A DNA stretch of 64,000 nucleotides from an uncultured Lachnospiraceae bacterium (GTDB lineage: Bacteria; Bacillota; Clostridia; Lachnospirales; Lachnospiraceae): positions 696 to 64,695 of the forward strand of contig CAJTOL010000017.1 of assembly GCA_910577645.1 (NCBI GenBank), written 5' to 3'. Within the stretch, counting starts at the first letter, position 1, and each line of letters begins with the position of its first letter. Shown piece by piece: positions 1 through 64,000 of the stretch. The notes beneath the pieces were generated by a model. The model was not told where the DNA came from. It did not search any database and worked only from the letters and a program-made list of their open reading frames with translations. A program made the position numbers and the translations under genes.

Positions 1-17
1 TAAGCCATACATACTTT

Positions 18-806
18 ATGCTGAATACGGCACAGGCAAAAATGGCGGATATTTGCGTATCGCTGGCATTCAGCCAGCAAAATAATTACAAGTGCCCCTG
101 TCTCAATGGCAGGGGCAGGAAAGGAGATAAAAAATGGGGAATCTTGATTCTTAAGATTCTAGCTATCCTAATTTTAACCGTATGCACAGGCATGGTTATC
201 TTTATTCTTGCCAGTGCAATAATTAGTAATCTCGAAAAAATCATCATTACCATTGGCTCTGTCGACTGTATTACAGCTATTTTCCTTAACTTTTTTAAGA
301 AGAAAGAGCCTGCCCCGGCGTTACCAGACAACTCTATCATAGAATATGACCCTATTTCTTTGGAATCCACCTATAAGATGCTCCGCCAAAACCTTTGTTC
401 TGTGATTGGGGATACCGCAGAAATTACCAAGTTGAGAAAGCCTGTAACGTTAAGCCAGGTGGATGCTCCTACACATTTTGATATTGTTTCGAAATGTGCC
501 ATTTATCACTTCCTTGTTCTAAAGCTGGCCGAAGAGATTGACCCCTTTACAATTACAGGTATTCTTCAAAATGCTATCGAACAGCGGCTAAATAACAATG
601 AGGCTGAAGGCATAACACAAACCAGTTTTTTCTATAACGGGCAAGTCTATCCATCCATTATGGTTGACAGGGTTCAAGATCTTGGCAACTACATCCAGGT
701 GGATGTCGCGATTGCAAGCGAATATTATTGCAAATACCGCGAGCGCCGTATTTACAATAACATGGCTCAATCCAATTCCGGAAGGCCGCAGGATAAATAT
801 TTCTAA
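18..806 (+). CDS. Hypothetical membrane protein of the integrated element
   Basis: 262-aa ORF with a hydrophobic stretch (ILILKILAILILTVCTGMVIFILASAII). Its stop overlaps the next start (TAATGATG), suggesting translational coupling. The start codon is uncertain. Confidence 0.45.
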   Translation: MLNTAQAKMADICVSLAFSQQNNYKCPCLNGRGRKGDKKWGILILKILAILILTVCTGMVIFILASAIISNLEKIIITIGSVDCITAIFLNFFKKKEPAPALPDNSIIEYDPISLESTYKMLRQNLCSVIGDTAEITKLRKPVTLSQVDAPTHFDIVSKCAIYHFLVLKLAEEIDPFTITGILQNAIEQRLNNNEAEGITQTSFFYNGQVYPSIMVDRVQDLGNYIQVDVAIASEYYCKYRERRIYNNMAQSNSGRPQDKYF

Positions 807-1552
807 TGATGAAAAACATTGAATTATTTATCCAGGAAGATTTTTATCATCATGGAGTCATGCAGTATGTTCCTTGGAATCCGGCCACAGCTCCGCATAT
901 TGTAATATTCGGGGCCACCGGAACTGGCAAAACCTATGCCACCAAGTTAATGCTGGGCCGTATTTCCATACAATGCCCAGATTCCTGTATCTATGTATGT
1001 GATTTTAAAGGCGATTCCGATTTTTCCTTTTTAGAGGGGGAATCCCGTTTCTTCCGGTTCTTCGATTGTGAAAAAGGGCTGTCCATCTTCTATGATGAAT
1101 TCCAAAAGCGCCAGTCCGGCCAGGACAGCCGCCGCCATTTCCTGCTCCTCTTTTTTGATGAATGGGCCAGCTATATACTAAACCTGGATAAAAAGAAGGC
1201 AGAGGACGAAAAGAAAAAGCTGGCTTCTTTATTAATGCTGGGACGTTCCTTTAACGTCCATGTACTTATCAGCCAGCAGAGGGTAGACGCTTCTTATTTT
1301 AACGCCGCACGGGATAACTTCAATTTGGTAGTTGCCCTGGGCAACTTATCAGAAGAGGGGAAGGAAATGATGTTCCGTGAATTTAAAGACAGGATGAAGC
1401 CAGACCGGAAACAGGGAACCGGTTACATGCTTACCAACGGGACGGATTTTACCCCTATTCTGGTTCCATCTATCTCCAACATGGAACGCCTGCACCACTG
1501 TATCAAGCAGGCTGTAACCCGTTTACCTTTGCCGGGGGCGTGCAAAGCGTAA
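806..1552 (+). CDS. FtsK/SpoIIIE-like (TcpA/Orf21-type) P-loop DNA-translocase/coupling ATPase
   Basis: Walker A is IVIFGATGTGKTY (about 911..934) and Walker B-like is LLLFFDEWAS. Size and context are typical of small conjugative or mobilizable elements. Confidence 0.7.
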   Translation: MMKNIELFIQEDFYHHGVMQYVPWNPATAPHIVIFGATGTGKTYATKLMLGRISIQCPDSCIYVCDFKGDSDFSFLEGESRFFRFFDCEKGLSIFYDEFQKRQSGQDSRRHFLLLFFDEWASYILNLDKKKAEDEKKKLASLLMLGRSFNVHVLISQQRVDASYFNAARDNFNLVVALGNLSEEGKEMMFREFKDRMKPDRKQGTGYMLTNGTDFTPILVPSISNMERLHHCIKQAVTRLPLPGACKA

Positions 1553-1563
1553 GCCCCCGGTCG

Positions 1564-1582
1564 CAGGCGGCAAAGCCGCCTG
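1564..1582 (+). terminator. GC-rich hairpin downstream of the FtsK-like gene (CAGGCGGC-AAA-GCCGCCTG)
   Basis: Perfect 8-bp stem with a 3-nt loop, 12 nt after the stop codon. No clear T-run follows, so it may be a structural or ori-accessory hairpin instead. Confidence 0.35.
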
Positions 1583-1588
1583 CCCTTA

Positions 1589-1620
1589 CCGAAGTTGTGC
1601 TAGTATTACCACAACTTCGG
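1589..1620 (+). other. Replication/transfer origin-like stem-loop: 11-bp perfect stem with a 10-nt loop containing TAGTATTAC
   Basis: CCGAAGTTGTG (1589..1599) pairs perfectly with CACAACTTCGG (1610..1620). The loop CTAGTATTAC (1600..1609) carries the canonical circovirus/nanovirus nonanucleotide at 1601..1609. It lies about 100 nt upstream of the Rep start. Confidence 0.7.
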
Positions 1621-1721
1621 TGCCAGTGTCAAAAATTAATAAAACCCTTTATTATCAATGGCTCCAGCATATACCCATTTTGTGTCATCTCTGTGCCGGA
1701 GCCATAGAAAGGAACTATCCT

Positions 1722-2629
1722 ATGTCAACAGTCAAAAGAAAGAAAAAAATAATCAATAACCGGCGGAGCCGGAAATATCAGATAACTATTAATAATCCGG
1801 AAAAACACAAAAACTGCTCTCGTCAGGCAATCAAGAAAAAATTAAAACAATGGGAACATATCACCTACTGGTGCATGTGTGACGAGACAGCAGAGGAAAA
1901 CCGTTCTTATATTTTAAAAGAAGGAAAATGGAAGGATACGGAAAAAAGGAGACCAATCTGAGAGATACCTTTGAAGAATGGGGAACCATGCCCAAGGCAG
2001 GACAGGGGAGGCGCAATGATTTAGCAAATCTTTACCAGATGATTAAAGACGGATACTCCAATGTTGAAATTATGGAAATGAATCCAGACAATCTTTTAAA
2101 TCTGCAACACATAGACAAGGCCCGTCTTGAAATCCTGTCCAATCAGTACCGGACACAAAGACGTACCAATCTCCTTGTTACTTACGTATCCGGCCCCACC
2201 GGCTACGGAAAATCCAGACAGATTTTAGACACTCATGGAGATTCCGACGTCTATCGTGTAACAGATTACAAACACCCCTTCGATACTTATTCAGGAGAAG
2301 ATGTACTTGTATTTGAGGAATTCAGGAACGATCTGCCTATTGGAATCATGCTGAATTATTTGGATATTTATCCTTTGCAGCTTCCAGCCCGTTACAATAA
2401 CCGGCAGGCGTGCTATAACTTTGTTTATCTGGTTTCAAATTGGAAACTGGAAGACCAATACCACAATATCTCTTCCGAACAGCCAGCTACATGGAAGGCA
2501 TTTATCCGGCGAATTCACAAAATACGTATCTATACGTCCCCTGGAATATGGACAGAATTTAACACGAATGACTATCTGAACGGTTTCCGACCGGCAGATA
2601 TCAATGAAGTACCTTTTAATAACAATTAA
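1722..2629 (+). pseudogene. CRESS-like rolling-circle Rep (HUH endonuclease + SF3 helicase), disrupted by a frameshift and apparently lacking motif II
   Basis: Motif I is YQITINNPE and motif III is YILKEGKW. No HUH motif is seen between them. SF3 Walker A is GPTGYGKS, Walker B is VLVFEEF and motif C is LVSNW. The two ORFs (1722..1961 and 1928..2629) join if the A6 run at 1942..1947 is read as A7. Confidence 0.65.
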
Positions 2630-2812
2630 TTAAAAACAGGCATTGGAATATCCTAATTATATAACTATCATTATAATAAATAACATTACTATTTTAAAAA
2701 CCTATTTAAAAATATTCTATCTTATCATTCATTAATTATTAATCATCTCATTCATTATCAAATAAATTTCCAAAAATCTTTTCATTCCTTCGCCTGCTTT
2801 AAGGTGATGTAA

Positions 2813-4027
2813 ATGGACACTTTAAAAAATCCTTCAGAAACTTTTCCTCTTTCTTTATTGAAAGATGCCATAGACTACGGTATAATTTCTGTAGACAGTG
2901 TGCTTGGTACGCTTATGTCTACAAAAAGAGAGAAAATCAAAAAAATACATGCCTATGCAATCACTCCGCCATCCAAAGAAGGCGGCCGCTGGCAGACCTG
3001 CTACAAAGGGCCTGACGGCAGGCGTAAAAATATCAAAGCACATTCAGAAGAAGAGTTATTGGATAAACTAATTCCTATCTACTTCCAAAACCTGCACCTT
3101 GACAAAATGACGTTTCATGAACTATATGAAGAATGGCTGGAATACAAAAAGGGCGTAACCAACAGCCCCAATACCATCAAGCGCCATAAACAGCACTACC
3201 GGAAATATTTTGAACCATCTTCACTGGATGGAAAGAAGATCCGTCATGTAGATGAACTTCTGCTAGAGGCAGAGTGCAACCGCATTGTCAAAGAATTTAA
3301 CCTTCCGCGTAAAGAATGGTGCAATATCAAAACGATTCTGAATGGCATGTTCGAGTATGCCGTTAGAAAAAAATATCTGACAGAAAATCCTATGGATAAG
3401 GTGAAGATACTTGTAAAGTTTAAGCAGGTGGTAAGGAAGACCGGCAAAACAGAGACCTATAATTCGGATGAATTGAAGGAATTGAACCTTTACCTTGACT
3501 GTATGTATATGGAAACAGGAGACAGGGCCTTTCTGGCTGTCAAACTGAACTTTCTGCTGGGCCTGCGTGTTGGAGAACTGGTAGCTTTAAAGTGGGAGGA
3601 TTACTGCAACATCAACCATCTTCATATCGTGCGTGAAGAAGTTAGAAATCAGGATACAAACCAATATGAGATTGTAGAACACACCAAGACAAACCGCGAC
3701 CGTTTTGTGGTTCTGGTTCCAAAGGCAGTCAATCTTTTACAAAAGCTGGACCGGGACGGAGACTATATTTTCATGAGGGACGGAAACCGTATTACTTCAA
3801 GACAGATAGCTTATGTCCTAGAAAAATACGCACAGCGTCAGGGAGTAGCAACCAAGTCCACCCACAAGATGCGGAAAACCTTTGCCAGCAACCTAAATGC
3901 CAACGGAGTGCCATTAGACTGTATACGGGAACTGTTAGGGCACAGCAGTCTATCCACAACCTTGGGCTATATCTACAATCCATTGACGGAAAAAGAGACT
4001 TATGACCTCATTTCCAAAGCTTTGTAG
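2813..4027 (+). CDS. int: Tyrosine-type site-specific integrase
   Basis: 404 aa. The C-terminal catalytic region has [17 protein letters not shown] and [15 protein letters not shown] (R..H..R..H..Y pattern). It lies adjacent to a tRNA 3' end. Confidence 0.85.
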
Positions 4028-4060
4028 CCTGTCTACAACTGTCTACAGCCTGTAGTACAC

Positions 4061-4098
4061 ACAAAAATGCCAGGAACCTTGTATTTTCAAGTCCTGGC
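4061..4098 (-). terminator. Intrinsic terminator of the tRNA-Phe/tRNA-Gly transcription unit
   Basis: GCCAGGA (4069..4075) pairs with TCCTGGC (4092..4098). On the minus strand the hairpin is followed by ATTTTTGT. Confidence 0.6.
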
Positions 4099-4104
4099 AA
4101 AAAA

Positions 4105-4176
4105 AGCGCGAGACGGGATTCGAACCCGCGGCCCCCACCTTGGCAAGGTGGTGCTCCACCACTGAGCCACTCGCGC
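4105..4176 (-). tRNA. tRNA-Gly (anticodon GCC)
   Basis: Hand-folded cloverleaf with acceptor GCGCGAG/CTCGCGC, anticodon stem CCACC/GGTGG with loop TTGCCAA, and T-arm GCGGG-TTCGAAT-CCCGT. 72 nt, CCA not encoded. Confidence 0.9.
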
Positions 4177-4224
4177 ATAATAAAATATAAAATTATCACT
4201 ATAGTACGACACCGCTATAGCCAA

Positions 4225-4297
<73 letters not shown>

Positions 4298-4316
4298 TTC
4301 CTCAAGAACGAGTTTA

Positions 4317-4345
4317 ATTATATTCGATAAAACGATAATTGTCAA
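4317..4345 (-). promoter_or_regulatory. Consensus sigma-A promoter for the tRNA pair
   Basis: On the minus strand the sequence reads TTGACA (4340..4345), a 17-nt spacer, then TATAAT (4317..4322). It sits about 20 nt upstream of the tRNA-Phe 5' end. Confidence 0.7.
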
Positions 4346-4495
4346 GTTCTATTTTGTATTTTTGAAGAAACTTTAAAAAGCTGGTGATTATCCAAAGAGA
4401 TGCTGCAAAATGAAACCAATGGTAATAGACCCCCCTTTACTTCATTTTGCGTCATCTCCTTCTTTTTGTTCTTCCTTCGGCGGGACAATACAGGC

Positions 4496-6334
4496 TTACT
4501 TTCCCATAAATACCACTATTGTTCTGGCCGGAACCATAAAGTGCTTTTGCTTTTCCAGCATCAGCTCTTTTCCTTCTTCGTAAATGCCGTTACGGCTTCC
4601 TTCATTCGTGTTGATCGCTATATGCCATTTCTTACCTTTTGGAAGGTTGGGGAGAGAAAATTCATGAGGCTCCCAGTGCATATTGTAGGCAACAAAGAAA
4701 GAATCATCCGGGGAACCGTCTGCCTTGGCAGCATATTTTCCACAGTACATAATTCCCAGCTGACGGCGGAAGTTCTCGAACTCCGGACACCAGGCTTTCA
4801 CTCCATGATAAGAAACGTCCGGGTGTCCGCAGCCCAAATAATCCATGATCCGGGGCTCCTGAACCATATGGAACACTCCGTGCTTCTTGCGGAATTCAAT
4901 AGCAAATTTCACAAATTCAAATATATCTCTATTGGTATTCAGCAGATTCCAGTTAAGCCACGAGATCTCATTGTCCTGACAATAGGAATTGTTGTTTCCA
5001 CCCTTGGTTCGGCCAAATTCGTCTCCTGCCATAAACAGCGGAACTCCCTGGCTTAATACCAGAAGAAGCACTGCATTGCGAATCTGCTTACGGCGCATTT
5101 CCACCACTTTTTTCTTGCGGGTAGGGCCTTCTACACCGCAGTTCCAGGAAAAGTTGTAATCTACTCCATCCCTGTTGTTTTCACCGTTGGCTTCGTTGTG
5201 CTTTCTATCATAAGACACCATATCCATCAGCGTAAATCCATTTACATTGGCCATATAATTAATGATACCGCGATCTTTGGGATTCCGCCGGCTTCGGTAT
5301 ACCAAGCCGTTAATCTGATCCTCGTCACCCTTTAACAGCCGCCGCATATCCGTCTCAAATCCGTCATTATATTCTGCCAGCCGCTTACCCTGACCGGAGT
5401 TTGCAATTCCCTCCCAGCTGTCTGCCCACAGCTTCACCCGGCTTAAATACGGATCTCTGGCCAAAAGCTCCTTGGGAGCAAAGCCAATGAGATGAAAGCC
5501 ATCTACATGGTACTCTCTGGCCCAATAGCGGGCTACATCCAGGGCATAGGCCGGTTCCTCAAAGCCAGTAAAAAACAAGTCCATTATCAGCTCAATTCTG
5601 GCTTTGTGAAGCGCCTTTATCAGATCCTTCAGCTCATCCGGGTTCTTTTCCCTGCCGGAGCAATAGGAGGCCTTAGGCGCCATACGCTGACCGGTTACAA
5701 ACCCCCAATAGTTCAGTTTTCCCGTAGGTTCATCCTTCTCATAAGGGTTTTTCATGACCCCTTCCGGCATCATAACCTCTTGAAATTCCGTAGCCGGCAT
5801 CAACTCAACTGTAGTAATTCCCAGCTCCTGCAAATAAGGAATCTTTTCCTGAATTCCCGCAAAGTATCCTCTGTTTTCCACTTTAGACGAGGGATGTTTG
5901 GTAAAGCCTCTGGTGTGAATCCGATAAATCACGCTGTTCTCATAGGGGTGTTCTAAAGGCACATCTCCTTCCCAATCATAGGCTTCCGACCGTATCCTGG
6001 CCCTGGAAATATTTTTCACCTGGGCAAAATTCCCCCAAGCTTCCCGGCCTGTAAACGCCTTTCCGTAAGGATCTTCTTTTAAAATCCCATCCATCTCATA
6101 GCAGTATTCTATTCCGATAAAATCCCCGGAAACCGTCATATTCCAGACATCCCCAATCCTGTTTTCCAAGGGAAACAAAAGCCTTGCATCCGGTTTTTTC
6201 CTTCCCCTTGAAAACAGCACCAATGCACATGCCTCACTCCTGGAGACGACAGAAAAATGCGCCCCGCCGTTGATGACCGTAACCCCCATTGGGTAAAACA
6301 TTCTGTCATCTTTCACTATTGTGTACTTTTCCAT
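4496..6334 (-). CDS. GlgX/isoamylase-like GH13 protein with substituted catalytic residues (probable pseudoenzyme)
   Basis: Strong GlgX-like stretches are present (INYMANVNGFTLMDMVSYDRKHNEANGENNRDG; SYCQDNEISWLNW). GH13 regions I-IV read DLFFTG, GFHLIG, LWADSWE and ANVNGFT. I chose the start at MEKYTIV (ATG 6334), but the ORF is open up to 6400. Confidence 0.75.
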   Translation of the reverse strand: MEKYTIVKDDRMFYPMGVTVINGGAHFSVVSRSEACALVLFSRGRKKPDARLLFPLENRIGDVWNMTVSGDFIGIEYCYEMDGILKEDPYGKAFTGREAWGNFAQVKNISRARIRSEAYDWEGDVPLEHPYENSVIYRIHTRGFTKHPSSKVENRGYFAGIQEKIPYLQELGITTVELMPATEFQEVMMPEGVMKNPYEKDEPTGKLNYWGFVTGQRMAPKASYCSGREKNPDELKDLIKALHKARIELIMDLFFTGFEEPAYALDVARYWAREYHVDGFHLIGFAPKELLARDPYLSRVKLWADSWEGIANSGQGKRLAEYNDGFETDMRRLLKGDEDQINGLVYRSRRNPKDRGIINYMANVNGFTLMDMVSYDRKHNEANGENNRDGVDYNFSWNCGVEGPTRKKKVVEMRRKQIRNAVLLLVLSQGVPLFMAGDEFGRTKGGNNNSYCQDNEISWLNWNLLNTNRDIFEFVKFAIEFRKKHGVFHMVQEPRIMDYLGCGHPDVSYHGVKAWCPEFENFRRQLGIMYCGKYAAKADGSPDDSFFVAYNMHWEPHEFSLPNLPKGKKWHIAINTNEGSRNGIYEEGKELMLEKQKHFMVPARTIVVFMGK

Positions 6335-6368
6335 CTCTGCCTCATCTCCCATATCTCTTTGTAATGGT

Positions 6369-8228
6369 TTACTGCGCTGCAATCTTTTCGGCCAGCTCAT
6401 TCAGATACATCCACCGATCCATCCGTTCCTCCAATTTGGCCTCTTTTTGTTCTTTTTCCCCTATCAATTCCTGAAGTTTGCCATAATTGCTGGAAGCCCC
6501 TTCCATTTTCTTTTCCAGATCCTGAATCTCTTCCTCCAAAAGAGAAATTTCTTCCTCAATACTCTCCCATTCCTTCTGCTCTTTGTAAGAAAATTTAAGC
6601 TTTCGCCCCTGGCGTCTGGTGGCTTCAGAGCTGGCTTTCATCCCGTCAGTCTCCAAATCGCCGTCTTTTCCGGCAGCCTTACTTCCTGCCCTGTCTTTCT
6701 GCCCTTCCGGTATACCGCTGTCAGAATCCCCCCTTAGCAGCCGCTGTTCCAGAGCTGCCTGATAATCCGTAAAACCGCCTTCATACTGGCGCACTTCACC
6801 GTCTCCTTCAAATGCAAAGATCCGACGTACCACCCGGTCCAGAAAATACCGATCATGGGATACTGTCACCACAATCCCCTGAAAACTGTCCAGATAGTCC
6901 TCCAGAATAGTCAGCGTCTGAATGTCCAGATCGTTGGTAGGCTCGTCCAGCAGAATCACGTTGGGGGCATCCATAAGAATCCGCAACAGATACAATCTGC
7001 GCCGCTCGCCGCCGGATAGCTTTCCAATGACCGTATACTGCATGTGGGACGGAAATAAAAACCGCTCCAGCATCTGGCTGGCGCTAATGCTTCCATCCCT
7101 GGTTTTTACATACTCCGCCACATTTTTAATATAATCAATTACCCGCAGAGTTTCGTCCATCTCCTCGTTTTCCTGGGAAAAGTATCCCATTCGGACAGTC
7201 TGCCCAATCTCAATGGTTCCGCTATCCGGCTCCACCCAGCCTGCAATCATTTTCATCAGGGTGGACTTCCCTGCCCCGTTGGGGCCAATAATCCCGATTC
7301 GGTCGTCTTTCAGGAAAATATAGGTAAAATCCTTTAGCAGAACCTTATCCCCATAAGACTTGGATAAATCACTAATCTCCACTGTAGTCCGTCCCAAACG
7401 GCTGGCAGCAGATTCCATTTCCACCCTGCCATCTGTCTCCGGGGCTTTTTGATCCCGCAGGGCTTCGTACCGCTGAATATGAGCCTTCTGCTTGGTAGAC
7501 CTTGCTCTGGCTCCCCGCTGCATCCATTCCAGTTCTACCCGCAAAATAGACTGACGTTTGCGTTCACTGGCTGCCGCCATGTCCAGACGCTCTGCCTTTA
7601 ACTTTAAAAATCCCTGGTAATTGGTTTGATAGCTATACAGCTTGCCCTTGTCAAGCTCCACAATCCGGTTGGTCACACTGTCCAAAAAATACCGGTCATG
7701 GGTAATCATCAAAAGCGCGCCTTTAAATTTCTTCAGATATTCTTCCAGCCAATCCGCCATACTGCTGTCTAAATGGTTGGTGGGCTCGTCCAGGATTAAA
7801 AGCTTTGCAGTGGATAAAAGGACGCTTGCCAGGGCTACCCGTTTCTTTTGACCGCCGGACAGAGTTCCCATAAGGGCTTCCTGTTCCGTAATTCCCAGCT
7901 TATTTAACATGGATTTAGCCTGACTTTCAATATCCCAGACATGATCATGACCCTGGTTATCCTTTAAAACCGCCTGTATTACGTTATCCTTTGGATCAAA
8001 TTCCGGATTCTGGGGCAGATAACGGATATCCAGCCCCCGGCTCCTGACCACAGTTCCCTGATCCGGCTCTTCCAGGCCTGCAACAATTTTCAACAAAGTA
8101 GACTTGCCCGTGCCGTTGATTCCAATAAGGCCTATCTTCTCCCCTTCGCTCACGGAAAAGGCAGTATCATCAAAAAGAAGCCTCTCTGTATATGATTTTG
8201 TCAAATGCTCAATGGTCACTATATTCAT
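6369..8228 (-). CDS. ABC-F family ATPase, Uup-like (two ABC domains plus a C-terminal coiled coil)
   Basis: Two Walker A motifs ([18 protein letters not shown]) and two LSGG signatures ([16 protein letters not shown]). It has no TM domain and ends in a lysine/glutamate-rich coiled-coil tail. Confidence 0.85.
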
Positions 8229-8980
8229 CGAATCACCAGCTCTACCGGGCAGTGGTCTGACCCCATGATCTCCGTGTGGATAGATGCGCTCTCAAGCCTG
8301 TCCTCCAGCACCTTGGATACGCAAAAATAGTCGATACGCCACCCTGCATTTTTTGCTCTGGCAGAAAAACGGTAGGACCACCAGGAATAGGCTCCTTCCT
8401 GATCCGGGTAAAACCAGCGGAATGTATCCAAAAAGCCGGCGGCTAACAAACTGGTAAACTTATTTCTCTCTTCATCGGTAAATCCGGCATTTTTTCGATT
8501 GGTTTTAGGATTTTTCAGATCAATTTCTTTATGGGCAACATTTAAATCACCGCAGAAAATCACCGGCTTTTTCTCTTCCAGTTTCTTTAAATATGCTAAA
8601 AAAGCGTCCTCCCAGGCCATCCGGTAGTCCAGTCTGGCCAGGCCATCCTGAGAGTTAGGCGTGTAGCAGGTCACCACATAATAATTCTCAAATTCCGCAG
8701 TAATCACCCTTCCCTCGTGGTCATGCTCCTCCACGCCTATGCCGTAAGCCACAGACAAAGGCTCTTCTTTTGTAAACAGGGCGGTGCCGGAATAGCCCTT
8801 CTTTTCTGCATAGTTCCAATATTGGTAATAGCCAGGCAGGTCTAAATCGATCTGGCCCTCCTGAAGCTTACTCTCCTGGATACAGAATACATCTGCATCC
8901 GCTTCTTTAAAATAATCTAAAAAGCCTTTGCCGACACATGCGCGCAGGCCGTTGACATTCCAGGAAATTAACTTTTTCAA
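8225..8980 (-). CDS. xth: Exodeoxyribonuclease III (AP endonuclease, Xth/ExoA family)
   Basis: The N-terminus [14 protein letters not shown], and the motifs [15 protein letters not shown] and SDHCPV, are hallmark EEP-family ExoIII motifs. A 4-nt overlap links it with the upstream ABC-F gene. Confidence 0.9.
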
Positions 8981-9184
8981 TGAGATTCTCCTTTAGGTTA
9001 TAATTGATTTTAGTATAGCATTTTATGGGGAATATTGGAAGGGGATAAACTGGAAAAAGCGGCCCCTGTCAGAAATCTGTTTCTTTCATCCTGCCAGTAC
9101 GCCGCATTTTTGCTTTTTAAAGTGGAACAGACAGAGGCTTTTCTTGCCCCGCCGTCTGAATCGTCACTTTAGAATTATTAAATT

Positions 9185-10822
9185 TTAGTCGTCGTTTTCA
9201 TGGCTCTCGGCTACGGTAAATACCTGTCTCTTACGAGCCATCTCATCGCTCTCTAAGTATTCGTCATAAGTAGTAATCTTGTCAACCAGCTGGCCGTTGA
9301 TAATTTCCATAATCCGGTTTGCCGTAGTCTGGACAATCTGGTGGTCGCGGGATGAGAAAATCATTACACCCGAAAACTTCATCATACCATTATTTAAGGC
9401 AGTAATAGACTCCATATCCAGATGATCCGTAGGCTCATCCAGCATCAGCACATTTGCGCCGGAAATCATCAGTTTAGACAGCATACAGCGAACCTTCTCG
9501 CCTCCGGATAATACTTTTACCTTTTTCACTCCGTCCTCGCCGGCAAACAGCATACGCCCCAAAAAGCCGCGGACATAAGTCACGTCCTTCTCCGGGGAAT
9601 ACTGGGTCAGCCAATCTACAATGGTGTCATCGCTGTCAAACTCAGCGCTGTTGTCTTTTGGGAAATAAGACTGAGTGGTGGTAAGTCCCCACTTGTAGCT
9701 ACCCTCGTCCGGCTCCATCTCACCGGCCAAAATCTGGAAAAGTATGGTTTTGGCATGTTCGTTTGGTCCTACCAAAGCCACTTTATCATCACGGTTTAAA
9801 ATAAAGGAGATATTGTCCAATACCTTTACACCGTCAATGGTCTTGCTTAAATTCTCTACCGTCAAAACCTCGTTTCCAATTTCCCGGAAGGGACGGAAAT
9901 CAATGTAAGGATATTTCCGGCTGGAAGGCTTAATATCATCCAGCTCGATCTTTTCCAGGGCACGTTTTCTGGAGGTCGCCTGCTTGGACTTGGAAGCGTT
10001 GGCAGAGAATCGCTGAATAAATTCCTGCAGCTCCTTGATCTTTTCTTCCTTCTTACGGTTAGCTTCCTTCATCTGGCGGATCATCAGCTGGCTGGACTCA
10101 TACCAGAAATCATAGTTTCCGGCATAAAGCTGTATCTTGCTGTAATCAATATCCGCAATCATGGTGCAGACCTTATTTAAGAAATAGCGGTCATGTGAAA
10201 CCACAATAACCGTGTTCTCAAAATTAATTAAAAATTCTTCCAGCCACGCAATCGCATCCAAATCCAGATGGTTGGTGGGCTCGTCCAGGAGCAGGATATC
10301 CGGATTGCCAAATAATGCCTGAGCCAGCAATACCTTCACCTTCTGAGCGCCGGTTAAATCCTTCAGCAGGCAATAATGAAATTCCGGTTCAATCCCCAGA
10401 CCATTTAACAGGTTGGCGGCATCGGATTCTGCCTCCCATCCGTTCATGGTGGCAAACTCTCCCTCCAGTTCGGCGGCTTTAATACCGTCTTCGTCGGAAA
10501 AGTCCTCCTTCATGTAGATGGCTTCCTTTTCCTTCATAATCTCATACAGTCTGGCATTTCCCATGATAACCGCGTCCAGTACCTGGAACTCATCATATTT
10601 AAAATGATCCTGCTGCAGGAAGGACAGACGCTGTCCCTGGGTAATAATAACGTCTCCGCTGGTAGGCTCCAGCTGACCGGATAAAATCTTTAAAAAAGTA
10701 GATTTCCCGGCGCCGTTAGCGCCAATAACGCCGTAGCAGTTGCCCTCGGTAAACTTGATATTAACATCCTCAAATAATGCTTTTTTTCCAAGGCGTAAAG
10801 TAATGTTGCTTGTACTGATCAT
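9185..10822 (-). CDS. ABC-F family ATPase, YbiT/YkpA-like
   Basis: Two ABC cassettes (GANGAGKST plus LSGG-type signature LTGAQKVK, and LSGGEKVR), with no TM segments. 545 aa. Confidence 0.85.
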   Translation of the reverse strand: MISTSNITLRLGKKALFEDVNIKFTEGNCYGVIGANGAGKSTFLKILSGQLEPTSGDVIITQGQRLSFLQQDHFKYDEFQVLDAVIMGNARLYEIMKEKEAIYMKEDFSDEDGIKAAELEGEFATMNGWEAESDAANLLNGLGIEPEFHYCLLKDLTGAQKVKVLLAQALFGNPDILLLDEPTNHLDLDAIAWLEEFLINFENTVIVVSHDRYFLNKVCTMIADIDYSKIQLYAGNYDFWYESSQLMIRQMKEANRKKEEKIKELQEFIQRFSANASKSKQATSRKRALEKIELDDIKPSSRKYPYIDFRPFREIGNEVLTVENLSKTIDGVKVLDNISFILNRDDKVALVGPNEHAKTILFQILAGEMEPDEGSYKWGLTTTQSYFPKDNSAEFDSDDTIVDWLTQYSPEKDVTYVRGFLGRMLFAGEDGVKKVKVLSGGEKVRCMLSKLMISGANVLMLDEPTDHLDMESITALNNGMMKFSGVMIFSSRDHQIVQTTANRIMEIINGQLVDKITTYDEYLESDEMARKRQVFTVAESHENDD

Positions 10823-10871
10823 ACTGATACCCTTTCTAAAAATAACTCGGCGCGCTGCGCGCCTTTTGCCC

Positions 10872-10901
10872 CATCAAAAGAGGGGTCATTCTGGCCCCTC
10901 T
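10872..10901 (-). terminator. Intrinsic terminator after the nitroreductase gene
   Basis: On the minus strand AGAGGGG-(9 nt)-CCCCTCT is followed by TTTGATG. Confidence 0.5.
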
Positions 10902-10971
10902 CGATTTATTCCTATTTCCAGTTCAGTTATACCCGAAAATCCTGATATTTGCAAGGTTTTTTGTAAAATTT

Positions 10972-11763
10972 CTAAAGCTTTCTTCCATCCCAGTCCTTCA
11001 GCGCCACCCGAACTGACCGGGCCATCTCCTTACTAAAGGCCGCTCCGGTTTTCCGGGCGTAAAACATCTGGGCAAAATTCGTTGCCCCATAGTGATTGTC
11101 AGGGCGGTATCCCTTGTTTTCCCTGGCATACATCTCTTCGTATTCTCTGTCCGTAAGCTGTCGGTACTTCTCTTCAAATACCACAAATTTTGGATCAAAC
11201 CGCTCCTGGAATACCCGCTTGTGATCTGGCTTATAATGTCCCAGACACAAAAGGGCAATAGGGAACACGTATTCAGGCAGTCCGAAAAGTTCCTGGTGAT
11301 ACTCATAGTTTTCCACAATATCGCCGATATAACAGGAACCTATCCCCAAAGATTCCGCCGCAATCACCGCATTTTGTGCAGCAATCATAGTATCCTCACA
11401 GGCCAAAAACAGATCGGATTCCTGAGGCGCTTCAAAGCAGTAGCCCTGATCCGCGTGTGCGTTGCAGAACTCTTTTACGCCGTTTTTCTGATAATAATCA
11501 AACCATTTATGTTGATCTGCCGCAAACAGCAAAAGCACCGGCGCCTTGGCAATAAATGGCTGATTATCACAGCTTTTCGCTAACTTTTCCTTTGTCTCCT
11601 GGCTGCGGATTACAATAATGGAATACAGCATTTGATTCCCTGCTGTAGGCGCACGCATGGCGGCCTCCAGAATAGCCTGAAGTTCTTCCTCCGTCACCGG
11701 ACGGTTGTCATAGGTACGCAGGGATACTCTGTTTTTTATAGTATCCAATACCGGATTGGTCAT
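10972..11763 (-). CDS. Nitroreductase-family NAD(P)H-flavin oxidoreductase
   Basis: The N-terminal signature RVSLRTYDNRPVTEEELQAILEAAMRAPTAGNQ is typical of the nitroreductase fold. Confidence 0.75.
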   Translation of the reverse strand: MTNPVLDTIKNRVSLRTYDNRPVTEEELQAILEAAMRAPTAGNQMLYSIIVIRSQETKEKLAKSCDNQPFIAKAPVLLLFAADQHKWFDYYQKNGVKEFCNAHADQGYCFEAPQESDLFLACEDTMIAAQNAVIAAESLGIGSCYIGDIVENYEYHQELFGLPEYVFPIALLCLGHYKPDHKRVFQERFDPKFVVFEEKYRQLTDREYEEMYARENKGYRPDNHYGATNFAQMFYARKTGAAFSKEMARSVRVALKDWDGRKL

Positions 11764-11830
11764 AGCAAATTCCTCCCCTTAAGCTTGTGTTTACAGGGTA
11801 ACACAACAAGGGAGGAATTTCCAGTGCATT

Positions 11831-13222
11831 TTATCTTTTTGCCAGTATCCACTCTAAATCCGCATAAAACGGATGGAAAATCCCACATAAATCAGAGGTA
11901 GGCAGAACCTCATCTTTAATATTGATCCCCAGAATTTCCCGCATAAACCGCTGGCGCTCCAACATTCTTTCATAAGAATCAGGAGCCAGTTCCCTGATTT
12001 TCTCCCGGGTCTTTTCATCCGCCAATATCACCCCGTCTTCCACATGTACGCCAATCCCCAGGGCATAGGACGGGCGGGCTGTAAAATCACATTGAATTAG
12101 CATCCCTGATTTTAATTTGGCTGTTCCCTTTTCCACAAAGGGACTGTTGATCCACTCTTCACTGTGGATAAGATGCCCCGGATTTAAAGTAATACCAAAT
12201 TCTTTATAGCTTCCAATCACCTCTTTTACGTTTTGGTAAACCGTTCCTCCGGACACCCCAATCCCCAGGGATTCAAACCATACAGCCACTGCTTTAAAGT
12301 AAGTATCATACAATTTTTTCACAGGCTCCCGGTACTCCTGGGCCAAATCTTCAAATCCTCCTGCATATATGCCAACCCGGTGAATCTGTGCATAGCGGTA
12401 TCCCATTCCAAAGGCTATGGGCTGCCCCCTTTTTAAAGTTCTATGATAATCCGGGCTTAAAATCCCCTTTCCGTAAAAACAGATATTGGGGTATGTAGGA
12501 CAAGGCTCACCGTCAATATTAAACAGCTGAGAAGCTTCTATTTCTGTCATTCCTTCTTTTAGATTTTTCACAAAATCCCAGGTTTTTCTGCTGGCTTTTG
12601 TAGCGGCAATTTCAGATAAAATTAAGGTTTTAACATCTTGGATGGTACGCAGGCCTTTGTCTGCATCCATCATCAGCCAGTTGGCATTTTCCAGATTAGC
12701 CGTAAGACTTTCGATTGCTTTCACAATGTAGGAAGGCACTTCATAGGTATGTCTGTAATCTTCAAATTCTTTTTCTGAAAAGCTCTTCCATCCTAAAAGC
12801 CCCACACAGGACTCTTTTGAAATGCCGTATGCAGCCAGTATTTCCGGCAAAGCTCTGGAATCTCCTCTTGGCTGCCCCATAGGGCTTAAGGATTGAAATA
12901 ATATCTTTTTGTGCTCAATTACAACGCTCTGAGCCTGCCCCATACCTTCATTTCCCAAGATCAGCCAGGGAATCTCCCCCTTCTTTAAAAGCAGGATACA
13001 CTCCTCATACCTGGGATCATAACCGGTTACATATTCTAAGTTGGAAAAATGCTCCTTGTCCGCATAAATTACCAAATGGGAATATTGGGAAGCCGCATCT
13101 AGCAGCTCCCCAATTCTTTTCTGGTAATCTTCCTTTGTAATAACCGGAGCATTCTCATAGGACAGCGGGCTGTTTTCATTCATAATTCCCACATGCCGGA
13201 TATAAGTAATGTTCTCGTTCAT
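11831..13222 (-). CDS. M24-family (creatinase / Xaa-Pro aminopeptidase-like) protein
   Basis: The C-terminal region looks like a pita-bread fold (GMGYRYAQIH..., NPGHLIHSEEW, VHVEDGVI). I chose the start at ATG 13222 (MNENITY) behind GGGAGA, 4 nt after the upstream stop. The ORF-track start at 13342 is a TTG inside the upstream gene. Confidence 0.5.
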   Translation of the reverse strand: MNENITYIRHVGIMNENSPLSYENAPVITKEDYQKRIGELLDAASQYSHLVIYADKEHFSNLEYVTGYDPRYEECILLLKKGEIPWLILGNEGMGQAQSVVIEHKKILFQSLSPMGQPRGDSRALPEILAAYGISKESCVGLLGWKSFSEKEFEDYRHTYEVPSYIVKAIESLTANLENANWLMMDADKGLRTIQDVKTLILSEIAATKASRKTWDFVKNLKEGMTEIEASQLFNIDGEPCPTYPNICFYGKGILSPDYHRTLKRGQPIAFGMGYRYAQIHRVGIYAGGFEDLAQEYREPVKKLYDTYFKAVAVWFESLGIGVSGGTVYQNVKEVIGSYKEFGITLNPGHLIHSEEWINSPFVEKGTAKLKSGMLIQCDFTARPSYALGIGVHVEDGVILADEKTREKIRELAPDSYERMLERQRFMREILGINIKDEVLPTSDLCGIFHPFYADLEWILAKR

Positions 13223-13226
13223 ACAA

Positions 13227-14279
13227 TTATTCTCCCATTGCTTCCCGTTCTTCAATCTCGGCAGGCGCGTAAGCCTTAACTTCTTCTCTGTGCTCCCACT
13301 TGCCCGGATTATGGTCATTTCGCTCTTCAATATGAATCGCAAAGCCTGCCAGGAAATCTTTTAAATAAATTACATACATCTTTCCGTTATAAGGCTTTAC
13401 ACTATCATAGTTAAACTCGATTCCCTTTTTCTCCAAATAGAAGATTGCTCTCTCCAAGTTATCTGTAAAGTAACCCAGATGGCCATGAGGCCCCCTTACT
13501 TTAAAGGGCTGCTTTGTGATCTCTACCTCATGTCCTACATAGGAAGAGCTTCTGGTATTTCCCAGTATTAAATCAAAGGTGTCTGCCAGACGGAAAATAT
13601 TTTCATATCCTTCCCGGCAGGTATCACAGTTAATGCCCACATGGGCAAAACTGAAGTTTAACACTGTAAATACTGCATCCCTGGCCAGTTTACGAATCTC
13701 GTCATATGCTCCGGCATTTAAAAGATCCGACGGGACAATCCAGGTTCCGCCGCATGCCAATACATTCGGATTCAGCAGATATTGACGCAGATTGGAAGGC
13801 TTTACTCCACCGGTAGGCATAAATTTCATTCCTTTAAATACAGATGCCATGGAATTAAGATAAGCTACTCCTCCTGCCGCCTCAGCCGGGAAAAACTTAA
13901 CTGCTTTTAAACCGTGGGAAGCTGCCATCTGAACCTCTGTGGGAGTTGCACATCCCGGCATTACACAAATATCATTTTCCACACAGTAAGACACAACCTC
14001 CTCTACATAGCAGGGAGAGACGATAAAGTCTGCCCCGGCTTCTACAGCCTTTTTTGCCTGCTCTACTGTGGTTACCGTGCCGGCGCCCAGCAGCATGTCC
14101 GGATAATTCTTCCGGATAACCTCGATGGCCTCTGCCGCACACTCTGTGCGGAAGGTGATTTCTGCTGCTTCCAGTTCCCCGTCACATAGCGCTTTGGCCA
14201 GCGGAAGGGCCTGATCTGCTTTTTCGATTTTTACTACGGGGATAACGCCGTAGTTTTCAATTCTCTTTAAAATGTCCAT
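13227..14279 (-). CDS. eda: KDPG/KHG aldolase (Eda) fused to a C-terminal VOC/glyoxalase-like domain
   Basis: The N-terminal ~210 aa carry Eda motifs (EITFRT, the catalytic-Lys context LKAVKFFPAEAAGG, and FMPTGGV). The C-terminal ~140 aa are VOC-like (FAHVGINCD..., GHLGYFTDNLERAIFYLEKKGIEF). Start is ATG 14279 behind GAAGGAGAA. Confidence 0.7.
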   Translation of the reverse strand: MDILKRIENYGVIPVVKIEKADQALPLAKALCDGELEAAEITFRTECAAEAIEVIRKNYPDMLLGAGTVTTVEQAKKAVEAGADFIVSPCYVEEVVSYCVENDICVMPGCATPTEVQMAASHGLKAVKFFPAEAAGGVAYLNSMASVFKGMKFMPTGGVKPSNLRQYLLNPNVLACGGTWIVPSDLLNAGAYDEIRKLARDAVFTVLNFSFAHVGINCDTCREGYENIFRLADTFDLILGNTRSSSYVGHEVEITKQPFKVRGPHGHLGYFTDNLERAIFYLEKKGIEFNYDSVKPYNGKMYVIYLKDFLAGFAIHIEERNDHNPGKWEHREEVKAYAPAEIEEREAMGE

Positions 14280-14423
14280 GATTTTCTCCTTCTTGCCCTG
14301 CTTTTGGGGCATGCGGTCACACCCGCAAAATATTCTTTCTTTTTAAAATCCGTTATCTTGTTTTTTCTTTAATTTTCGTTATAATAAAAGTATCATTTCA
14401 CAACTATTAGGAGGACGATTAAT

Positions 14424-14978
14424 ATGTCAGAAATTCATTGGAAGGAATCATCTCCCGCCCTGCTGCCAGAGCATTTTAATGAAAATCTGGTCAAAAACTG
14501 GCTGTTAGTAACTGCTGGTTCTCCCGATTCTTTGGGAACCATGACCGTTAACTGGGGCGGATCCGGTTTTATCTGGAAACAGCATGTAGTCTTTCTTGTT
14601 ATCCGGGAATCCCGGAATACCCTGCGTTTTCTAAAGGAACATCCGGATTTCAGCCTTACTATGTTCGATCCGTCCTATCAGGAAAAACTAACCTTTTGCG
14701 GCCGAAACTCCGGCCGGGATGTAGATAAAGTCTCTGCCTGCGGGTTTACCCCCTGTTTTTACGGCGATTCTCAGGTTCCCCTGTTTGAGGAGGCCCATAC
14801 CGCTATTATCTGCCGCCAGATCTACCGCGGATTGATGGAAGAGTCCGATTTTATCGGCGGCGCCCAGACTCCTTTATGGCAAACCTGGTATAACACAGGC
14901 GCTCATACCGGAGACCGGCACCACCTTATTATCGCTTCAGTAGAGAAAGTTTTAACCAACATCCAGTCTGGTAATTAG
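14424..14978 (+). CDS. Flavin reductase-like (FMN-binding split-barrel) protein
   Basis: 184 aa. The LLVTAG....GTMTVNWGG pattern is typical of the flavin_reduct domain. There is a strong RBS (AGGAGG). Confidence 0.55.
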   Translation: MSEIHWKESSPALLPEHFNENLVKNWLLVTAGSPDSLGTMTVNWGGSGFIWKQHVVFLVIRESRNTLRFLKEHPDFSLTMFDPSYQEKLTFCGRNSGRDVDKVSACGFTPCFYGDSQVPLFEEAHTAIICRQIYRGLMEESDFIGGAQTPLWQTWYNTGAHTGDRHHLIIASVEKVLTNIQSGN

Positions 14979-15013
14979 ACGGCCCCGGCACAGTGGTTTC
15001 CTGTACCTTGTGG

Positions 15014-15772
15014 TTAGCGGCTTAAGTATCCTCCATCTACCGGGATAATCGCCCCGTTGAGATAATCAGACGCGCTGGAAGCCAAAAATACAACCGGGCC
15101 TTTCATATCTTCCGGAGTTCCCCATCTTCCGGAGGGAATTCTCTTTTCAATCTCACTGCTTCGGCCCTCGTCATTTATAAGGGCGGTATTCATAACCGTA
15201 GCCATATAACCGGGGGCCAGGGCATTTACATTAATATTTTTTCCCGCCCACTCATTGGCAAATGCTTTGGTAATCTGAGCCACGCCTCCTTTGCTGGCTG
15301 CATACGCCGGAACCGTGTAGCCTCCGAAGTAGCTAAGCATAGACGCGATATTAATAATTTTTCCGCCGCCGTTTTTCAGGTAATGACAGGCAGCCAGCTG
15401 ACAAAGGCGGAATACTGCTGTCAGATTAATATTCATTACAAATTCCCAGTCTTCCAGCGGGAATTCTTCGCTTTTATGGCGTCTTTGTACCCCGGCTGCA
15501 TTTACAATAATATCCAGCCCGCCCATTGCTTCCACACCGGTATGAAACGCTTTTTCCAGCATTTCCATATTGCCTAAATCTGCAATTACGTCATGGCACT
15601 TAAAGCCCCTGTTCCGAAATTCTCTTGCTGTTTCCGTGGCTTTGGGAGAAATATCAATGATACATACCTCTGCCCCCTGCTCCATCAGGCCTTCTGCCAT
15701 TCCATAAGCCAGCCCCTGGGCGCCGCCGGTTACAATGGCCTTTTTTCCCGTAATATCAAATAATGTACTCAT
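15014..15772 (-). CDS. Short-chain dehydrogenase/reductase, KduD / gluconate-5-dehydrogenase-like
   Basis: Contains TGGAQGLAYG (TGxxxGxG), NAAG and YAASKGG (YxxxK). Start is ATG 15772 behind AGGGAGGAAAGA. Confidence 0.8.
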   Translation of the reverse strand: MSTLFDITGKKAIVTGGAQGLAYGMAEGLMEQGAEVCIIDISPKATETAREFRNRGFKCHDVIADLGNMEMLEKAFHTGVEAMGGLDIIVNAAGVQRRHKSEEFPLEDWEFVMNINLTAVFRLCQLAACHYLKNGGGKIINIASMLSYFGGYTVPAYAASKGGVAQITKAFANEWAGKNINVNALAPGYMATVMNTALINDEGRSSEIEKRIPSGRWGTPEDMKGPVVFLASSASDYLNGAIIPVDGGYLSR

Positions 15773-15786
15773 TCTTTCCTCCCTAA

Positions 15787-16590
15787 TCAAGTGTTTTCAT
15801 AGACCGGATCTAAAACAGCCAGGTCGTACCGTCTGCTGGAATGTGAAAAAGCAGCTAACACCCAAAAATATGTATTTCTTGTTCCCGGAGAAGCCACTGT
15901 AGGGTGATATCCTGCGGGAGCTAAAACCATGCTTCCGCTTCTTACGGTATGGGCCACGATGTCTTCCACCCCGCCAGATTTTAAATAGCTTACATGGAAT
16001 CCAAAATGAGGAGCATCCATATCAAAATAGCAATATACCTCTTCCAAGTCCTTCTCATGCTGGTGCGGCGGCCAGCTTGTCCACGCTCCGTTTCCTCCCC
16101 AGGTCAGACCGCATAGCAGCCTTGAGGCTTCCACCTCTGGATTTAAAGTAAAAAACACTTCTCTCTGTCCAACCCCATGTCCATGGATCTGATGTATCTC
16201 TCCCAGCGGAAGGTCTTTCTGGAACTTTCGGAAAAACGGTTTTCCGTAACCTTCGCATGTCGCTGCCCCGATATAAAAAATGCATTCTTCTTCTGCCTGA
16301 ATTTTCACCGTCATTTTTCCGGTTATATAAAAGGAATCCAACGGCTCCATTTCTTCCTGAAAAGCGATACAGCTAACAGCAGCTTTTCCTTTTATTAATA
16401 CCGGATTCATCTCCAATTCCCCGGATTCCAGTTCAAATACAGAGCCTGCATTTAAATTCACACGATAGATAGACACTGCTTTACAGTCCTGAATTCCCGG
16501 CTGAATACATTTGTGAAGGCCTTCGCTTTCCGGAGACGTAACATCCCAGCCTTCCATACGCTTTTTATTTTCTAAATTTCCTGTCATCAT
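15787..16590 (-). CDS. KduI/IolB-family cupin isomerase (5-deoxy-glucuronate isomerase-like)
   Basis: The stretch PPHQHEKDLEEVYCYF ... GYHPTVASPGTRNTYFWVLA matches the IolB-type pattern as I remember it. Confidence 0.6.
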   Translation of the reverse strand: MMTGNLENKKRMEGWDVTSPESEGLHKCIQPGIQDCKAVSIYRVNLNAGSVFELESGELEMNPVLIKGKAAVSCIAFQEEMEPLDSFYITGKMTVKIQAEEECIFYIGAATCEGYGKPFFRKFQKDLPLGEIHQIHGHGVGQREVFFTLNPEVEASRLLCGLTWGGNGAWTSWPPHQHEKDLEEVYCYFDMDAPHFGFHVSYLKSGGVEDIVAHTVRSGSMVLAPAGYHPTVASPGTRNTYFWVLAAFSHSSRRYDLAVLDPVYENT

Positions 16591-16606
16591 TTCTTCTCCT
16601 TAATTA

Positions 16607-18496
16607 TTATGCCGCCGCTTTGTGAGACTTTGCGGATTTATAGTTCAGAAATACCAGGGTTGCCAAAATTGCAATTCCAATGATATCAGTGATGGTTTCT
16701 GGTACAATAGATAAAAATGCACAGCACAGAAGTACCAAACGAGTCACCTTGTTAAGAGGCGCAAACATAAAACCAGCAATAGCAGCCGCCAATGCATATA
16801 CTCCTAAAAACAGTGTAACGGAGCTGGTAACCGCATTAATCATTTCTCCCTGAAGAAGGATCGCCGGCTCATACGCAAATACAAAGGGTACGATAAAAGC
16901 TACAGATGCATAAATGAATCCTGTCCACCCTGTTTTCCACGAATCAGCCCCTGCTATGCCGGCCGCAGTAAAGGAAGCCAGACAGACGGGAGGCGTAATC
17001 TGCGCCATGACGCCAAAATAAAAGCAGAACATATGGCAAACCAGCAGCGGAAGCCCCAGCTTAACCAAAACGGGAACAAACAAAACTACTGCTATCAGAT
17101 AAGCGGCAACTGTGGGAAGCGCCATCCCCAGCAGCATACATCCCAGCATAGTGATCAACAGCGCCAGAAGCAGGCTGGATCCGCCCACTACTGCAATCAC
17201 ACCCGAAAACTTGTTTGCAAGGCCAGATTGAACTACAGTACCAATAATAATTCCACAGGCCGCAACCGGAACCGCCACATTAGCGCACTGCTTAATTCCG
17301 TCCATAAACGCCTCAAACAGTTCTTTTAAGTTCAGCCTGTTTTTATTTACTATGTTCAGCGCTAGAATAATAACCGTTGCAGTGATAGCGGAGGAACGTA
17401 AAGATTTACCTGTTAAAACCATAAATACCAGCACCAGCGCCGGAATCAGCAGGTATAACCGGGGAAGAATAGGATTTACCTTAAAGGTCAAATCCTCAGC
17501 GCTTACTTCTGTTCCAATATTTCTCCAGGCATTTCCTCTTGCCAGAAATCCCACCAGCAAAAATACAGAAGTAAAGTATGCAATGGCCGGAATTGCGGCA
17601 GAAAGTGCTATCTGTCCATACTGAACCCCTAAAAGCTCTGCCATAATAAAAGCTCCTACTCCCATAATCGGAGGCATAATCTGGCCTCCGGTAGAAGCAA
17701 CGGATTCAATTGCTCCGGCCTGTTCCGGAGTATAGCCTGCCTTTTTCATCATAGGAATTGTCATAACTCCGGTGGTAGAAACATTGGCAACTGCAGAACC
17801 GGAAATCATTCCCATTAATCCGGAGGAAAGTACTGCTGCCTTCGCAGGCCCTCCTGTTTTGGGATTGCTGAATTTCATGCCAACATCAATCAGTACCTGG
17901 CCGCCTCCGCAAGCCGCAAACAAGGAACCAAATATCATAAAGTAGAAAATGTAGCTGGCCGTTGTAGAAAGCGGCGTTCCATAGATTCCCTGTGACGTCA
18001 GGGTCATAATTTCGGTAAACTGCTTTAAATTAAACCCGGAAAACTTGGTAAATCCAGGGCAATATGATCCCAAAAAGCAGTAGGCAATAAATACTAAAAC
18101 AAATACTAACAGATTCATACCGATAACCCGGCGCACTGCTTCCAAAAGCATTACCATTATAATTACCATGGCAATTTTGTCTGCAAGAAGTACTGGTTCA
18201 ATATAAGGAATACGGCTTATGATACGGAGCTGTTCCATAAAAGAATAGTAAATCACCCAGCCTAAAACCGGAAATGTAAGATAATCTATCAGCCTGAGCC
18301 AGGGATATTTTTTGCTTCCCGGGAAAGGCTTATTAATAAATATAATAGCTAAGGCAAAGCACAGGAAAATCGGGCTTAATGTCATGGGGTGAATGGGTTT
18401 AACAAAAGTAAAAAACAGCTGTGCAATCATCCAGGCAGATGCCAGCACTCCCAGCACAATGTTGGAAATCCTTTTCAATTTGTCTTCAAAGCTCAT
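16607..18496 (-). CDS. TRAP transporter fused permease (TAXI-type, DctQM-like)
   Basis: 629 aa, polytopic throughout. It sits immediately downstream of a TAXI-type binding protein gene. Confidence 0.8.
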   Translation of the reverse strand: MSFEDKLKRISNIVLGVLASAWMIAQLFFTFVKPIHPMTLSPIFLCFALAIIFINKPFPGSKKYPWLRLIDYLTFPVLGWVIYYSFMEQLRIISRIPYIEPVLLADKIAMVIIMVMLLEAVRRVIGMNLLVFVLVFIAYCFLGSYCPGFTKFSGFNLKQFTEIMTLTSQGIYGTPLSTTASYIFYFMIFGSLFAACGGGQVLIDVGMKFSNPKTGGPAKAAVLSSGLMGMISGSAVANVSTTGVMTIPMMKKAGYTPEQAGAIESVASTGGQIMPPIMGVGAFIMAELLGVQYGQIALSAAIPAIAYFTSVFLLVGFLARGNAWRNIGTEVSAEDLTFKVNPILPRLYLLIPALVLVFMVLTGKSLRSSAITATVIILALNIVNKNRLNLKELFEAFMDGIKQCANVAVPVAACGIIIGTVVQSGLANKFSGVIAVVGGSSLLLALLITMLGCMLLGMALPTVAAYLIAVVLFVPVLVKLGLPLLVCHMFCFYFGVMAQITPPVCLASFTAAGIAGADSWKTGWTGFIYASVAFIVPFVFAYEPAILLQGEMINAVTSSVTLFLGVYALAAAIAGFMFAPLNKVTRLVLLCCAFLSIVPETITDIIGIAILATLVFLNYKSAKSHKAAA

Positions 18497-18603
18497 AATC
18501 TGCTCCTTTATTTTGAAGAGAGGAAGGCTATGAAAAAGCGGCCGGGCCAGCTTCCCACGGCTCGTCCGCTTCCCTTACAATCGGTTACGTTACAAGTGAT
18601 TCG

Positions 18604-19710
18604 TTACTTCATCAGACCGGCGTCCTTGTAGTATGCTGCCGCACCGGGATGAAGCTCTATGCCTGTCATCTCTATGGTCCAGGCTGTAGCAGGATCAAAG
18701 CTCTCCATAGCCGGGACTAATTCTACAATTTCATTCTTCTTCTCACAAATTCCTTTTGTTAACGCATATACAACGTCATCCGGAACATCTTTACGGACTA
18801 AAATAGTTTCGCATCCGCAGATTGTTTCCACAGGCTCAGTCTGTCCATTCCAGCTGTTTGCCGGCATGGTCATGGAATTATAGCCTTTTTCATTCATCTT
18901 CGCCCTGGTTTCTTCTTTCAGCTCTATTACATGCATGGTAGAAGTCATACACAGCTCTGTAAATGCAGGCTGTCCAAGAGAAACAATATCAATGGATACG
19001 TCTGCGGAACCTTCCTTCAGCATATCTGTCATCTGAGACGGCGCAATGTGGTAAGACGCGCCTCCCCAGGAATCAATATCCTCCCAGGTAATTCCAAAGC
19101 AATCAAGAAGATCGTTTGCACCATCCATGCCAAAAGAGCCGGGCGCTTTGGTTACAATGCGTACCGGATGCTTGGCCTCAAACACTTCTTCCAAAGTGGT
19201 AAAACCGGTTTTCTGGACAAATGCATCTGTAAACATGATGGTTCCCCAGGTAATATCTGTACCGCCGCAGACTGCTGCTACATTCTGAAGAGGAGCCCTT
19301 CCTTCTTCATAGGTTCCTTCTGCCAATCTCTTACCCGGCACATTGGATCCGCTTGCAAAACTGCTTTGGTTTTCTTCGATCAGCAGCGCGCCTGCTGCCC
19401 CTCCAGTAGAAATAGGCTGAATTTCAATGGTATTATTGCCTAAGTCCCCTTTTCCCAGCACTTCTACAATTGCCGCTACACGAGAGTAAACCGTGGTATC
19501 TACACCCTGAGTGGCTAAAATGTAATTCTGTCCGGAGGTGGTAAGTTCCGTTGCGCCTGCTCCTCCTGTTTCTGTCGCCGCTTCACCTGCTGCCGTAGTC
19601 TCCAAAGCCTTTGTCGTCTCTGCCGCCTGCTGTGTTCCTCCGCATCCCATCAAACTAACCGCCATAGCTGCCGCCAGAAAAGACACTGCCATCTTTTTAT
19701 TCTTTTTCAT
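18604..19710 (-). CDS. TAXI-family TRAP transporter solute-binding lipoprotein
   Basis: It has a signal peptide with lipobox LMGCGG and a Thr/Ala-rich linker. The remainder is of TAXI length, ending in ELHPGAAAYYKDAGL. Confidence 0.75.
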   Translation of the reverse strand: MKKNKKMAVSFLAAAMAVSLMGCGGTQQAAETTKALETTAAGEAATETGGAGATELTTSGQNYILATQGVDTTVYSRVAAIVEVLGKGDLGNNTIEIQPISTGGAAGALLIEENQSSFASGSNVPGKRLAEGTYEEGRAPLQNVAAVCGGTDITWGTIMFTDAFVQKTGFTTLEEVFEAKHPVRIVTKAPGSFGMDGANDLLDCFGITWEDIDSWGGASYHIAPSQMTDMLKEGSADVSIDIVSLGQPAFTELCMTSTMHVIELKEETRAKMNEKGYNSMTMPANSWNGQTEPVETICGCETILVRKDVPDDVVYALTKGICEKKNEIVELVPAMESFDPATAWTIEMTGIELHPGAAAYYKDAGLMK

Positions 19711-19734
19711 ATGTGTGGCCTCCTTAATGTTTTC

Positions 19735-20169
19735 CTACTTGATTATTTTTATAATACCGTCCAATGCCGCTTTATAAGATTCCTTTCCAAAACCGCATAT
19801 CAGTCCGCTGCAAACCGGAGCTAATACCGATTTATTTTCCGGCTTCCTGAAAAAATTTGCCAGGTGAACTTCCACACAGGGGATATGGAGCGGTTCTATC
19901 GCTTCCTTCAATCCAATACTATAGTGTCCGAAAGACCCTGGATTGATAATTACTCCCTTGTATGTCTCCTCTGCCCGGTGAAGAAGGTTTATTAATTCTC
20001 CTTCCAGATTACTTTGATACGCTTCTACTTCCACATTGATTTCTCTTCCATATTCAATCAACTCATCCATAATTGATTCCAGTGTATCCGTCCCCAAAGC
20101 GCTTTTGTCTCTTTTTCCCAGCAAATCCATATTTGCACCATTTATCACTAATATCTTTTTTTCACTCAT
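19735..20169 (-). CDS. Type II 3-dehydroquinate dehydratase-like protein (AroQ fold) lacking the catalytic Tyr
   Basis: ILVINGANMDLLGKRDKSALG aligns without gaps to NGPNLxxLGxREPxxYG, placing Leu25 where the catalytic Tyr should be. NPGSFGHYS and VEVHLAN are conserved. Confidence 0.7.
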   Translation of the reverse strand: MSEKKILVINGANMDLLGKRDKSALGTDTLESIMDELIEYGREINVEVEAYQSNLEGELINLLHRAEETYKGVIINPGSFGHYSIGLKEAIEPLHIPCVEVHLANFFRKPENKSVLAPVCSGLICGFGKESYKAALDGIIKIIK

Positions 20170-20426
20170 CCACCCTTCCTCCTGTTAAAATTTTTACAAA
20201 TTTTTGTTTGTATTTTATAATAAATATTTTGTTTGCCCGCAAAATTTTTATGCTTTTATTTTACAACATTCCTATATATCTGTCAAATACAACTTTATTT
20301 TTTGTCATTTTTCCTATATAATGCTTATTTTTATGGTCATTTTGCTATTTTTTATTTTTAAAATCATAATTTATTTTTAGCTTATATATTTATTTTTTTG
20401 TATTTTTGATGTTTTCGTATCAAAAA

Positions 20427-20470
20427 AGAGCGTCGCAAACTCACCAAATCAGATGATTTTGCGACGCTCT
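20427..20470 (-). terminator. Intrinsic terminator after the YheO-like regulator gene
   Basis: A 13-bp perfect stem, AGAGCGTCGCAAA (20427..20439) with TTTGCGACGCTCT (20458..20470). T-runs flank it on both strands. Confidence 0.75.
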
Positions 20471-20485
20471 TTTTGACGCGAAATG

Positions 20486-21166
20486 CTACTCTTCTATTTC
20501 CCGCTTCCTCTGGGGCTCTTTATCCCCTCGAATACTGTTAAGATAATTATATAGCTTAAACTTAGAAATCCCTAAAAATTCACAGACCCTGTCACTGGAT
20601 TTGGTAATTAAAAAGGCGCCTTTCTCATCAAGATAGCGTAACACGCTTTCTTTTTCCTCTTTTGTCATTTTCTCCACATCCACTCCTACCATTGCGACAG
20701 CTTGATCCATCAATTTAGTAAGAAGCTCGTTGACATCGGCAAAAATCGCCGTCTCCGGAATCTGCTCCCCCTCGGATGGATTATACATATTTAAACCGCG
20801 AAGGTATTCTTCGCAGCGGACAGAGTCTGATATATCCGTATTAATGCAGATAGATCCGATAATCGTTCCATCTTTCCCCCGAAAAAACACGGTTGATGTA
20901 CGGATAATCTTACCATCTCTGGTATGGATAATCCGGTTATAACGGCTGCCGTCTTTCACTGTGCCTGCTAAAACCTCTATCCCCCAGTCTCCGCCTGGAT
21001 CTCCTATTTTTCTTCCCGATAAATAGCCATTTCGGATATCCGCAATTGTATTTCCATAATCCTTTTTTAAATCATGCAAAACTATCTCGCTTTTCGTTCC
21101 CAGATGATGCTCCAGTAAATTAATATACTGCTGGAACATTTCCCAATTGTCATAAATCGTTTCCAT
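20486..21166 (-). CDS. YheO/DauR-like transcriptional regulator (PAS-like sensor + C-terminal HTH)
   Basis: SEIVLHDL ... GSICINTDIS matches the YheO-like PAS domain. The C-terminal KSSDRVCEFLGISKFKLYNYL is an HTH. Confidence 0.65.
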   Translation of the reverse strand: METIYDNWEMFQQYINLLEHHLGTKSEIVLHDLKKDYGNTIADIRNGYLSGRKIGDPGGDWGIEVLAGTVKDGSRYNRIIHTRDGKIIRTSTVFFRGKDGTIIGSICINTDISDSVRCEEYLRGLNMYNPSEGEQIPETAIFADVNELLTKLMDQAVAMVGVDVEKMTKEEKESVLRYLDEKGAFLITKSSDRVCEFLGISKFKLYNYLNSIRGDKEPQRKREIEE

Positions 21167-21453
21167 TTCCTTCCTCCTTCTATATTTAATAGTATAATAC
21201 TTTTTTTGTCCTGTAAAGGGAGCTTACGAAATATTTTTTCGGTTATCCAGATAAAAACTATGATTTTCCTTGGATTTTATGCTTATTTCTTTGGTTTTTC
21301 GTGATAATGCATAATTTTTTTTAATATTTTCAGTGCTTTATTCTATATACACCAAAAAAATATTAATATATAATCTTATTATATAATTTTTTGTTTGCCT
21401 TTGTAAGAAAATATTTTATGGTTTTAATTATTACGAATAACGGAGGATTATTT

Positions 21454-22443
21454 ATGGCTGCAAAGAGAAAAATCATGGTGCCTTATCCGGTACTAAAGGA
21501 AGGCTTAACTGAATTATTTGAACGGTATGAAGTTTATTATCCCAACCGCATTGTTCCCAGAAATGAAATTTTAGAGATTCTTCCCCAGTACGACGCCTTA
21601 ATCTCCTGCGGCTTCCTGGCCAATGCAGAAGCGATTGAACGCATGGATAATGTAAAAATCATGAGTACCTATGGGGTAGGATACGATAACGTTGATTTAA
21701 AGAAGATGAATGAAAAAGGAATTTTAGTCTGCAATCTTCCGGATATTGTAACAGAATCCACCGCCGAATTTGCCATGGGGCTGATGCTGGCATTAATGCG
21801 CCGGATTCCGGAAACCGATCACAAGCTGCGTTTAATCCCGGATTTAATGTGGGGACCTATTGCCAACCTTGGTCATGGGCTCAACGGCAAAAAGCTGGGC
21901 ATCGTAGGAATGGGCCGTATCGGACGCGCTGTTGCCCGCAGAGCAAAACCATTCTTAATGGACATTACGTACCACAACCGGCATCAGCTTCCTCCTGAGG
22001 TAGAAGCAGAGTACAGCGCAACCTATGTTCCCACTTTTGAACAAATTCTTCGGGAATCTGACATTGTAATGATCAATATGCCCCTTACTCCCGAAACCCG
22101 CCATATGTTTGGCCTTCCCCAGTTTGAGATGATGAAGCGTTCTGCTTATTTAATTAATGTAGGCCGCGGCCCCATCGTAAATGAGCCCGAGTTAATTGAA
22201 GCTTTAGATAAAAAATTAATTGCCGGAGCCGGTCTGGATGTATTCGAGCATGAGCCCAATATTCCCAATCAGTTTAAAGGCATGCCTAATGTAGTTTTGG
22301 GCGCTCACATGGCAACTGCCACTGTGGAAACCAGAACCGAAATGGTACGTCTGGCCTGCAAAAATATTATTGACTATCTGGAATATGGCCAGCTTCCCAA
22401 TCTGGTCAATCCGGACGCATTAGCAAACAAGAGACCATTATAG
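21454..22443 (+). CDS. D-isomer-specific 2-hydroxyacid dehydrogenase (glyoxylate/hydroxypyruvate/2-ketogluconate reductase-like)
   Basis: NAD fingerprint GIVGMGRIGRAVARR and the catalytic region NVGRGPIV...LDVFEHEP...H. Start is ATG 21454 behind GGAGG. The ORF-track start at 21391 is a TTG. Confidence 0.85.
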   Translation: MAAKRKIMVPYPVLKEGLTELFERYEVYYPNRIVPRNEILEILPQYDALISCGFLANAEAIERMDNVKIMSTYGVGYDNVDLKKMNEKGILVCNLPDIVTESTAEFAMGLMLALMRRIPETDHKLRLIPDLMWGPIANLGHGLNGKKLGIVGMGRIGRAVARRAKPFLMDITYHNRHQLPPEVEAEYSATYVPTFEQILRESDIVMINMPLTPETRHMFGLPQFEMMKRSAYLINVGRGPIVNEPELIEALDKKLIAGAGLDVFEHEPNIPNQFKGMPNVVLGAHMATATVETRTEMVRLACKNIIDYLEYGQLPNLVNPDALANKRPL

Positions 22444-22458
22444 ATCTTACCCCTAAAA

Positions 22459-22499
22459 ACCAGCAAAATGTGCCGGCGGCGTGTTTTGCTGGTTTTTTT
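22459..22499 (+). terminator. Intrinsic terminator after the 2-hydroxyacid dehydrogenase gene
   Basis: ACCAGCAAAA (22459..22468) pairs with TTTTGCTGGT (22484..22493), followed by TTTTTT. Confidence 0.8.
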
Positions 22500-22513
22500 A
22501 CCGGAAAATTAAT

Positions 22514-22567
22514 GCGCTTCATAATTCATATCATCCGCTAATCCCGATGATATGAATTATGAAGCGC
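22514..22567. repeat. 22-bp perfect inverted repeat with a 10-nt loop between convergent genes
   Basis: GCGCTTCATAATTCATATCATC (22514..22535) and its exact reverse complement (22546..22567). Neither side has a flanking T-run. Confidence 0.9.
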
Positions 22568-22646
22568 TTGCTAAAAAACAAGGGGTTTCAGGCAGGGCAG
22601 GAATGGAATGGGGATGTCGTAAAATGGTAAATACACCCTTGATGAT

Positions 22647-23936
22647 TTATACAGACTTTGCCAAAGTTTTCCAAAGCCCCAACGCCGGCGTCTTAATCAC
22701 ATAGATCTCTTCCCCGTCCGGCATGGTGTAGTAGCCATCCGGCAGTTTTTCCATATCGTATCTGGCGGCTGCTTCCTGGTAGTCCATGTGGCAGTAGCCG
22801 ATACTCTCCACTTCTTCCTTGGTAACTTTGGATTTATCAGTGGCATAAGTCACTGTAAAGCGGCCTTCTGTAGAGCCGTGCATAATATGGGCCGCCACCA
22901 TATCCGCATTGGTAAATTTTCCGTCTTTCCAAAGGTTCAAAGCATAGGGAGTCCCGCGGTAGCCGTATTGGCGGATCAGGCCGTCCACCTCATCATTTTC
23001 TCCAAAATGCAGCAGGCCGGGAGCTAAAACCAGCAACTCCCCTCCATCCTCAATAATCATTCTGGAACGGTAAATCGCTTTGTTTCCTACCCAGGTGGAT
23101 GTAAATTCTTCTGGTTCCAGATAAGCCACCACCTTGTGAACCCGCTTTGGCAGATAGGTGATGTTCCATCGCTTTGCCAGTTCTGCGGCCTGTTCGAAAG
23201 GCCTGCGGGCAGCTCCTGTAAAAATGCCGTGGATCTGTGCCTCATGGTTCTCCTCTGTGGTTACTGTCAAAATGTAGGCTAAAGGCACATCCTTCAGGAA
23301 GTTTTCTTCTGCATAATCAAACAGGAGCCGAACCGGGGTATCGGTTTCTCCCATAATGTTCTCTAAATTGTAGATAGCCCCCACCATATGGCTCTGGTTA
23401 ATCATCTGGCGGCCTCCCAGCCCTACCAGAATATTTTTGCTGTAGTTGGCCATCCCCACCACCTCGTGGGGCACCACCTGCCCGATGGAAAGGATCAGGT
23501 CAAAGCTCCCGTCTACCAGGCATTTATTTACCTCTGCGTCAATATCCAGACTGCTAGTTCCGTCGCTGATTTTTTCTATATAAGCCGCCGGAATCGTACC
23601 GATTTTAACGGTATCGGTGCGCCAGTTATGATAAAGGTACACCGATTCCGGTATATCCCCGCCAATAAAGCTGACCTGTTCCTCCCTTGTCATCATCCGG
23701 TGAGTTCCCAGGGCAGGCATTATTTTTACCTCTGCCTCCTTCGCCAGCTTTCGGTAACAATATCCGGTAATCTTTCCCGCATATGAGTAGCAGCGGGTAA
23801 TATCCGGAGGAACCAAAAGCACCCGTTTGGCTCCCTTCACCTGTTCCAGGGTTTGATCCAAAACCTGAAATACTTCCTGATCACTGATCACGCCGTCAAA
23901 GGATTTGGCGCTGTATTCTTTCATGTTTTTTAGCAT
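22647..23936 (-). CDS. LarA-like (nickel-pincer dependent lactate/2-hydroxyacid racemase family, DUF2088) protein
   Basis: 429 aa. VLLVPPDITR, PALGTHR and VVPHEVVGMANYSKNILVGLGG resemble the LarA His/Lys motifs as I remember them. A 7-nt overlap links it to the DUF1667 gene. Confidence 0.55.
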   Translation of the reverse strand: MLKNMKEYSAKSFDGVISDQEVFQVLDQTLEQVKGAKRVLLVPPDITRCYSYAGKITGYCYRKLAKEAEVKIMPALGTHRMMTREEQVSFIGGDIPESVYLYHNWRTDTVKIGTIPAAYIEKISDGTSSLDIDAEVNKCLVDGSFDLILSIGQVVPHEVVGMANYSKNILVGLGGRQMINQSHMVGAIYNLENIMGETDTPVRLLFDYAEENFLKDVPLAYILTVTTEENHEAQIHGIFTGAARRPFEQAAELAKRWNITYLPKRVHKVVAYLEPEEFTSTWVGNKAIYRSRMIIEDGGELLVLAPGLLHFGENDEVDGLIRQYGYRGTPYALNLWKDGKFTNADMVAAHIMHGSTEGRFTVTYATDKSKVTKEEVESIGYCHMDYQEAAARYDMEKLPDGYYTMPDGEEIYVIKTPALGLWKTLAKSV

Positions 23937-24298
23937 AAATCTCTCTCCACTGTTTTTGTGACAATTACATCGCTTTCATAGCCTAAAATCCCGGAAATTA
24001 CTATGGTTCCGGCCTTTACCGGAGCTTCCAGGCTTATTTTACGGATCTCTTCCATGGCTTTTCCAATCTCCCCTTTAGGAATGGGGTTTGTAAGGCGCAC
24101 ACTTGCCAAAGGCAGCTCCCCGTTTTTCACTAATATGGAGGTAGCGATATTTCTCCGGGGATCCGTAAGCTCCTGCTCCACATAGGATTCCCCTTTGGGG
24201 CAGATATTTCCGGTTATAGAAAGGATTTTTCCGTTTTCTACGTCTGCCTGGATCTCACATCCATTAGGGCAGATAATGCAGGTATATTCTCTCAACAT
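23930..24298 (-). CDS. DUF1667-domain protein (small subunit of clostridial GlpA-type flavoprotein operons)
   Basis: 122 aa. The N-terminal Cys cluster CIICPNGC...CPKG, the size and the operon position are typical. Confidence 0.65.
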   Translation of the reverse strand: MLREYTCIICPNGCEIQADVENGKILSITGNICPKGESYVEQELTDPRRNIATSILVKNGELPLASVRLTNPIPKGEIGKAMEEIRKISLEAPVKAGTIVISGILGYESDVIVTKTVERDLC

Positions 24299-25527
24299 TC
24301 TACACTCACCTCCAGAGCATCCTTTGAACTTATCTTGTCTGCTTTTATTGTAAGCTGGATCATTTCGGCCGGAAGGGCTTTTTTCATTTTCTTTGCCCCA
24401 ATTTCCTTTCCGCCCTGCCTCACAACAATCCGGCAGTCTCTTATCAGTTTTCTTACGCGCATGGATAGGGTAACATCCTGTTCTCCGCTGATTTTTTGTG
24501 GGATGGTATGGCCAATGTTTCCATCCGTAGTAATTTCAATGGAACAGTCTTCCAAGGCCTTATTTTTTATGTATTCTGCAGCAGAATCCGCCAGCTTCTC
24601 TGCCTCCATGGACACAAAGTCTACCAAATCATGGACGTGGAGCACATTCCCTGCCGCAAAAATCCCGTCTATATTGGTCTGGAAATGCTCGTCTACCACT
24701 GCTCCTCTGGTTCGGTTATCCAGTGTTACTCCAGCATCAATGGACAGCTCATTTTCCGGAATCAGGCCCACAGACAGAATCAGGGTATCGCATTGATATT
24801 CTTTTTCTGTTCCGGGGACAGGTTTAAAGTGTTCATCTACCTGAGCCACCGTAACTCCTGTCAGCCGGGAATCTCCGTGGATCTCTGTTACGGTATGGCT
24901 TAGATACAAAGGAATATTATAATCATTTAAACACTGCTCAATATTTCTGGGAAGCCCGCTGGGGATGGGCTGAATCTCAAACACTGCCTGAACATGAGCT
25001 CCCTCTAAAGTCAGCCGTCTGGCCATAATCATGCCAATATCTCCGGAGCCCAGAATTACTACTTCCTTTGCAGGCATTCGGTTGTAAAGATTCATGTAAG
25101 CCTGAGCCACCCCGGCGGTAAATACACCGGTGGGACGTTCTCCCGGAATTCCCAATGCGCCTCTGGTCCGCTCCCTGCAGCCCATGGTCAGAATAACTGC
25201 CTGAGCCTGATACTGCACCAGCCCTTCTCTGGATGCCGCCGTTACTACCTTGTCTTTTGTAACCTCTAAAACCGTGGTATTGGTCATATAGGGAATCTCT
25301 TTTTCCACCACCTGATCGATAAATCGCTGGGCATATTCCGGGCCGCTTAAGGTAGTCTGAAAGCGGGTAAGGCCAAAGCCGTCGTGGATACACTGACGCA
25401 GAATTCCGCCCATGTGCTTTTCCCGCTCCAATATCAAAATGTCCCGAATTCCTTTTTTATACAGTTCTACGGCAGCTGCCAGCCCTGCGGGGCCTCCGCC
25501 TATGATAATAACGTCTTTTTTCTCCAT
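24292..25527 (-). CDS. FAD/NAD(P)-binding pyridine-nucleotide-disulfide-type oxidoreductase
   Basis: Two dinucleotide folds, VIIIGGGPAGLAAA and VVILGSGDIGM, plus the C-terminal FAAGNV motif. Confidence 0.75.
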   Translation of the reverse strand: MEKKDVIIIGGGPAGLAAAVELYKKGIRDILILEREKHMGGILRQCIHDGFGLTRFQTTLSGPEYAQRFIDQVVEKEIPYMTNTTVLEVTKDKVVTAASREGLVQYQAQAVILTMGCRERTRGALGIPGERPTGVFTAGVAQAYMNLYNRMPAKEVVILGSGDIGMIMARRLTLEGAHVQAVFEIQPIPSGLPRNIEQCLNDYNIPLYLSHTVTEIHGDSRLTGVTVAQVDEHFKPVPGTEKEYQCDTLILSVGLIPENELSIDAGVTLDNRTRGAVVDEHFQTNIDGIFAAGNVLHVHDLVDFVSMEAEKLADSAAEYIKNKALEDCSIEITTDGNIGHTIPQKISGEQDVTLSMRVRKLIRDCRIVVRQGGKEIGAKKMKKALPAEMIQLTIKADKISSKDALEVSVEC

Positions 25528-25529
25528 AA

Positions 25530-26990
25530 TCAGTTTTCCTCCCGCACCTTTTTAAAGATTACCTGGGATCCCTGACGGGCGTAAAGAACTTCGGTCTCCT
25601 TCTTTCCCAGCTCTTCTTCAATCATCTGTTCGATCCGCATCTGGCAGTAGCCCCCCTGACACCGTCCCATCATGGAGCGGGTCCGGTACTTAACGCCTAC
25701 CATAGTATTTACTCCCAGAGGGTTATGGATTGCCTGAAGGATTTCCGCCTTGGTTACCTTCTCACAGCGGCAGATTATCTCGCCGTAATCCGGATTTTCC
25801 TTAATTATGCGAGCCTGCTCTTCCTTAGATAAATTCTCAAACCGGACAATTCCCTTCCGTCTGGGATTAAAATCAGGATTCTCCTTCAGTTCTTCCCGTT
25901 CCTTCATCAAGCCTATGGCGTAGCGGGCAATGGGCACGGCAGCGGTCAGGCCCGGCGACTCAATCCCTACCAGGTTAATGGCATTGGGTGCCAAATCATC
26001 TTTTATCTCGATCTTAAAGTCCTGAATTACCCCATTATCATCTACCCACTTAGGCAATATGCCGGAATAGTTGCGGATATAGTCTGCCTTATTAATATGA
26101 GGCCAGAGCCTGGAAGCGCTCTCTGCCAAATAATCCATATTTTTCTGAGAAACGCCATAATAGCCGAAATCATCCACCAGATCTGCATTAGGGCCAATGG
26201 TTACGTTCCCGTCAATGGTGTTGGTTACATGTATTCCCATATAGGTATTGCTGGGTACCGGGTAAACCGGCATGGGAAGGAGCGGGCCGGTTCTCTTGTC
26301 TAAGATGATATAATCTCCCTTAGAACCGATAATTTTATAGCCCTTAATTCCCAGCATATACGAAATTTCCCCACACCCTAAACCAGCGGCGTTTACCACC
26401 CAGCGAGTGTGAAATTCTCCCTGTACCGTGGTGATGTGATAAATTCCCTGTTCATCCCGACGGATTGCAGTTACCTGATTGTTAAAAAAGTATTCCGCTC
26501 CGTTTTGATGTGCATTTTCCGCTAATGCAATGGTATAGTGAAACGGCTCTAAAATACCGCTGTTGGGAGAAAACATGGCAAATTTTCCTACTACTGCAGG
26601 CACAAGCTGATGAAGTTTTTCTTCATCAATAATCTCCAGCCCTTTTGAGCCGTTGACTTCCCCCTGCTTTAAGGTTCTCTTTAAGGTTTCCATGTCTTCT
26701 TCCGTATTGCCTACCAGCACCTTACCGCAGCGCAGGAAGGGGAATTCCAGTTCTTCTGCCAGTTGCCCCATCATCTGGTTTCCTTCCACACACAGCTTCG
26801 CTTTTAAAGTCCCTTCATCATAGGCAAAGCCGCCGTGAACCACCGCGGAATTCCTTCCGCTGGTCTCATAGCAGACATCTAAGTTTTTCTCCAGAACCCC
26901 AATCTTCAGCTGATATCTGGACATTTCCCTGGCTATGGCGCTTCCTATCATACCTCCGCCGATAATCAGTACATCATATAATGGTTTCAT
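25530..26990 (-). CDS. FAD-dependent oxidoreductase of the GlpA/LhgO type with a C-terminal BFD-like [2Fe-2S] domain
   Basis: DVLIIGGGMIGSAIA is a DAO-type FAD fold. The C-terminal CRCEKVT...GRCQGGYC is BFD-like. RBS is GGAGG. Confidence 0.8.
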   Translation of the reverse strand: MKPLYDVLIIGGGMIGSAIAREMSRYQLKIGVLEKNLDVCYETSGRNSAVVHGGFAYDEGTLKAKLCVEGNQMMGQLAEELEFPFLRCGKVLVGNTEEDMETLKRTLKQGEVNGSKGLEIIDEEKLHQLVPAVVGKFAMFSPNSGILEPFHYTIALAENAHQNGAEYFFNNQVTAIRRDEQGIYHITTVQGEFHTRWVVNAAGLGCGEISYMLGIKGYKIIGSKGDYIILDKRTGPLLPMPVYPVPSNTYMGIHVTNTIDGNVTIGPNADLVDDFGYYGVSQKNMDYLAESASRLWPHINKADYIRNYSGILPKWVDDNGVIQDFKIEIKDDLAPNAINLVGIESPGLTAAVPIARYAIGLMKEREELKENPDFNPRRKGIVRFENLSKEEQARIIKENPDYGEIICRCEKVTKAEILQAIHNPLGVNTMVGVKYRTRSMMGRCQGGYCQMRIEQMIEEELGKKETEVLYARQGSQVIFKKVREEN

Positions 26991-27091
26991 CTGCCCACAC
27001 CTCCATATTCATCCTATAAATATACTTTATTTTTATCATTTTTTAGGGTTTGCGTCAAGATTTTTCTTTAATTTATAGGATGAATTTAGAT

Positions 27092-27125
27092 GCAAACAAA
27101 GAAAAACCGCCAGCAAGCCTAGCGG
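27092..27125 (-). terminator. Orphan intrinsic terminator upstream of the glpA-like operon
   Basis: On the minus strand CCGCTAG-GCTTG-CTGGCGG (7 bp including one G.U pair) is followed by TTTTTCTTTGTTTG. No annotated minus-strand gene lies immediately upstream. Confidence 0.5.
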
Positions 27126-27412
27126 CGACTGACGGGCCGAATGACGATTACTTAAGCCAGGCAATCTGTAATTCCCTAAGGCCGGCAGCTATATCGCCGC
27201 CTTTCTCCTATTACAAATTCCTCATAGTATTTTGTCAGGCTCCCTGGAATTTAACGGTTTCATCGCGGATTTCTTTCCAATTATTTATTGATTCATTGAA
27301 CAATTTCACGAAGATGTCATCTTATTGTCACTGTAAAATTATCTATACCTACGATATAATATCATCAAGACTATTGCAATGGTTTAAATCTTTATAAGCG
27401 GCGGTTAAATAT

Positions 27413-28339
27413 ATGAAAAAATTAGCAGTATTATTACTTTCTGGTTCTATTGGTCTTAGCAACGCATTTTGTTCATTATTGTTTCTTGGGATTATATGTT
27501 TTTTAATTACCAGAAATAGTACATTTATTGAATCCTCAGCTCCTGAACAAAGTAACTCAGATACATTTTTTGCCCAATTGGTTGACCATTATGTTGATGA
27601 TGACAAATTAACGGCATTATATAATGAACCAGATATCCTTGAACGTTTAATAGCTTTTAATAAATGTCTGAATGAACAACTTAATTATTATGAATTATCC
27701 TTTCAAGCGCTCCAAAGTTTAGAGTATTTTAAAGGAACTGATAACTTTGTTAAAATATACAACAGAAAAGGCGACCAAATAAAAAATCAGAAAATAGAAA
27801 TAGATGAGCAAATTTGTTATGTAACATCATTAAATACAATTGGAGTAAATGAAAAATTTTTTAATGAATATTTACCACTTGTAGAGGAAGGAAATAGCTT
27901 CGCTTCTGAAGACTATATATTATCCACTTCAACTGAAATTCCAATAATATTAGGGCATCACTATAAAGAATACTATAAAGTTGGAGATATTATACAACTA
28001 AATTTTCTTGAAAAGAACTTTGACTTTTACATCAAAGGTTTTTTCCCGGAAAATCTATCTATATATTATAATAGCAAAAGCATTGATATAAATAATTACA
28101 TATGTATGCCCAGCTTCAACTATACTGCCAAAAGTGAAGATGCTAATGATAATTTAATTTGGTGGGCAAGGTATTACCTTCAAAAAAACCATGGATATAT
28201 CAGGTATAATTCCCAAGATGAGTTAGAATCTATCAAACAGATCGTAACTGAGTTGGCCCAAAAATATGACTTAGATTATTCAATCATAGATTCTGTTAAT
28301 CGCATAAGCAGAAGTCATGAAGGGGGTATCGCAAAATGA
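27413..28339 (+). CDS. Membrane-anchored hypothetical protein, possibly the N-terminal half of a DUF1430/FtsX-type bacteriocin-associated permease (truncated?)
   Basis: It has one N-terminal TM segment followed by an AT-rich, Asn/Lys/Tyr-rich extracytoplasmic-looking domain. No C-terminal TM bundle follows. A hairpin with a T-run sits at 28431..28474. Confidence 0.35.
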   Translation: MKKLAVLLLSGSIGLSNAFCSLLFLGIICFLITRNSTFIESSAPEQSNSDTFFAQLVDHYVDDDKLTALYNEPDILERLIAFNKCLNEQLNYYELSFQALQSLEYFKGTDNFVKIYNRKGDQIKNQKIEIDEQICYVTSLNTIGVNEKFFNEYLPLVEEGNSFASEDYILSTSTEIPIILGHHYKEYYKVGDIIQLNFLEKNFDFYIKGFFPENLSIYYNSKSIDINNYICMPSFNYTAKSEDANDNLIWWARYYLQKNHGYIRYNSQDELESIKQIVTELAQKYDLDYSIIDSVNRISRSHEGGIAK

Positions 28340-28568
28340 AATAAGGGAACTTTCTATTAGCGAAAATTGGCGGACAGCGTTAATAGAAAGTCCCTGCTTT
28401 CATTTTTCCCCCTCAGCTTTATATGTAGATAAATACGGAACGAATCCTGGCTTTTATGAATCCCTTCCGTATTTTATTTTGATATACTTTAAAAGGAGTC
28501 CTCGGTTGAAAGCGTAATTGGCTCTGAGCCTCCATTAGCATAAACGGTGCCAGTGGTTCTACTACAAA

Positions 28569-29255
28569 TTATTTAACATTTTCTACAATTTTTCTGATTT
28601 CATTTTCATCTGTTAACGTAGTCTGCAGAATATAGTAACTCTCATTGATATTCCAATATAAATAATTTTCAAAACGCTTGTCTTTTGATTTGAAAAACTG
28701 TCCGGTAGCATTATCTAACTCCAATTCGTATAAATCATAATGTTCGACATCAATTTGATAAATATGCTTTTTAGAAGACGTTTGTAATCGTATTATATCT
28801 CCATCGGAATTTGAATATGTTACATAATATCTTAATTTTGTAGAATGTGTTTCTGTAAGCCTGAAACCGTCTGGAATATAATTCAGTATGATTGGCTCTG
28901 TGGTTTCTGCAATATCATTAGTAAATGAAAATTGTATATATTTATCACAAATACTTGTAATAACATTATGGCAGGCAGCGCGTACTTCCTCAAATTGCAG
29001 TAATACTGCAAAGCTGATACCTGTAATGAAAATAATTATGGATACAATTTTTTTGCAGTACCGCAATGTAGTTCGAGATAGTTCCCGAAAGCGTAATCGT
29101 TTAATAAGTTGTTTCATCTTATAATCATAGTGCTCAGGAAGTACTACCTTATTTATTTTTTCAGATGGATAATTTTCTAGATCATCCAAGCTATTTTTAA
29201 TAACAGTGGCTTTTAAAAGAGATTCCCACATTTCATTATTGTAATCATTTGCCAT
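28569..29255 (-). CDS. Anti-sigma factor-like membrane protein (DUF4367-type)
   Basis: Single central TM segment (IVSIIIFITGISFAVLL). An 11-nt overlap links it with the upstream ECF sigma gene. The C-terminal domain resembles DUF4367 (YIPDGF...). Confidence 0.6.
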   Translation of the reverse strand: MANDYNNEMWESLLKATVIKNSLDDLENYPSEKINKVVLPEHYDYKMKQLIKRLRFRELSRTTLRYCKKIVSIIIFITGISFAVLLQFEEVRAACHNVITSICDKYIQFSFTNDIAETTEPIILNYIPDGFRLTETHSTKLRYYVTYSNSDGDIIRLQTSSKKHIYQIDVEHYDLYELELDNATGQFFKSKDKRFENYLYWNINESYYILQTTLTDENEIRKIVENVK

Positions 29256-29784
29256 GAAGATATCCTCTCAGTTTGTCTTTTAAAAGAAGATTGGCCCGAT
29301 AAAGCCGGGTTTCGACAGTGCGCTTTTGCAGGTTTAAAAAAGCAGCAATTTCTTCGTTGCTGAATTCATTAACATATCTTAATTCTAATACAGAGCGATA
29401 TATTTCATTTAATTCCCCTATCGCTTTTTCGAGATAAGAAAGATCTTCGCTACGGATCATGTTATCAACAATTTCGTCAGAAGGAGAAGACAAATTCAGA
29501 TGGGCTTCAAAAGATTCTTCTTGAATCTTGCTCTTATCTCGAAGATAGTTTATACAGTAATTCCGCGTAGCAGTAATAATATAATTTTGAGATTTTTTGT
29601 AGTTATTCAAATCAATTTTATCTAAATGATAGGCCAGTCGTATAAAAATATCCTGCGACAAGTCTTCTATAAGGGTTTCATCATTTGTGTAACGTTTGAG
29701 TGTAAAATAAATGGTTTTGCCATAAGTTTCATATAATTTGGTAAATTTATCGCATTCTTCGTGGGTATCAAAAACTAGTATCAT
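29245..29784 (-). CDS. ECF-type sigma-70 family RNA polymerase sigma factor
   Basis: Region 2-like (EDLSQDIFIRLAY) and region 4 HTH (FSNEEIAAFLNLQKRTVETRLYRA). Confidence 0.8.
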   Translation of the reverse strand: MILVFDTHEECDKFTKLYETYGKTIYFTLKRYTNDETLIEDLSQDIFIRLAYHLDKIDLNNYKKSQNYIITATRNYCINYLRDKSKIQEESFEAHLNLSSPSDEIVDNMIRSEDLSYLEKAIGELNEIYRSVLELRYVNEFSNEEIAAFLNLQKRTVETRLYRANLLLKDKLRGYLHGK

Positions 29785-29801
29785 ATGTTAGACTCCTAAT
29801 T

Positions 29802-30140
29802 TTATTCTTTTTGGCAGTTTAATTCGGCCGAAATAATATAATCAAAAATGTTTAGAAGCTTTTCCTGCTCTTTTAACGGTAATTCTGTTAATCTTCTTTC
29901 AAGATGTTTCAGTTGAGAATAGCTGTACATATTAATTTCGTCTCCAAGCAAACTGTCAGCAGGAATATTTAATGCATTGACGAGTTTAATAAGAGTGTCT
30001 AAGCTAGGAGATTTTTCACCACGTTCCATGTAAGAAATAAAAATAGTGCTACATTCGATCTTTTCGGCCAATCCTTCTTGACTATAGCCAGCCTGTTCCC
30101 TATATTTCTGCATACGTTTTCCAAATGCTTTTTTATCCAT
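29802..30140 (-). CDS. XRE-family HTH transcriptional regulator
   Basis: FGKRMQKYREQAGYSQEGLAEKIECSTIFISYMERGEKSPSLDTLIKLVNAL is a classic Cro/C1 HTH. Confidence 0.85.
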   Translation of the reverse strand: MDKKAFGKRMQKYREQAGYSQEGLAEKIECSTIFISYMERGEKSPSLDTLIKLVNALNIPADSLLGDEINMYSYSQLKHLERRLTELPLKEQEKLLNIFDYIISAELNCQKE

Positions 30141-30359
30141 GTTAAAACCTCATCTTAGTTTAAAGTATAATACCTTTAGTATTATTTAATAAAGTATACA
30201 GAAAATCGTAGGTTTATTACACAAACTATAAGTTTTATATTTAATACTATAAGTAGTGACATAATAAGTTTTGGGACAATTTTGTGACAATATAAGGACA
30301 CCTTGTAGAAAAATGAAAAATTTTAGTGTTAATTATATTGTAGAAATGGGGGAATTGAT

Positions 30360-30725
30360 ATGACAGAGATGCAGATAAAACATTTATTGAGTAAATATAT
30401 TTTTATACAGCAAGAAATAGAGATATTAAAGAACTATGAATCCTGCTATAAAGAACCAATAGCAAGTAAATATAAGAAAAAGGAATTTTACATAAATCTT
30501 TTGTCCAGTGCAATAAAGATTTTGGATGAAAAAGAGCGCTTTGTAATTGAGACACATTTAATTAATCAGAAAACTTGGTTGGAAACAACAGAATTGTATG
30601 AAGGAAAGTGCGGAATTTTAAATAGGCGTTCAGAGCGAACATTGAAACGCATACAGTCAAAAGCGTTAACAAAGATATGGGATTTCATTACCAAGTTACC
30701 GATAGAGATTGATGATATAGAATAA
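30360..30725 (+). CDS. Small sigma-70 region-4-like / ArpU-like regulator (Tn916 orf7-like)
   Basis: 121 aa. LDEKERFVIETHLINQKTW...SERTLKRIQSKAL resembles a sigma region 4 HTH. It is divergent from the XRE gene, as in conjugative-transposon regulatory modules. Confidence 0.5.
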   Translation: MTEMQIKHLLSKYIFIQQEIEILKNYESCYKEPIASKYKKKEFYINLLSSAIKILDEKERFVIETHLINQKTWLETTELYEGKCGILNRRSERTLKRIQSKALTKIWDFITKLPIEIDDIE

Positions 30726-30790
30726 AAGCCAGACACAGCTCTGCTTTTATGCCTTATGAGACTGTGCATAAAAGCAAAACCATTTATCTC

Positions 30791-31480
30791 CTATTCTTTT
30801 TGTTCTTCCAAATACCTGTTTTCATTATACAGCAGGTGAAAATACATAGCCTGCTGGGCTTCCACCGCCTGCCTGTCCCGAATGGCATTAAAAATTGCCC
30901 GGTGGGAAATTCGGGTCTGTTCATATTCCACAGACTTAACCTCACTGGCAAATACTGTTATTCCTTTTCCGATAACCGGAACCAGGTTGGACATAACGCT
31001 GTTGTGGCTGCATATTGCAATCTGCTGATGGAATTCAATATCTTTATCCGAATAATCCTGGCGCTTTTCAATCATCTCTTCTATCTCTAAAAGAATCTCT
31101 TCCAGCTTTTCTATGTCCCCGGCCTCAGCATTTTGGGCCGCTAAAGCCGCAATCGGCGGTTCCAGCATTACCCGCACCTGAATCAGATCCCGGTTCAGCT
31201 TCTTTCGATCCTCAACCATAGAAAATCCAAAAGGATCATCTGCTACTCCCTGTTTTTCAGAAATGAAAGTTCCCGCTCCCTGCCGTATGGTCACAATATT
31301 TCGGGATACCAGAAGCCGCAGCGCTTCCCGAACTGTATTTCGTCCCACCCCCAAACGCTCGGAAAGCTCTGCCTCTGTGGGAAGCTTATCTCCCGGGCCA
31401 TAGCTGCCCTGCCGTATCAGATCAATCAGCTCTTTGGCCGCCTGTTCTGCTAATGTTTTGTGTTCTCCTTGTTTTTCCAT
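30791..31480 (-). CDS. GntR-family regulator, FadR subfamily (FCD domain)
   Basis: N-terminal winged helix (KLPTEAELSERLGVGRNTVREALRLL) plus a helical FCD-type C-terminal domain. Confidence 0.85.
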   Translation of the reverse strand: MEKQGEHKTLAEQAAKELIDLIRQGSYGPGDKLPTEAELSERLGVGRNTVREALRLLVSRNIVTIRQGAGTFISEKQGVADDPFGFSMVEDRKKLNRDLIQVRVMLEPPIAALAAQNAEAGDIEKLEEILLEIEEMIEKRQDYSDKDIEFHQQIAICSHNSVMSNLVPVIGKGITVFASEVKSVEYEQTRISHRAIFNAIRDRQAVEAQQAMYFHLLYNENRYLEEQKE

Positions 31481-31707
31481 TATCCTCTCCGCTTTATTTG
31501 TTTCTTCTAGATTATCATATTTCGTCCTTTTTTTCTACCGCCTCTTTTCTGCTTTCCGATTAATTGCTTTCCGCCAGATGCAAACACCGTTTGCGGGAGA
31601 TCTGTCCCAAATGAATACGGCGCAGCAGGCTACGGATACCTGACCCCAGCAAAAGTATTGCGCCGCCTTAGCAGGGATGGTATAATCAAAAATTGAGGTG
31701 ATTTTAC

Positions 31708-33045
31708 ATGAATACAAAACAGTCTCTTACAGAAGGAAATATTGTAAAAAGTGTGATTTTGTTTTCCGTTCCCTTCCTTTTAGCCAACTTGATTCAGGCT
31801 TTGTATGGGGCGGTGGATTTAATGGTTATTGGCTGGTATTGTTCGCCGGAAAGCGTGGCGGCAGTGTCCACAGGCACCCAGGTAACCCAGATTATCACAA
31901 GTATGGTCTCAGGTCTGACTTTGGGCGGTACCGTATTGGTAGGAAAATATGTAGGCATGAAACGGCCAAATGATGTGAGGGATACCATTGCCACCAATCT
32001 CTCGGTGTTCTTCATTGCAGGCATAATTTTGACCGCCCTTCTGCTGATTTTTGTATCTCCAATTTTGACAACCTTAAAAACTCCGGAGCTGTCCTTTCCT
32101 CTGGCAATGCAATATGTCTCTGTCTGCGCCTGGGGCGTTGTGTTTATCTGTGGATACAATGCTATCAGCGCCATTTTACGGGGGTATGGGGATTCCAAAA
32201 GCCCTTTGATTTTTGTGGCTGTCTCCGGTTTTCTTAATCTAATTGGAGATGTTCTTTTGGTAAAATATCTGCATATGGACGTTTCCGGAACCGCTCTGGC
32301 TACTATCTGCTCCCAGGGAATCAGCATGATTTTAGCTATGGTTTATCTCAATAAGCGGGATTTTATTTTTCGGTTCCGGCTGAAGAATTTTAAAATTTCC
32401 AGAGAAAAGCTGCGGGAGCTGGCTTATGTGGGAATCCCCATTTCCCTTCAGGAATGTATGGTGCGCCTTTCCTTCTTATATCTGACCTCCGTCACCAACC
32501 GGCTGGGCGTTAACGCGGCGGCTGCTGTGGGCATTGCCAGTAAATACGATGTATTTGCCATGCTTCCCGCCACCTCTGTAGCCAACGCCCTGGCCGCCAT
32601 TGTGGCCCAAAATTATGGCGCAAAGCAGTTTAAACGGATGAACCAGTCTCTGGCTGTGGGCATCTTGTTTGCCCTTCCTTTTTCTACCGCCTTCTTCCTG
32701 TGGGCCCAGATAAGTCCTGAATCTATGATCCGGGTATTTTCTAATGACGCCGCCATTATTGCAACCGGAATCCCATTTTTCAGGACCTGCAGCTTTGATT
32801 ATCTGTGCGTACTGTTTGTGTTTACCCTAAATGGCTACTTAAACGGCCGCTCCCGGACTATGTTTACTATGGTAAGCTGCTGCTTTGGAGCTCTGGCCCT
32901 GAGGATGCCGCTGATTTATGCCGCCTGCCATTATGCGCCGGACGAGCTGGGAATTATTGGGACCGTGGCTCCTGCTGTTTCTGGTATTATGGCGGTATAT
33001 ACGTTGGTTTATGTACTGCATTTAATGCGGAAAACAGAAAAATAA
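31708..33045 (+). CDS. MATE-family efflux transporter
   Basis: 445 aa with 12 predicted TM segments. The N-terminal LTEGNIVKSVILFSVPFLLANLIQALYGAVD is the typical MATE start. Confidence 0.85.
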   Translation: MNTKQSLTEGNIVKSVILFSVPFLLANLIQALYGAVDLMVIGWYCSPESVAAVSTGTQVTQIITSMVSGLTLGGTVLVGKYVGMKRPNDVRDTIATNLSVFFIAGIILTALLLIFVSPILTTLKTPELSFPLAMQYVSVCAWGVVFICGYNAISAILRGYGDSKSPLIFVAVSGFLNLIGDVLLVKYLHMDVSGTALATICSQGISMILAMVYLNKRDFIFRFRLKNFKISREKLRELAYVGIPISLQECMVRLSFLYLTSVTNRLGVNAAAAVGIASKYDVFAMLPATSVANALAAIVAQNYGAKQFKRMNQSLAVGILFALPFSTAFFLWAQISPESMIRVFSNDAAIIATGIPFFRTCSFDYLCVLFVFTLNGYLNGRSRTMFTMVSCCFGALALRMPLIYAACHYAPDELGIIGTVAPAVSGIMAVYTLVYVLHLMRKTEK

Positions 33046-33057
33046 AAAACCGCCTTT

Positions 33058-33843
33058 TTAATTCTTCAAATACAAAATATTTTCTTTCCTGCCCCGGCAA
33101 ACCTTGGCCAGCTTCTGGGTCAGACCATCCAGCACTGTCTGATCTAATCTCCTGGCCTGAACCGGGCAAATAGTTCTGCACCTCATACAGGCAATACAGA
33201 TTTCCGAATGGGTTTCCCGGGGATTGTCTGCCGGAATTGCCTGAACCGGGCATCCGGCTGCACAGGCGCCGCAGCCGGTACAAGTATCGTCAGCCTGGGG
33301 TTTTAAAGACACGATTCCAAAGGGCTTATAGGGCCGGTTTCCGGGAATCCATTCAGCATCAGTTTCTTCTGACATACCTTCTTTTGTCAGATGCCGCTTA
33401 ATTTCCGCCCCAAATTCCTGCAGCCTGGCCCAATCCTCCTTGTCCGGCCGGCCGGCGCCATACTGATGTACAATAGAGTGCTGAGCCACTGCACTGATTG
33501 CAGCTTCACAGACAAATCCGGCGGCTGTCAGGGTATCCTCCAGTTCCACCAGGGTATCTTCAAATTCCCGGTTTCCGTAAACTGCCATTAAAACCGCTTT
33601 TGCTCCTCCGCCGGACATAGAGGCCAGCCGTTCTACAGCAATCGCCGGAACCCGTCCACCATAGGAAGGGACAGCGGCTACGCAAAGATCCCCTTTTTTA
33701 AACTGGTAGCGGGAATAGTCCTCCCCATAAACTGACAAATCAACTTCTGTCACGTTCTGCCCATCTGCCAGGGCCCGGCAGACAATGCCTGCGGCCTTTT
33801 TTGTTCCCCCTACGGGGCTGAAATAGATATTATAAATTTCCAT
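33058..33843 (-). CDS. EFR1-type flavodoxin-like protein with two 4Fe-4S ferredoxin motifs
   Basis: IYFSPVGGTKK is a flavodoxin-like start. CTGCGACAAGCP and CIACMRCRTICP are ferredoxin clusters. Start is ATG 33843 behind GAGGGGAGAAG. Confidence 0.7.
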   Translation of the reverse strand: MEIYNIYFSPVGGTKKAAGIVCRALADGQNVTEVDLSVYGEDYSRYQFKKGDLCVAAVPSYGGRVPAIAVERLASMSGGGAKAVLMAVYGNREFEDTLVELEDTLTAAGFVCEAAISAVAQHSIVHQYGAGRPDKEDWARLQEFGAEIKRHLTKEGMSEETDAEWIPGNRPYKPFGIVSLKPQADDTCTGCGACAAGCPVQAIPADNPRETHSEICIACMRCRTICPVQARRLDQTVLDGLTQKLAKVCRGRKENILYLKN

Positions 33844-33860
33844 ATTTCTTCTCCCCTCTA

Positions 33861-35276
33861 TTATTTGCAAACAGTTTCTTCTATAATATTATTAATCTGG
33901 CTTCTTAACTCTGCAATTTTACTGTACAAACCTTTTTGTTTCCCAATCTCTCTCTCGATCTCATCTACAATCTTCTGTTGCTCTTCCGGTAAAAGATCCG
34001 GGGCAGGAAATTCCTGCATAACGATAGGAAATATATTCTGATTCTGTAATCCTTTTTTATATAGTTCAATCAAATATTGAAAATATTTGCTTCTCAGATA
34101 ATAGTATCCGAACATGGGATTATATTTCTGGCTGTCAAAGCGAATTCTCATTGTAAAATCCGCAAATATCCCTTTAAAGTCCTCTTTTACAATAGCTGTC
34201 TTTCCTATTGCAACGCCTGAGCGGGCCATAACAATATCCCCTTTTTCCAGTGTCTTATCTTTTTTGGCCTGGTAAAAGGAATCGGAAACTAATTGAGTTT
34301 CATCCAGCTCTATTTCCAATGTTTTGATAGTGGCCATGGACACGTAATATGCCTCTCCCCTCTCGTCAAAATCTTCCGGTGAAATACTTGCGCCAAGGAC
34401 AATGGGCGCTGCCAGAAAGTGTTTAATTTTCTTATCCGTCGTCCCGGCAAGCTGCTTTTTTACAAATGCGCCGGCTGGCCGGTGGTATTTTGCACTGAAA
34501 CGCAAATCCAGGTTGTTGCCAAAGTCCTGCTGTTCCAGATGATAATTCTTTTCTTCTTTTAATTTTTCAAATTTCTTATAATCAAAAACAAATTTTTTCT
34601 GAAAAGCAGAATCTATAATCTCCTGCAAGCTTCGCAATTCTAACGATAATTTTTTAGCAGTTTTAAGCGTCTCGCTTATCTTTTTCTCGATGGCATCTTT
34701 ATTATCAATTAATTGGTCTATTATCGTTTTATTAAATCTTACCTCTTTTATATCTGTTTCGTTAATTGTCGGATACCCTTTTCCCTGCCTGGATACCGCT
34801 ATCAAATTCTCATAAAAAATGGTACGTAAACCATGGTAAAGAATCTCCGGTATTTTTTTAGGTTTGATTCTTATAAAAGCGGATGTAAAATATACATCTT
34901 CCATATCTTCATCAATAAGTACAAATTTCTTTAAATTAGGCCTCACTTTAGATATAAGAATATCGCCTTTTTCCGCTGCTATGATATCGCCTTTTTCTAT
35001 TTTCTTGTAATAATTTTCATTAATTAAACTACGTTCATTAAAGTTTAAAACAACCGGTGTTATATTTCCATTTTTATCTACATTTCCTATTTCACAGTAT
35101 TTAAAATCACAATATAGCTGTTCTTCTGAAATTATTTTCGTTTCAGGAAAGCAAAACAAATCGTAAAATATATAATATTCCTGCAGATGGTTCTGATAAT
35201 ATTTATGAAAATCGTAATCACTTCGGAAGCTCTTTTCATAGCTGAGTTTTTCAAAATCAACGTTATTTATTTTCAT
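33861..35276 (-). CDS. Restriction-modification specificity (S) subunit with two target-recognition domains
   Basis: It has two TRD-like halves separated by helical spacers and a C-terminal LPEEQQKIVDEIE motif. ATG 35276 lies 12 nt after the upstream stop. An alternative GTG at 35297 would overlap the upstream gene. Confidence 0.8.
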   Translation of the reverse strand: MKINNVDFEKLSYEKSFRSDYDFHKYYQNHLQEYYIFYDLFCFPETKIISEEQLYCDFKYCEIGNVDKNGNITPVVLNFNERSLINENYYKKIEKGDIIAAEKGDILISKVRPNLKKFVLIDEDMEDVYFTSAFIRIKPKKIPEILYHGLRTIFYENLIAVSRQGKGYPTINETDIKEVRFNKTIIDQLIDNKDAIEKKISETLKTAKKLSLELRSLQEIIDSAFQKKFVFDYKKFEKLKEEKNYHLEQQDFGNNLDLRFSAKYHRPAGAFVKKQLAGTTDKKIKHFLAAPIVLGASISPEDFDERGEAYYVSMATIKTLEIELDETQLVSDSFYQAKKDKTLEKGDIVMARSGVAIGKTAIVKEDFKGIFADFTMRIRFDSQKYNPMFGYYYLRSKYFQYLIELYKKGLQNQNIFPIVMQEFPAPDLLPEEQQKIVDEIEREIGKQKGLYSKIAELRSQINNIIEETVCK

Positions 35277-35287
35277 AATCAGCGCTT

Positions 35288-37975
35288 TCACTCCCACTCA
35301 ATATCACGCATATGATCCAGCACCGTCAAATACGTATTTTTATGGAGGGCAATGTAATTGCTCTGGTATTCCTGAAGCCGTCCACTTTTAAACTCTTCCA
35401 CAAGGGCCTCATCTGTCCGTTCCAGGTACATTTTCTTCAGAGCATCTCCATCATAGTACTTTAAGGCAAATGCTTTTATTTCTTCATATTCCGCGCAAAT
35501 CTTATCTTTTTCCGTTGTAAGCAGCTCTATTTTTTTATCGATCTGCTCCAGCTTCTCCGGCTTCTTTTCTTTTTTTTCCTTCTCTTTCTCAATTTGCTCT
35601 TCTAGCGTTATAATGCTGTCCTTGTAGTCCTTATGGATTTTTTCAACATTAAGCTTTTGCGGAGCGTATTCCAGTGTAAATAATTCATTAGGCAGTTCCT
35701 TTTCTCCCCGTTTTGTCCGCTTATATCCAATATTTTCCGCCTCTGCCATAAACACTTTATAGGTGGTTCTGGGGGCAACTTCCCCAAATACCCACCAGGT
35801 ATTTACATATCCAAAGCTCTCTTTGGTGTCTTTATCAGTGGTACACAAACTTTCTAATTCTCCCCGGTATTTTTCCATCAGCTCGTCTGCGGAAAGCTTG
35901 CTGTCATTGTCCGTTATATATCCCTTCAGCATCCGGCACAGGGTCGCTTTTTCATCATCCCAGGTCATCTCTTTAATTGACGGCAGCTTGTCTTTTTCTT
36001 TCAGACCGTCATGAACTGCCAGAAGATTTTCCACCCGGGTTTTTAGCTTGGAATACTCATTGGATGCAAGACTCCACAGATTATTCCATGCAGTAACCTC
36101 TGCCGCCGTCTTCTTCTGGGCAAACAAAATGCTGGTTTTGGTTGAAGTATATGGTTCAAAAGCTAATTGAGGCAGGGAAACTACTGCTTTGATCTTAAAA
36201 TATTTATAAAGGAACAAACGGATATACTTATTTTCCGTTGTATCAAAAACACTTTCCGGAAGAACCGCCGCCAATCGCCCATTTTCCCGCAAAAGCTGAT
36301 ACCATCGTTCAATAAAGAGATTTTCTGAGTTTTTCTTTTCTCCGAATATAAAGCTCTTTTTAATCGTCTTCTTTGTATCATTATCCAGGTTTACGCTAAA
36401 GGGCGGATTGGTCAAAATCAGATCAAAATTCCCGTTTACCATTTTTCCATAATACAGGGACGCCTCGTTGCCGTCATGCATAACGTTTGGGCCGGTTTCT
36501 TTTTGATATTGCTCGAAAGGAAGCAGGCCGTCTTTTACAAAGATATTGGTGGAACCGTCTCCGTGGAGAATCATATTTACCTTAGCCGCAGTGCCCAGAT
36601 TAAAATTGGATTCCACCCCGTAAATATAGGTCTGAGCCCATTTATTTTCCCGATGATCCGGATAAAACCAGTCGGACTCTACTTTATCTTTGACTGCTCT
36701 GGTGGTGCCCAATTCCTGGCGGAACCGGTACTTCATGTTTTCAGTTATGAATTTCATGTATTCAATTAAAAATGTACCGCTGCCTGCAGAAGGATCCACC
36801 ATATAAGGGATCTCCTTATCCGCCTTTATCCGTTTAATCGCCAGCCTGTCTGCCTGGATTGCCCACAGCATAAAACGTACAATATTGACATGAGTGAAAA
36901 ACTGCCCTTTACTCTGTTTAAATCCACCGCGGATAATGCCCTCAAAGAATTCTCCCAGAATATCTTTTCCGCTGAGACTATTTTTCCCGTCAACAAAAGA
37001 AAGCCCTTCCAGCTTTTGAACGGCATATTTTAATTTAGACAGAGAAAATTTTTTGGTATCAATCACATAGGATTTTGCCAGCTCCGTCTCATCCGCTATA
37101 TACATCTTTGCTCTTAATGCATCTTGATAAAGGCCGTTAATGCGCTCAAAAAGCTGGTCATTGGTTTCAAACGCTTCGTCTCCTTCTTTTTCAAAGGTAA
37201 GCGCCTGAAATTTATATTTTTCCCCGCTTTCTGTGGTATCTTCGTCCTGAATTTTTGCGAGAATCAGATTGGTTAAGGAGGAAAACACTTCGTTATCATC
37301 CGTTCCTCCGCCGCCCCACAAAACGTTATGTAAATCTGTCTGGAGCTGATTTAGCATTTCACCGGAAAAATTAGTTTCCAGATCCTTATCAGAATCCCTT
37401 ACATATGGTTTGTGCTGTGCCTTTCCATAGCAGGAAGGAAGATCATTGGTGTAATTTCGTGAGCTCTCCCAATCTGCAAATGTTGGATACAGATCCGTAT
37501 CTATAATGATACACTCATCTGAAACCCGATCTTCTGTCTGGGAAATTGTGTATAGAACCAGATATTTTACTTTGTGGTTCTCTGCATTTTCCATAAAGGA
37601 AACTTTGTATAATTGCTCCTCAATGGTTTTGTCTTTATCAATTACACGGTAATCCTCCGGGCTTTTTACCTCTATAAACAAAAAGGCATCGCCTTTTGCA
37701 TCCCGGACAATAATATCAATACGGCTTGTATTGGTATGGGGACGTCCTGCGGTGTATTCTCTTTCAATTTCTATCCGCTCCGCAGGATATCCCAATTCAT
37801 TGACAAGTCTTGTCAAAATAAAGGCCCGGGTCATTTCTTCGTCACCTGAGCAGTCATTTATGGTTCTTCTCTGAATAATGCCGTCATATGCTACCTTACT
37901 TTTATCCAGCTCCAATTTTGCTACTACTTTTACCACCTGGCTGTCAATATAGATTTTTATAAGCTCTCTGTTCAT
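35288..37975 (-). CDS. Fused PD-(D/E)xK nuclease (HSDR_N-like) and gamma-class N6-adenine DNA methyltransferase (BcgI-like type IIB/IIG R-M subunit)
   Basis: N-terminal SRIDIIV...FIEVK (D87, E102, K104; 37664..37717). SAM motif VDPSAGSGTF and catalytic NPPF (36398..36409). A coiled-coil C-terminal extension follows. No helicase-type HsdR is nearby. Confidence 0.75.
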   Translation of the reverse strand: MNRELIKIYIDSQVVKVVAKLELDKSKVAYDGIIQRRTINDCSGDEEMTRAFILTRLVNELGYPAERIEIEREYTAGRPHTNTSRIDIIVRDAKGDAFLFIEVKSPEDYRVIDKDKTIEEQLYKVSFMENAENHKVKYLVLYTISQTEDRVSDECIIIDTDLYPTFADWESSRNYTNDLPSCYGKAQHKPYVRDSDKDLETNFSGEMLNQLQTDLHNVLWGGGGTDDNEVFSSLTNLILAKIQDEDTTESGEKYKFQALTFEKEGDEAFETNDQLFERINGLYQDALRAKMYIADETELAKSYVIDTKKFSLSKLKYAVQKLEGLSFVDGKNSLSGKDILGEFFEGIIRGGFKQSKGQFFTHVNIVRFMLWAIQADRLAIKRIKADKEIPYMVDPSAGSGTFLIEYMKFITENMKYRFRQELGTTRAVKDKVESDWFYPDHRENKWAQTYIYGVESNFNLGTAAKVNMILHGDGSTNIFVKDGLLPFEQYQKETGPNVMHDGNEASLYYGKMVNGNFDLILTNPPFSVNLDNDTKKTIKKSFIFGEKKNSENLFIERWYQLLRENGRLAAVLPESVFDTTENKYIRLFLYKYFKIKAVVSLPQLAFEPYTSTKTSILFAQKKTAAEVTAWNNLWSLASNEYSKLKTRVENLLAVHDGLKEKDKLPSIKEMTWDDEKATLCRMLKGYITDNDSKLSADELMEKYRGELESLCTTDKDTKESFGYVNTWWVFGEVAPRTTYKVFMAEAENIGYKRTKRGEKELPNELFTLEYAPQKLNVEKIHKDYKDSIITLEEQIEKEKEKKEKKPEKLEQIDKKIELLTTEKDKICAEYEEIKAFALKYYDGDALKKMYLERTDEALVEEFKSGRLQEYQSNYIALHKNTYLTVLDHMRDIEWE

Positions 37976-38077
37976 CTGAATTCCTCGCTTGGGCTTTACA
38001 CTTTTGGTAATTGGATTTCCTGTCTTTTTAGTTTAGCATACCCGGCTTATTTTTTCTACCGCCTGTTTTCCGGCCTT

Positions 38078-40288
38078 TTAACACAGACAGGATCGGCTGC
38101 TGCCTGGCTCTCCTTCTATAAAGCAGCTTCCTTCTCCTTCAAACATCAGGCTGAGCCTGTGAAGAGCCCTGGTACATTCTACGTAGAGAAGGTTTTTATC
38201 ATCTGGACTATAATAATTTTCTGCATCCCCATCACACACCATAACCGCGTCAAACTCCAGTCCCTTTGCCAGGCAAACCGGCATAAGGAAGGTTCCCTTA
38301 ATGCTTTCTGTGTCCTGATCGGTCCTGAGCTGTACGGCTATTCTGGATTTTAAATCCTCGTATAACCTGGCCGCATTTTTTTGAGTTTTGCATATGAGAC
38401 ATATAGTCTCCAGTCCTTTTTCCCGGCAAATGGATACCTCCTGTACAATTTCCTGCAGCAGCTCCTCATGGGAGGCGGCAGAAACGATCTTGGGCTGGTC
38501 GCCGCTTCGGTTAAAGCTTTCCACATTCAGCTCTTGTTTTAAAAACTGCTGGCTGAATTTAAGGATTTCATTTGTACACCGGAAGCTTTTATTTAAAGTA
38601 ACCAGGGTTGACTTCTTTTTTTCTAAAATCTCCTGTATTTGCTCATATAATGACAGGGTTTCGCTCTTTCCCAGTGTTTGGCAGATATCTCCCAAAACAG
38701 TAAATTTCCCGTTTGGAAAAAGCATACGGAATACTACATATTGAAGAGGATAATAGTCCTGAGCTTCATCAATAACCACCTGGCGGATATTCCGGTATTC
38801 CCCTGTTCCATAAAGCTTTAAATACAAATAAGCCGCAGCAATGGCATCATCATAATATACACGGCCTGACTGAAGATTTTCCCTGGTGTATTCTGCAATA
38901 TTTTCAGCCATCTGCCGCGCTTTGTCATTTCTCAGCCAATTATTTTTCCAGTCTTCCAGAAAGCTTTCTTCCAGGAACAATTTTCCATACAAATCTACAA
39001 CGTCAATCCGGCAAAACTTTTGTATCTGCTCCTTTACCTGCCTGCGTCCTTCCCTATCTTCCCTCTTTTTAGCTGTTCCGAAAATGCGTTCCAAAACGTA
39101 GTCTTCCACCTGCTCAAGCCGCACTCCAAGGGGGACATCCGGCCTTCTCAATATCCACGCCTGCAGTTCTTCTCCTGTAATCACCTGCTGTCCATGATAG
39201 GAAATATCCCCAAATTTCATCCAAACCATAGGAATTTCCAACACAAAACGATCCAGAATTTCCTGAAAAACTTTTGAGGTTTTAAATTCCATACTGGCTT
39301 TTACCAGTTCTTTATAGGAGTTATTGGTAACTGCCTGCTCCAGAAATTCATTTTTAGGCTGAAGCTTCTTTCCCTGAAGCAATGTTTTTAAAAGATCATC
39401 AAATACAATCGAGTGAATATCTTCTTCCCCAAGCTCGGGAAGGACATCTGAAATATACTGTTCAAAGGTGTTGTTGGGAGAAATAATCAAGATATTGTCG
39501 GAAGAAAGTTTTGCCTGCTGCAGGCCCTGATACATCAAATATGCGGCCCGGTGAAGGGCAATGGAAGTTTTTCCGCTTCCTGCGATTCCCTGTACCATCA
39601 AAAGGTCGCTTCCCATATCCCGAATCACCGTATCCTGTTCCTTTTGGATAGTCTCTACCACTGCTTTCATTTTGGGGGAAGTGTTTTTTGACAGTAACTG
39701 CCGCAAAAATTCATCGCTGATATTTCTGTCTGTATCAAAATAGTATTGCAGCTTTTGATTTTTAATCTCATATTGCCGCTTTAATGTAACGGTTCCGTCT
39801 ATCCGTCCTCCTGCCGCATCATAACAGGCAGGCCCTGTCATAAAACGGTAAAAAACGCTGGCAATCGGGGAACGCCAGTCATAAACCAGAATTTCCCTGG
39901 AGGTCTTTTTACTTAGAGATGACCGGCCAATATAGATTTCTTCCGGCGACTCTTCCTCTTCAAATTGAAAATCGATTCTGGCAAAATAAGGGTGTTCTAT
40001 AATATTCTCCAGGCGGCGTATGTTTCGTATCTCTTCTTCATAGTCTGCAATACTCTCTGTAACAGGATCATGCAGCTGGTTCAGCTCCACCAATGCCTCA
40101 AAATCGTCTGAGCTGTAAAGATTGGTAAAGCCATGGGAAGAATCCTCAAATACTGCCTTTTTCGCTTCTGTAATTCCCGCCTTCTTTTCCTCTGCTGCTT
40201 TCCTTGCCTGCCGCAGCTGTTCGTTTGCAGCGGCAATGGTTTCTTCCAAACGGTTCTCTTCGTACATCTGTTCAGACTGATTATTCAA
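38078..40288 (-). CDS. helD: HelD-type UvrD-like helicase (RNA polymerase-associated helicase IV family)
   Basis: N-terminal coiled coil, then HPYFARIDF...IYIGR...YDWRSPIA, Walker A GIAGSGKTS, DEAQDY, and C-terminal 1B/2A motifs. The TTG start at 40288 sits behind GGAGG. Confidence 0.8.
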   Translation of the reverse strand: MNNQSEQMYEENRLEETIAAANEQLRQARKAAEEKKAGITEAKKAVFEDSSHGFTNLYSSDDFEALVELNQLHDPVTESIADYEEEIRNIRRLENIIEHPYFARIDFQFEEEESPEEIYIGRSSLSKKTSREILVYDWRSPIASVFYRFMTGPACYDAAGGRIDGTVTLKRQYEIKNQKLQYYFDTDRNISDEFLRQLLSKNTSPKMKAVVETIQKEQDTVIRDMGSDLLMVQGIAGSGKTSIALHRAAYLMYQGLQQAKLSSDNILIISPNNTFEQYISDVLPELGEEDIHSIVFDDLLKTLLQGKKLQPKNEFLEQAVTNNSYKELVKASMEFKTSKVFQEILDRFVLEIPMVWMKFGDISYHGQQVITGEELQAWILRRPDVPLGVRLEQVEDYVLERIFGTAKKREDREGRRQVKEQIQKFCRIDVVDLYGKLFLEESFLEDWKNNWLRNDKARQMAENIAEYTRENLQSGRVYYDDAIAAAYLYLKLYGTGEYRNIRQVVIDEAQDYYPLQYVVFRMLFPNGKFTVLGDICQTLGKSETLSLYEQIQEILEKKKSTLVTLNKSFRCTNEILKFSQQFLKQELNVESFNRSGDQPKIVSAASHEELLQEIVQEVSICREKGLETICLICKTQKNAARLYEDLKSRIAVQLRTDQDTESIKGTFLMPVCLAKGLEFDAVMVCDGDAENYYSPDDKNLLYVECTRALHRLSLMFEGEGSCFIEGEPGSSRSCLC

Positions 40289-40484
40289 TACAACATTCCT
40301 CCATATTCTCTTATCTTCTACAGGGCGTCATCTGGTACTTCTTATCCGGCGCAGACAGGCAAGAAGCTGCCCTGCCGGAACTGTTACATAAATTTAACAC
40401 AAGCGCCACTGTAAAACCAGTCTTGTTATTGAGAAATTGGTGTGGTATGATGAGGGTGAGGGGATTAAAAATAGCGTTACCCCT

Positions 40485-40763
40485 CTACCCACTGAGAATG
40501 TTCTTATTCTCTTCAAAAAAATCGCTAAATTCTTTTAGCTCTTTTTTCCGGTTCTCTGAAAGGCTGTTGAACTCCATATTGCAAATTGCTCCCTCTAATG
40601 CGTACAGATGTACCAGGCAGACCTGCGGATATGTTTCCTTTAGTTTTAAAAATGCCTGCTCAGCGCCTAACCGGGTAAGTTCCTCCGGTGAATCAATCCC
40701 AACAGAGAGCAGTTTTTTAGCCATTTCCTTACCGATATTCATCATAGATGTTAACTCCGCCAT
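40485..40763 (-). CDS. TfoX C-terminal-domain protein
   Basis: 92 aa. MNIGKEMAKKLLSVGIDSPEELTRLGAEQAFLKLK is the TfoX_C helix-hairpin-helix pattern. Start is ATG 40763 behind GAAGGAGAA. Confidence 0.65.
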   Translation of the reverse strand: MAELTSMMNIGKEMAKKLLSVGIDSPEELTRLGAEQAFLKLKETYPQVCLVHLYALEGAICNMEFNSLSENRKKELKEFSDFFEENKNILSG

Positions 40764-40839
40764 ATTTTCTCCTTCCCGTTCTATCGGCGCGCCCGCCTGA
40801 CAGTACGTCAGAATATATTCCGGCTGTGAAGCTTTTGTT

Positions 40840-41745
40840 TCACAACCGTTCTTCCCCCTTTGCTGCTGCCTGAATACCTGCGATTGCACCGTCGGCAACT
40901 GCTGTAGCCACTTGTCTCACTTTTTTTACACGAATATCTCCCGCCGCAAATACCCCGGGGATTTTCGTCTGCATAGAATCATCAACTGGAATATATCCCC
41001 CATCTAATCTCAATTCTGTGTACATCTGCGTATTCGGAACAATCCCTGCGTATACGAATACCCCGCACTCTGAATCTTTTACGATCTGCTTTTTTCCTGT
41101 TTTGTTATCTGTAAATTCAAGCGCTTCTACTGCTTCGCTGCCATATATAGCAGTAAGGCTTGAATGTGGCATGATTTCAATATTTTCATGAGTAACTACT
41201 TTATCTCTGAATTCCTGTATACATGCAAGTTCCTCTTCCACACATACAATCATTACTTTTGCTGCTATGTCAGCCAGATAAAGTGCCTCCTTTACTGCTC
41301 CATCTGCTCCGCCAATGACATAAACATTCTTTCCTTTATAATCCATACCATCTTTAAGCGCGTTTAATCTGACTCCCTTCAGGCTTTCCCCCGGAATGTC
41401 CAGCATACGGCCAGAACCGCCATTTGCCAAAATTAACGTCTTTGATTCGTAACTTTCTTTGTTGGTCACTACTTTCTTTATTTCACCTGTAAGCTTTGTT
41501 TCTATCACAGTTTCATAACGAATCTCCACACCTGCCTTTAGCGCCTGCTCTTTCATTCGTTCCGCAAATGTATTGCCAGATTCTCCTTGCGCGACTGCTG
41601 TATAGTGGGTAACGGTAGATACTGTTCCTATTAAACCGCCTACCTGTCTTTTTTCCAGCACCAAAACTCTTTTTCCTCTGCTTTTTCCGTAAACAGCCGC
41701 ACTGATACCGGCCGGGCCTGCGCCAATAATAATTATATCGTACAT
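40840..41745 (-). CDS. Thioredoxin-reductase-like FAD oxidoreductase lacking the redox-active CxxC
   Basis: DIIIIGAGPAGISAA, VYVIGGADGAVKEA and GVFAAGD give a TrxB fold. NALK (41353..41364) replaces CATC, and CVEE replaces HRRD. Start is ATG 41745 behind AGGAGG. Confidence 0.8.
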   Translation of the reverse strand: MYDIIIIGAGPAGISAAVYGKSRGKRVLVLEKRQVGGLIGTVSTVTHYTAVAQGESGNTFAERMKEQALKAGVEIRYETVIETKLTGEIKKVVTNKESYESKTLILANGGSGRMLDIPGESLKGVRLNALKDGMDYKGKNVYVIGGADGAVKEALYLADIAAKVMIVCVEEELACIQEFRDKVVTHENIEIMPHSSLTAIYGSEAVEALEFTDNKTGKKQIVKDSECGVFVYAGIVPNTQMYTELRLDGGYIPVDDSMQTKIPGVFAAGDIRVKKVRQVATAVADGAIAGIQAAAKGEERL

Positions 41746-41940
41746 TTCTGTAGCCTCCTTATTTCCTGTCAATTCAATCATTATTCCCAACCGCCCTTAA
41801 ATTCATTCGTTTCTAAATTTTTCGTTGATAACCGGTAACTTTTCAGGTTTCTGTCATATTGGGGAATTTTGATTATACCTATTTTGTAGCAGGCGGAATC
41901 TGCAGGCAAGTCTAGCATATTATATGGGCGCAGACTTCCA
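40859..41940. repeat. Left copy of a diverged direct repeat (trxB-like gene + upstream intergenic region + relic of the araC-like 5' end)
   Basis: It aligns by eye with 52884..53600, with roughly 80-90% identity in aligned blocks. The relic of the AraC N-terminal coding sequence is at 41861..41940 and corresponds to 53521..53600. Confidence 0.8.
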
Positions 41941-42002
41941 AATTAGACAGACTTGCGGATTTCCTTACTGATATGATCCTTTAAATAAGTAAATGTGTTT
42001 TC

Positions 42003-42391
42003 TTACTTTATTTTTTCTTTTATTATTAAAACAGTTTCTTCAATAGATAAATCCGTGGTATCTATAACATTGAGTTCGTAATTATCCTGTGCGGTTTTCA
42101 CCCAAGGGTCTAAAAACCAGGGGCCGATGATCCCGTCTACCATTACATCATATCCTCCCCGCACGTAGCGTTTCGCTGCTTCTAAAAAGGCTTCGATAAC
42201 CATTAGATTTTGTTCCTGGGATTCCGGTAAATACGGCGGAATTGCGCCCTTGAAGAGGTAATGGTAGAAGTCGTCTGTGTGCATATGTACAGACTTGGTT
42301 AAACTGGATTCTCTCGCAAGTATGGATGCGGTTGTGATTTTCCGATTCCAGGTGTTCCGATAATGATAACGATTCTTCCTTGTTTTATTCC
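42003..42391 (-). pseudogene. Frameshifted small P-loop kinase/AAA-type ATPase (CPT/zeta-like size class)
   Basis: Walker A IVIIIGTPGIGKS (42335..42358) is in a different frame from the 93-aa ORF 42003..42284 (HTDDFYHYL...DGIIGPWF). No ATG start is evident. Confidence 0.6.
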
Positions 42392-42395
42392 TTTT

Positions 42396-44354
42396 CTATT
42401 TTTTATAGTCTTCTGCATAAGCAGACTCAAATGAGCGCTTCGCTTTTTCTAAATCATTAATTAGCAATTTCATTCCATATCTTTTTATCAAATCCTCAAT
42501 ATTATTACTATCTCCTAAGCTCTCAAGGATTTTTTCTACTGTTTCAATATCGGATTCTATGCCTTCTCTAATACCCTCTCTCCGTAAAGCATACAGCAAA
42601 AAATTTCTAAAATAATATAAATTCTCTGCATCTGAGTTTTGAATTATTTGTGTCCATTTACCTGCTTCTATACCTAAAAACACTCCTCTTTTCCAATATT
42701 TTTTTGTTTCATTTGTTAATACATAGTTATATAATAATCTTCCCCACTCTTCTCTTTTCTCAAGAATATTCTCAATAGTTTCATTCCTAATTGGGCATTC
42801 TATACTCTCTAATTCGCGATTGATACTTATTACTAATTGCTTGTATTCATCAACGAATTCTATATCTTCAATCATATACCATTCCTCTGAGAGAAGTTCG
42901 TTTTTCTGCTTCAAATCTTTTTTAATGCACTCAACTGCTTGAGAAAGTGATTGCTCTGAAACTCCAAGATGTTGCAATTGCATCAGTACTAATAATATCT
43001 TTCTATACGAATTTTCATGATACCCTCCCCCTTCCAATTTCCGTATAATTTCGCCAATTATTTTTTCTGCCTGTACTTGTGTCATTATATACCATTTATT
43101 ATATAATTGGTTTAGAGGATCATCAGCTGGCAATTTCTCAAATAATTCTTCTTTAATGTACTGGCCGATTTCTTTCTCTAATACATCCAGTTCAAGGTTA
43201 CTGTTTTCAACATATTCTTTAATTGATTGAAGTCTAAGCTTTTTACCATATACTGGGTTTTCAGTTTCATTTACATTTGCTTTAAACTCAACACATATAT
43301 CAAAGCAATTTTGAACTATAAATTTCAGTGTCTCATTTTTATAGTTCTTGTCTATGTTAATTTGATCCAGCTTAGGATACAGATATTCTATCTTAGACAA
43401 AAAAAATTGAAATGTTCTAAAATTTAGATGATCATATTCCTCCATTTTATTTATAAAGTTCCGGACATTTCCATTTAAGTGTTCCTGCAACTGTTTGTCC
43501 CCTTTAAAGTCACTAATCAAACGATGCATAATTGCTGAACTGTCAGGATTGTAGTGAATTATCACACCAATTAGCTTTTCACGAATCCTTTTGTACTGTT
43601 CATCCCATTCTGCATCGAAAAAAATTTTACTTCTCCTTCGTTCTAATTCATCAAGAGAAAACTCTTTTATCGGTTTATTTATCTTTTCTGCAATTCCAAA
43701 AGGCTCCTTATCTGGAATTAAAATATTAGCTTGAGCAGCCACCAAATTCTGCCATTCTCTATATTCCCGTTTTTTCAACTGCCCTATTTCTTTTTCATTT
43801 GCAACTAAAATAACTTTCGCACTCTCATGTTCCACTAAACTGTTAATATATCCCAAAATATCGTTAATTGGACAATCACATCGTTCCAGGTCGTCAAAAA
43901 TAAAAATGTGTTTATTAAGTGAGACAAATTCTGCAACCATTTCAAAATCTTTCCCCGCAAAGCCAACCTTTTGCATAACAGTTCCAACCAACTTTTTGGT
44001 CATAGTTAGAACAACTCTTTGACTTTTTTCTCTTTTTTCTGCCATTTCACCATACACTGTTTTTGTTGGAATATTCGTCTGTACCTGCTCTTTCAATTCA
44101 AAAATTTTTTTATCTAAAATACTCCAGTATACATTCTTCTCTACATCCTCTACCGACTCACATCCGTATAATGAAATATATTTAATATCTCTCCTCCTAT
44201 TTTTTTCCTCGTATTCTTTAATAGCTGATGTTAAATCATGTAAAACAAAGTGCGTTTTTCCGCATCCCCAGTTTCCATCAATCATTATCGCGTATCTATA
44301 ATTTTCGTCTTCCAAATACCGTTTCACTTCATTAATAATTTGCTCACTCTGCAT
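42396..44354 (-). CDS. KAP-family P-loop NTPase
   Basis: Walker A is AIMIDGNWGCGKTHF (44253..44276). Walker B is HIFIFDDLERC (DD at 43890..43895). A long helical C-terminal region follows. AT-rich. Confidence 0.8.
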   Translation of the reverse strand: MQSEQIINEVKRYLEDENYRYAIMIDGNWGCGKTHFVLHDLTSAIKEYEEKNRRRDIKYISLYGCESVEDVEKNVYWSILDKKIFELKEQVQTNIPTKTVYGEMAEKREKSQRVVLTMTKKLVGTVMQKVGFAGKDFEMVAEFVSLNKHIFIFDDLERCDCPINDILGYINSLVEHESAKVILVANEKEIGQLKKREYREWQNLVAAQANILIPDKEPFGIAEKINKPIKEFSLDELERRRSKIFFDAEWDEQYKRIREKLIGVIIHYNPDSSAIMHRLISDFKGDKQLQEHLNGNVRNFINKMEEYDHLNFRTFQFFLSKIEYLYPKLDQINIDKNYKNETLKFIVQNCFDICVEFKANVNETENPVYGKKLRLQSIKEYVENSNLELDVLEKEIGQYIKEELFEKLPADDPLNQLYNKWYIMTQVQAEKIIGEIIRKLEGGGYHENSYRKILLVLMQLQHLGVSEQSLSQAVECIKKDLKQKNELLSEEWYMIEDIEFVDEYKQLVISINRELESIECPIRNETIENILEKREEWGRLLYNYVLTNETKKYWKRGVFLGIEAGKWTQIIQNSDAENLYYFRNFLLYALRREGIREGIESDIETVEKILESLGDSNNIEDLIKRYGMKLLINDLEKAKRSFESAYAEDYKK

Positions 44355-44468
44355 ATCTACCTCAATTCCTCTCTAATCAAAGCAAACTTTCTTTGTTGCT
44401 GATAAAATCACTTTTTCTTTTAAAATTCATGCCTTTTCTTACCTCATTGCAAAAATCCTCTTTTGGTT

Positions 44469-47400
44469 TCAATATCCATTTTCCGCCTCCACACGTTCCT
44501 CCTTTGAGTAAATTTCATATTCCTTAGCCAGACCATAATAGATTTCCGCAGTTTTGGGATATTTCATACTTAAAAAATCTGCATTATCTCGATATTTCTC
44601 TGCAATTCGCCGTTCCGATTTTCCCGCATCCGGAGTGAAACCCCCTCTTTTATTGAAAATAGCAGTTCTATATTCCCTAATGAAACTATCGTCGGCATCT
44701 CTTTCAATCACGCACCTAACCGCTTCACATGGCTCATAGCCGTCCTTTCCCTTTGGGGAAAATGCAAATAATCTCCCCATCAAAGAACTATAAAGATTAG
44801 ATTGTCTCGACTCTGCAAGCAATATTTTAAATTTATCTGTCCATGCCTGCAATTTCTCAATATTTACCTCATCATTTTCCTCAGCAGGACAAAACTTGGC
44901 CTTGCGGTAAAATGCGTAAAGATTGCTTATATAGGACTTCTCTTTTTCTGATTTATTTTGCCGTTCTTCTCCCTGATGCCTGAAGATTATGGATACTATT
45001 TGCGAAAATATTTCCGGAGATCTTTTTACCTCTCTCTGAAAACATCTCATTCTTGTCCAATCCAGTACATTCATAAAAATCATTTCCAAAGCTGCAATTG
45101 CCATGCATTTTTCTTGATCCTCAATAAAGGCTTCCTGAACAGGCTGCAGCAAATTTTCAAGATAAAAATCTACCGTTTGAATATCCTGAGAACGCCTTAT
45201 TTTTTCAATGCCGTTTAGATAACCATAAATCTGTTCTGCAGAAAAGGGCTTATTTTGATTAATCGTATACAAAAGCTTCAGATATTCCTGCATAGTGCCA
45301 TATTTCCGACATTCTGATATTGCCCATTCTTCATGATGGGCAGGATGTCTTCCCGAGTTCTCCCAGAACCTATATTTAAATCTTTCTTCCGCCTCTGAAA
45401 TCAGCGGTAATTCAGATGTTCTAAATGCCTCTATCTCATATAGCTGCACAATAAAGTCCTCTTTGCACTGATAGAAATTTGCAAGCCGGAAACACTTTTC
45501 AAAAATATCCTTGTTAAAATCCTCTGCTGCCCACAAATAGTCTAAAGCCATTCTTCCTGAAATCTGTTTTTTTAAAAGCAGCTCATAGATATTAATATCA
45601 AATCTTCCTTCAGACCAATATCTCATTAATGCTCTTCCCAGAGAGTTTCTTTCATATTCTGCACAAATTTTTGCAAGTATATCTAAGCTGCAGCGATTCT
45701 CCCGAAACTCTTTTATTTTTTCCCGGACGGTCCTCTCCTCTTCCTTCTCATTAATTTCGCGCTTTCCTTCCTGATCGTATGGAACCGGATTTAGCAATGG
45801 AAAGTCCCTGCCTGAATTAAATAAGTACAGATATTCATATTCTGGAGTTGTTATTGTAATTTCTGACAGCAATTGCTCATAGGACGCTATTTCATCCTCC
45901 CTCATGGCCCATTCCGCTGAAGCAAAATATCGATGGCGGTAAATCAAACCGCGAATAGAATTTTTTATTTGTATTACTTCTGTATCCGACATCTGGGCAC
46001 ATTCATATAGTAATTTATCAAATATTTCCTCCCGCAATTGTTGGCTTACATTGGAAGAAAATTTCAACATTTTTTCCCAGCGCTCTACAGAAAAGTCCAT
46101 ATGTTTCAGCAGAATTTGCAAATAAGCAGCTGTTAATGCATAGATCTCCTTCCATGCTGCAGGTTTCGCATCATTGTGATCCCGGTATTTGGGAGTTTCC
46201 AGCGTTCCTACAATCGTAGAAAAATTCCCCGGCAAGGCATTGTATATAAATTCCCACCCATTCCGATCTAGTTCAAGAGCAAGCTCCGCCGCCTGAATTT
46301 TGTCTTTTAAAGAATCCAAAGCAGAAAAATTATAGCCAGGGAAGTACACCTTTGCAAGAATATCCTTAGGAGAGTTAGACTTATACCCAAAAGAACGGTC
46401 ATCTAGCTGCAACAGCCACTTTAATGCCCTTGATGCATATTCTCTCTGAGTTAAAAATTGTTCGATCCCCCACAAAATATTGATATATTCATTTCTTTCA
46501 AATAAACCATCCCCCGATTGAAATTCAAATAAATCCAGCAGCCCGGTATTCTTGTTTAGCTCGGACTCCAAGCGTCTTAGGACGGATTTGGGGGATACCT
46601 CGCATAGATTCGTAAAGAATGCAGAGATGTATTTCCATTGGACAACGCTCTGCACATAACCCAAAATTCTGTCAACCAAGGAATCTAATTCGCTTTGACA
46701 CTCTTCATCACTGCGGTAGAAGCCTTTCATAATTAAAGTTCGAATCATCCCGGTTCTTATTGTTCCTGACCAGAATAATTTTTCTCCTTTAAATTGCGCT
46801 AACAGTTTCTCCTGTGCAGAATAAGTAAACAAAGCTTCGGATTCATTTAAAACCTCAATAAACAGTTCTGTAAATTGTTTCCATAAAGGTTCTTCTGTAG
46901 AAATTGTCATACAATCCCATGTATTTTCAACACAGGCAAGGCAATACATTACTTCCTGATTTTTACGTACTTTATGGATAAATGGATCCTCGCCGGCTGT
47001 AAAAGGTAATAAGATTTCAATGAACTTCTCATATTTCAGGCCACTGAGAGTTTCTATAATGGCTTTATCCCCTTCCGCTTCTGTCCATTGCCCCAGAAGA
47101 AGGCAGGTTTTTTTTACCTGTTCCGGGATTTCGGTTAACCACAAAGGAGTTTTAAGATATGCGCCATTAAATATTTTTTTCTTCATAGGTACATATAGGC
47201 CATGAGTCTCCGCCACAAGTCTGCCAGCTTCGTTTATATCCATTCCCGCGCTGGACAAAGCATGTACTATTGTGGCATGAGTTCTCGGTCTGAAAGTTAA
47301 CGCCTTATGGGAAAAAACCGGCATCTCTTCAGAATATATAAAAATATTTGTATTTCCATCTATAGCTGTTATTTCATCTTTATAGAACCTGGGAATATAT

Positions 47401-48185
47401 ATGTGGCCAACCGCTGATATTTTTCGGAGCCTCTCCCAATCCTCATAACTCTCAACAACAAAAACTGCACGGTTATCCTTTATTTCCCATAGTTCATTCA
47501 ATATGCAATATAAGATTTCTTCCTGGCATTTTCCTTTTACATAGATACATTTATCATTTTTATGTACTTCAAATGATCTTTTGAATTCATCGTCATCAAT
47601 GCAAAAGAAGGAAATCCCAATTTTAGGATTTATCGTCATCCCCTTCAACCGGATGTCCATTTCATCAGCAGAATAAATTTCGATTCTCTGTTCCCGGTAT
47701 TTTGCCAGTTCCGATGTAACCACATCAATTTTCTTAGAAATGGTCTCCAATAAGGCGCTTTGCTCTTCTCTCCAATCCTGTTGAAAATAATGATCATACT
47801 TTTCCGGCGCCACTTCCCGAAGCTGCTCCAAAATAGTATACAGCATACCGTTTGCATAAGACTCAGCAACGCTATGGGGAATCTCATATTGGTCCATCAA
47901 CTCCATTAACTTATCCAGCAAATGAGCTTTTATGTCATATCCATCTTCGTTTTTCAAAGCTTTTGCAAGGTCAAGCATATTTTCTCTAGACAGAACTTCC
48001 GCTATATCGTCAAAAATCTGTTCTGCATATTTTTCATGCTCAATAAAAAATTTACCGGTATCAACAAATACCTTTTTCCAGTCCCGGGTACTTTTTAGTT
48101 TTTCTACTATATTGTTTCCGGCAGATACCAACATACCCGCGCCTTCTCCGGCAGCTAACTCTAATAGTATTTTTTTCTCAATCAT
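44469..48185 (-). CDS. Very large (1238 aa) hypothetical protein with no recognisable domain
   Basis: An uninterrupted ORF in AT-rich DNA. Start is ATG 48185 behind GGAGGGG, whereas the ORF-track start at 48233 is a TTG. I recognised no catalytic motifs. Confidence 0.7.
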   Translation of the reverse strand: MIEKKILLELAAGEGAGMLVSAGNNIVEKLKSTRDWKKVFVDTGKFFIEHEKYAEQIFDDIAEVLSRENMLDLAKALKNEDGYDIKAHLLDKLMELMDQYEIPHSVAESYANGMLYTILEQLREVAPEKYDHYFQQDWREEQSALLETISKKIDVVTSELAKYREQRIEIYSADEMDIRLKGMTINPKIGISFFCIDDDEFKRSFEVHKNDKCIYVKGKCQEEILYCILNELWEIKDNRAVFVVESYEDWERLRKISAVGHIYIPRFYKDEITAIDGNTNIFIYSEEMPVFSHKALTFRPRTHATIVHALSSAGMDINEAGRLVAETHGLYVPMKKKIFNGAYLKTPLWLTEIPEQVKKTCLLLGQWTEAEGDKAIIETLSGLKYEKFIEILLPFTAGEDPFIHKVRKNQEVMYCLACVENTWDCMTISTEEPLWKQFTELFIEVLNESEALFTYSAQEKLLAQFKGEKLFWSGTIRTGMIRTLIMKGFYRSDEECQSELDSLVDRILGYVQSVVQWKYISAFFTNLCEVSPKSVLRRLESELNKNTGLLDLFEFQSGDGLFERNEYINILWGIEQFLTQREYASRALKWLLQLDDRSFGYKSNSPKDILAKVYFPGYNFSALDSLKDKIQAAELALELDRNGWEFIYNALPGNFSTIVGTLETPKYRDHNDAKPAAWKEIYALTAAYLQILLKHMDFSVERWEKMLKFSSNVSQQLREEIFDKLLYECAQMSDTEVIQIKNSIRGLIYRHRYFASAEWAMREDEIASYEQLLSEITITTPEYEYLYLFNSGRDFPLLNPVPYDQEGKREINEKEEERTVREKIKEFRENRCSLDILAKICAEYERNSLGRALMRYWSEGRFDINIYELLLKKQISGRMALDYLWAAEDFNKDIFEKCFRLANFYQCKEDFIVQLYEIEAFRTSELPLISEAEERFKYRFWENSGRHPAHHEEWAISECRKYGTMQEYLKLLYTINQNKPFSAEQIYGYLNGIEKIRRSQDIQTVDFYLENLLQPVQEAFIEDQEKCMAIAALEMIFMNVLDWTRMRCFQREVKRSPEIFSQIVSIIFRHQGEERQNKSEKEKSYISNLYAFYRKAKFCPAEENDEVNIEKLQAWTDKFKILLAESRQSNLYSSLMGRLFAFSPKGKDGYEPCEAVRCVIERDADDSFIREYRTAIFNKRGGFTPDAGKSERRIAEKYRDNADFLSMKYPKTAEIYYGLAKEYEIYSKEERVEAENGY

Positions 48186-48400
48186 TTTTCTCACCCCTCC
48201 ATACAGTATAAACGAATTTTTTAATTCAGGCAATGTTTTTAGAACATTCGTTCTTTTCCGATTTCTTTGTAATACTTAATATTCCTTTGATACATCAATT
48301 TCTCCACTTATCATTTTTCTTTTAAATATATCCTCTCATAGCCCTAAACAGCCGCGCCCATTTATTCACTGAGACTATTTGCAATTTTCATAATCCACCA

Positions 48401-48429
48401 TTGATAAATCACAAATTTTCAGATATTAT
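48401..48429 (+). promoter_or_regulatory. Putative sigma-A promoter of the MFS-LacI unit
   Basis: TTGATA (48401..48406), a 17-nt spacer, then TATTAT (48424..48429), 44 nt upstream of ATG 48473. It is homologous to the promoter at 53388..53416. Confidence 0.5.
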
Positions 48430-48472
48430 ATTCATATGAAATTTTGATATGAATTAGTGTGAGGAAAAGAAA

Positions 48473-49663
48473 ATGCGAAACGCACAGAAAATACGGCTTA
48501 TTATCATCTATGCCTTATTTTATACCGCATATATGTCGTTCTTTCCGTTCCAGACCATGTATCTTTTGTCTCTGGGGTATGATAAAACCGCAATTGCAGC
48601 AGTTACCACCTGCACTGCCCTTGGCAATTTTTTGATACAGTATACGGTAGGAAGCTATGCAGACCGAATGCAGTCTGCAGGGAAACTTTTAAAAATACTT
48701 CTTCCCGCCTCAGTATTCGTTACAGGCTTTCTGTATTTTATACATGGAAACCTATTTCGTGTTATTCTGGCGGTTCTTCCCGTAACTCTTTTCGATTTTT
48801 CAGCCATGGGACAGCTGGATGCCTACACCCTTGCAGCATCCAACATAAACTCCTCTGTTCATTACAGTACTATGCGGGCTGTCGGAGGGCTGACCGGCGC
48901 CGGCGCCAGTGCATTATTTGGAATCCTTTACGCCAAAGTCGGGCTGGGCTACATGTTTTTCTTTCACGGCGGAATCATGTTTCTTTCTGCCTTTTCCTTA
49001 TGGTTTCTCCCTGAGATAAAAAAGCAAACTCCAGCCGGATCATATCAAAAGAAGGAAAAACCCGGCACCGCAGAATCCTCAATGCATCTTCTTCTGTGGC
49101 TTCCCATATTATTCTCTGGATGCCTGATCTTTCTTGGATGGAGAGCAAATATTATTTATCTTCCGGTACTGCTTAAAGAAGCCGGAGGAACAAGCGCCCA
49201 CCAGGGAGCCGCTATGGCAATCATGAATATAAGCAGCTTTCCGGTACTGTTGACTTTTCCACAGCTTACAAAGCACTATTCCCTTTCAAAGCTCATGGCT
49301 ATCGGCGGGACATTCATGGCTTTACGTATACTTTTTGTTCCTTTTCTGAAATCTGCCCAACTGCTGACAATGGTACAAGTTCTGGAAGGAGTAAGTTACG
49401 GCCTTCTTCAGCCAGCTATTATGGAATTGTTTGCCCGCCATGCTGCTGATCATGTCCGCGGCCGTATCGTTGCCCTGTGGACAGGAATACAGATGGCATT
49501 GAGTACAATTATTACGAATCTAATCGTAAGTGGTTTCAGTTTGTTTTTAGAGCTGAAAGCCATCTTTGCTATATTTGCAGTAATTACAATAATCGGTATG
49601 ATTCTGCTTCTGGAGTCCTGCGGAAAAATAACCAAATCATGGAGGAAAAACAGTGAAGTTTAA
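48473..49663 (+). CDS. MFS transporter
   Basis: 396 aa with about 12 TM segments. RBS is GAGGAAAAG. Confidence 0.75.
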   Translation: MRNAQKIRLIIIYALFYTAYMSFFPFQTMYLLSLGYDKTAIAAVTTCTALGNFLIQYTVGSYADRMQSAGKLLKILLPASVFVTGFLYFIHGNLFRVILAVLPVTLFDFSAMGQLDAYTLAASNINSSVHYSTMRAVGGLTGAGASALFGILYAKVGLGYMFFFHGGIMFLSAFSLWFLPEIKKQTPAGSYQKKEKPGTAESSMHLLLWLPILFSGCLIFLGWRANIIYLPVLLKEAGGTSAHQGAAMAIMNISSFPVLLTFPQLTKHYSLSKLMAIGGTFMALRILFVPFLKSAQLLTMVQVLEGVSYGLLQPAIMELFARHAADHVRGRIVALWTGIQMALSTIITNLIVSGFSLFLELKAIFAIFAVITIIGMILLLESCGKITKSWRKNSEV

Positions 49664-50687
49664 CAAAAATGTAAAAGTTGCGGATATTGCCCAGGCAGCA
49701 GGTGTAAGCCAGGCAGCAGTATCCCGCTATATTAACGGAAACGGATATGTGTCAGATGACAAAAGGCAGAGTATCGCCGCAGCAATGGAAGCTCTTGGTA
49801 TTCAGGTTTCTGACCAGCCTTCCATAAACCGGGGCAGAAACCGCAAAATCTTCGGTTTGCTCATTCCGCCGCTGAACGGAAATGTTCAGTATACATGTAT
49901 GGCAAGTTTTTTCTCAGAAGCGGCAAAAACACGGGGATATTCAACCAAAGTATATGCGGTTAATTTAAGCGAAACGGATTTAAATTCTGTTCTGCAGACT
50001 ATGCTGAAAGATCATCTTTCTGGAATCTTTATCCCGGTTGTCCCCATGCTGGAGCTGGACAGAAAAACACAGAAAACTATTACCGAAAGCGAGACCCCTA
50101 TTGTAATGTTTTCAGAGTTTTTAAATCCCTATCCCAAAATCAACAGTATTGTTAACAACTTTGATGCCGGAATTAATATGGCAGTGAATCATCTGTGGGA
50201 ATGTGGCTGCAAAAATATTGCACTGATGACTCCGCCCACCACTCAAAGTAAATCTGCAGTCCTTCAGCAGCGGGCATTCCGCAATATAGTCCTAACCTGC
50301 GGAACATGGGATAGTTGGCAGATCACAGAGTACGCCTGGGATGAATCGACTTTTGCCAGGGCCGGATACGAATGTGCACGGCTTGCATTTGAAAAAAATC
50401 CTAAAATTGACGGAATTATTGGATGGACAGATTCTTACACTGCAGGGATTCTATGGTATCTCTATGAAACCGGGCGCAATATTCCCAAAGATGTGAAAAT
50501 CGTTGCAAGTAACGACGACTATGCCGCATATCTCTGCCCTCCCGTCACTACATATTCCCTGTCAAACGAATCTGTTTGCACGGAAGCGCTGGATATGCTG
50601 ATTCGCCTTCAAAGTCCGCGGGAACGGGATAATATTAAGCATGTATACTTGACACCTAAGTTTACAATTCGGAAGTCAACTGAATAA
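49653..50687 (+). CDS. LacI-family transcriptional regulator
   Basis: The N-terminal HTH is VKVADIAQAAGVSQAAVSRYINGNGYVS, followed by a periplasmic-binding-fold core. The GTG start sits behind GGAGG and overlaps the MFS gene by 11 nt. Confidence 0.85.
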   Translation: MKFNKNVKVADIAQAAGVSQAAVSRYINGNGYVSDDKRQSIAAAMEALGIQVSDQPSINRGRNRKIFGLLIPPLNGNVQYTCMASFFSEAAKTRGYSTKVYAVNLSETDLNSVLQTMLKDHLSGIFIPVVPMLELDRKTQKTITESETPIVMFSEFLNPYPKINSIVNNFDAGINMAVNHLWECGCKNIALMTPPTTQSKSAVLQQRAFRNIVLTCGTWDSWQITEYAWDESTFARAGYECARLAFEKNPKIDGIIGWTDSYTAGILWYLYETGRNIPKDVKIVASNDDYAAYLCPPVTTYSLSNESVCTEALDMLIRLQSPRERDNIKHVYLTPKFTIRKSTE

Positions 50688-50877
50688 AAGTAGGATATAG
50701 GATGTATGCAAATTCATTGTGCATATTCATATGAATTTTTCATTGTGAATATGCTATGAAATATTTATGAAAACATTGGACATTATGTGAATTGAATTGT
50801 TTTTTCTACACTGTTAAAATTTGTTATAGAAAGTTCTGAAGCGATCTGTAAAAATACGAAAAGACGGGAGAAAAAAC

Positions 50878-52650
50878 ATGAAAGTGCAAAACACCAAAGC
50901 AAGCGCAATGTCCAAACGTACCCTCACTCTGGTTTTGGCAATGGCTGTATTCCTTCTCAGCGCATTGATTCTCAGAGTATCCCTGACAAACGGTTTTTCT
51001 GTTGATGTAAAAACGGTGAACTTTGTTACAGATGAAAGTGTTAATATGGGCGGAACACTGTGGGTTCCTTCTAATGCAACTGCAGAAACACCGGCGGCAG
51101 GCATCGTGGTTGCTCCCGGCGGAAATACCCCCCATGCCTTCTACTCAAGCTACTGCATTGAGCTTGCAAGACGCGGCTATGTTGTCTTTGCATACGACTA
51201 TTACGGAACCGTGGGATCCGGTATGACCATGGAGGGAAGTTCCGGTGCTGTTGCGGCAATGAAATACCTGGCCGGGTTGAAATTTGTCGATTCAGATCGT
51301 CTCGGCGCAACCGGCCACTCTAACGGCGGCGCTCAGGCATCGGCTGCCATTCTTAGCGAATATGCAGCTTCGGCAGCTGCCAGAAGCGTTGCATTTATCG
51401 GATGCGGCATTCCCGGCGAGGATCTGAGTGTTTATGACGGTGTAAACGTTATGGCAATCTGGGGTCTGCTGGACGAGTGTGGCCAGGGTGTCTTTTGGGA
51501 TGTGTATCATCAGGATTCTTTAAATTACGCTGGTATGGCAGATCTTGCAGGCGTACCCAAAAATGCAATGGAAACCGGAAAGTACTATGGGAATCCGGCA
51601 GACGGTTCTCTGCGTGTACTTTACACGCCAAATACATTCCACTCCCTTTCTAATATCGCCGGCTCCAGCGTATCCAGCCTTATAAAGTACTTTGATGATA
51701 CTCTTGGGGGAAACGTTACAGCCCTTGCAGATAATTCCTTTATATATGTATGGCAGGAAATTACCGTCCTTTTTATAGCCTTAAGCATCTGCATAATGAT
51801 TTTCCCAATGGGTTCCATTCTTCTTGAAACAAAAGTATTTGAACCTTTAAAAAGGCCTCTCCCGGAAGAAGCCGCAAAAGGAAGCCTTAAGCATTGGATT
51901 TTCCTCTTCCTTCCCGGCATTATCTCCGCAATGCTTGTTAAGTCAACCGTTATTCAGGGGCAGACTATTCTTGGAAAGCTTCCAAAGCTCTTTAACGTCC
52001 AGAGTACAAACGGATTTATTTGGTGGTTCTTCCTTTCTGCTTTGGTGGGTATTGTATTCTACTTTATTGGCAATTTGGCGGATAGCTCTGCAAATAGCCA
52101 GGCAGACAAACTCCGCCTCCAAACCAGTGTCTCCAACATTTGCCTGGCAGTGCTTTTTTCTCTGGCAGTTGTGGGCGTGCCCTACTTATTTGCCGTATTT
52201 GCAGAACGTATCTGCGGCTGGTACGGAAGAATTTTTCAGACCTACTTTGCGGCTATTCCTTCCGGAAGAATCGGACAATATATTATATACTACATCATGT
52301 TCCTCATCCTTTTTACAATTTATGCATTCCTTCAGACAGAATCTGTTCGTATCAAAGGAACCTCTCCCCGGGTACAATATCTGATTTTGCTGATCATGAA
52401 TGCTCTTCCGGCAATTATCTTCCTTGGGCTTCTTTACGGCAAACTGGTATTTACTCATGTTACTCCAATCAATGGCCGTGAAATGTCAAGAGCTCAGGGC
52501 GCAATGATGGGTATGCTCCTCTTATACCCTGTAATCGCAGGAGTCGTTAAGAAATTCTATCATAAAACGGCAAACATTTATGTAGCAGCCGCAATTAACG
52601 CGGCATTGATTACCTGGTTATCTGTCAATACTCCGCAGCTTATGGTGTAA
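50878..52650 (+). CDS. Alpha/beta-hydrolase domain fused to a C-terminal polytopic membrane domain
   Basis: N-terminal signal anchor, a dienelactone-hydrolase-like core with nucleophile elbow GHSNGG, then about 7-8 hydrophobic segments from about aa 290 to the end. Confidence 0.65.
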   Translation: MKVQNTKASAMSKRTLTLVLAMAVFLLSALILRVSLTNGFSVDVKTVNFVTDESVNMGGTLWVPSNATAETPAAGIVVAPGGNTPHAFYSSYCIELARRGYVVFAYDYYGTVGSGMTMEGSSGAVAAMKYLAGLKFVDSDRLGATGHSNGGAQASAAILSEYAASAAARSVAFIGCGIPGEDLSVYDGVNVMAIWGLLDECGQGVFWDVYHQDSLNYAGMADLAGVPKNAMETGKYYGNPADGSLRVLYTPNTFHSLSNIAGSSVSSLIKYFDDTLGGNVTALADNSFIYVWQEITVLFIALSICIMIFPMGSILLETKVFEPLKRPLPEEAAKGSLKHWIFLFLPGIISAMLVKSTVIQGQTILGKLPKLFNVQSTNGFIWWFFLSALVGIVFYFIGNLADSSANSQADKLRLQTSVSNICLAVLFSLAVVGVPYLFAVFAERICGWYGRIFQTYFAAIPSGRIGQYIIYYIMFLILFTIYAFLQTESVRIKGTSPRVQYLILLIMNALPAIIFLGLLYGKLVFTHVTPINGREMSRAQGAMMGMLLLYPVIAGVVKKFYHKTANIYVAAAINAALITWLSVNTPQLMV

Positions 52651-52707
52651 TTTGAAATAAGTTAAAACCAATACTGCCCATAAAACAGGTATCACCTTTT
52701 GTTTCCA

Positions 52708-52772
52708 GGGGATGCAGCAAAATGAATCTGTCAGCCTTTCTATTGCCGCTGTCCGCATTTTGTTACATCCCC
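52708..52772 (+). repeat. GGGGAT...GCAAAATG hairpin element downstream of the hydrolase gene
   Basis: GGGGATGCAGCAAAATG (52708..52724) pairs with CATTTTGTTACATCCCC (52756..52772), with 15-16 of 17 positions paired. It is related to the hairpins at 57485..57540 and 4399..4456. Confidence 0.6.
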
Positions 52773-52875
52773 TTCCCCCGTTTTAAACCATTATACTTTT
52801 TAACCCTTTTCCTGAAGGGATATTCGTATTGCCATCTGCCCTGCTTTTAGTGGATACGGGTACTGAGACAGCATA

Positions 52876-53361
52876 TCAGCACATTGCTGCTGCCTGAATT
52901 CCTGCGATTGCGCCATCGGCAACTGCTGTCGCCACCTGTCTCACTTTTTTTACGCAGATATCCCCCGCCGCAAATACTCCCGGGATCTCTGTCTGCATAG
53001 AATCGTCAGTCGGAATATAGCCCCCATCTAGCCTTAATTCTGTGTACATCTGCGTATTTGGGACAATCCCCACATATACAAATATCCCACACTCTGAATC
53101 TTTTACAATCTGCTTCTTCCCTGTTTTGTTATCTGTAAATTCAAGCTCTTCCACCGCTTCGCCGCCATATACTGCCGTAAGACTTGAATGTGGCATAATT
53201 TCAATATTATCGTGGGTCATTACTTTATCTTTGAATTCCTGTATACATGCAAGTTCATCTTCCACACATACAATGATTACCTTTGCTGCGATTTCAGCCA
53301 GATAAAGGGCTTCCTTTACTGCTCCATCCGCTCCGCCGATTACATAAACAGTCTTTCCTTT
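52876..53361 (-). pseudogene. 5'-truncated paralogue of the trxB-like gene (covers approximately residues 137-297)
   Basis: It translates to KGKTVYVIGGADGAVKEALYLAEIAAKVIIVCVEDELACIQEF...GIQAAAMC, collinear with 40840..41337. An in-frame stop lies directly upstream and there is no start codon or N-terminal FAD fold. Confidence 0.8.
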
Positions 53362-53600
53362 TTAAATGATTGGCTCTAAATTTATCGTTGATAAACTGTA
53401 AATTTTCAGATATGATATTCAATATGAATTTTCACTGTAAATTTCTTGCGAAGGGGTCGTTGCAAATTTATTATGAAGCGAAAATCAAAGGTATACTTAA
53501 AGCTATTTTTATCATATTTAGGGATTTTGGTTATACCTATTTTAGTGGCAGGGGGAATTTATGGCCGAGTCTGGCAGATTATGCGGGCGCAGACTTCCAG
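52884..53600. repeat. Right copy of the diverged direct repeat (truncated trxB-like + intergenic region + intact araC-like 5' end)
   Basis: See the left copy at 40859..41940. Relative to it, this copy lacks the equivalent of about 41338..41810 and retains about 110 bp (53408..53520) that are deleted in the left copy. Confidence 0.8.
53388..53416 (+). promoter_or_regulatory. Putative sigma-A promoter of the araC-like sensor-regulator gene
   Basis: TTGATA (53388..53393), a 17-nt spacer, then TATGAT (53411..53416). Confidence 0.5.
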
Positions 53601-55689
53601 AATCAACGAGAATCTCTTAAATATGGTACAGCAGGAGATAGACAACGAAATAAAAAATATTCAAAAAATAGAAAGTCGTTTGGCCCTTGATAATGGGATC
53701 CAAAATCTCTCAAAAGAAAGGGAGTTCCAGCCTGAAAACCAGCAGTCATTGTACCATTTGTATAATGAATTAAGGATAATCAGTGTTGCGGAAGCTCTGT
53801 TTAATCATGTATTCGTATATTTTCCCAAAACAGATAAAATAAGCAGCAGTCTTGGGAACATGGATATTTCTCTTTACTATGAGCTCTATTATAAAAACGG
53901 CAATACAGATTTTGAATCTTTCAAAGAATACCTTGCTTTGCGGCATTATAATGATGTGCTTCCGATTACCGGATCCGATGGGAAGAACCTGCTACTGTTT
54001 ACCATGAGTTCATTAAATACAAATGTCGGAGAAGCAGCAACCATCGGGATTGCCGTGGATGCGGAGCAATTCCGCCAGAAATTGTTATTCGGCAAATGGG
54101 ACGAAAAAATGTATATCCAAATTACAGACAGTCAAAACAGTACCATATGCATGGATGCCAAAAGTGACACATTGCCAAAACAGATAACAAAGGATTCCTA
54201 TATTGTTACCAGTGTCAACTCTAATGCAACCGATTGGAGATATGAGGCAATTGTTCCGAAAGCTTTAATCGACCGCGAGGCTTACGAAATACAGCTTTGG
54301 TCCGCAATTGGATTATTTATCTGTATTATTTCCGGATTCGGAATCGCAAGTTGGCTGGCAAGGAAAAATTATAATCCTTTAAAGCTTCTGACAGAAAATT
54401 TTGCAAACCAGGCCAGCTTAAAAGGCAATGATAAGACAGAGAGGCAGGTAGATGAGTATCAGTGGCTTAATCAGCAGATGAATCTTTTTTTTAAAGAGCA
54501 TATCGATACTCAAAGACTTCTTAAAAACAGCCATAAAACATTAAAAACATACTACTTATCCCAAATGCTTATGGAGCACTGCGAAAAAGCCCCTCAGGAG
54601 CAGGCCGGAATCATGCTTCACTCTGAAACCTATGCCGTTGTTCTTTTAAAGCCAGAGGTAAAAGGAACGTCTGCAGCGGCACAGCCTGACGAAGGGGAAC
54701 AGGCTCTCCGAAAATTTATCATAGCCAATGTGCTGAGTGAAATTTGTCAGAACTATTTTGAGGTGGAAATGACCGAAATGGGTCAACAGGAAGCTGCCAT
54801 TATCGGAATGAATGAGCCGTCTCAGGAAAATATGGAGCTTTTGCAGGAATGTGTGGAAAACCTGCAGCAAATTACAGAAGAGTCCTTCGGCTTTTCCTGT
54901 ACTGCCCTTTTAGGAACTGCCTGCAGCGGAATCGGCGGAATTCATGAATCCTATATGCAGGCTCAGGCTATGGAGGAGTATATCAATCTGCTGGACACGC
55001 TGGTGCTCCGCTATGACAAAGTACAGGATTTGCGCTTTGTGTATGAATATCCGGAAGAGCTGGAGCTAAAAATTATTCACGCAATGAAAATAGGCGACGA
55101 AAAAACAGCCGGTCAATGTATGATGGAGGTGTTTGACCGCAATCTTTCCGGGCAGGTAAAAGCCAATACATATCGCTGCCTGATCTTTGATATGATTGGC
55201 ACTCTTTTAAAGGGAGCCAACACGGGGGGATACCACCATGCGGATCGGGAAATAGAATTGCTGGAGCATATTTCCGTGAAAACGCCTGTTGAAGAGGCAA
55301 GGGATAAATTTTTAAAATGCCTGGCTTTAATCTGTTCCCAGATACGTCAGATTCGTATGCAGGCTAGCAGCGATCATATATTCAGCCAGAAGGTGGAGAT
55401 GTATGTAAAGGAAAACTTCACAGATCCGGATCTGAATATTTCTATTGCAAGTCAGCATTTCCGGATGACTCCTTCCTATTTATCGTCTCTTTATAAAAAA
55501 CAAACAGGAAAAAGCCTGTTAGAATTTATTAACACTGTGCGAATTGATTTTGCAGAACGCCTTTTAAAAGAGGGCTGCAGTGTAGCAGACGCGGCGGAGC
55601 AGTCCGGTTTTCGCGACAGCGCAGGCTTTATCCGGGCATTTAAAAAGAAAAAAGGAATTACCCCGGGACAATTAAAGAAAGAATTTTAA
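53473..55689 (+). CDS. Membrane-bound AraC-family one-component regulator with an extracytoplasmic sensor domain
   Basis: Two TM segments (LFLSYLGILVIPILVAGGIYG and LWSAIGLFICIISGFGIASWLA) flank a ~260-aa loop. The C-terminal AraC HTH pair is ISIASQHFRMTPSYLSSLYKK...AAEQSGFRDSAGFIRAFKK. Confidence 0.8.
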   Translation: MKRKSKVYLKLFLSYLGILVIPILVAGGIYGRVWQIMRAQTSRINENLLNMVQQEIDNEIKNIQKIESRLALDNGIQNLSKEREFQPENQQSLYHLYNELRIISVAEALFNHVFVYFPKTDKISSSLGNMDISLYYELYYKNGNTDFESFKEYLALRHYNDVLPITGSDGKNLLLFTMSSLNTNVGEAATIGIAVDAEQFRQKLLFGKWDEKMYIQITDSQNSTICMDAKSDTLPKQITKDSYIVTSVNSNATDWRYEAIVPKALIDREAYEIQLWSAIGLFICIISGFGIASWLARKNYNPLKLLTENFANQASLKGNDKTERQVDEYQWLNQQMNLFFKEHIDTQRLLKNSHKTLKTYYLSQMLMEHCEKAPQEQAGIMLHSETYAVVLLKPEVKGTSAAAQPDEGEQALRKFIIANVLSEICQNYFEVEMTEMGQQEAAIIGMNEPSQENMELLQECVENLQQITEESFGFSCTALLGTACSGIGGIHESYMQAQAMEEYINLLDTLVLRYDKVQDLRFVYEYPEELELKIIHAMKIGDEKTAGQCMMEVFDRNLSGQVKANTYRCLIFDMIGTLLKGANTGGYHHADREIELLEHISVKTPVEEARDKFLKCLALICSQIRQIRMQASSDHIFSQKVEMYVKENFTDPDLNISIASQHFRMTPSYLSSLYKKQTGKSLLEFINTVRIDFAERLLKEGCSVADAAEQSGFRDSAGFIRAFKKKKGITPGQLKKEF

Positions 55690-55707
55690 GTTTTGCCAAT
55701 TATGTTG

Positions 55708-55758
55708 AAAAAATGCAAACTGCCAAAGGTGTTTTTGCCAATGGAGTTTGCATTTTTT
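55708..55758 (+). terminator. Intrinsic terminator after the araC-like gene
   Basis: AAAATGCAAACT pairs with AGTTTGCATTTT (12 bp) and runs into a T-run. Confidence 0.75.
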
Positions 55759-55831
55759 GCATATAAAAATCAATATTAGTTTGATAATATGGGTGATACA
55801 AAACAAAATATAAGATGCAAGGAGGAGAAAG

Positions 55832-57469
55832 ATGAAACACAGAAAAACCGCATTACTTTTTACAATGGCAATGACTTTCGCTCTGGCTGGCTGCGGCCAA
55901 AAAGCCGGACAAGAGCAGACTACTGCTGCAACATCCGCAGCAGAAGGAGAACAGCAAACACAAACAGCAGGGGAATTTTCTTATCCAATGCAGGCAGGGG
56001 ATGCGCTGACCTATTGGTGTGAACTTCAAGGCACTGTAAGCCCAAACTTTTCCAACTTGGGAGAGACTCCATTTGCAAAGGCATGGATGCAGGAAACGGG
56101 AGTAACTATTGAATTTATGCATCCGCCAACAGGACAGATAAAGGAACAGTTTAGTTTAATTCTTGCTGATGGAAATCTTCCTGACATGATGGAGTACAGC
56201 TGGGTAAAAGATTATCCGGGCGGCCCTGAAAAGGCTATTAAAGACGGCGTGATCCTTCCTCTTAATGATGTATTTGAACAGTATTGTCCAAATATTACCG
56301 CTTATTTAAAAGAGCATCCTGAGGTGGATAAAATGATTAAAACGGATGATGGTCATTATTATGTATTTCCATTTATCCGCGGAGACGAAAAACTTTGTAA
56401 TACCATTGGACTTATGCTGCGCCAGGACTGGTTAGAAGAGCTGAATCTGGAAGTGCCGGAAACAATAGAAGAATGGCATACTGTGCTGACCGCATTTAAG
56501 AACGAAAAAGGCGTTGCCGCACCCTATTGTCCGGAGTGGACAAGAGACGACTTTAAAGATAATGACCCGTTTGCATACGCATTTAACACCTGCCGCGGCT
56601 TCTATATCGATGATAATGGACAGGTTAAATTTGGCGCTATCGAGGAGAATTACAAAAATTATCTGGAATTAATGAAGCAGTGGTATGAGGAAGGACTCAT
56701 TGATCCTGATATGGCTACATTGAAATTTGACCAGGTAAGCGCCAAGATGACCAATGGCTCTGCAGGGGCATCTATGGGATTTGCAGGAAGCCGTATGGGG
56801 GCATGGATCACAGCGGCCCAGGGCAACGAGCCGGATTATATGCTGGTAGCAGCGCCTTACCCAACCCTTGAAAAAGGTGCAAAACCGGAGTTTGGCCAGA
56901 TGGATAATCAGTATCCTGGAACTGCCAGCGTAGCAATTACCTCCTCCTGTAAAGATGTAGAGAGAGCAGCCCGGCTGCTGGATTATGCATATGGAGAAGA
57001 AGGACATATGCTTTTTAACTTTGGTGTTGAAGGCGAATCCTATGAAATGAAGGAAGATTATCCGACTTATACAGACTGGGTAATGACAAATCCTGATGGC
57101 TGGCCTGTATCTCAGGCAATGTCTGCTTATATTCGCGGCAATTATAATGGGCCTTTTGTACAGGATCTTCGCTATCTGGAGCAGTATTATACCATTGATC
57201 AGCAGAAAGAAACCCCTGACGTCTGGGGGAACAGTAATGCAAAGTCACATAAAATGCCCCCGGTAACGCCTACCTCTGAAGAGAGTAAGGAATACTCTAC
57301 TATTATGAACGAGATCAATACCTACCGCGATGAGATGGTTCTCAAATTTATATTTGGTACAGAAAGTCTGGACAATTTTGATACTTATGTAAAAAATATT
57401 GAAAATATGGGACTGCAGCGCGCCTTGGAGATTCAGAGTTCAGCATTAGAACGCTACAATGCCCGTTAA
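55832..57469 (+). CDS. Extracellular solute-binding lipoprotein of a CUT1-type sugar ABC importer (large LplA/YtcQ-like class)
   Basis: Signal peptide with lipobox LAGCGQ. 545 aa. It is followed by two MalFG-type permease genes. RBS is AAGGAGGAG. Confidence 0.85.
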   Translation: MKHRKTALLFTMAMTFALAGCGQKAGQEQTTAATSAAEGEQQTQTAGEFSYPMQAGDALTYWCELQGTVSPNFSNLGETPFAKAWMQETGVTIEFMHPPTGQIKEQFSLILADGNLPDMMEYSWVKDYPGGPEKAIKDGVILPLNDVFEQYCPNITAYLKEHPEVDKMIKTDDGHYYVFPFIRGDEKLCNTIGLMLRQDWLEELNLEVPETIEEWHTVLTAFKNEKGVAAPYCPEWTRDDFKDNDPFAYAFNTCRGFYIDDNGQVKFGAIEENYKNYLELMKQWYEEGLIDPDMATLKFDQVSAKMTNGSAGASMGFAGSRMGAWITAAQGNEPDYMLVAAPYPTLEKGAKPEFGQMDNQYPGTASVAITSSCKDVERAARLLDYAYGEEGHMLFNFGVEGESYEMKEDYPTYTDWVMTNPDGWPVSQAMSAYIRGNYNGPFVQDLRYLEQYYTIDQQKETPDVWGNSNAKSHKMPPVTPTSEESKEYSTIMNEINTYRDEMVLKFIFGTESLDNFDTYVKNIENMGLQRALEIQSSALERYNAR

Positions 57470-57484
57470 AGGCTAAGGAAGGGA

Positions 57485-57549
57485 ATGGGGATAGCGCAAA
57501 ATGAAACCAGAGCCTTTATTTCATTTTGCGACACCCCCATCCCCTTTTT
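57485..57549 (+). terminator. Long hairpin with a T-run between the binding-protein and permease genes (intra-operon attenuator/terminator)
   Basis: CGCAAAATGAAA (57495..57506) pairs with TTTCATTTTGCG (57519..57530), 12 bp perfect. An outer ATGGGG/CCCCAT helix adds 6 bp. CCCCTTTTT follows. Confidence 0.7.
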
Positions 57550-57577
57550 AGTCTGACAGCCTGAAAGAGAGGATAAA

Positions 57578-58498
57578 ATGAAGGAATTGTCGCTTTTTGA
57601 TAAAGTAAAAAAGGATTGGATGAGAAATAAATCCCTGTACATAATGGTTCTTCCCGTGTTAATCTTTTTTATTTTATTTCATTATAAGCCTATGTATGGC
57701 GCAATTATTGCGTTCAAAGATTATACGCCTGCTCTGGGAATCGCAGAAAGTCCCTGGGTCGGCCTGGAAAATTTTTCAAGATTTTTCAGCAGCGTCTATT
57801 TTGGACGTCTGATCCGCAATACGATTCTGCTTAGTGTATACAGCCTGATTTTTGGCTTTCCCGCCCCGATTATTCTGGCTCTCTTGTTAAATGAAGTAAG
57901 AAGCAAAAAATTTAAAGGTTTGACACAGACCGTAACCTATTTGCCTCATTTCATTTCCATGATCGTAGTAACCGGTATGCTGGTGGATTTCAGCATGACC
58001 AGCGGGTTATTTAATGATATTATTGAACTTTTTGGAGGGGAACGTTCTCCGCTTCTTCAAAATCCGGATCTGTACCGCACCATTTATGTAGCATCCGGAA
58101 TCTGGCAGGAAGCAGGATGGGGCTCTATTATCTACCTTTCCGCCTTATCCGGAGTTGACAGCCAGCTATATGAGGCGGCCCAGATTGACGGCGCCGGAAA
58201 GTGGAAACAGCTTCTTAACGTAACTCTTCCCGGAATTATGCCGACCATTGTGATTATGTTTATTTTGAAAATGGGGACGCTGATGAATATGGGATATGAA
58301 AAGACAATTCTTTTGTACAATCCTGCAACTTATGAAACTGCGGATATTATTTCTTCTTACATATACCGAATCGGCCTTTTAGATCAGGACTGGAGCTATT
58401 CTACTGCGATTGGCCTTTTTAATTCCGTGATTAATTTCGCCCTTTTGCTTATCACCAATAAATTGGCACGTAAATGCGGCGAGACAAGTTTATGGTAG
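57578..58498 (+). CDS. Sugar ABC transporter permease (LplB/YtcP-like)
   Basis: Six TM segments and an EAA-type loop, YEAAQIDGAGKWKQLLNVTLP. Confidence 0.85.
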   Translation: MKELSLFDKVKKDWMRNKSLYIMVLPVLIFFILFHYKPMYGAIIAFKDYTPALGIAESPWVGLENFSRFFSSVYFGRLIRNTILLSVYSLIFGFPAPIILALLLNEVRSKKFKGLTQTVTYLPHFISMIVVTGMLVDFSMTSGLFNDIIELFGGERSPLLQNPDLYRTIYVASGIWQEAGWGSIIYLSALSGVDSQLYEAAQIDGAGKWKQLLNVTLPGIMPTIVIMFILKMGTLMNMGYEKTILLYNPATYETADIISSYIYRIGLLDQDWSYSTAIGLFNSVINFALLLITNKLARKCGETSLW

Positions 58499-58509
58499 GG
58501 GGGAAAGAA

Positions 58510-59400
58510 ATGAAATCACTAAAAGTGAAACGCTCCAGGGGAGAACGCATCTTCACTGTATTTAACTACATTTTTTTGTCGCTGATTATGCTGCTCTGTC
58601 TGTATCCGGTTTGGTATGTAGTTGCGGCGTCCTTTAGCAACAGCAATATGCTGACCCAGCACACAGGCCTTTTATTAAAGCCGGTGGGATGGAGTACAGA
58701 CGCATACAGTAAAGTATTTCGAAATCCTATGATTGTGCGCGGTTATTTTAACACCTTATTTGTATTGGTTGTAGGCGTTACATTAGACATTATTATGACA
58801 GCCCTGGGAGCCTATTTTCTCTCAAGGCGAAGAGTCCTATTTAAAAAACCGATTATGATCCTGATCATGTTTACCATGTTTTTTTCAGGCGGCATGATTC
58901 CATTTTATCTAAATTTAAAAGATTTGCAGCTGAGAGACAGCCTGTGGGGATTAATTCTTCCTTTTATGATCAGCACTTATAATCTGGTAATTTTAAAAAC
59001 ATCCTTTGAAAGTATCCCGGAAAGCCTGATTGAGGCGGCGCAAATTGACGGCGCAGGACATGTGACAATTTTAAGTCAGGTTGTTCTTCCTCTTTCAAAG
59101 GCAATTTTGGCGGTAATGGTGCTTTATTATGGCGTTGCTATCTGGAATTCATGGTTCTGGGCTTCTGCTATTATCCGCACCAGAGAGCTTTATCCCCTTC
59201 AGGTAATTTTAAGAGAAATACTAATGCAGAATGATGTTACCTCTATGACAACCGGTGTGGGAACCATGGATCAGGAGTCAGTGGCAATGACCATTAAATA
59301 TGCAACCATTGTAGTGGCCACCGTACCAATCCTTTGTGTGTACCCGTTTTTACAAAAGCATTTTGCCAAAGGGACAATCGCAGGCGCAGTAAAGGAGTAA
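58510..59400 (+). CDS. Sugar ABC transporter permease (LplC-like)
   Basis: EAA loop IEAAQIDGAGHVTILSQVVLP. Start is ATG 58510 behind GGGGGGAAAG. The ORF-track start at 58474 overlaps the upstream gene. Confidence 0.85.
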   Translation: MKSLKVKRSRGERIFTVFNYIFLSLIMLLCLYPVWYVVAASFSNSNMLTQHTGLLLKPVGWSTDAYSKVFRNPMIVRGYFNTLFVLVVGVTLDIIMTALGAYFLSRRRVLFKKPIMILIMFTMFFSGGMIPFYLNLKDLQLRDSLWGLILPFMISTYNLVILKTSFESIPESLIEAAQIDGAGHVTILSQVVLPLSKAILAVMVLYYGVAIWNSWFWASAIIRTRELYPLQVILREILMQNDVTSMTTGVGTMDQESVAMTIKYATIVVATVPILCVYPFLQKHFAKGTIAGAVKE

Positions 59401-59404
59401 AAAG

Positions 59405-60505
59405 ATGAATGCAGAAAAAGTTTTAGAAAAGCTGGAAGCAAAGATTCATACGCAATGCATGAGACTGGGAGAACGCATCCCTTATATTGCTGAGAACGGA
59501 AAGTATCAGAATGATATGCGGGACGTAAAACTGTCATGGTGGACTAATGGCTTTTGGTCCGGGATTTTGTGGCAGATGTACCAATATACAAAGGATCCGA
59601 TTTACAGAACTGCTGCAGAGCATACGGAACTGGAATTTGACCGTATTCTGGAAAATTTTGAGGTGTTGCATCACGATGTAGGTTTTTTGTTTCTTCATAC
59701 CGCAGTGGCTGATTACAGGCTTACAGGAAATCCCAAATCGCGTACAAGAGGGCTTCACGCCGCTAACATACTGGCAGGCCGTTTTAATCCCTCAGGAAAT
59801 TTTATCCGGGCATGGAATGAGGATAAAACAGGCTGGATGATTGTAGACTGTCTTATGAATGTGCCGCTTCTTTACTGGGCGGAAAAGGAACTAAAGGATC
59901 CCAGATTCGGAGAAATCGCAAGACGGCATACGGACACCGCCCTACAGTATCTGCAGAGACCGGATGGCTCCTGTAATCACATTGCAGTATTTGATCCGGT
60001 GTCAGGAGAACCCGTTGAATTTCCTGCCGGACAGGGCTACAAAGAAGGATCTTCATGGTCCAGAGGTCAGGCGTGGGCAGTGTACGGCTTTGCTCTCGGA
60101 TATCGATATACAGGCAGGCAGGAATACCTGGATGCCGCCAAGAGGACAGCCCATTATTTTCTGGCAAATGTAGCTCAAACCGGTTTTGTCTCTCTTTTAG
60201 ATTTCAGAGCGCCTGCGGAACCTGTATATTGGGACACTTCTGCTGCCGCGTGTGCTGCATGCGGCCTTCTGGAAATTGCAGATGCCGCAGATGAGTCGGA
60301 AAAGCTGTTTTACAGAAACAGCGCGGAAAAAATGCTGGAGGCATTGGCAGAAAAGCATTGCTGCTGGGATGTTGAAAGAGACGGTATTTTGCAGAATGGA
60401 AGCGTTGCTTACGAAAAGCAGGTTCATGTTCCGCTGATTTACGGAGATTACTTTTTTACAGAGGGAATTCTCAGACTGTTGGGGAAGGAATTTATGATCT
60501 GGTAA
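59405..60505 (+). CDS. Unsaturated glucuronyl hydrolase (glycoside hydrolase family 88)
   Basis: WWTNGFWSGILW, HHDVGFLF, and DCLMNVPLL ... SRGQAWAVYG match the GH88 pattern. 366 aa. Confidence 0.8.
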   Translation: MNAEKVLEKLEAKIHTQCMRLGERIPYIAENGKYQNDMRDVKLSWWTNGFWSGILWQMYQYTKDPIYRTAAEHTELEFDRILENFEVLHHDVGFLFLHTAVADYRLTGNPKSRTRGLHAANILAGRFNPSGNFIRAWNEDKTGWMIVDCLMNVPLLYWAEKELKDPRFGEIARRHTDTALQYLQRPDGSCNHIAVFDPVSGEPVEFPAGQGYKEGSSWSRGQAWAVYGFALGYRYTGRQEYLDAAKRTAHYFLANVAQTGFVSLLDFRAPAEPVYWDTSAAACAACGLLEIADAADESEKLFYRNSAEKMLEALAEKHCCWDVERDGILQNGSVAYEKQVHVPLIYGDYFFTEGILRLLGKEFMIW

Positions 60506-60515
60506 AGGAGTCCGC

Positions 60516-62312
60516 ATGGAAAAGAAAGAATGTTTTGATCTGTTAAAAAGCTGGTGTGACGGCCTAATCCGCTATCAAATTCATGACACAGGAGACTCTC
60601 GCTTTGACGGCGGTTTTTTCTGCCCTGCCTGTAAGATGATTCATGGAAGAAGTCAGGATGCCGTTTATCCCTTAATGTGCATGGCGGATTTTACAGGAGA
60701 AGAAAAATATCGGAAAGCGGCAGAAAATGTTTTCCACTGGGGCGCCAATATGGTCTGTGATGACGGAAGCTTTTATAATGATCCTCAGAGTGAATGGAAT
60801 GGAATAACAGTTTTTGGGGTAATCAGTCTATGTGAAGCTTTAATCCTTCACGGCCATTTACTGGCTCCTGAAATAAAAAAGCTTTGGGAACAGAGAATGG
60901 AGGCAGGGGCCCAGTGGATTGGTAAAACGATTACTGCAAAATATAAAACCAACATTAATTACCATGCGTCTGCCGCCGCCGCCCTTTCCCTGGCGGGAAA
61001 ATACGGAAACAGGCCAGAATATTTAGTACAGGCAAAAGAACTGGCTGATTTTTGTGAGAAGCATTTATTGGAAAACGGACTTTTGTATGGAGAAGGCCAA
61101 CCGGCAGAGCATGTGACGAAAAGAGGGTGCAGGCCGGTAGACATAGGATATAATGCCGAGGAATCAATACCTTCCCTTATTTTATACGCCAAAACAGTTG
61201 GTGATTCAAAACTGACAGAAAAATTGAAGGAAATTTTGAGAAAGCTGCTTGTTTTTATGCTGCCGGACGGGGCATGGGATAACAGCTTTGGAACCAGAAA
61301 TTATAAATGGACCTATTGGGGAAGCAGAACATCCGACGGATGCCAATCCGCCTATGGAATCTGGGGAGACGAGGAACCTGTATTTCATGAAGCTGCAGTA
61401 AGGAATCTAATACTGTACAAGAAATGCACCGGAAAAGGACTTTTGTATGGCGGGCCGGACTATGAAATACACGGGGAAGAACCCTGTATTCACCATACAT
61501 TCTGTCATGCAAAGGCATTGGCATCCATGATAGATTCCGGGCAATGGAGCAGTCAGCCGGCAGAGCTTCCTTCCCAGCACGCGCCGTCTTTGCTATATTT
61601 TTCGGAAATAGACACGTGGAAAATCTCAAAAGGCGGATTTTTGGGCACCGTAACAGGCTATGATTTTCACTACATGAAGGGAGGACACGCTTCCGGAGGT
61701 ACCTTAACAATGTTGTGGCACAGGACGGCAGGCCCTGTGATTATGTCGTCCATGACAGATTATTGGTTAAAAGAACCACATAATATGCAGCTTTCTTTAA
61801 AAAAATCGCAGCACTGCAGTTTAACGCCCAGAATCGAGCTGGAAAGCCAGGGGAAAAAATATTCCAGCTGTTATGATCATGATTCCCGGATTACAGCAGA
61901 AGAGCTGGGAAATGAAATCCGGATTGAAGCGCATATGGAATTAAAGGATGCGGATCACAGTTCTGCTTTTAATCCTGTATTTTGCCGCCTGGTATACTTA
62001 TTTTCAGATGGTCAAATCACAATTGACGGAAGCATAAAATTACTACAGGAACCAGATTCCCGGCAGCCCTTATTTATAATTCCGGTAATAGGAAGGCACA
62101 AACTGGGCGTGCAGCGTGTCCAGGACGGTTGGGTATTGCCACGGGAGAACGGAACGGTTAAAATCGGTATATCCACTTTAGACTGTGGGAAAGCGCCGGA
62201 TCCGGTTTTTTTCCTGGCCGGAGGCTTTGAAGCATGGCAGTTTACCGTACAACCGGACGGCAAAGGGGAATTTCATGTCTCCATTAAGGTAGAGGAGGAA
62301 AAGGTATGCTAG
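60516..62312 (+). CDS. Hypothetical 598-aa protein, possibly an (alpha/alpha)-barrel carbohydrate-active enzyme
   Basis: It lies within the polysaccharide-utilisation operon, and its stop overlaps the next start (ATGCTAG). I recognised no family signature. Confidence 0.6.
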   Translation: MEKKECFDLLKSWCDGLIRYQIHDTGDSRFDGGFFCPACKMIHGRSQDAVYPLMCMADFTGEEKYRKAAENVFHWGANMVCDDGSFYNDPQSEWNGITVFGVISLCEALILHGHLLAPEIKKLWEQRMEAGAQWIGKTITAKYKTNINYHASAAAALSLAGKYGNRPEYLVQAKELADFCEKHLLENGLLYGEGQPAEHVTKRGCRPVDIGYNAEESIPSLILYAKTVGDSKLTEKLKEILRKLLVFMLPDGAWDNSFGTRNYKWTYWGSRTSDGCQSAYGIWGDEEPVFHEAAVRNLILYKKCTGKGLLYGGPDYEIHGEEPCIHHTFCHAKALASMIDSGQWSSQPAELPSQHAPSLLYFSEIDTWKISKGGFLGTVTGYDFHYMKGGHASGGTLTMLWHRTAGPVIMSSMTDYWLKEPHNMQLSLKKSQHCSLTPRIELESQGKKYSSCYDHDSRITAEELGNEIRIEAHMELKDADHSSAFNPVFCRLVYLFSDGQITIDGSIKLLQEPDSRQPLFIIPVIGRHKLGVQRVQDGWVLPRENGTVKIGISTLDCGKAPDPVFFLAGGFEAWQFTVQPDGKGEFHVSIKVEEEKVC

Positions 62313-64000
62313 AGCAATGGAGGGAACGAAAAATCCAAAGCAGGGCAGACGCGGCAGAACTGCTTTTAGAAATAATCCGTCCTTTAAAAAAGTATTATAG
62401 TGATGGGAACAGCTGGCTTCATGTAGGAAATACCGGAGTTCATTATGGAGAAAAATCTGCCCGCATGGAAGCCTTTGCCAGAATTTTGTGGGGCCTGGGA
62501 CCTTTATGGTCTCAGGAAAGTCCCACATTGGCCCCGGCTTTAAAAGATGAGATTGAGGAATGGAAAAAGCGCTACCGGATCGGGATAATCCACGGAACCG
62601 ATCCCCGGCATCCGGAGTATTGGGGAGATTTGGAAGATTATGACCAAAAAATGGTTGAAATGGCCGCCATTGCATCAGCTGTCAGCCTGTCTCCTCAGAT
62701 TTTATGGGAGCCCCTGGAAGAGTGTCAGAAGGAACGGTTTTGTATTTGGATGAACCAGATTAACACGCATAAGGTACATGCCAATAACTGGAGATTTTTC
62801 CGAATTCTTGTGAATATGATGTTTCGGATTATTGGGCGTCCCTGGTCCCGTGAAAAGGCGGAGGAAGACTGGGCCGTGATTACAGAGTGCTATGAGGGTG
62901 ACGGCTGGTATCATGACGGAAACAGCGGACAATTGGATTATTATATTGCCTTCGCAATGCATTTTTATGGGCTTGTCTATGCCAGATTGATGGAAAAAGA
63001 AGATCCTGACAATTGTCTCATATTGAGAGAACGCGGAAAACAATTTGCACAGGATTTTATGTATTGGTTTGACACAGGGGGACGAGAACTGCCCTATGGA
63101 CGGAGTCTTACCTATCGCTTTGCTCACGGCGCCTTTTTTTCCGCCCTTGCTTTTGCCTGTGACGACGGTCTGGAATATGGGATTTTACGGCATTTAGCTG
63201 TAAGCAATCTGAAAGAATGGATTTGCCGCCCCATATTTGATAACGGAGGCGTACTTAGTGTAGGATATGGTTATCCCAATCTATTTATGAGTGAACGATA
63301 CAATGGCCAAGGTTCTCCTTATTGGGGCTTAAAAACATTTTTTATGCTTGCCCTGGAAGACGCTCATCCCTTCTGGACAGCACAGGAGAAGCAGCCTTCC
63401 TTTGATCTGGTGCGGCTTTTAGAGCATCCCCATATGCTAATCCTTCATCATAAAAACCATGTACAGTCATTTGTCACCGGACAGCATTGTCAAAACCATG
63501 GCTGTACTGCAGAGAAATACGAAAAATTCGTTTATTCTAATCAATTTGGATTCAGCGTATCCAGAGGACATGATCTGCGGGACGGGGCATTTGATAATAC
63601 ATTGGCTGTATCCCTGGCAGATGACAATTATTACCGAATGAAGTATGGTACAAAAGCTTTTGTTATAACCGGCCAGGCGGTGTTTTCCTCCTACAGTCTG
63701 ATGCCCGGCGTGGAAGCAGAAAGCGCCATAATCCCTTTAGGCGCCTGGCACATAAGAGTTCACCGTATTACTACTGATAAAGAAATTGATGTGGCTGACG
63801 GCGGTTTTTCCATTGAAGCAGAAGCATGTTCCCAAATTCAGCCCGGCTGCTTTTCCGGAAAATATACAGCGGCTCAAATTAAGCAGGAAAGCGGAAAAGT
63901 ATTTGCCTGCCTGCCATGGGGAATTAGTGGAGCCGTTTCTGTAAGCGGCGGCGGAAATGCGGTATTGGTAGACACATTTCCCAATACGAATCTGCTGTAT
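62306..64000 (+). CDS. DUF2264-family protein (partial, continues past the window end)
   Basis: The frame is open from ATG 62306 to the end of the window. It is absent from the ORF track, presumably because no stop is reached. ARILWGL, HANNWRFF, GDGWYHDG and LPYGRSLTYRFA are DUF2264-like. Confidence 0.7.
   Translation, partial: MLEQWRERKIQSRADAAELLLEIIRPLKKYYSDGNSWLHVGNTGVHYGEKSARMEAFARILWGLGPLWSQESPTLAPALKDEIEEWKKRYRIGIIHGTDPRHPEYWGDLEDYDQKMVEMAAIASAVSLSPQILWEPLEECQKERFCIWMNQINTHKVHANNWRFFRILVNMMFRIIGRPWSREKAEEDWAVITECYEGDGWYHDGNSGQLDYYIAFAMHFYGLVYARLMEKEDPDNCLILRERGKQFAQDFMYWFDTGGRELPYGRSLTYRFAHGAFFSALAFACDDGLEYGILRHLAVSNLKEWICRPIFDNGGVLSVGYGYPNLFMSERYNGQGSPYWGLKTFFMLALEDAHPFWTAQEKQPSFDLVRLLEHPHMLILHHKNHVQSFVTGQHCQNHGCTAEKYEKFVYSNQFGFSVSRGHDLRDGAFDNTLAVSLADDNYYRMKYGTKAFVITGQAVFSSYSLMPGVEAESAIIPLGAWHIRVHRITTDKEIDVADGGFSIEAEACSQIQPGCFSGKYTAAQIKQESGKVFACLPWGISGAVSVSGGGNAVLVDTFPNTNLLY

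What the first reader, a model, noticed from the sequence alone, without database searches (positions are those of the whole stretch)
1589..1620. Circovirus-type origin hairpin (TAGTATTAC in the loop of a perfect 11-bp stem) inside a bacterial integrated element
Seen: CCGAAGTTGTG-CTAGTATTAC-CACAACTTCGG. The loop carries TAGTATTAC at 1601..1609. The hairpin lies about 100 nt upstream of, and on the same strand as, a Rep gene with CRESS-type motifs.

Established knowledge: (T/n)A(G/t)TATTAC at the apex of a stem-loop is the nick site of circovirus, nanovirus and geminivirus Reps and of related bacterial plasmid Reps. Cleavage occurs between positions 7 and 8.

Inference: this is the nick site (dso or oriT) of the element. 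It would link a eukaryotic-virus-like replication module to an FtsK-like translocase and a tyrosine integrase.
Basis: partly seen in the sequence, partly recalled or inferred. Interest (0 to 1): 0.65.

Follow-up and report, generated by a model that had tools for sequence, protein, structure and literature searches.

The report
Circovirus-type replication origin in bacterial element
The hairpin is real and is very probably the site where the replication protein of a small mobile element of gut Clostridia nicks its DNA; it carries the same nine-base signal as circoviruses, but the element type is already described and this copy's replication gene is broken.

Summary
Window 1588-1621 is a perfect 12-bp stem with the loop C-TAGTATTAC, 101 nt upstream of a Rep gene on the same strand.

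In 77 of 102 related loci, NAGTATTAC sits in the loop of a perfect stem of at least 6 bp upstream of rep. There are 34 different stem sequences, and AGTATTACC is invariant. Short repeats (iterons) specific to each lineage follow the right arm.

The same layout occurs in the free plasmid p4M and in circular filamentous-phage genomes that carry a related Rep. The Rep family matches the solved porcine circovirus 2 Rep over both domains (E = 1e-16).

The hairpin is therefore the nick site (plus-strand origin, possibly also oriT) of a pCRESS2-type integrated plasmid, also classed as an IME of class Rel_PF02407. The element comprises an OB-fold SSB, a membrane protein, an FtsK/TcpA-like ATPase, the origin, Rep and a tyrosine integrase, next to tRNA-Gly.

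The link between Rep, FtsK-like ATPase and integrase is already published (Kazlauskas 2019; Coluzzi 2017). I found no published description of the origin itself.

The window's Rep is a pseudogene. A 108-nt deletion removes the HUH motif, and there is also a frameshift. Here the origin is orphaned or usable only in trans. No nicking or replication has been shown.

Verdict: a new member of a known kind, of moderate interest.

The parts
1..85 (+). 3' end of an 83-aa OB-fold, SSB-like gene. Its start lies outside the window.
   Evidence: L122 is near-identical DNA (3 mismatches in 1901 nt) that extends 1806 nt to the left of the window, and it holds the whole gene. The AF2 model (pLDDT 88) is an OB fold closest to the RPA, LEF-3 and SSB ssDNA-binding domains. 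Kazlauskas 2019 list SSB proteins among the genes shared by pCRESS1-3 elements and annotate one pCRESS2 protein as 'SSB (2k5d-like)'. I did not compare that protein with this one.
42..806 (+). orfA, a conserved membrane protein with two predicted N-terminal TM helices and no family hit. The start is uncertain (18, 42 or 192). Its stop overlaps the ATG of the ATPase gene (TAATG).
   Evidence: orfA is conserved directly upstream of the ATPase in L002, L004, L010, L011, L014 and others.
806..1552 (+). Short (248 aa) FtsK/SpoIIIE/TcpA-like P-loop ATPase, consisting of the motor domain only.
   Evidence: Pfam, NCBIfam and PHROG give weak FtsK/HerA/EccC/TraB hits. Homologs are all about 237 aa and carry PF01580/PF01935. 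The AF2 model (pLDDT 91) is closest to the FtsK motor, EccC and the pCW3 coupling protein TcpA, with TM 0.70-0.74. It is not Zot/pI.
1532..1583 (+). Two G+C-rich hairpins upstream of the origin hairpin. HP1 is 1532-1560, around the stop codon of the ATPase gene. HP2 is 1563-1583 (GCAGGCGGC-AAA-GCCGCCTGC).
   Evidence: HP2 pairs covary in 26 close relatives: 80-87% of cells are paired, and eight of its nine pairs show changes on both sides. Their function is unknown; they may be a single-strand origin or an accessory origin structure.
1588..1621 (+). Origin hairpin with a 12-bp perfect stem and the 10-nt loop C-TAGTATTAC.
   Evidence: It is conserved in position, and its stem covaries, in 77 of 102 related loci.
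1601..1609 (+). Nonamer TAGTATTAC. The predicted nick lies between T1607 and A1608.
   Evidence: AGTATTAC plus the following C is invariant in 64 distinct sequences. The cleavage position is inferred from circovirus Rep, which nicks AxTAxT/AC. It was not measured.
1620..1631 (+). Tandem iterons 1 and 2 (GTGCCA GTGTCA), abutting the right arm.
   Evidence: Relatives have CTTCnGTGTCAGTGTCA here, which is nearly invariant in the close clade. Other lineages carry other repeats at the same place: TGTCGCA, TGTGACA, TGTAACA, GAACAA. Four GTGYCR copies in 112 nt has P about 7e-8.
1626..1655 (+). Promoter-like site for rep (GTGTCA, 18-nt spacer, TATTAT), with its -35 hexamer inside iteron 2.
   Evidence: 9 of 12 matches. 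The -10 hexamer is TAAAAT in most relatives. This is a consensus match only.
1655..1708 (+). Inverted repeat HP4 (arms 1655-1669 and 1694-1708). It encloses or overlaps iterons 3 (GTGTCA, 1682-1687) and 4 (GTGCCG, 1693-1698), just upstream of the rep ribosome-binding site.
   Evidence: 77% of cells are paired, and 9 of 15 pairs show changes on both sides.
1722..2629 (+). Rep pseudogene (CRESS-type HUH nuclease plus SF3 helicase). A 108-nt in-frame deletion at about 1886-1898 removes motif II (HTH). One base is missing at about 1947, which splits the gene into ORFs 1722-1961 and 1928-2629.
   Evidence: Intact homologs are about 335 aa and hit PF02407. The family profile matches the solved PCV2 Rep 7lar over residues 12-308, E = 1.2e-16.
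2813..4027 (+). Tyrosine integrase.
   Evidence: PF00589, E = 9e-24.
4099..4176 (-). Right end of the element (attR region) and tRNA-Gly(GCC) at 4105-4176. The integrase gene faces the 3' end of the tRNA.
   Evidence: Contigs of other tRNA-Gly loci match the window only from 4099-4105 onward. The left end is outside the window. Complete relatives show 24-bp direct repeats at tRNA-Cys: L010 242..8193 and L011 414..8193.

Best explanation
The hairpin is the plus-strand origin of a small integrative element of Lachnospiraceae, that is, the site where the element's Rep nicks the DNA. The element belongs to the pCRESS2 'integrated plasmids', which correspond to IMEs of class Rel_PF02407.

Proposed mechanism, with each step marked as shown or inferred:
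1. After excision by the tyrosine integrase, Rep binds the tandem GTGYCR iterons next to the right arm of the stem. This is inferred from conservation and from porcine circovirus.
2. The stem-loop is extruded or melted, and the HUH nuclease cuts TAGTATT/AC between T1607 and A1608. The motif III tyrosine becomes linked to the 5' phosphate. This is inferred.
3. The SF3 helicase domain of Rep unwinds the DNA, and a host polymerase extends the 3'-OH (rolling-circle replication). This is inferred from the family.
4. Because iteron 2 overlaps the -35 hexamer of the rep promoter, Rep probably also represses its own gene. This is inferred.
5. The displaced strand, coated by the OB-fold SSB, may be handed to the FtsK/TcpA-like ATPase for transfer to another cell, so the same site would also serve as oriT. 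This step is speculative.

In this window the cognate Rep is dead: the HUH motif is deleted and the gene is frameshifted. Here the intact hairpin is either a recent relic or a site that only a related Rep supplied in trans could use.
For: - Sequence: a perfect 12-bp stem with TAGTATTAC in the loop, on the same strand as rep and 121 nt upstream of it.
- Conservation: 77 of 102 related loci have NAGTATTAC (69 TAGTATTAC, 7 AAGTATTAC, 1 CAGTATTAC) in the loop of a perfect stem of at least 6 bp, within -500..+60 of the rep start. The median distance is 121 nt. In 1.21 Mb of control sequence from the same loci there are 11 nonamers, 5 of them in stems. One search had found hairpins elsewhere on the rep strand in five loci (L059, L070, L084, L085, L105). 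The counts imply that four of the five control stems are such relocated origins.
- Covariation: there are 34 different stem sequences. Cognate arms pair over a median of 9 bp, against 2 bp for swapped arms. Compensatory changes occur within the close clade. AGTATTACC is invariant.
- Iterons: lineage-specific short repeats abut the right arm and recur 55-80 nt downstream. In the window, four GTGYCR copies fall in 112 nt, P about 7e-8. Porcine circovirus has the same geometry: Rep binds hexamers H1/H2 beside the right arm, represses its own promoter and nicks AxTAxT/AC (PMC2690592).
- Protein: intact homologs hit PF02407. The family profile matches the solved PCV2 Rep over both domains, E = 1.2e-16.
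- Autonomous replicons with the same module:
  - Plasmid p4M has an FtsK-like gene, a GC hairpin, a hairpin with TAGTGTTAC in its loop, GTACCAGTACCA and then RepA.
  - Circular inovirus genomes and contigs have a Zot gene, a TAGTATTAC hairpin and then Rep.
  - A 2.19-kb circle carries only Rep and the hairpin.
- Element context: the ATPase has an FtsK/TcpA-like fold, the upstream protein is an OB-fold SSB, and an integrase lies next to a tRNA gene. Direct repeats flank complete relatives.
Against: - No cleavage, replication or transfer has been measured for any member of this family, as far as the searched papers show.
- The Rep beside this hairpin is a pseudogene, and there is no second copy in the window.
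- In four public runs the element has about the same depth as neighbouring chromosomal contigs. Only assembled contigs were available, so read starts at the nick and circular junctions could not be examined.
- 25 of 102 relatives lack a canonical hairpin at the usual place. Some have it elsewhere or in a degenerate form (L006, L021, L034, L067, L087), and for about a dozen none was found in the DNA held.
- The promoter and the iteron-binding role rest on consensus and analogy only.
Confidence: 0.85

Rival explanations
1. The site works mainly as an origin of transfer. Rep acts as a relaxase, and the FtsK/TcpA-like ATPase with its membrane partner orfA acts as a coupling protein. The coupling protein would deliver the Rep-bound single strand to the type IV secretion system of a helper conjugative element (the IME model of Coluzzi and Guedon). 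Any replication would be secondary. This overlaps with the best explanation; the difference is which process the nick serves.
For: 75 of the 123 related loci held then (L001-L123) have the FtsK-like ATPase gene directly upstream of the hairpin and rep. The ATPase model superposes on TcpA of pCW3 with the best TM-score and rmsd (0.73-0.74, 3.6-3.7 A) of the hits listed. An OB-fold SSB and an integrase accompany it. Coluzzi 2017 and Guedon 2017 class PF02407 Reps next to TcpA-type proteins as putative relaxases. From my own knowledge, not checked here, oriT of Tn916 and of ICEBs1 also lies between the FtsK-like coupling-protein gene and an RCR-type relaxase gene.
Against: No mobilisation has been shown for any PF02407 element; it is listed as 'proposed' in the table quoted. 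The same Rep and hairpin module occurs in replicons without any FtsK-like gene: Zot-bearing circles and a Rep-only circle. That argues for replication as the core function. The ATPase is only 248 aa and lacks its own membrane anchor. PLSDB types p4M as non-mobilizable, though that typing does not know this Rep class.
Confidence: 0.3
2. The element is a cryptic or reduced filamentous prophage, or a satellite of one. In that case the hairpin would be the origin that produces single-stranded genomes for extrusion, and the P-loop ATPase would act in export rather than conjugation.
For: Reps 42-47% identical are encoded by complete circular genomes deposited as Inoviridae (bajarodino viruses). In these a genuine Zot/pI ATPase gene lies upstream of rep, directly so in PQ006121, where the TAGTATTAC hairpin lies between the two genes. 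The circular IMG/VR contig L104 is similar. The order 'ATPase, hairpin, Rep' is the same in both kinds of element.
Against: The window's ATPase is FtsK/SpoIIIE-like, not Zot. It has no pairwise similarity to the bajarodino Zot proteins and falls in different PHROG families. No coat-protein-like set and no large adsorption protein is evident in the window, in L122 or in the complete element L010, whose remaining genes include a TIR-domain protein. Kazlauskas 2019 found no known viral structural proteins in pCRESS elements.
Confidence: 0.07
3. The hairpin is only a transcription terminator of the ATPase gene, or an operator for rep. On this reading the nonamer would be a coincidence or a relic with no cleavage function.
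For: It lies between two genes on the same strand. Repeats around it overlap a promoter-like site.
Against: No T-run follows the stem, and the terminator scan does not call it. A terminator would not keep an invariant 9-nt loop across 34 different stems. The loop equals the known cleavage motif of homologous Reps.
Confidence: 0.03

Closest known systems
pCRESS2 integrated plasmids (Kazlauskas, Varsani, Koonin and Krupovic 2019, PMC6668415), for example CloMet-E1 and CloCit-E1 in tRNA-Gly
   Same: The Rep is about 335 aa, with an HUH nuclease and an SF3 helicase. Walker B has glutamates and motif C has Asn. The elements carry an FtsK-like ATPase, a small SSB and a tyrosine integrase, are integrated at tRNA genes with short direct repeats, and live in Clostridia hosts. 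L012 comes from Clostridium sp. AT5, whose Rep is in their tree next to CloCit-E1 and close to the pCRESS2 element CloMet-E1.
   Different: Text searches of that paper's main text and supplements find no nonanucleotide, stem-loop or iterons described for these elements. The origin defined here adds that. The window copy has a broken Rep and is cut by the window start.
IMEs of streptococci with a Rel_PF02407 'relaxase' and a TcpA-type coupling protein (Coluzzi 2017, PMC5357655; Guedon 2017, PMC5704250)
   Same: The gene set is the same: tyrosine integrase, PF02407 Rep and an FtsK/TcpA-like ATPase. The integration logic is also the same.
   Different: The host family and Rep subgroup differ; the streptococcal elements fall in pCRESS1. 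No oriT was defined for them, and transfer is proposed rather than shown.
Origin of replication of porcine circoviruses, and of nanoviruses
   Same: The nonamer (T/A)AGTATTAC sits in the loop of a stem-loop of about 11 bp, on the rep-sense strand and upstream of rep. Tandem hexamers lie next to the right arm, and the rep promoter overlaps the origin. The Reps are homologous in both domains.
   Different: Here the replicon is a bacterial integrative element of about 8 kb, with no capsid gene. Its motif II is HTH rather than HLQ, and its iteron sequence is GTGYCR.
Plasmid p4M of Bifidobacterium pseudocatenulatum (NC_003527)
   Same: It has an FtsK/SpoIIIE gene, a G+C-rich hairpin, a nonamer hairpin, tandem hexamers and then RepA, in the same order and on the same strand.
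   Different: p4M is a free 4.5-kb plasmid without an integrase. Its nonamer is TAGTGTTAC and its iterons are GTACCA. Its Rep is only 34% identical over 72% of the query.
Bajarodino viruses (GenBank PQ006121, PQ006124 and others; deposited as Inoviridae)
   Same: The Reps are 42-47% identical. A TAGTATTAC hairpin with adjacent iterons lies upstream of rep, and a P-loop ATPase gene lies upstream of rep, directly so in PQ006121.
   Different: Their ATPase is a true Zot/pI morphogenesis protein. They carry phage-like small proteins and a large putative adsorption protein, and no integrase is annotated. They are circular genomes from faeces.

Membership tests
CRESS-type rolling-circle origin (circovirus/nanovirus type) | Nonanucleotide NANTATTAC at the apex of a stem-loop | tested here: met
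   TAGTATTAC at 1601-1609 lies in the 10-nt loop of a perfect 12-bp stem.
CRESS-type rolling-circle origin (circovirus/nanovirus type) | The nonamer is conserved while the stem sequence varies but keeps pairing, across related replicons | tested here: met
   77 of 102 loci; 34 stem types; AGTATTACC invariant; cognate arms pair over a median of 9 bp against 2 bp for swapped arms.
CRESS-type rolling-circle origin (circovirus/nanovirus type) | Iterated Rep-binding sequences next to the stem-loop | tested here: met
   GTGYCR occurs four times in the window (P about 7e-8). Lineage-specific repeats occupy the same position in relatives. Binding itself was not tested.
CRESS-type rolling-circle origin (circovirus/nanovirus type) | A cognate Rep with HUH motifs I-III and an SF3 helicase is encoded nearby | tested here: inconclusive
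   This is met in intact relatives. In the window copy motif II is deleted and the gene is frameshifted.
CRESS-type rolling-circle origin (circovirus/nanovirus type) | Rep cleaves between positions 7 and 8 of the nonamer and starts rolling-circle replication | not testable with these tools
   This needs a nicking assay or 5'-end mapping. Only assembled contigs of public runs were available.
pCRESS2 integrated plasmid (Kazlauskas 2019) | The Rep groups with pCRESS2 (p4M-like cluster), with Glu-Glu in Walker B and Asn in motif C | tested here: met
   The alignment shows VFEEF and SN. Relative L012 is from Clostridium sp. AT5, whose Rep is in their tree next to CloCit-E1 and close to the pCRESS2 element CloMet-E1. 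No tree was built here.
pCRESS2 integrated plasmid (Kazlauskas 2019) | Accompanying FtsK-like ATPase, SSB and tyrosine integrase | tested here: met
pCRESS2 integrated plasmid (Kazlauskas 2019) | Site-specific integration flanked by direct repeats (att sites), usually at a tRNA gene | tested here: inconclusive
   The right end abuts tRNA-Gly. The left end is outside the window and is not in L122. 24-bp repeats were found for the relatives L010 and L011.
Integrative and mobilizable element, class Rel_PF02407 with TcpA | Own integrase plus a relaxase-like protein plus a coupling-protein-like ATPase, and no mating-pore genes | tested here: met
   The gene content of the window, L122 and the complete L010 element fits. 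The ATPase fold resembles TcpA. The Rep is inactive in this copy.
Integrative and mobilizable element, class Rel_PF02407 with TcpA | Transfer from its oriT by a helper conjugative element | not testable with these tools
   This needs mating assays.
Inovirus (filamentous prophage) | Zot/pI-type morphogenesis ATPase | tested here: not met
   The window ATPase hits the FtsK/SpoIIIE PHROG, not the Zot/pI PHROGs that the bajarodino proteins hit, and there is no BLASTP similarity.
Inovirus (filamentous prophage) | A set of small single-TM coat proteins and a large adsorption protein | tested here: inconclusive
   None is evident among the ORFs of the window, L122 or L010. No dedicated coat-protein search was run.
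Intrinsic transcription terminator | A G+C-rich stem followed by a run of T | tested here: not met
   The stem is followed by GCCAGTGTCAAAAATT, and the terminator scan does not call it.

The most novel reading that the evidence does not exclude
One Rep and TAGTATTAC origin module serves three kinds of bacterial replicon:
- integrative elements with an FtsK/TcpA-like ATPase;
- filamentous phages with a Zot ATPase;
- minimal circles that carry only Rep.

In the integrative elements, the circovirus-type nick site would double as an origin of transfer. A CRESS-type Rep would then act as a conjugative relaxase, feeding single-stranded DNA to a split FtsK/TcpA-like pump (orfA plus the ATPase). That pump would work either through a helper's secretion system or, more radically, on its own, as in actinomycete AICEs. 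This would be a new route of horizontal transfer in gut Firmicutes. It would also be a living model for the plasmid-to-virus transition proposed for CRESS-DNA viruses.
Probability: 0.3. Interest if true: 0.65.

Novelty: new member of a known kind. Interest (0 to 1): 0.4.

Why it matters
The finding supplies the missing cis-acting site for a large family of mobile elements in gut Clostridia: 1086 Rep homologs were found. The published descriptions of these elements list only proteins.

It shows that the origin itself, and not only the Rep protein, is shared between bacterial elements and circoviruses or nanoviruses. The shared features are the nonamer, the stem-loop and the iterons beside the right arm. 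This strengthens the published scenario that CRESS-DNA viruses derive from such plasmids.

It also gives a precise substrate for experiments: a nicking assay, replication of a cloned origin and mobilisation tests. The sharing of this module with Zot-bearing filamentous phages and with plasmid p4M points to module exchange between plasmids, IMEs and phages.

For this particular window it is ordinary annotation: a decayed copy of a known element type.

Tried and rejected
- **Chance.** The nonamer alone is not significant in 64 kb. I rejected chance only after the comparative test.
- **Column-wise covariation on all 64 hairpins.** MAFFT shifted the 3' arms because loop sizes differ. I used an arm-swap test instead and restricted column counts to the 26 close relatives.
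- **Read-level evidence for a nick, a circular form or amplification.** All 24 runs found are kept as assembled contigs only. These show presence and depth but no read starts or junctions.
- **Left end of the element.** No repeat of the tRNA-Gly end lies in the 1.8 kb upstream held in L122. The longer contigs that carry the same proteins were not returned.
- **HelP/DUF961 identity of the 83-aa protein.** Pfam, NCBIfam and PHROGs give no hit. A profile search of PDB sequences gives none either. The model is a generic OB fold of SSB/RPA type, and 2k5d is not among the top 50 matches.
- **Inovirus identity of the element.** Rejected because the ATPase is not Zot.
- **Known RNA family.** Only a sub-threshold tfoR match on the minus strand (22 bits against a gathering score of 70), which I take as chance.
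- **Terminator.** Not called.
- **Literature.** I searched for a prior description of this origin with the terms pCRESS, nonanucleotide, TAGTATTAC, p4M and bajarodino and found none in the library held. Subscription papers, for example Gibbs et al. 2006 on p4M, could not be read.
Full report
**1. The observation**

Window 1588-1621 reads ACCGAAGTTGTG / C-TAGTATTAC / CACAACTTCGGT. The loop is 10 nt, and TAGTATTAC lies at 1601-1609 as stated. The repeat finder and the single-strand fold both recover it.

The nonamer occurs once in the 64-kb window. That alone is unremarkable: 0.25 copies are expected and 23 of 100 shuffles have at least one. The case therefore rests on the combination of nonamer, perfect flanking stem and position. 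The hairpin ends 101 nt upstream of the ATG (1722) of a Rep-like gene on the same strand.

**2. The surrounding element**

The genes, all on the plus strand, are as follows:
- the last 28 codons of a small gene (1-85);
- a membrane protein, orfA (to 806);
- a 248-aa P-loop ATPase (806-1552);
- the hairpin region;
- the Rep gene (1722-2629);
- a tyrosine integrase (2813-4027).

tRNA-Gly and tRNA-Phe follow on the minus strand. The window starts inside the element. A near-identical contig, L122, extends 1.8 kb further left and shows that the first gene encodes 83 aa.

An AlphaFold model of that 83-aa family (pLDDT 88) is an OB fold. It is closest to the ssDNA-binding domains of RPA, LEF-3 and SSB.

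The ATPase family is uniformly about 237 aa and carries FtsK_SpoIIIE/DUF87 Pfam hits. Its model (pLDDT 91) superposes on the FtsK motor, on EccC and on the pCW3 coupling protein TcpA, with TM 0.70-0.74.

Contigs of other tRNA-Gly loci match the window only from 4099-4105 onward. This places the right end of the element there.

**3. The Rep gene is broken in this copy**

Intact homologs are about 335 aa. They have these motifs:
- motif I, YQLTxNNP;
- motif II, HTH;
- motif III, YIxKxGK;
- Walker A, GxxGxGKS/T;
- Walker B, VFEEF;
- motif C, SN.

They hit Pfam Viral_Rep, PF02407. The family profile matches the solved full-length porcine circovirus 2 Rep (7lar) over residues 12-308 with E = 1.2e-16. 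It also matches several circovirus and nanovirus nuclease domains.

Against its closest relatives, the window lacks 108 nt in frame, which removes motif II. The deletion lies between two GCAnAG repeats. The window also lacks one base near 1947, which splits the gene into two ORFs. There is no other Rep copy in the window.

Contigs in two other public runs from mouse-gut material carry the 108 nt. Whether that allele is intact could not be decided from contig summaries.

**4. Conservation of the hairpin**

Protein-based searches do not select for the hairpin. They returned 13 genome loci, 80 metagenome loci and 28 viral contigs.

- In 12 of the 13 genome loci, TAGTATTAC sits in the loop of a perfect 7-12-bp stem at the same place. 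The thirteenth (L006) has the nonamer with a partly degraded stem.
- 102 loci have a recognisable Rep N-terminus and at least 300 nt of upstream DNA. In 77 of them, NAGTATTAC lies in the loop of a perfect stem of at least 6 bp, within -500..+60 of the rep start. Of these, 69 have TAGTATTAC, 7 have AAGTATTAC and 1 has CAGTATTAC. The median distance is 121 nt.
- The remaining 1.21 Mb of the same loci, both strands, holds only 11 nonamers, five of them in stems. One search had found hairpins elsewhere on the rep strand in five loci. The counts imply that four of the five control stems are such relocated origins.
- The stems fall into 34 sequence types, for example gttgtg/cacaac, gtcct/aggac, ggaggttatgag/ctcataacctcc and gtttattcccg/cgggaataaac.
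- In 64 distinct sequences, AGTATTAC and the following C are invariant.
- A swap test shows that the two arms covary. Cognate arms pair over a median of 9 bp, and arms taken from different sequences over 2 bp.
- Within the 26 closest relatives, the base of the stem is 96% paired and shows compensatory changes.

This is the pattern expected of a cleavage site presented on a structure, not of a terminator. No T-run follows the stem, and the terminator scan does not call it.

**5. Iterons and promoter**

Immediately after the right arm, the close clade has CTTCnGTGTCA-GTGTCA. Two more copies lie 55-70 nt downstream, just before the ribosome-binding site of rep. In the window these are:
- GTGCCA, 1620-1625;
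- GTGTCA, 1626-1631;
- GTGTCA, 1682-1687;
- GTGCCG, 1693-1698.

That is four of the 21 plus-strand matches in the whole window, within 112 nt (P about 7e-8).

Other Rep lineages carry different repeats at the same positions: TGTCGCA, TGTGACA, TGTAACA, or GAACAA with its inverse TGTTCG. Repeat sequence therefore changes with Rep lineage, as iterons do.

A sigma-70-like promoter match (GTGTCA, 18-nt spacer, TATTAT, 1626-1655) has its -35 hexamer inside iteron 2. Relatives have TAAAAT as the -10 hexamer.

Porcine circovirus has the same layout. Rep binds hexamers H1/H2 next to the right arm, represses its own promoter through them, and nicks AxTAxT/AC between T and A (PMC2690592).

Two G+C-rich hairpins upstream (1532-1560 and 1563-1583) and an inverted repeat downstream (1655-1708) also covary. 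The 201-nt region folds far better than shuffles, z = -7.5. Their roles are open.

**6. The same module in autonomous replicons**

- Plasmid p4M of Bifidobacterium pseudocatenulatum (4.5 kb, circular) has an FtsK/SpoIIIE gene, a G+C hairpin and the hairpin GTGGGCGG / CATAGTGTTAC / CCGCCCAC. The tandem GTACCAGTACCA and then RepA follow.
- Complete circular genomes deposited as Inoviridae (bajarodino viruses) encode Reps 42-47% identical. A TAGTATTAC hairpin and iterons lie upstream of rep, and a true Zot/pI ATPase gene lies upstream of that, directly so in PQ006121.
- A 4.85-kb circular IMG/VR contig, L104, is alike: it has a Zot-like ATPase upstream of the hairpin and rep. A 2.19-kb circular contig, L101, holds only Rep and the hairpin.
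- More distant circles of 2.1-3 kb have (T/C)AGTATTAC hairpins followed by TGTGCAA repeats, on the strand opposite rep.

In these replicons no other candidate origin was seen. This supports a replication role.

By contrast, 75 of the loci have the FtsK-like ATPase directly upstream, and most of these have an integrase downstream. Complete elements of about 7.8-8 kb, flanked by 24-bp repeats at tRNA-Cys, are present in L010 and L011.

**7. What it is and how it probably works**

The hairpin is the plus-strand origin of the element. Rep would bind the iterons, cut TAGTATT/AC between T1607 and A1608, and stay linked to the 5' end through the motif III tyrosine. Its SF3 helicase would then unwind the DNA while a host polymerase extends the 3'-OH.

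What is shown: the structure, its conservation, its covariation, the iterons and the protein homology. What is inferred: binding, cleavage position, replication and autoregulation.

It is open whether the displaced strand is also exported through the FtsK/TcpA-like ATPase, which would make the site an oriT. The gene neighbourhood and the fold similarity to TcpA favour this. The occurrence of the module in replicons without such an ATPase shows that transfer is not its core role.

An inovirus identity for the window's element is not supported, because its ATPase is not Zot and no coat-protein set is evident.

In this window the Rep is dead and the element has about the depth of neighbouring chromosomal contigs in public runs. 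The intact hairpin is therefore a recent relic or a site usable only in trans.

**8. Comparison with what is known**

The element type is published. Kazlauskas et al. 2019 describe nine groups of bacterial 'pCRESS' Reps, most of them in integrated plasmids. For groups 1-3 these plasmids carry tyrosine integrases at tRNA genes, FtsK-like ATPases and SSB proteins. CloMet-E1 (335-aa Rep, tRNA-Gly) is listed as pCRESS2. Clostridium sp. AT5, the source of my L012, is in their tree next to CloCit-E1 and close to CloMet-E1.

Coluzzi 2017 and Guedon 2017 describe the same gene combination in streptococci as IMEs with a putative Rel_PF02407 relaxase and a TcpA coupling protein.

Text searches of these papers, including supplements, and of the library held found no description of a nonanucleotide, stem-loop or iterons for these elements. 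Subscription papers could not be checked.

The contribution here is therefore the definition of the origin and its spread across element types, not a new kind of element.

**9. Verdict**

The element is a new member of a known kind. Interest is moderate (0.4): the result is what a specialist would predict from the Rep family, but it makes the family directly testable and shows that the origin, not only the protein, is shared with circoviruses.

Noticed in passing
window 1886-1950: The Rep gene is a pseudogene. A 108-nt in-frame deletion between two GCAnAG repeats removes the HUH motif, and one base is missing near 1947. L123, from another metagenome, also has the 233-aa C-terminal ORF, which suggests the frameshift is shared.
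   Followed up: yes
window 1886-1941, runs X7 and X11: Contigs of two other public runs (mouse-gut 'organism A') carry 108 extra bases at the deletion point, plus single extra bases after 1916 and 1941. An undeleted allele therefore exists, but whether it is intact could not be decided. The element's depth is about that of neighbouring chromosomal contigs.
   Followed up: partly
window 1532-1583: Two G+C-rich hairpins lie just upstream of the origin hairpin. The second has a three-base loop (GCAGGCGGC-AAA-GCCGCCTGC). Relatives keep the pairing with different sequences and with loops such as GCGAAGC or GTGAAGC. They may be a single-strand origin or an accessory origin structure.
   Followed up: partly
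window 1655-1708: A 15-nt inverted repeat lies in the rep leader, and its right arm contains iteron 4. It covaries in relatives. It could be an operator or a hairpin in the mRNA leader.
   Followed up: partly
L124 (PQ006124), L125 (PQ006121), L104: Circular genomes or contigs with a true Zot/pI ATPase, two of them deposited as Inoviridae from rodent faeces. They encode a Rep of this family (42-48% identical) with a hairpin carrying TAGTATTAC (CAGTATTAC in L104) and iterons upstream of rep. No paper on them was found in the library.
   Followed up: partly
L126 (plasmid p4M, NC_003527) 2680-2775: p4M has the same origin layout between its FtsK/SpoIIIE gene and repA: a G+C hairpin, then GTGGGCGG / CATAGTGTTAC / CCGCCCAC, then GTACCAGTACCA.
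   Followed up: yes
L111-L121 (IMG/VR contigs of 2.1-3.0 kb, nine of them with the terminal overlap of a circular assembly): These are small circles with distant Reps (about 27-51% identity over the matched stretch). In L111-L120 a (T/C)AGTATTAC hairpin lies on the strand opposite rep and is followed by tandem TGTGCAA-like repeats. L121 has CAGTATTAC on the rep strand with TGTGTAA repeats. They are probably the GasCSV-like viruses that Kazlauskas 2019 place within pCRESS2.
   Followed up: no
L010 460-2778: The complete element of Anaerocolumna sedimenticola carries, as cargo on the opposite strand, a TIR-domain protein and a 412-aa protein with no family hit. This may be an anti-phage defence pair.
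   Followed up: no
L122 1-1141 (upstream of the window start): To the left of the SSB-like gene lie an A+T-rich spacer, a 72-aa acidic protein and a truncated membrane protein, both on the minus strand. No repeat of the tRNA-Gly end lies here, so the left end of the element is further away.
   Followed up: partly
L096, L098: In these viral contigs the nonamer lies just 3' of a short G+C hairpin rather than in a loop. This is a variant origin geometry.
   Followed up: no
window 1520-1624, minus strand: A sub-threshold Rfam match to the sRNA tfoR (22 bits; gathering score 70; E = 0.03). It is most likely an effect of the clustered hairpins.
   Followed up: no

Follow-up and report, generated by a model that had tools for sequence, protein, structure and literature searches.

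Two probably independent defence-type genes, encoding a KAP NTPase and a putative NLR-like protein with a degenerate P-loop, adjoin in a variable island of a Lachnospiraceae chromosome

The window analysed here, a stretch of 64,000 nucleotides from an Enterocloster-like (Lachnospiraceae) chromosome, contains two co-oriented minus-strand ORFs whose coordinates and 114-nt spacing we recomputed and found to agree with a first-pass annotation. That annotation had proposed that the two genes, encoding a KAP-family NTPase and a 1238-aa orphan protein (hereafter the giant), form a two-gene conflict module. The longest ORF listed for the giant spans 44469..48233 on the minus strand and begins with TTG; the ATG at 48185 yields 1238 aa, as in the closest homologues (P0001-P0003). 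The locus comprises the following features:

35288..37975: type IIG / BcgI-like methyltransferase-endonuclease (profile matches)
40840..41790, minus strand: trxR-like flavoprotein gene, full-length, at the right end of the block absent from locus L019 (Pyr_redox_2, 2.7e-36)
42003..42395, minus strand: small P-loop kinase-like pseudogene, frameshifted, in the same block as the KAP gene (three-frame translation)
42396..44354, minus strand: KAP-family P-loop NTPase, 652 aa, ATG start, predicted soluble, stand-alone PDC-S49-type (ORF, PF07693, PADLOC)
43890..43895, minus strand: KAP Walker B DD, aa 154-155, within IFIFDD at aa 150-155 (translation)
44253..44276, minus strand: KAP Walker A GNWGCGKT, aa 27-34, with K33 (translation)
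44355..44468: intergenic gap of 114 nt, the left edge of the block absent from L019
44469..48185, minus strand: the 1238-aa giant, NLR/STAND-like, with a degenerate P-loop, a single-gene cassette (ORF, homologues, AF2 model, Foldseek)
52868..53365: second, partial copy of the trxR-like gene

Several observations of the first-pass annotation on the surroundings were borne out. The island is AT-rich, with a GC content of 0.32-0.39 across 42-49 kb versus 0.43-0.48 in most flanking windows, and the BcgI-like restriction-modification gene lies nearby. The decayed P-loop kinase downstream could be seen in the minus-strand translation: its Walker A motif (GTPGIGKS) is in the frame that begins right after the KAP stop codon, and a frameshift leads into the ORF 42003..42284. 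Pfam, PADLOC, NCBIfam and phrog profile searches returned no family match for it. The bracketing diverged direct repeats pair 40860-41341 with 52884-53365 (482 bp, 87.6%) and 41848-41940 with 53506-53599 (79.8%), and both pairs represent two copies of the trxR-like gene segment.

A Pfam search confirmed the KAP signature of the 652-aa protein, PF07693 (KAP_NTPase) matching aa 5-198 with an E-value of 1.7e-13 and 51 bits against a gathering cut-off of 20, and both Walker motifs lie where they had been annotated. This intact site would power or gate the ~450-aa C-terminal region. Transmembrane helices in or near the NTPase domain are typical of many KAP members, if not universal; a hydropathy search for a membrane helix in the window protein found none (maximum 19-aa Kyte-Doolittle value 0.97), and since no 19-aa stretch is hydrophobic enough to form one, the protein is predicted to be soluble. 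Three PADLOC PDC-S49 models match it (1.2e-45, 1.5e-42 and 1.7e-31), the best over KAP aa 5-420 and profile positions 8-343 of 624, with the C-terminal third unmatched, and so does phrog_4740 (1.5e-46). The earlier statement that the locus fits no named system holds for the giant, which matches nothing in PADLOC 2.0, Pfam or NCBIfam at E-values up to 0.01, but not for the KAP gene, which falls into PDC-S49, an existing single-gene class that is itself a candidate only.

Single-gene KAP NTPases from E. faecalis, Lachnospira and Faecalibacterium block phages in a Walker B-dependent manner (PLoS Biol 2026, PMC13552941). The window protein shares with these and with PDC-S49 intact Walker A and B motifs and a long C-terminal region of unknown fold, and like the single-gene defence proteins it is solitary and has relatives in mobile elements. 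EF_KAP and Tmn differ from it in having transmembrane helices, and the likeness to them, as to PifA, which was also named among the closest known systems, is drawn from descriptions. By analogy, we regard the KAP gene as a stand-alone phage-defence-type gene of the PDC-S49 class. Its homologues number 768 in our searches. Relatives at 64, 57, 56, 43 and 36% identity all lack a nearby giant; their settings include a serine-recombinase element behind a PDDEXK_2 gene, a conjugative element, a position beside a Phd/ParE pair and the locus L086, and the five loci have no neighbour in common, except PDDEXK_2 in two closely related elements.

Seen from the giant, the association fared no better. Among 53 species-level loci with a full-length giant homologue, searched over 7 kb, none carries a KAP gene, so that conservation of the pair across genomes, which the first-pass annotation had named beforehand as decisive, failed from both sides. 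An Enterocloster bolteae MAG (L019) encodes a giant at 96% identity, within flanks that are 87% identical to the window, and has no KAP gene: 170 bp stand in place of window positions 44466..40774, a 3.7-kb block holding the KAP gene, the pseudogene and the duplicated trxR-like gene, and the gene downstream of the giant is HelD. The trxR-like copy in the window aligns with positions 1649-2588 of L019, upstream of the island there. Homology to another locus, L020, is limited to 48255..44469 and stops exactly at the ends of the giant, whose stop codon is the limit of homology to both L019 and L020. The KAP gene is a recent insertion in the window strain, in the 3.7-kb block, and came together with the decayed small kinase and the duplicated trxR-like segment.

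Could the KAP NTPase, acting as a switch, and the giant, serving as effector or scaffold, nevertheless be one system, possibly newly assembled in this lineage? The genes share their orientation, and the pair recurs in near-identical assemblies (L085), the only place where it was found; moreover, the giant's clade is without the kinase that usually accompanies the family, which makes a replacement partner conceivable. Terminator-like and strong promoter-like sites were looked for in the gap 44355..44468 and none was called, and because no terminator was called the two genes may be co-transcribed and could interact in the window strain. Yet we consider a joint system most improbable, given the absence of the adjacency from every giant locus and every KAP relative's locus above. 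Giants at 96% and 89% identity have no KAP gene and are nonetheless under purifying selection, the KAP family is a single-gene candidate in PADLOC with related proteins that work alone (PMC13552941), and the 3.7-kb block, with its pseudogene and duplicated housekeeping segment, has the look of a scar left by insertion. A new two-gene system as proposed is not supported, and a false lead is removed. The more general view that both genes are of the conflict or defence type and sit in an AT-rich variable island is supported; two independent defence-type genes probably adjoin here, the giant being a putative NLR-like sensor.

The giant itself had been taken for an orphan, but it belongs to a very large unannotated family. 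We retrieved more than 149 full-length homologues, and the family comprises at least 1,442 clusters at 50% identity at E-values up to 1e-10, or 2311 such clusters at a looser E-value of up to 1e-3. Its members occur in gut Firmicutes, with distant relatives on proteobacterial and actinobacterial plasmids (22 distant homologues lie on plasmids, 11 of these plasmids being conjugative). The profile phrog_18693 matches aa 1029-1234. Neither the Pfam NACHT, NB-ARC, AAA_16 and nSTAND models nor the PADLOC Avs models match the giant, no sequence match was found among PDB sequences, and a profile search of the PDB sequences found no STAND protein either. An AF2 model of the whole giant (pLDDT 88.4) contains one alpha/beta domain and no beta-barrel, and Foldseek matched it to SAMD9 (9zjw and related entries at the top), Avs4 and Avs5, at a TM-score of ~0.14. 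Its predicted parts are:

47691..48185, minus strand: N-terminal all-helical domain, ~165 aa, family unknown, in the position of a swappable module (model)
46926..47690, minus strand: NOD-like module, aa ~166-420, of an alpha/beta NBD, a helical domain and a winged helix (domain model, Foldseek)
47517..47534, minus strand: would-be Walker A site, G218-K-C-Q-E222-E223 and not GK[ST] (alignments)
44472..46925, minus strand: C-terminal all-helical region, ~800 aa, repeat/solenoid-like, presumed sensor (model secondary structure)

With a separate model of aa 150-480 (pLDDT 87), the top Foldseek match was the Avs5 filament 9nc9 (1.6e-5), followed by Apaf-1 (TMq 0.41) and by SSO1545 AAA+, ORC/Cdc6, SAMD9, RFC, MalT and NLRP14, all at a probability of ~1. 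As the TM-scores of this domain model are modest (0.3-0.42), the NBD-HD-WHD (NOD) fold that the giant is predicted to carry is a fold-class call and not a close match. The C-terminal helices matched the TPR parts of SAMD9 and Avs4 together with the generic solenoids importin and CRM1; this region is variable at aa ~840-1040 and highly conserved at its end (aa ~1100-1238). The N-terminal domain is the least conserved part of the family (0.14-0.29), and in distant members a trypsin, a PIN or a lipase-like alpha/beta-hydrolase domain takes its place. A NOD-like core followed by helical repeats does not agree with the orphan effector or scaffold of a KAP switch that had been envisaged.

The absence of a recognisable Walker motif from the giant, reported in the first-pass annotation, extends to its family: GxxxxGK[ST] occurs nowhere in the giant nor in any of 102 family representatives, and a canonical Walker B after the corresponding strand is likewise absent from the family. 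At the would-be Walker A site, which in the model would fall at the beta1-alpha1 junction, the family consensus is G-[KR]-[CS]-x-E-E. Among the representatives E223 is invariant (100%) and E222 occurs in 89%; a conserved Glu-Glu takes the place of the P-loop Lys and Thr. Taken with the structural models, this argues, with fairly good confidence, for an NLR-like sensor from a large unannotated family whose nucleotide-binding loop is dead.

Of the systems compared, the Avs and other bacterial NLR-like STAND proteins (Avs1-5, Avs7-21) share with the giant a swappable N-terminus, an NBD-HD-WHD core and a long helical C-terminal sensor, and the Avs5 filament 9nc9 is its closest solved structure by Foldseek. 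They are likewise single large genes of patchy distribution with frequent defence-system neighbours. Unlike them, the giant family lacks Walker A, canonical Walker B and a STAND profile match, and members of the giant's subfamily have a small helical domain at the N-terminus, with the enzyme (a kinase) encoded by a gene of its own that is translationally coupled. Among KpAvs8 (PD-lambda-4 family) proteins, variants whose ATPase motifs are degenerate presumably work without ATP hydrolysis (PMC13581612); the likeness is drawn by description, and only some Avs8 homologues are degenerate, as opposed to every giant-family member examined. Human SAMD9/SAMD9L and bacterial Avs9, of comparable size and with an antiviral context, also have a STAND-type core followed by TPR-like helical repeats; they are defined by AlbA_2, SIR2-like and OB domains, which together with the P-loop and TPR parts make up their domain set (PMC12680541). 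The giant differs in having none of these three domains (Pfam found neither AlbA_2 nor SIR2 in it), and its whole-chain TM-score is only that given above. AlbA_2 proteins are encoded by separate neighbouring genes at some giant loci other than the window.

The only recurrent partner of the giant family is a Ser/Thr kinase, whose gene follows the giant at 32 of the 53 loci (22 intact, 10 broken) and usually overlaps its stop by 14-120 nt. The kinase keeps the GxGxxG, HRDIKPxN and DFG motifs and matches the PADLOC PD-T4-6, Stk2 and mad6 models (1e-12 to 1e-23), in the generic kinase domain only. Those three kinases act as single-gene systems or belong to BREX-like operons, and we know of none that is paired with a ~1240-aa pseudo-STAND protein. 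MADS (the methylation-associated defence system), an eight-gene mad1-8 operon, was rejected: a neighbouring ATPase in L023 matches mad3 and the window methyltransferase scores 158 bits against MAD2 (cut-off 720), which like the mad6 match are generic domain-level matches; no eight-gene operon was found, and no mad model matches the giant.

The kinase gene is missing from the entire window clade (the window, L019, L020 and L015). Together with the broken kinase genes at ten other loci, this would suit a giant that is a decaying, non-functional remnant of a giant-kinase system without its effector. That is very unlikely, as the 1238-aa ORF is intact in all four clade members, at identities down to 63%, and two other kinase-less clades also keep full-length giants. 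With a dN/dS of 0.14-0.18, the giant of the window clade is, as judged from these sequences, under purifying selection. Since the kinase is lost and the sensor so maintained, the output in this clade would have to be the N-terminal helical domain or a trans-acting factor.

A defence role for the giant is suggested by its fold, modularity and neighbourhood. Its neighbours, given as seen with no background rate, include type I hsdM/hsdS, PDC-S22, AbiLi, AlbA_2 proteins, an integrase and a relaxase. Alternatively, the giant might be a non-immune STAND-like signalling or regulatory scaffold (compare MalT, AfsR and PknK) that controls a kinase or transcription, its patchiness reflecting accessory physiology. 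MalT is among the fold matches, the partner is a eukaryote-like Ser/Thr kinase, and conservation is high at the C-terminal end; distant homologues on plasmids carry the annotation helix-turn-helix regulator, one with a weak HTH_3 match, and several giant loci lie among metabolic genes, for example L001, where a giant homologue is inside a cob operon. We regard such a regulator as unlikely, because N-terminal domains of the trypsin, PIN and lipase-like kinds are characteristic of effectors that kill cells and not of regulators, the giant has the low GC and abrupt homology boundaries of a single-gene cassette and often lies beside restriction-modification, Abi and PDC genes, integrases and relaxases, and the partner kinase is closest to defence-kinase models. 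The cob insertion, too, is easier to explain by a mobile cassette than by a function related to cob.

If the giant is an immune sensor, we envisage three parts, namely a variable N-terminal output module, a STAND/AAA+-type core and a helical C-terminal sensor. The C-terminal solenoid would bind an invader-derived protein; binding would free the NOD-like core, which would oligomerise without NTP hydrolysis, as has been proposed for the degenerate Avs8 variants. The clustered N-terminal domains would then act directly or, in most lineages, switch on the translationally coupled Ser/Thr kinase, and the activated kinase would phosphorylate host or phage targets, like the Stk2 and PD-T4-6 kinases. 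Tentatively, the giant may be the prototype of a very large class of NLR-like immune sensors, as yet unnamed and NTPase-dead, activated without nucleotide exchange or hydrolysis and using swappable N-terminal modules or a coupled eukaryote-like Ser/Thr kinase as output. If it does serve as a defence sensor, it would put to the test whether nucleotide is dispensable for the activation of STAND-type immune receptors, and bacterial NLR-like immunity would gain a branch with kinase output. For annotation, thousands of 'hypothetical proteins' from Lachnospiraceae and allied gut bacteria can be named and assigned an architecture; they form an abundant ~1240-aa family without a Pfam, NCBIfam or PADLOC model that has an NLR/Avs build, has lost its P-loop in every member examined and is usually kinase-coupled. 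Within the giant, conservation peaks in the last 140 aa, which is unusual for a sensor in an arms race.

The giant, a 1238-aa minus-strand NLR/STAND-like protein, and the adjoining KAP gene, which encodes a P-loop NTPase of 652 aa, had been read in the first-pass annotation as a candidate undescribed two-gene conflict/defence module. What that annotation had observed at the locus was confirmed, while its reading as a two-gene module was not. The two minus-strand ORFs are indeed separated by 114 nt and lie in DNA of low GC content (0.32–0.39 across 42–49 kb vs 0.43–0.48 in most flanking windows). The KAP signature is present (KAP_NTPase PF07693, E 1.7e-13, with both Walker motifs located), a decayed P-loop kinase follows the KAP gene, and diverged direct repeats bracket the island. 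The features concerned are:

42396..44354, minus strand: KAP gene, 652 aa (ORF call)
44253..44276, minus strand: KAP Walker A, GNWGCGKT (translation)
43890..43895, minus strand: KAP Walker B, DD (translation)
44469..48233, minus strand: long ORF of the giant (ORF call); starting from the ATG at 48185, the protein is 1238 aa long, as in the closest homologues
42003..42395, minus strand: small P-loop kinase-like pseudogene, frameshifted, with Walker A GTPGIGKS in the frame starting right after the KAP stop and the remainder in ORF 42003..42284
40860..41341 and 52884..53365: direct repeats, 87.6% identity
41848..41940 and 53506..53599: direct repeats, 79.8% identity

The pseudogene had no family match. 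The repeats represent a duplicated segment of a trxR-like gene, which is complete at 40840..41790 and partial around 52868..53365.

In order to assess whether the two genes form a pair, we scanned one genome per species for the giant and obtained 66 loci, 53 of which were kept as having a full-length giant homologue and at least 1.3 kb of downstream sequence. BLASTP searches with the window KAP protein against every ORF of these 53 loci retrieved no match, nor was the giant found at the loci of KAP relatives with 64, 57, 56, 43 and 36% identity. The first of these relatives is on a short contig, those at 57 and 56% belong to a serine-recombinase element, where each is immediately preceded by a PDDEXK_2 gene, that at 43% is in a conjugative element, and that at 36% adjoins a Phd/ParE pair. 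Conservation of the two genes as neighbours across genomes, the check that had been proposed, was seen only in near-identical assemblies (L085). A metagenome-assembled genome of Enterocloster bolteae (L019) has the same gene order as the window on both sides at about 87% nucleotide identity; its giant reaches 96% over window positions 48238..44466 vs ~87% in the syntenic flanks, a sequence difference that suggests a recent cassette exchange between related strains. Window positions 44466..40774 are reduced to 170 bp in this genome, where the gene for HelD directly follows the giant, and the extra 3.7 kb in the window comprises the KAP gene, the decayed small kinase and the second trxR-like gene copy. 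As the trxR-like gene is present there in a single full copy, upstream of the island, the duplication goes with the KAP-bearing insertion. In a further locus (L020, 89%), homology is limited to 48255..44469, the giant alone. Together, these two comparisons indicate that the giant behaves as a single-gene cassette and that the KAP gene was a later, separate arrival. The KAP gene and the giant are two separate cassettes and not the module proposed.

The KAP gene adds a new member to a candidate class that was already known. Its protein matches three models of PDC-S49, a single-gene defence candidate in PADLOC (best 1.2e-45, aa 5–420), as well as phrog_4740, and has at least 768 homologues of similar length. 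No description of PDC-S49 was found in the searchable literature, the coverage of which is incomplete, so that absence is unproven. Single-gene KAP NTPases from Enterococcus faecalis and from Lachnospira and Faecalibacterium metagenome contigs have been shown experimentally to protect against phages, and both Walker B and the C-terminal region were needed in the E. faecalis gene (PMC13552941). The window protein fits this tested class, being likened to it by architecture and not by sequence; it differs from the E. faecalis protein in lacking membrane helices, as no hydrophobic stretch is long enough for one. Judged from its translation, the NTPase site is intact, and the protein would exert NTP-dependent control over its C-terminal region. 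The PDDEXK_2 nuclease-family gene lies ~125 nt upstream of the 56–57% relatives in four loci (L009, L010, L087 and L088), and a large serine recombinase is found in the same element in the three with enough upstream sequence (L009, L010 and L087). In these four loci, PDDEXK_2 and KAP may together make up a two-gene form of the KAP system.

The main interest of the locus lies in the giant, which belongs to a large, unannotated NLR-like family that lacks the P-loop. It had no match in Pfam, NCBIfam or PADLOC, and the only match to PDB sequences in phmmer and profile searches was a spurious one to uL18 (E 0.018). The description of the protein as an orphan did not hold, as we retrieved at least 149 homologues, nearly all of 1235–1264 aa and mostly from gut Firmicutes. 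A family profile of the NOD region (451 positions, giant aa 150–600) searched against 1.84 billion representative proteins yielded 2311 clusters when E values up to 1e-3 were accepted and 1442 with a limit of 1e-10, nearly all of them 1200–1350 aa long. Distant relatives (22–25% identity) were found on 22 plasmids of Rhizobium, Shewanella, Cupriavidus, Arthrobacter and others, 11 of them conjugative. A phage origin was considered and rejected: phrog_18693 matches part of the giant (two stretches, best aa 1029–1234), but there was no match in 50,697 phage genomes and nothing in BFVD.

A confident AlphaFold2 model of giant aa 39–1238 (pLDDT 88.4, pTM 0.75) has three regions: a helical N-terminus, a stretch at aa about 166–420 and ~800 aa of helices. 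In the middle region, a single alpha/beta domain leads into a helical bundle and a hairpin resembling a winged helix. In Foldseek searches with the whole model, human SAMD9 was the top match (E about 6e-5) and Avs4 and Avs5 likewise ranked high; generic solenoids, among them importin and CRM1, scored as well. A separate model of aa 150–480 (pLDDT 87) retrieved the Avs5 filament (1.6e-5), the archaeal AAA+ protein SSO1545, ORC/Cdc6 and SAMD9, and further Apaf-1 (TMq 0.41), RFC, MalT and NLRP14. On these predicted structures, and with modest TM-scores, aa about 166–420 are assigned to the NBD-HD-WHD module of STAND/AAA+ proteins. At the expected Walker A site, the first strand/helix junction of this core, the family consensus is V-Y-V-[KR]-G-[KR]-[CS]-x-E-E, and the window giant has G218 K219 C220 Q221 E222 E223. 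The motif GxxxxGK[ST] is absent from the entire sequence of all 102 full-length representatives, among which conservation is 100% for E223, 89% for E222 and 97% for R301. Membership of Avs9 or SAMD9 was rejected, since the domain set of these proteins (PMC12680541) is missing.

Conservation in the family is lowest over the N-terminal 160 aa, which in distant members are replaced by a trypsin-like protease (P0259, P0299 and P0316), a PIN nuclease (P0264) or a DUF676/LCAT-type alpha/beta-hydrolase (P0372 and P0385); a Rhizobium plasmid relative has a weak HTH_3 match there. A constant core and sensor with an exchanged N-terminal effector is an established hallmark of Avs/NLR-like defence proteins (PMC13581612).

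The sole recurrent neighbour of the giant is a Ser/Thr protein kinase of 440–480 aa encoded directly downstream, which usually overlaps the giant stop codon by 14–120 nt. It keeps the glycine-rich loop, HRDIKPxN and DFG, and its kinase domain matches the PADLOC models PD-T4-6, Stk2 and mad6. The kinase is intact in 22 of the 53 loci, broken in 10 and absent from 21, and in a neighbour-joining tree it is spread over the giant family with several losses. The clade of the window, L019, L020 and L015 is entirely without it, and no remnant turned up when the whole window was searched with the kinase by tblastn. The decayed gene behind the KAP gene was considered as such a remnant and dismissed, as it is a small kinase of the P-loop type that has no relationship to the Ser/Thr kinase. 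Within this clade, the giant is intact, with dN/dS of 0.14–0.18, indicating that it needs neither the kinase nor the KAP gene to function. We also rejected membership of a MADS or BREX-like system, the mad6, mad3 and MAD2 matches being generic domain matches only, and a CARD-CARD-like homotypic adaptor linking the N-terminal helical domain of the giant to the C-terminal region of the kinase (hhalign probability 0.1%).

The giant thus has a NOD-like core that lacks the P-loop, N-termini in its family are modular, and in other lineages it is partnered by a kinase. We propose that its helical C-terminus would bind an invader protein, that the core might then oligomerise without nucleotide turnover, by analogy with the degenerate motifs of KpAvs8 (PMC13581612), and that the clustered N-terminal domains would act themselves or switch on the coupled kinase. 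No description of the giant-kinase pair was found in the searchable literature, where coverage is incomplete and absence unproven; within that incomplete search, the P-loop-less NLR-like family was not found described either.

The neighbourhood of the giant was tallied without background comparison, and the counts are supportive only: the 150 nearest neighbours in full-length-giant loci included up to 9 type I methyltransferases, 6 type I specificity subunits, 7 AlbA_2/HATPase_c_4 proteins and 4 KilA-N proteins. In individual loci the giant-kinase pair directly follows hsdS, beginning ~20–40 nt after an hsdS-cluster gene in L016/L022, L024, L025 and L041; in L016/L017 it is the last gene of a complete type I R-M operon, so that the pair looks like part of that operon or of its transcript. 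Related genes of one cluster lie directly upstream of the giant in four related loci (L031, L032, L035 and L082); of these genes only that of L031 was scanned, and it matches PDC-S22, a PADLOC candidate (E 1.5e-132). Other loci have AbiLi, integrase or relaxase genes downstream, and in an individual case the locus is inserted in a cob operon. Schlafen-like AlbA_2 proteins with HATPase_c_4 and HTH (about 430–560 aa) recur beside the giant, downstream of the kinase in L001, L023 and L025 and directly upstream of the giant in L037, L048, L050 and L053. In SAMD9 and Avs9, AlbA_2 serves as the effector domain, and SAMD9 is the best whole-protein structural match of the giant; these neighbours may be a third component or mere island co-residents. 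In Sharpea azabuensis (L006/L058, 6346..7977), a 541-aa DUF6119 protein without a PADLOC match is encoded 23 nt upstream of the pair, in a transposase-rich region.

Further features were located elsewhere in the window:

33861..37975, minus strand: type IIG / BcgI-like protein of 895 aa (HSDR_N_2, N6_Mtase and Eco57I) and an overlapping 478-aa ORF
38078..40288, minus strand: HelD, RNA polymerase recycling motor (NCBIfam HelD_BACSU, 557 bits vs cut-off 419)
27000..31000: second low-GC stretch (GC 0.31–0.33)
29245..29784: ECF-type sigma factor, within this stretch
28569..29255: DUF4367 protein, within this stretch
27413..28339: 308-aa ORF without a Pfam match, within this stretch

The 895-aa protein is MAD2-like at 158 bits, below the cut-off, and the 478-aa ORF, without a Pfam match, may be its specificity subunit. 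The stretch 33861..37975 is conserved as a whole in L019, with a long ORF after HelD at the matching position. HelD also matches the GajB-type helicase models of PADLOC and could therefore be mistaken for a defence helicase.
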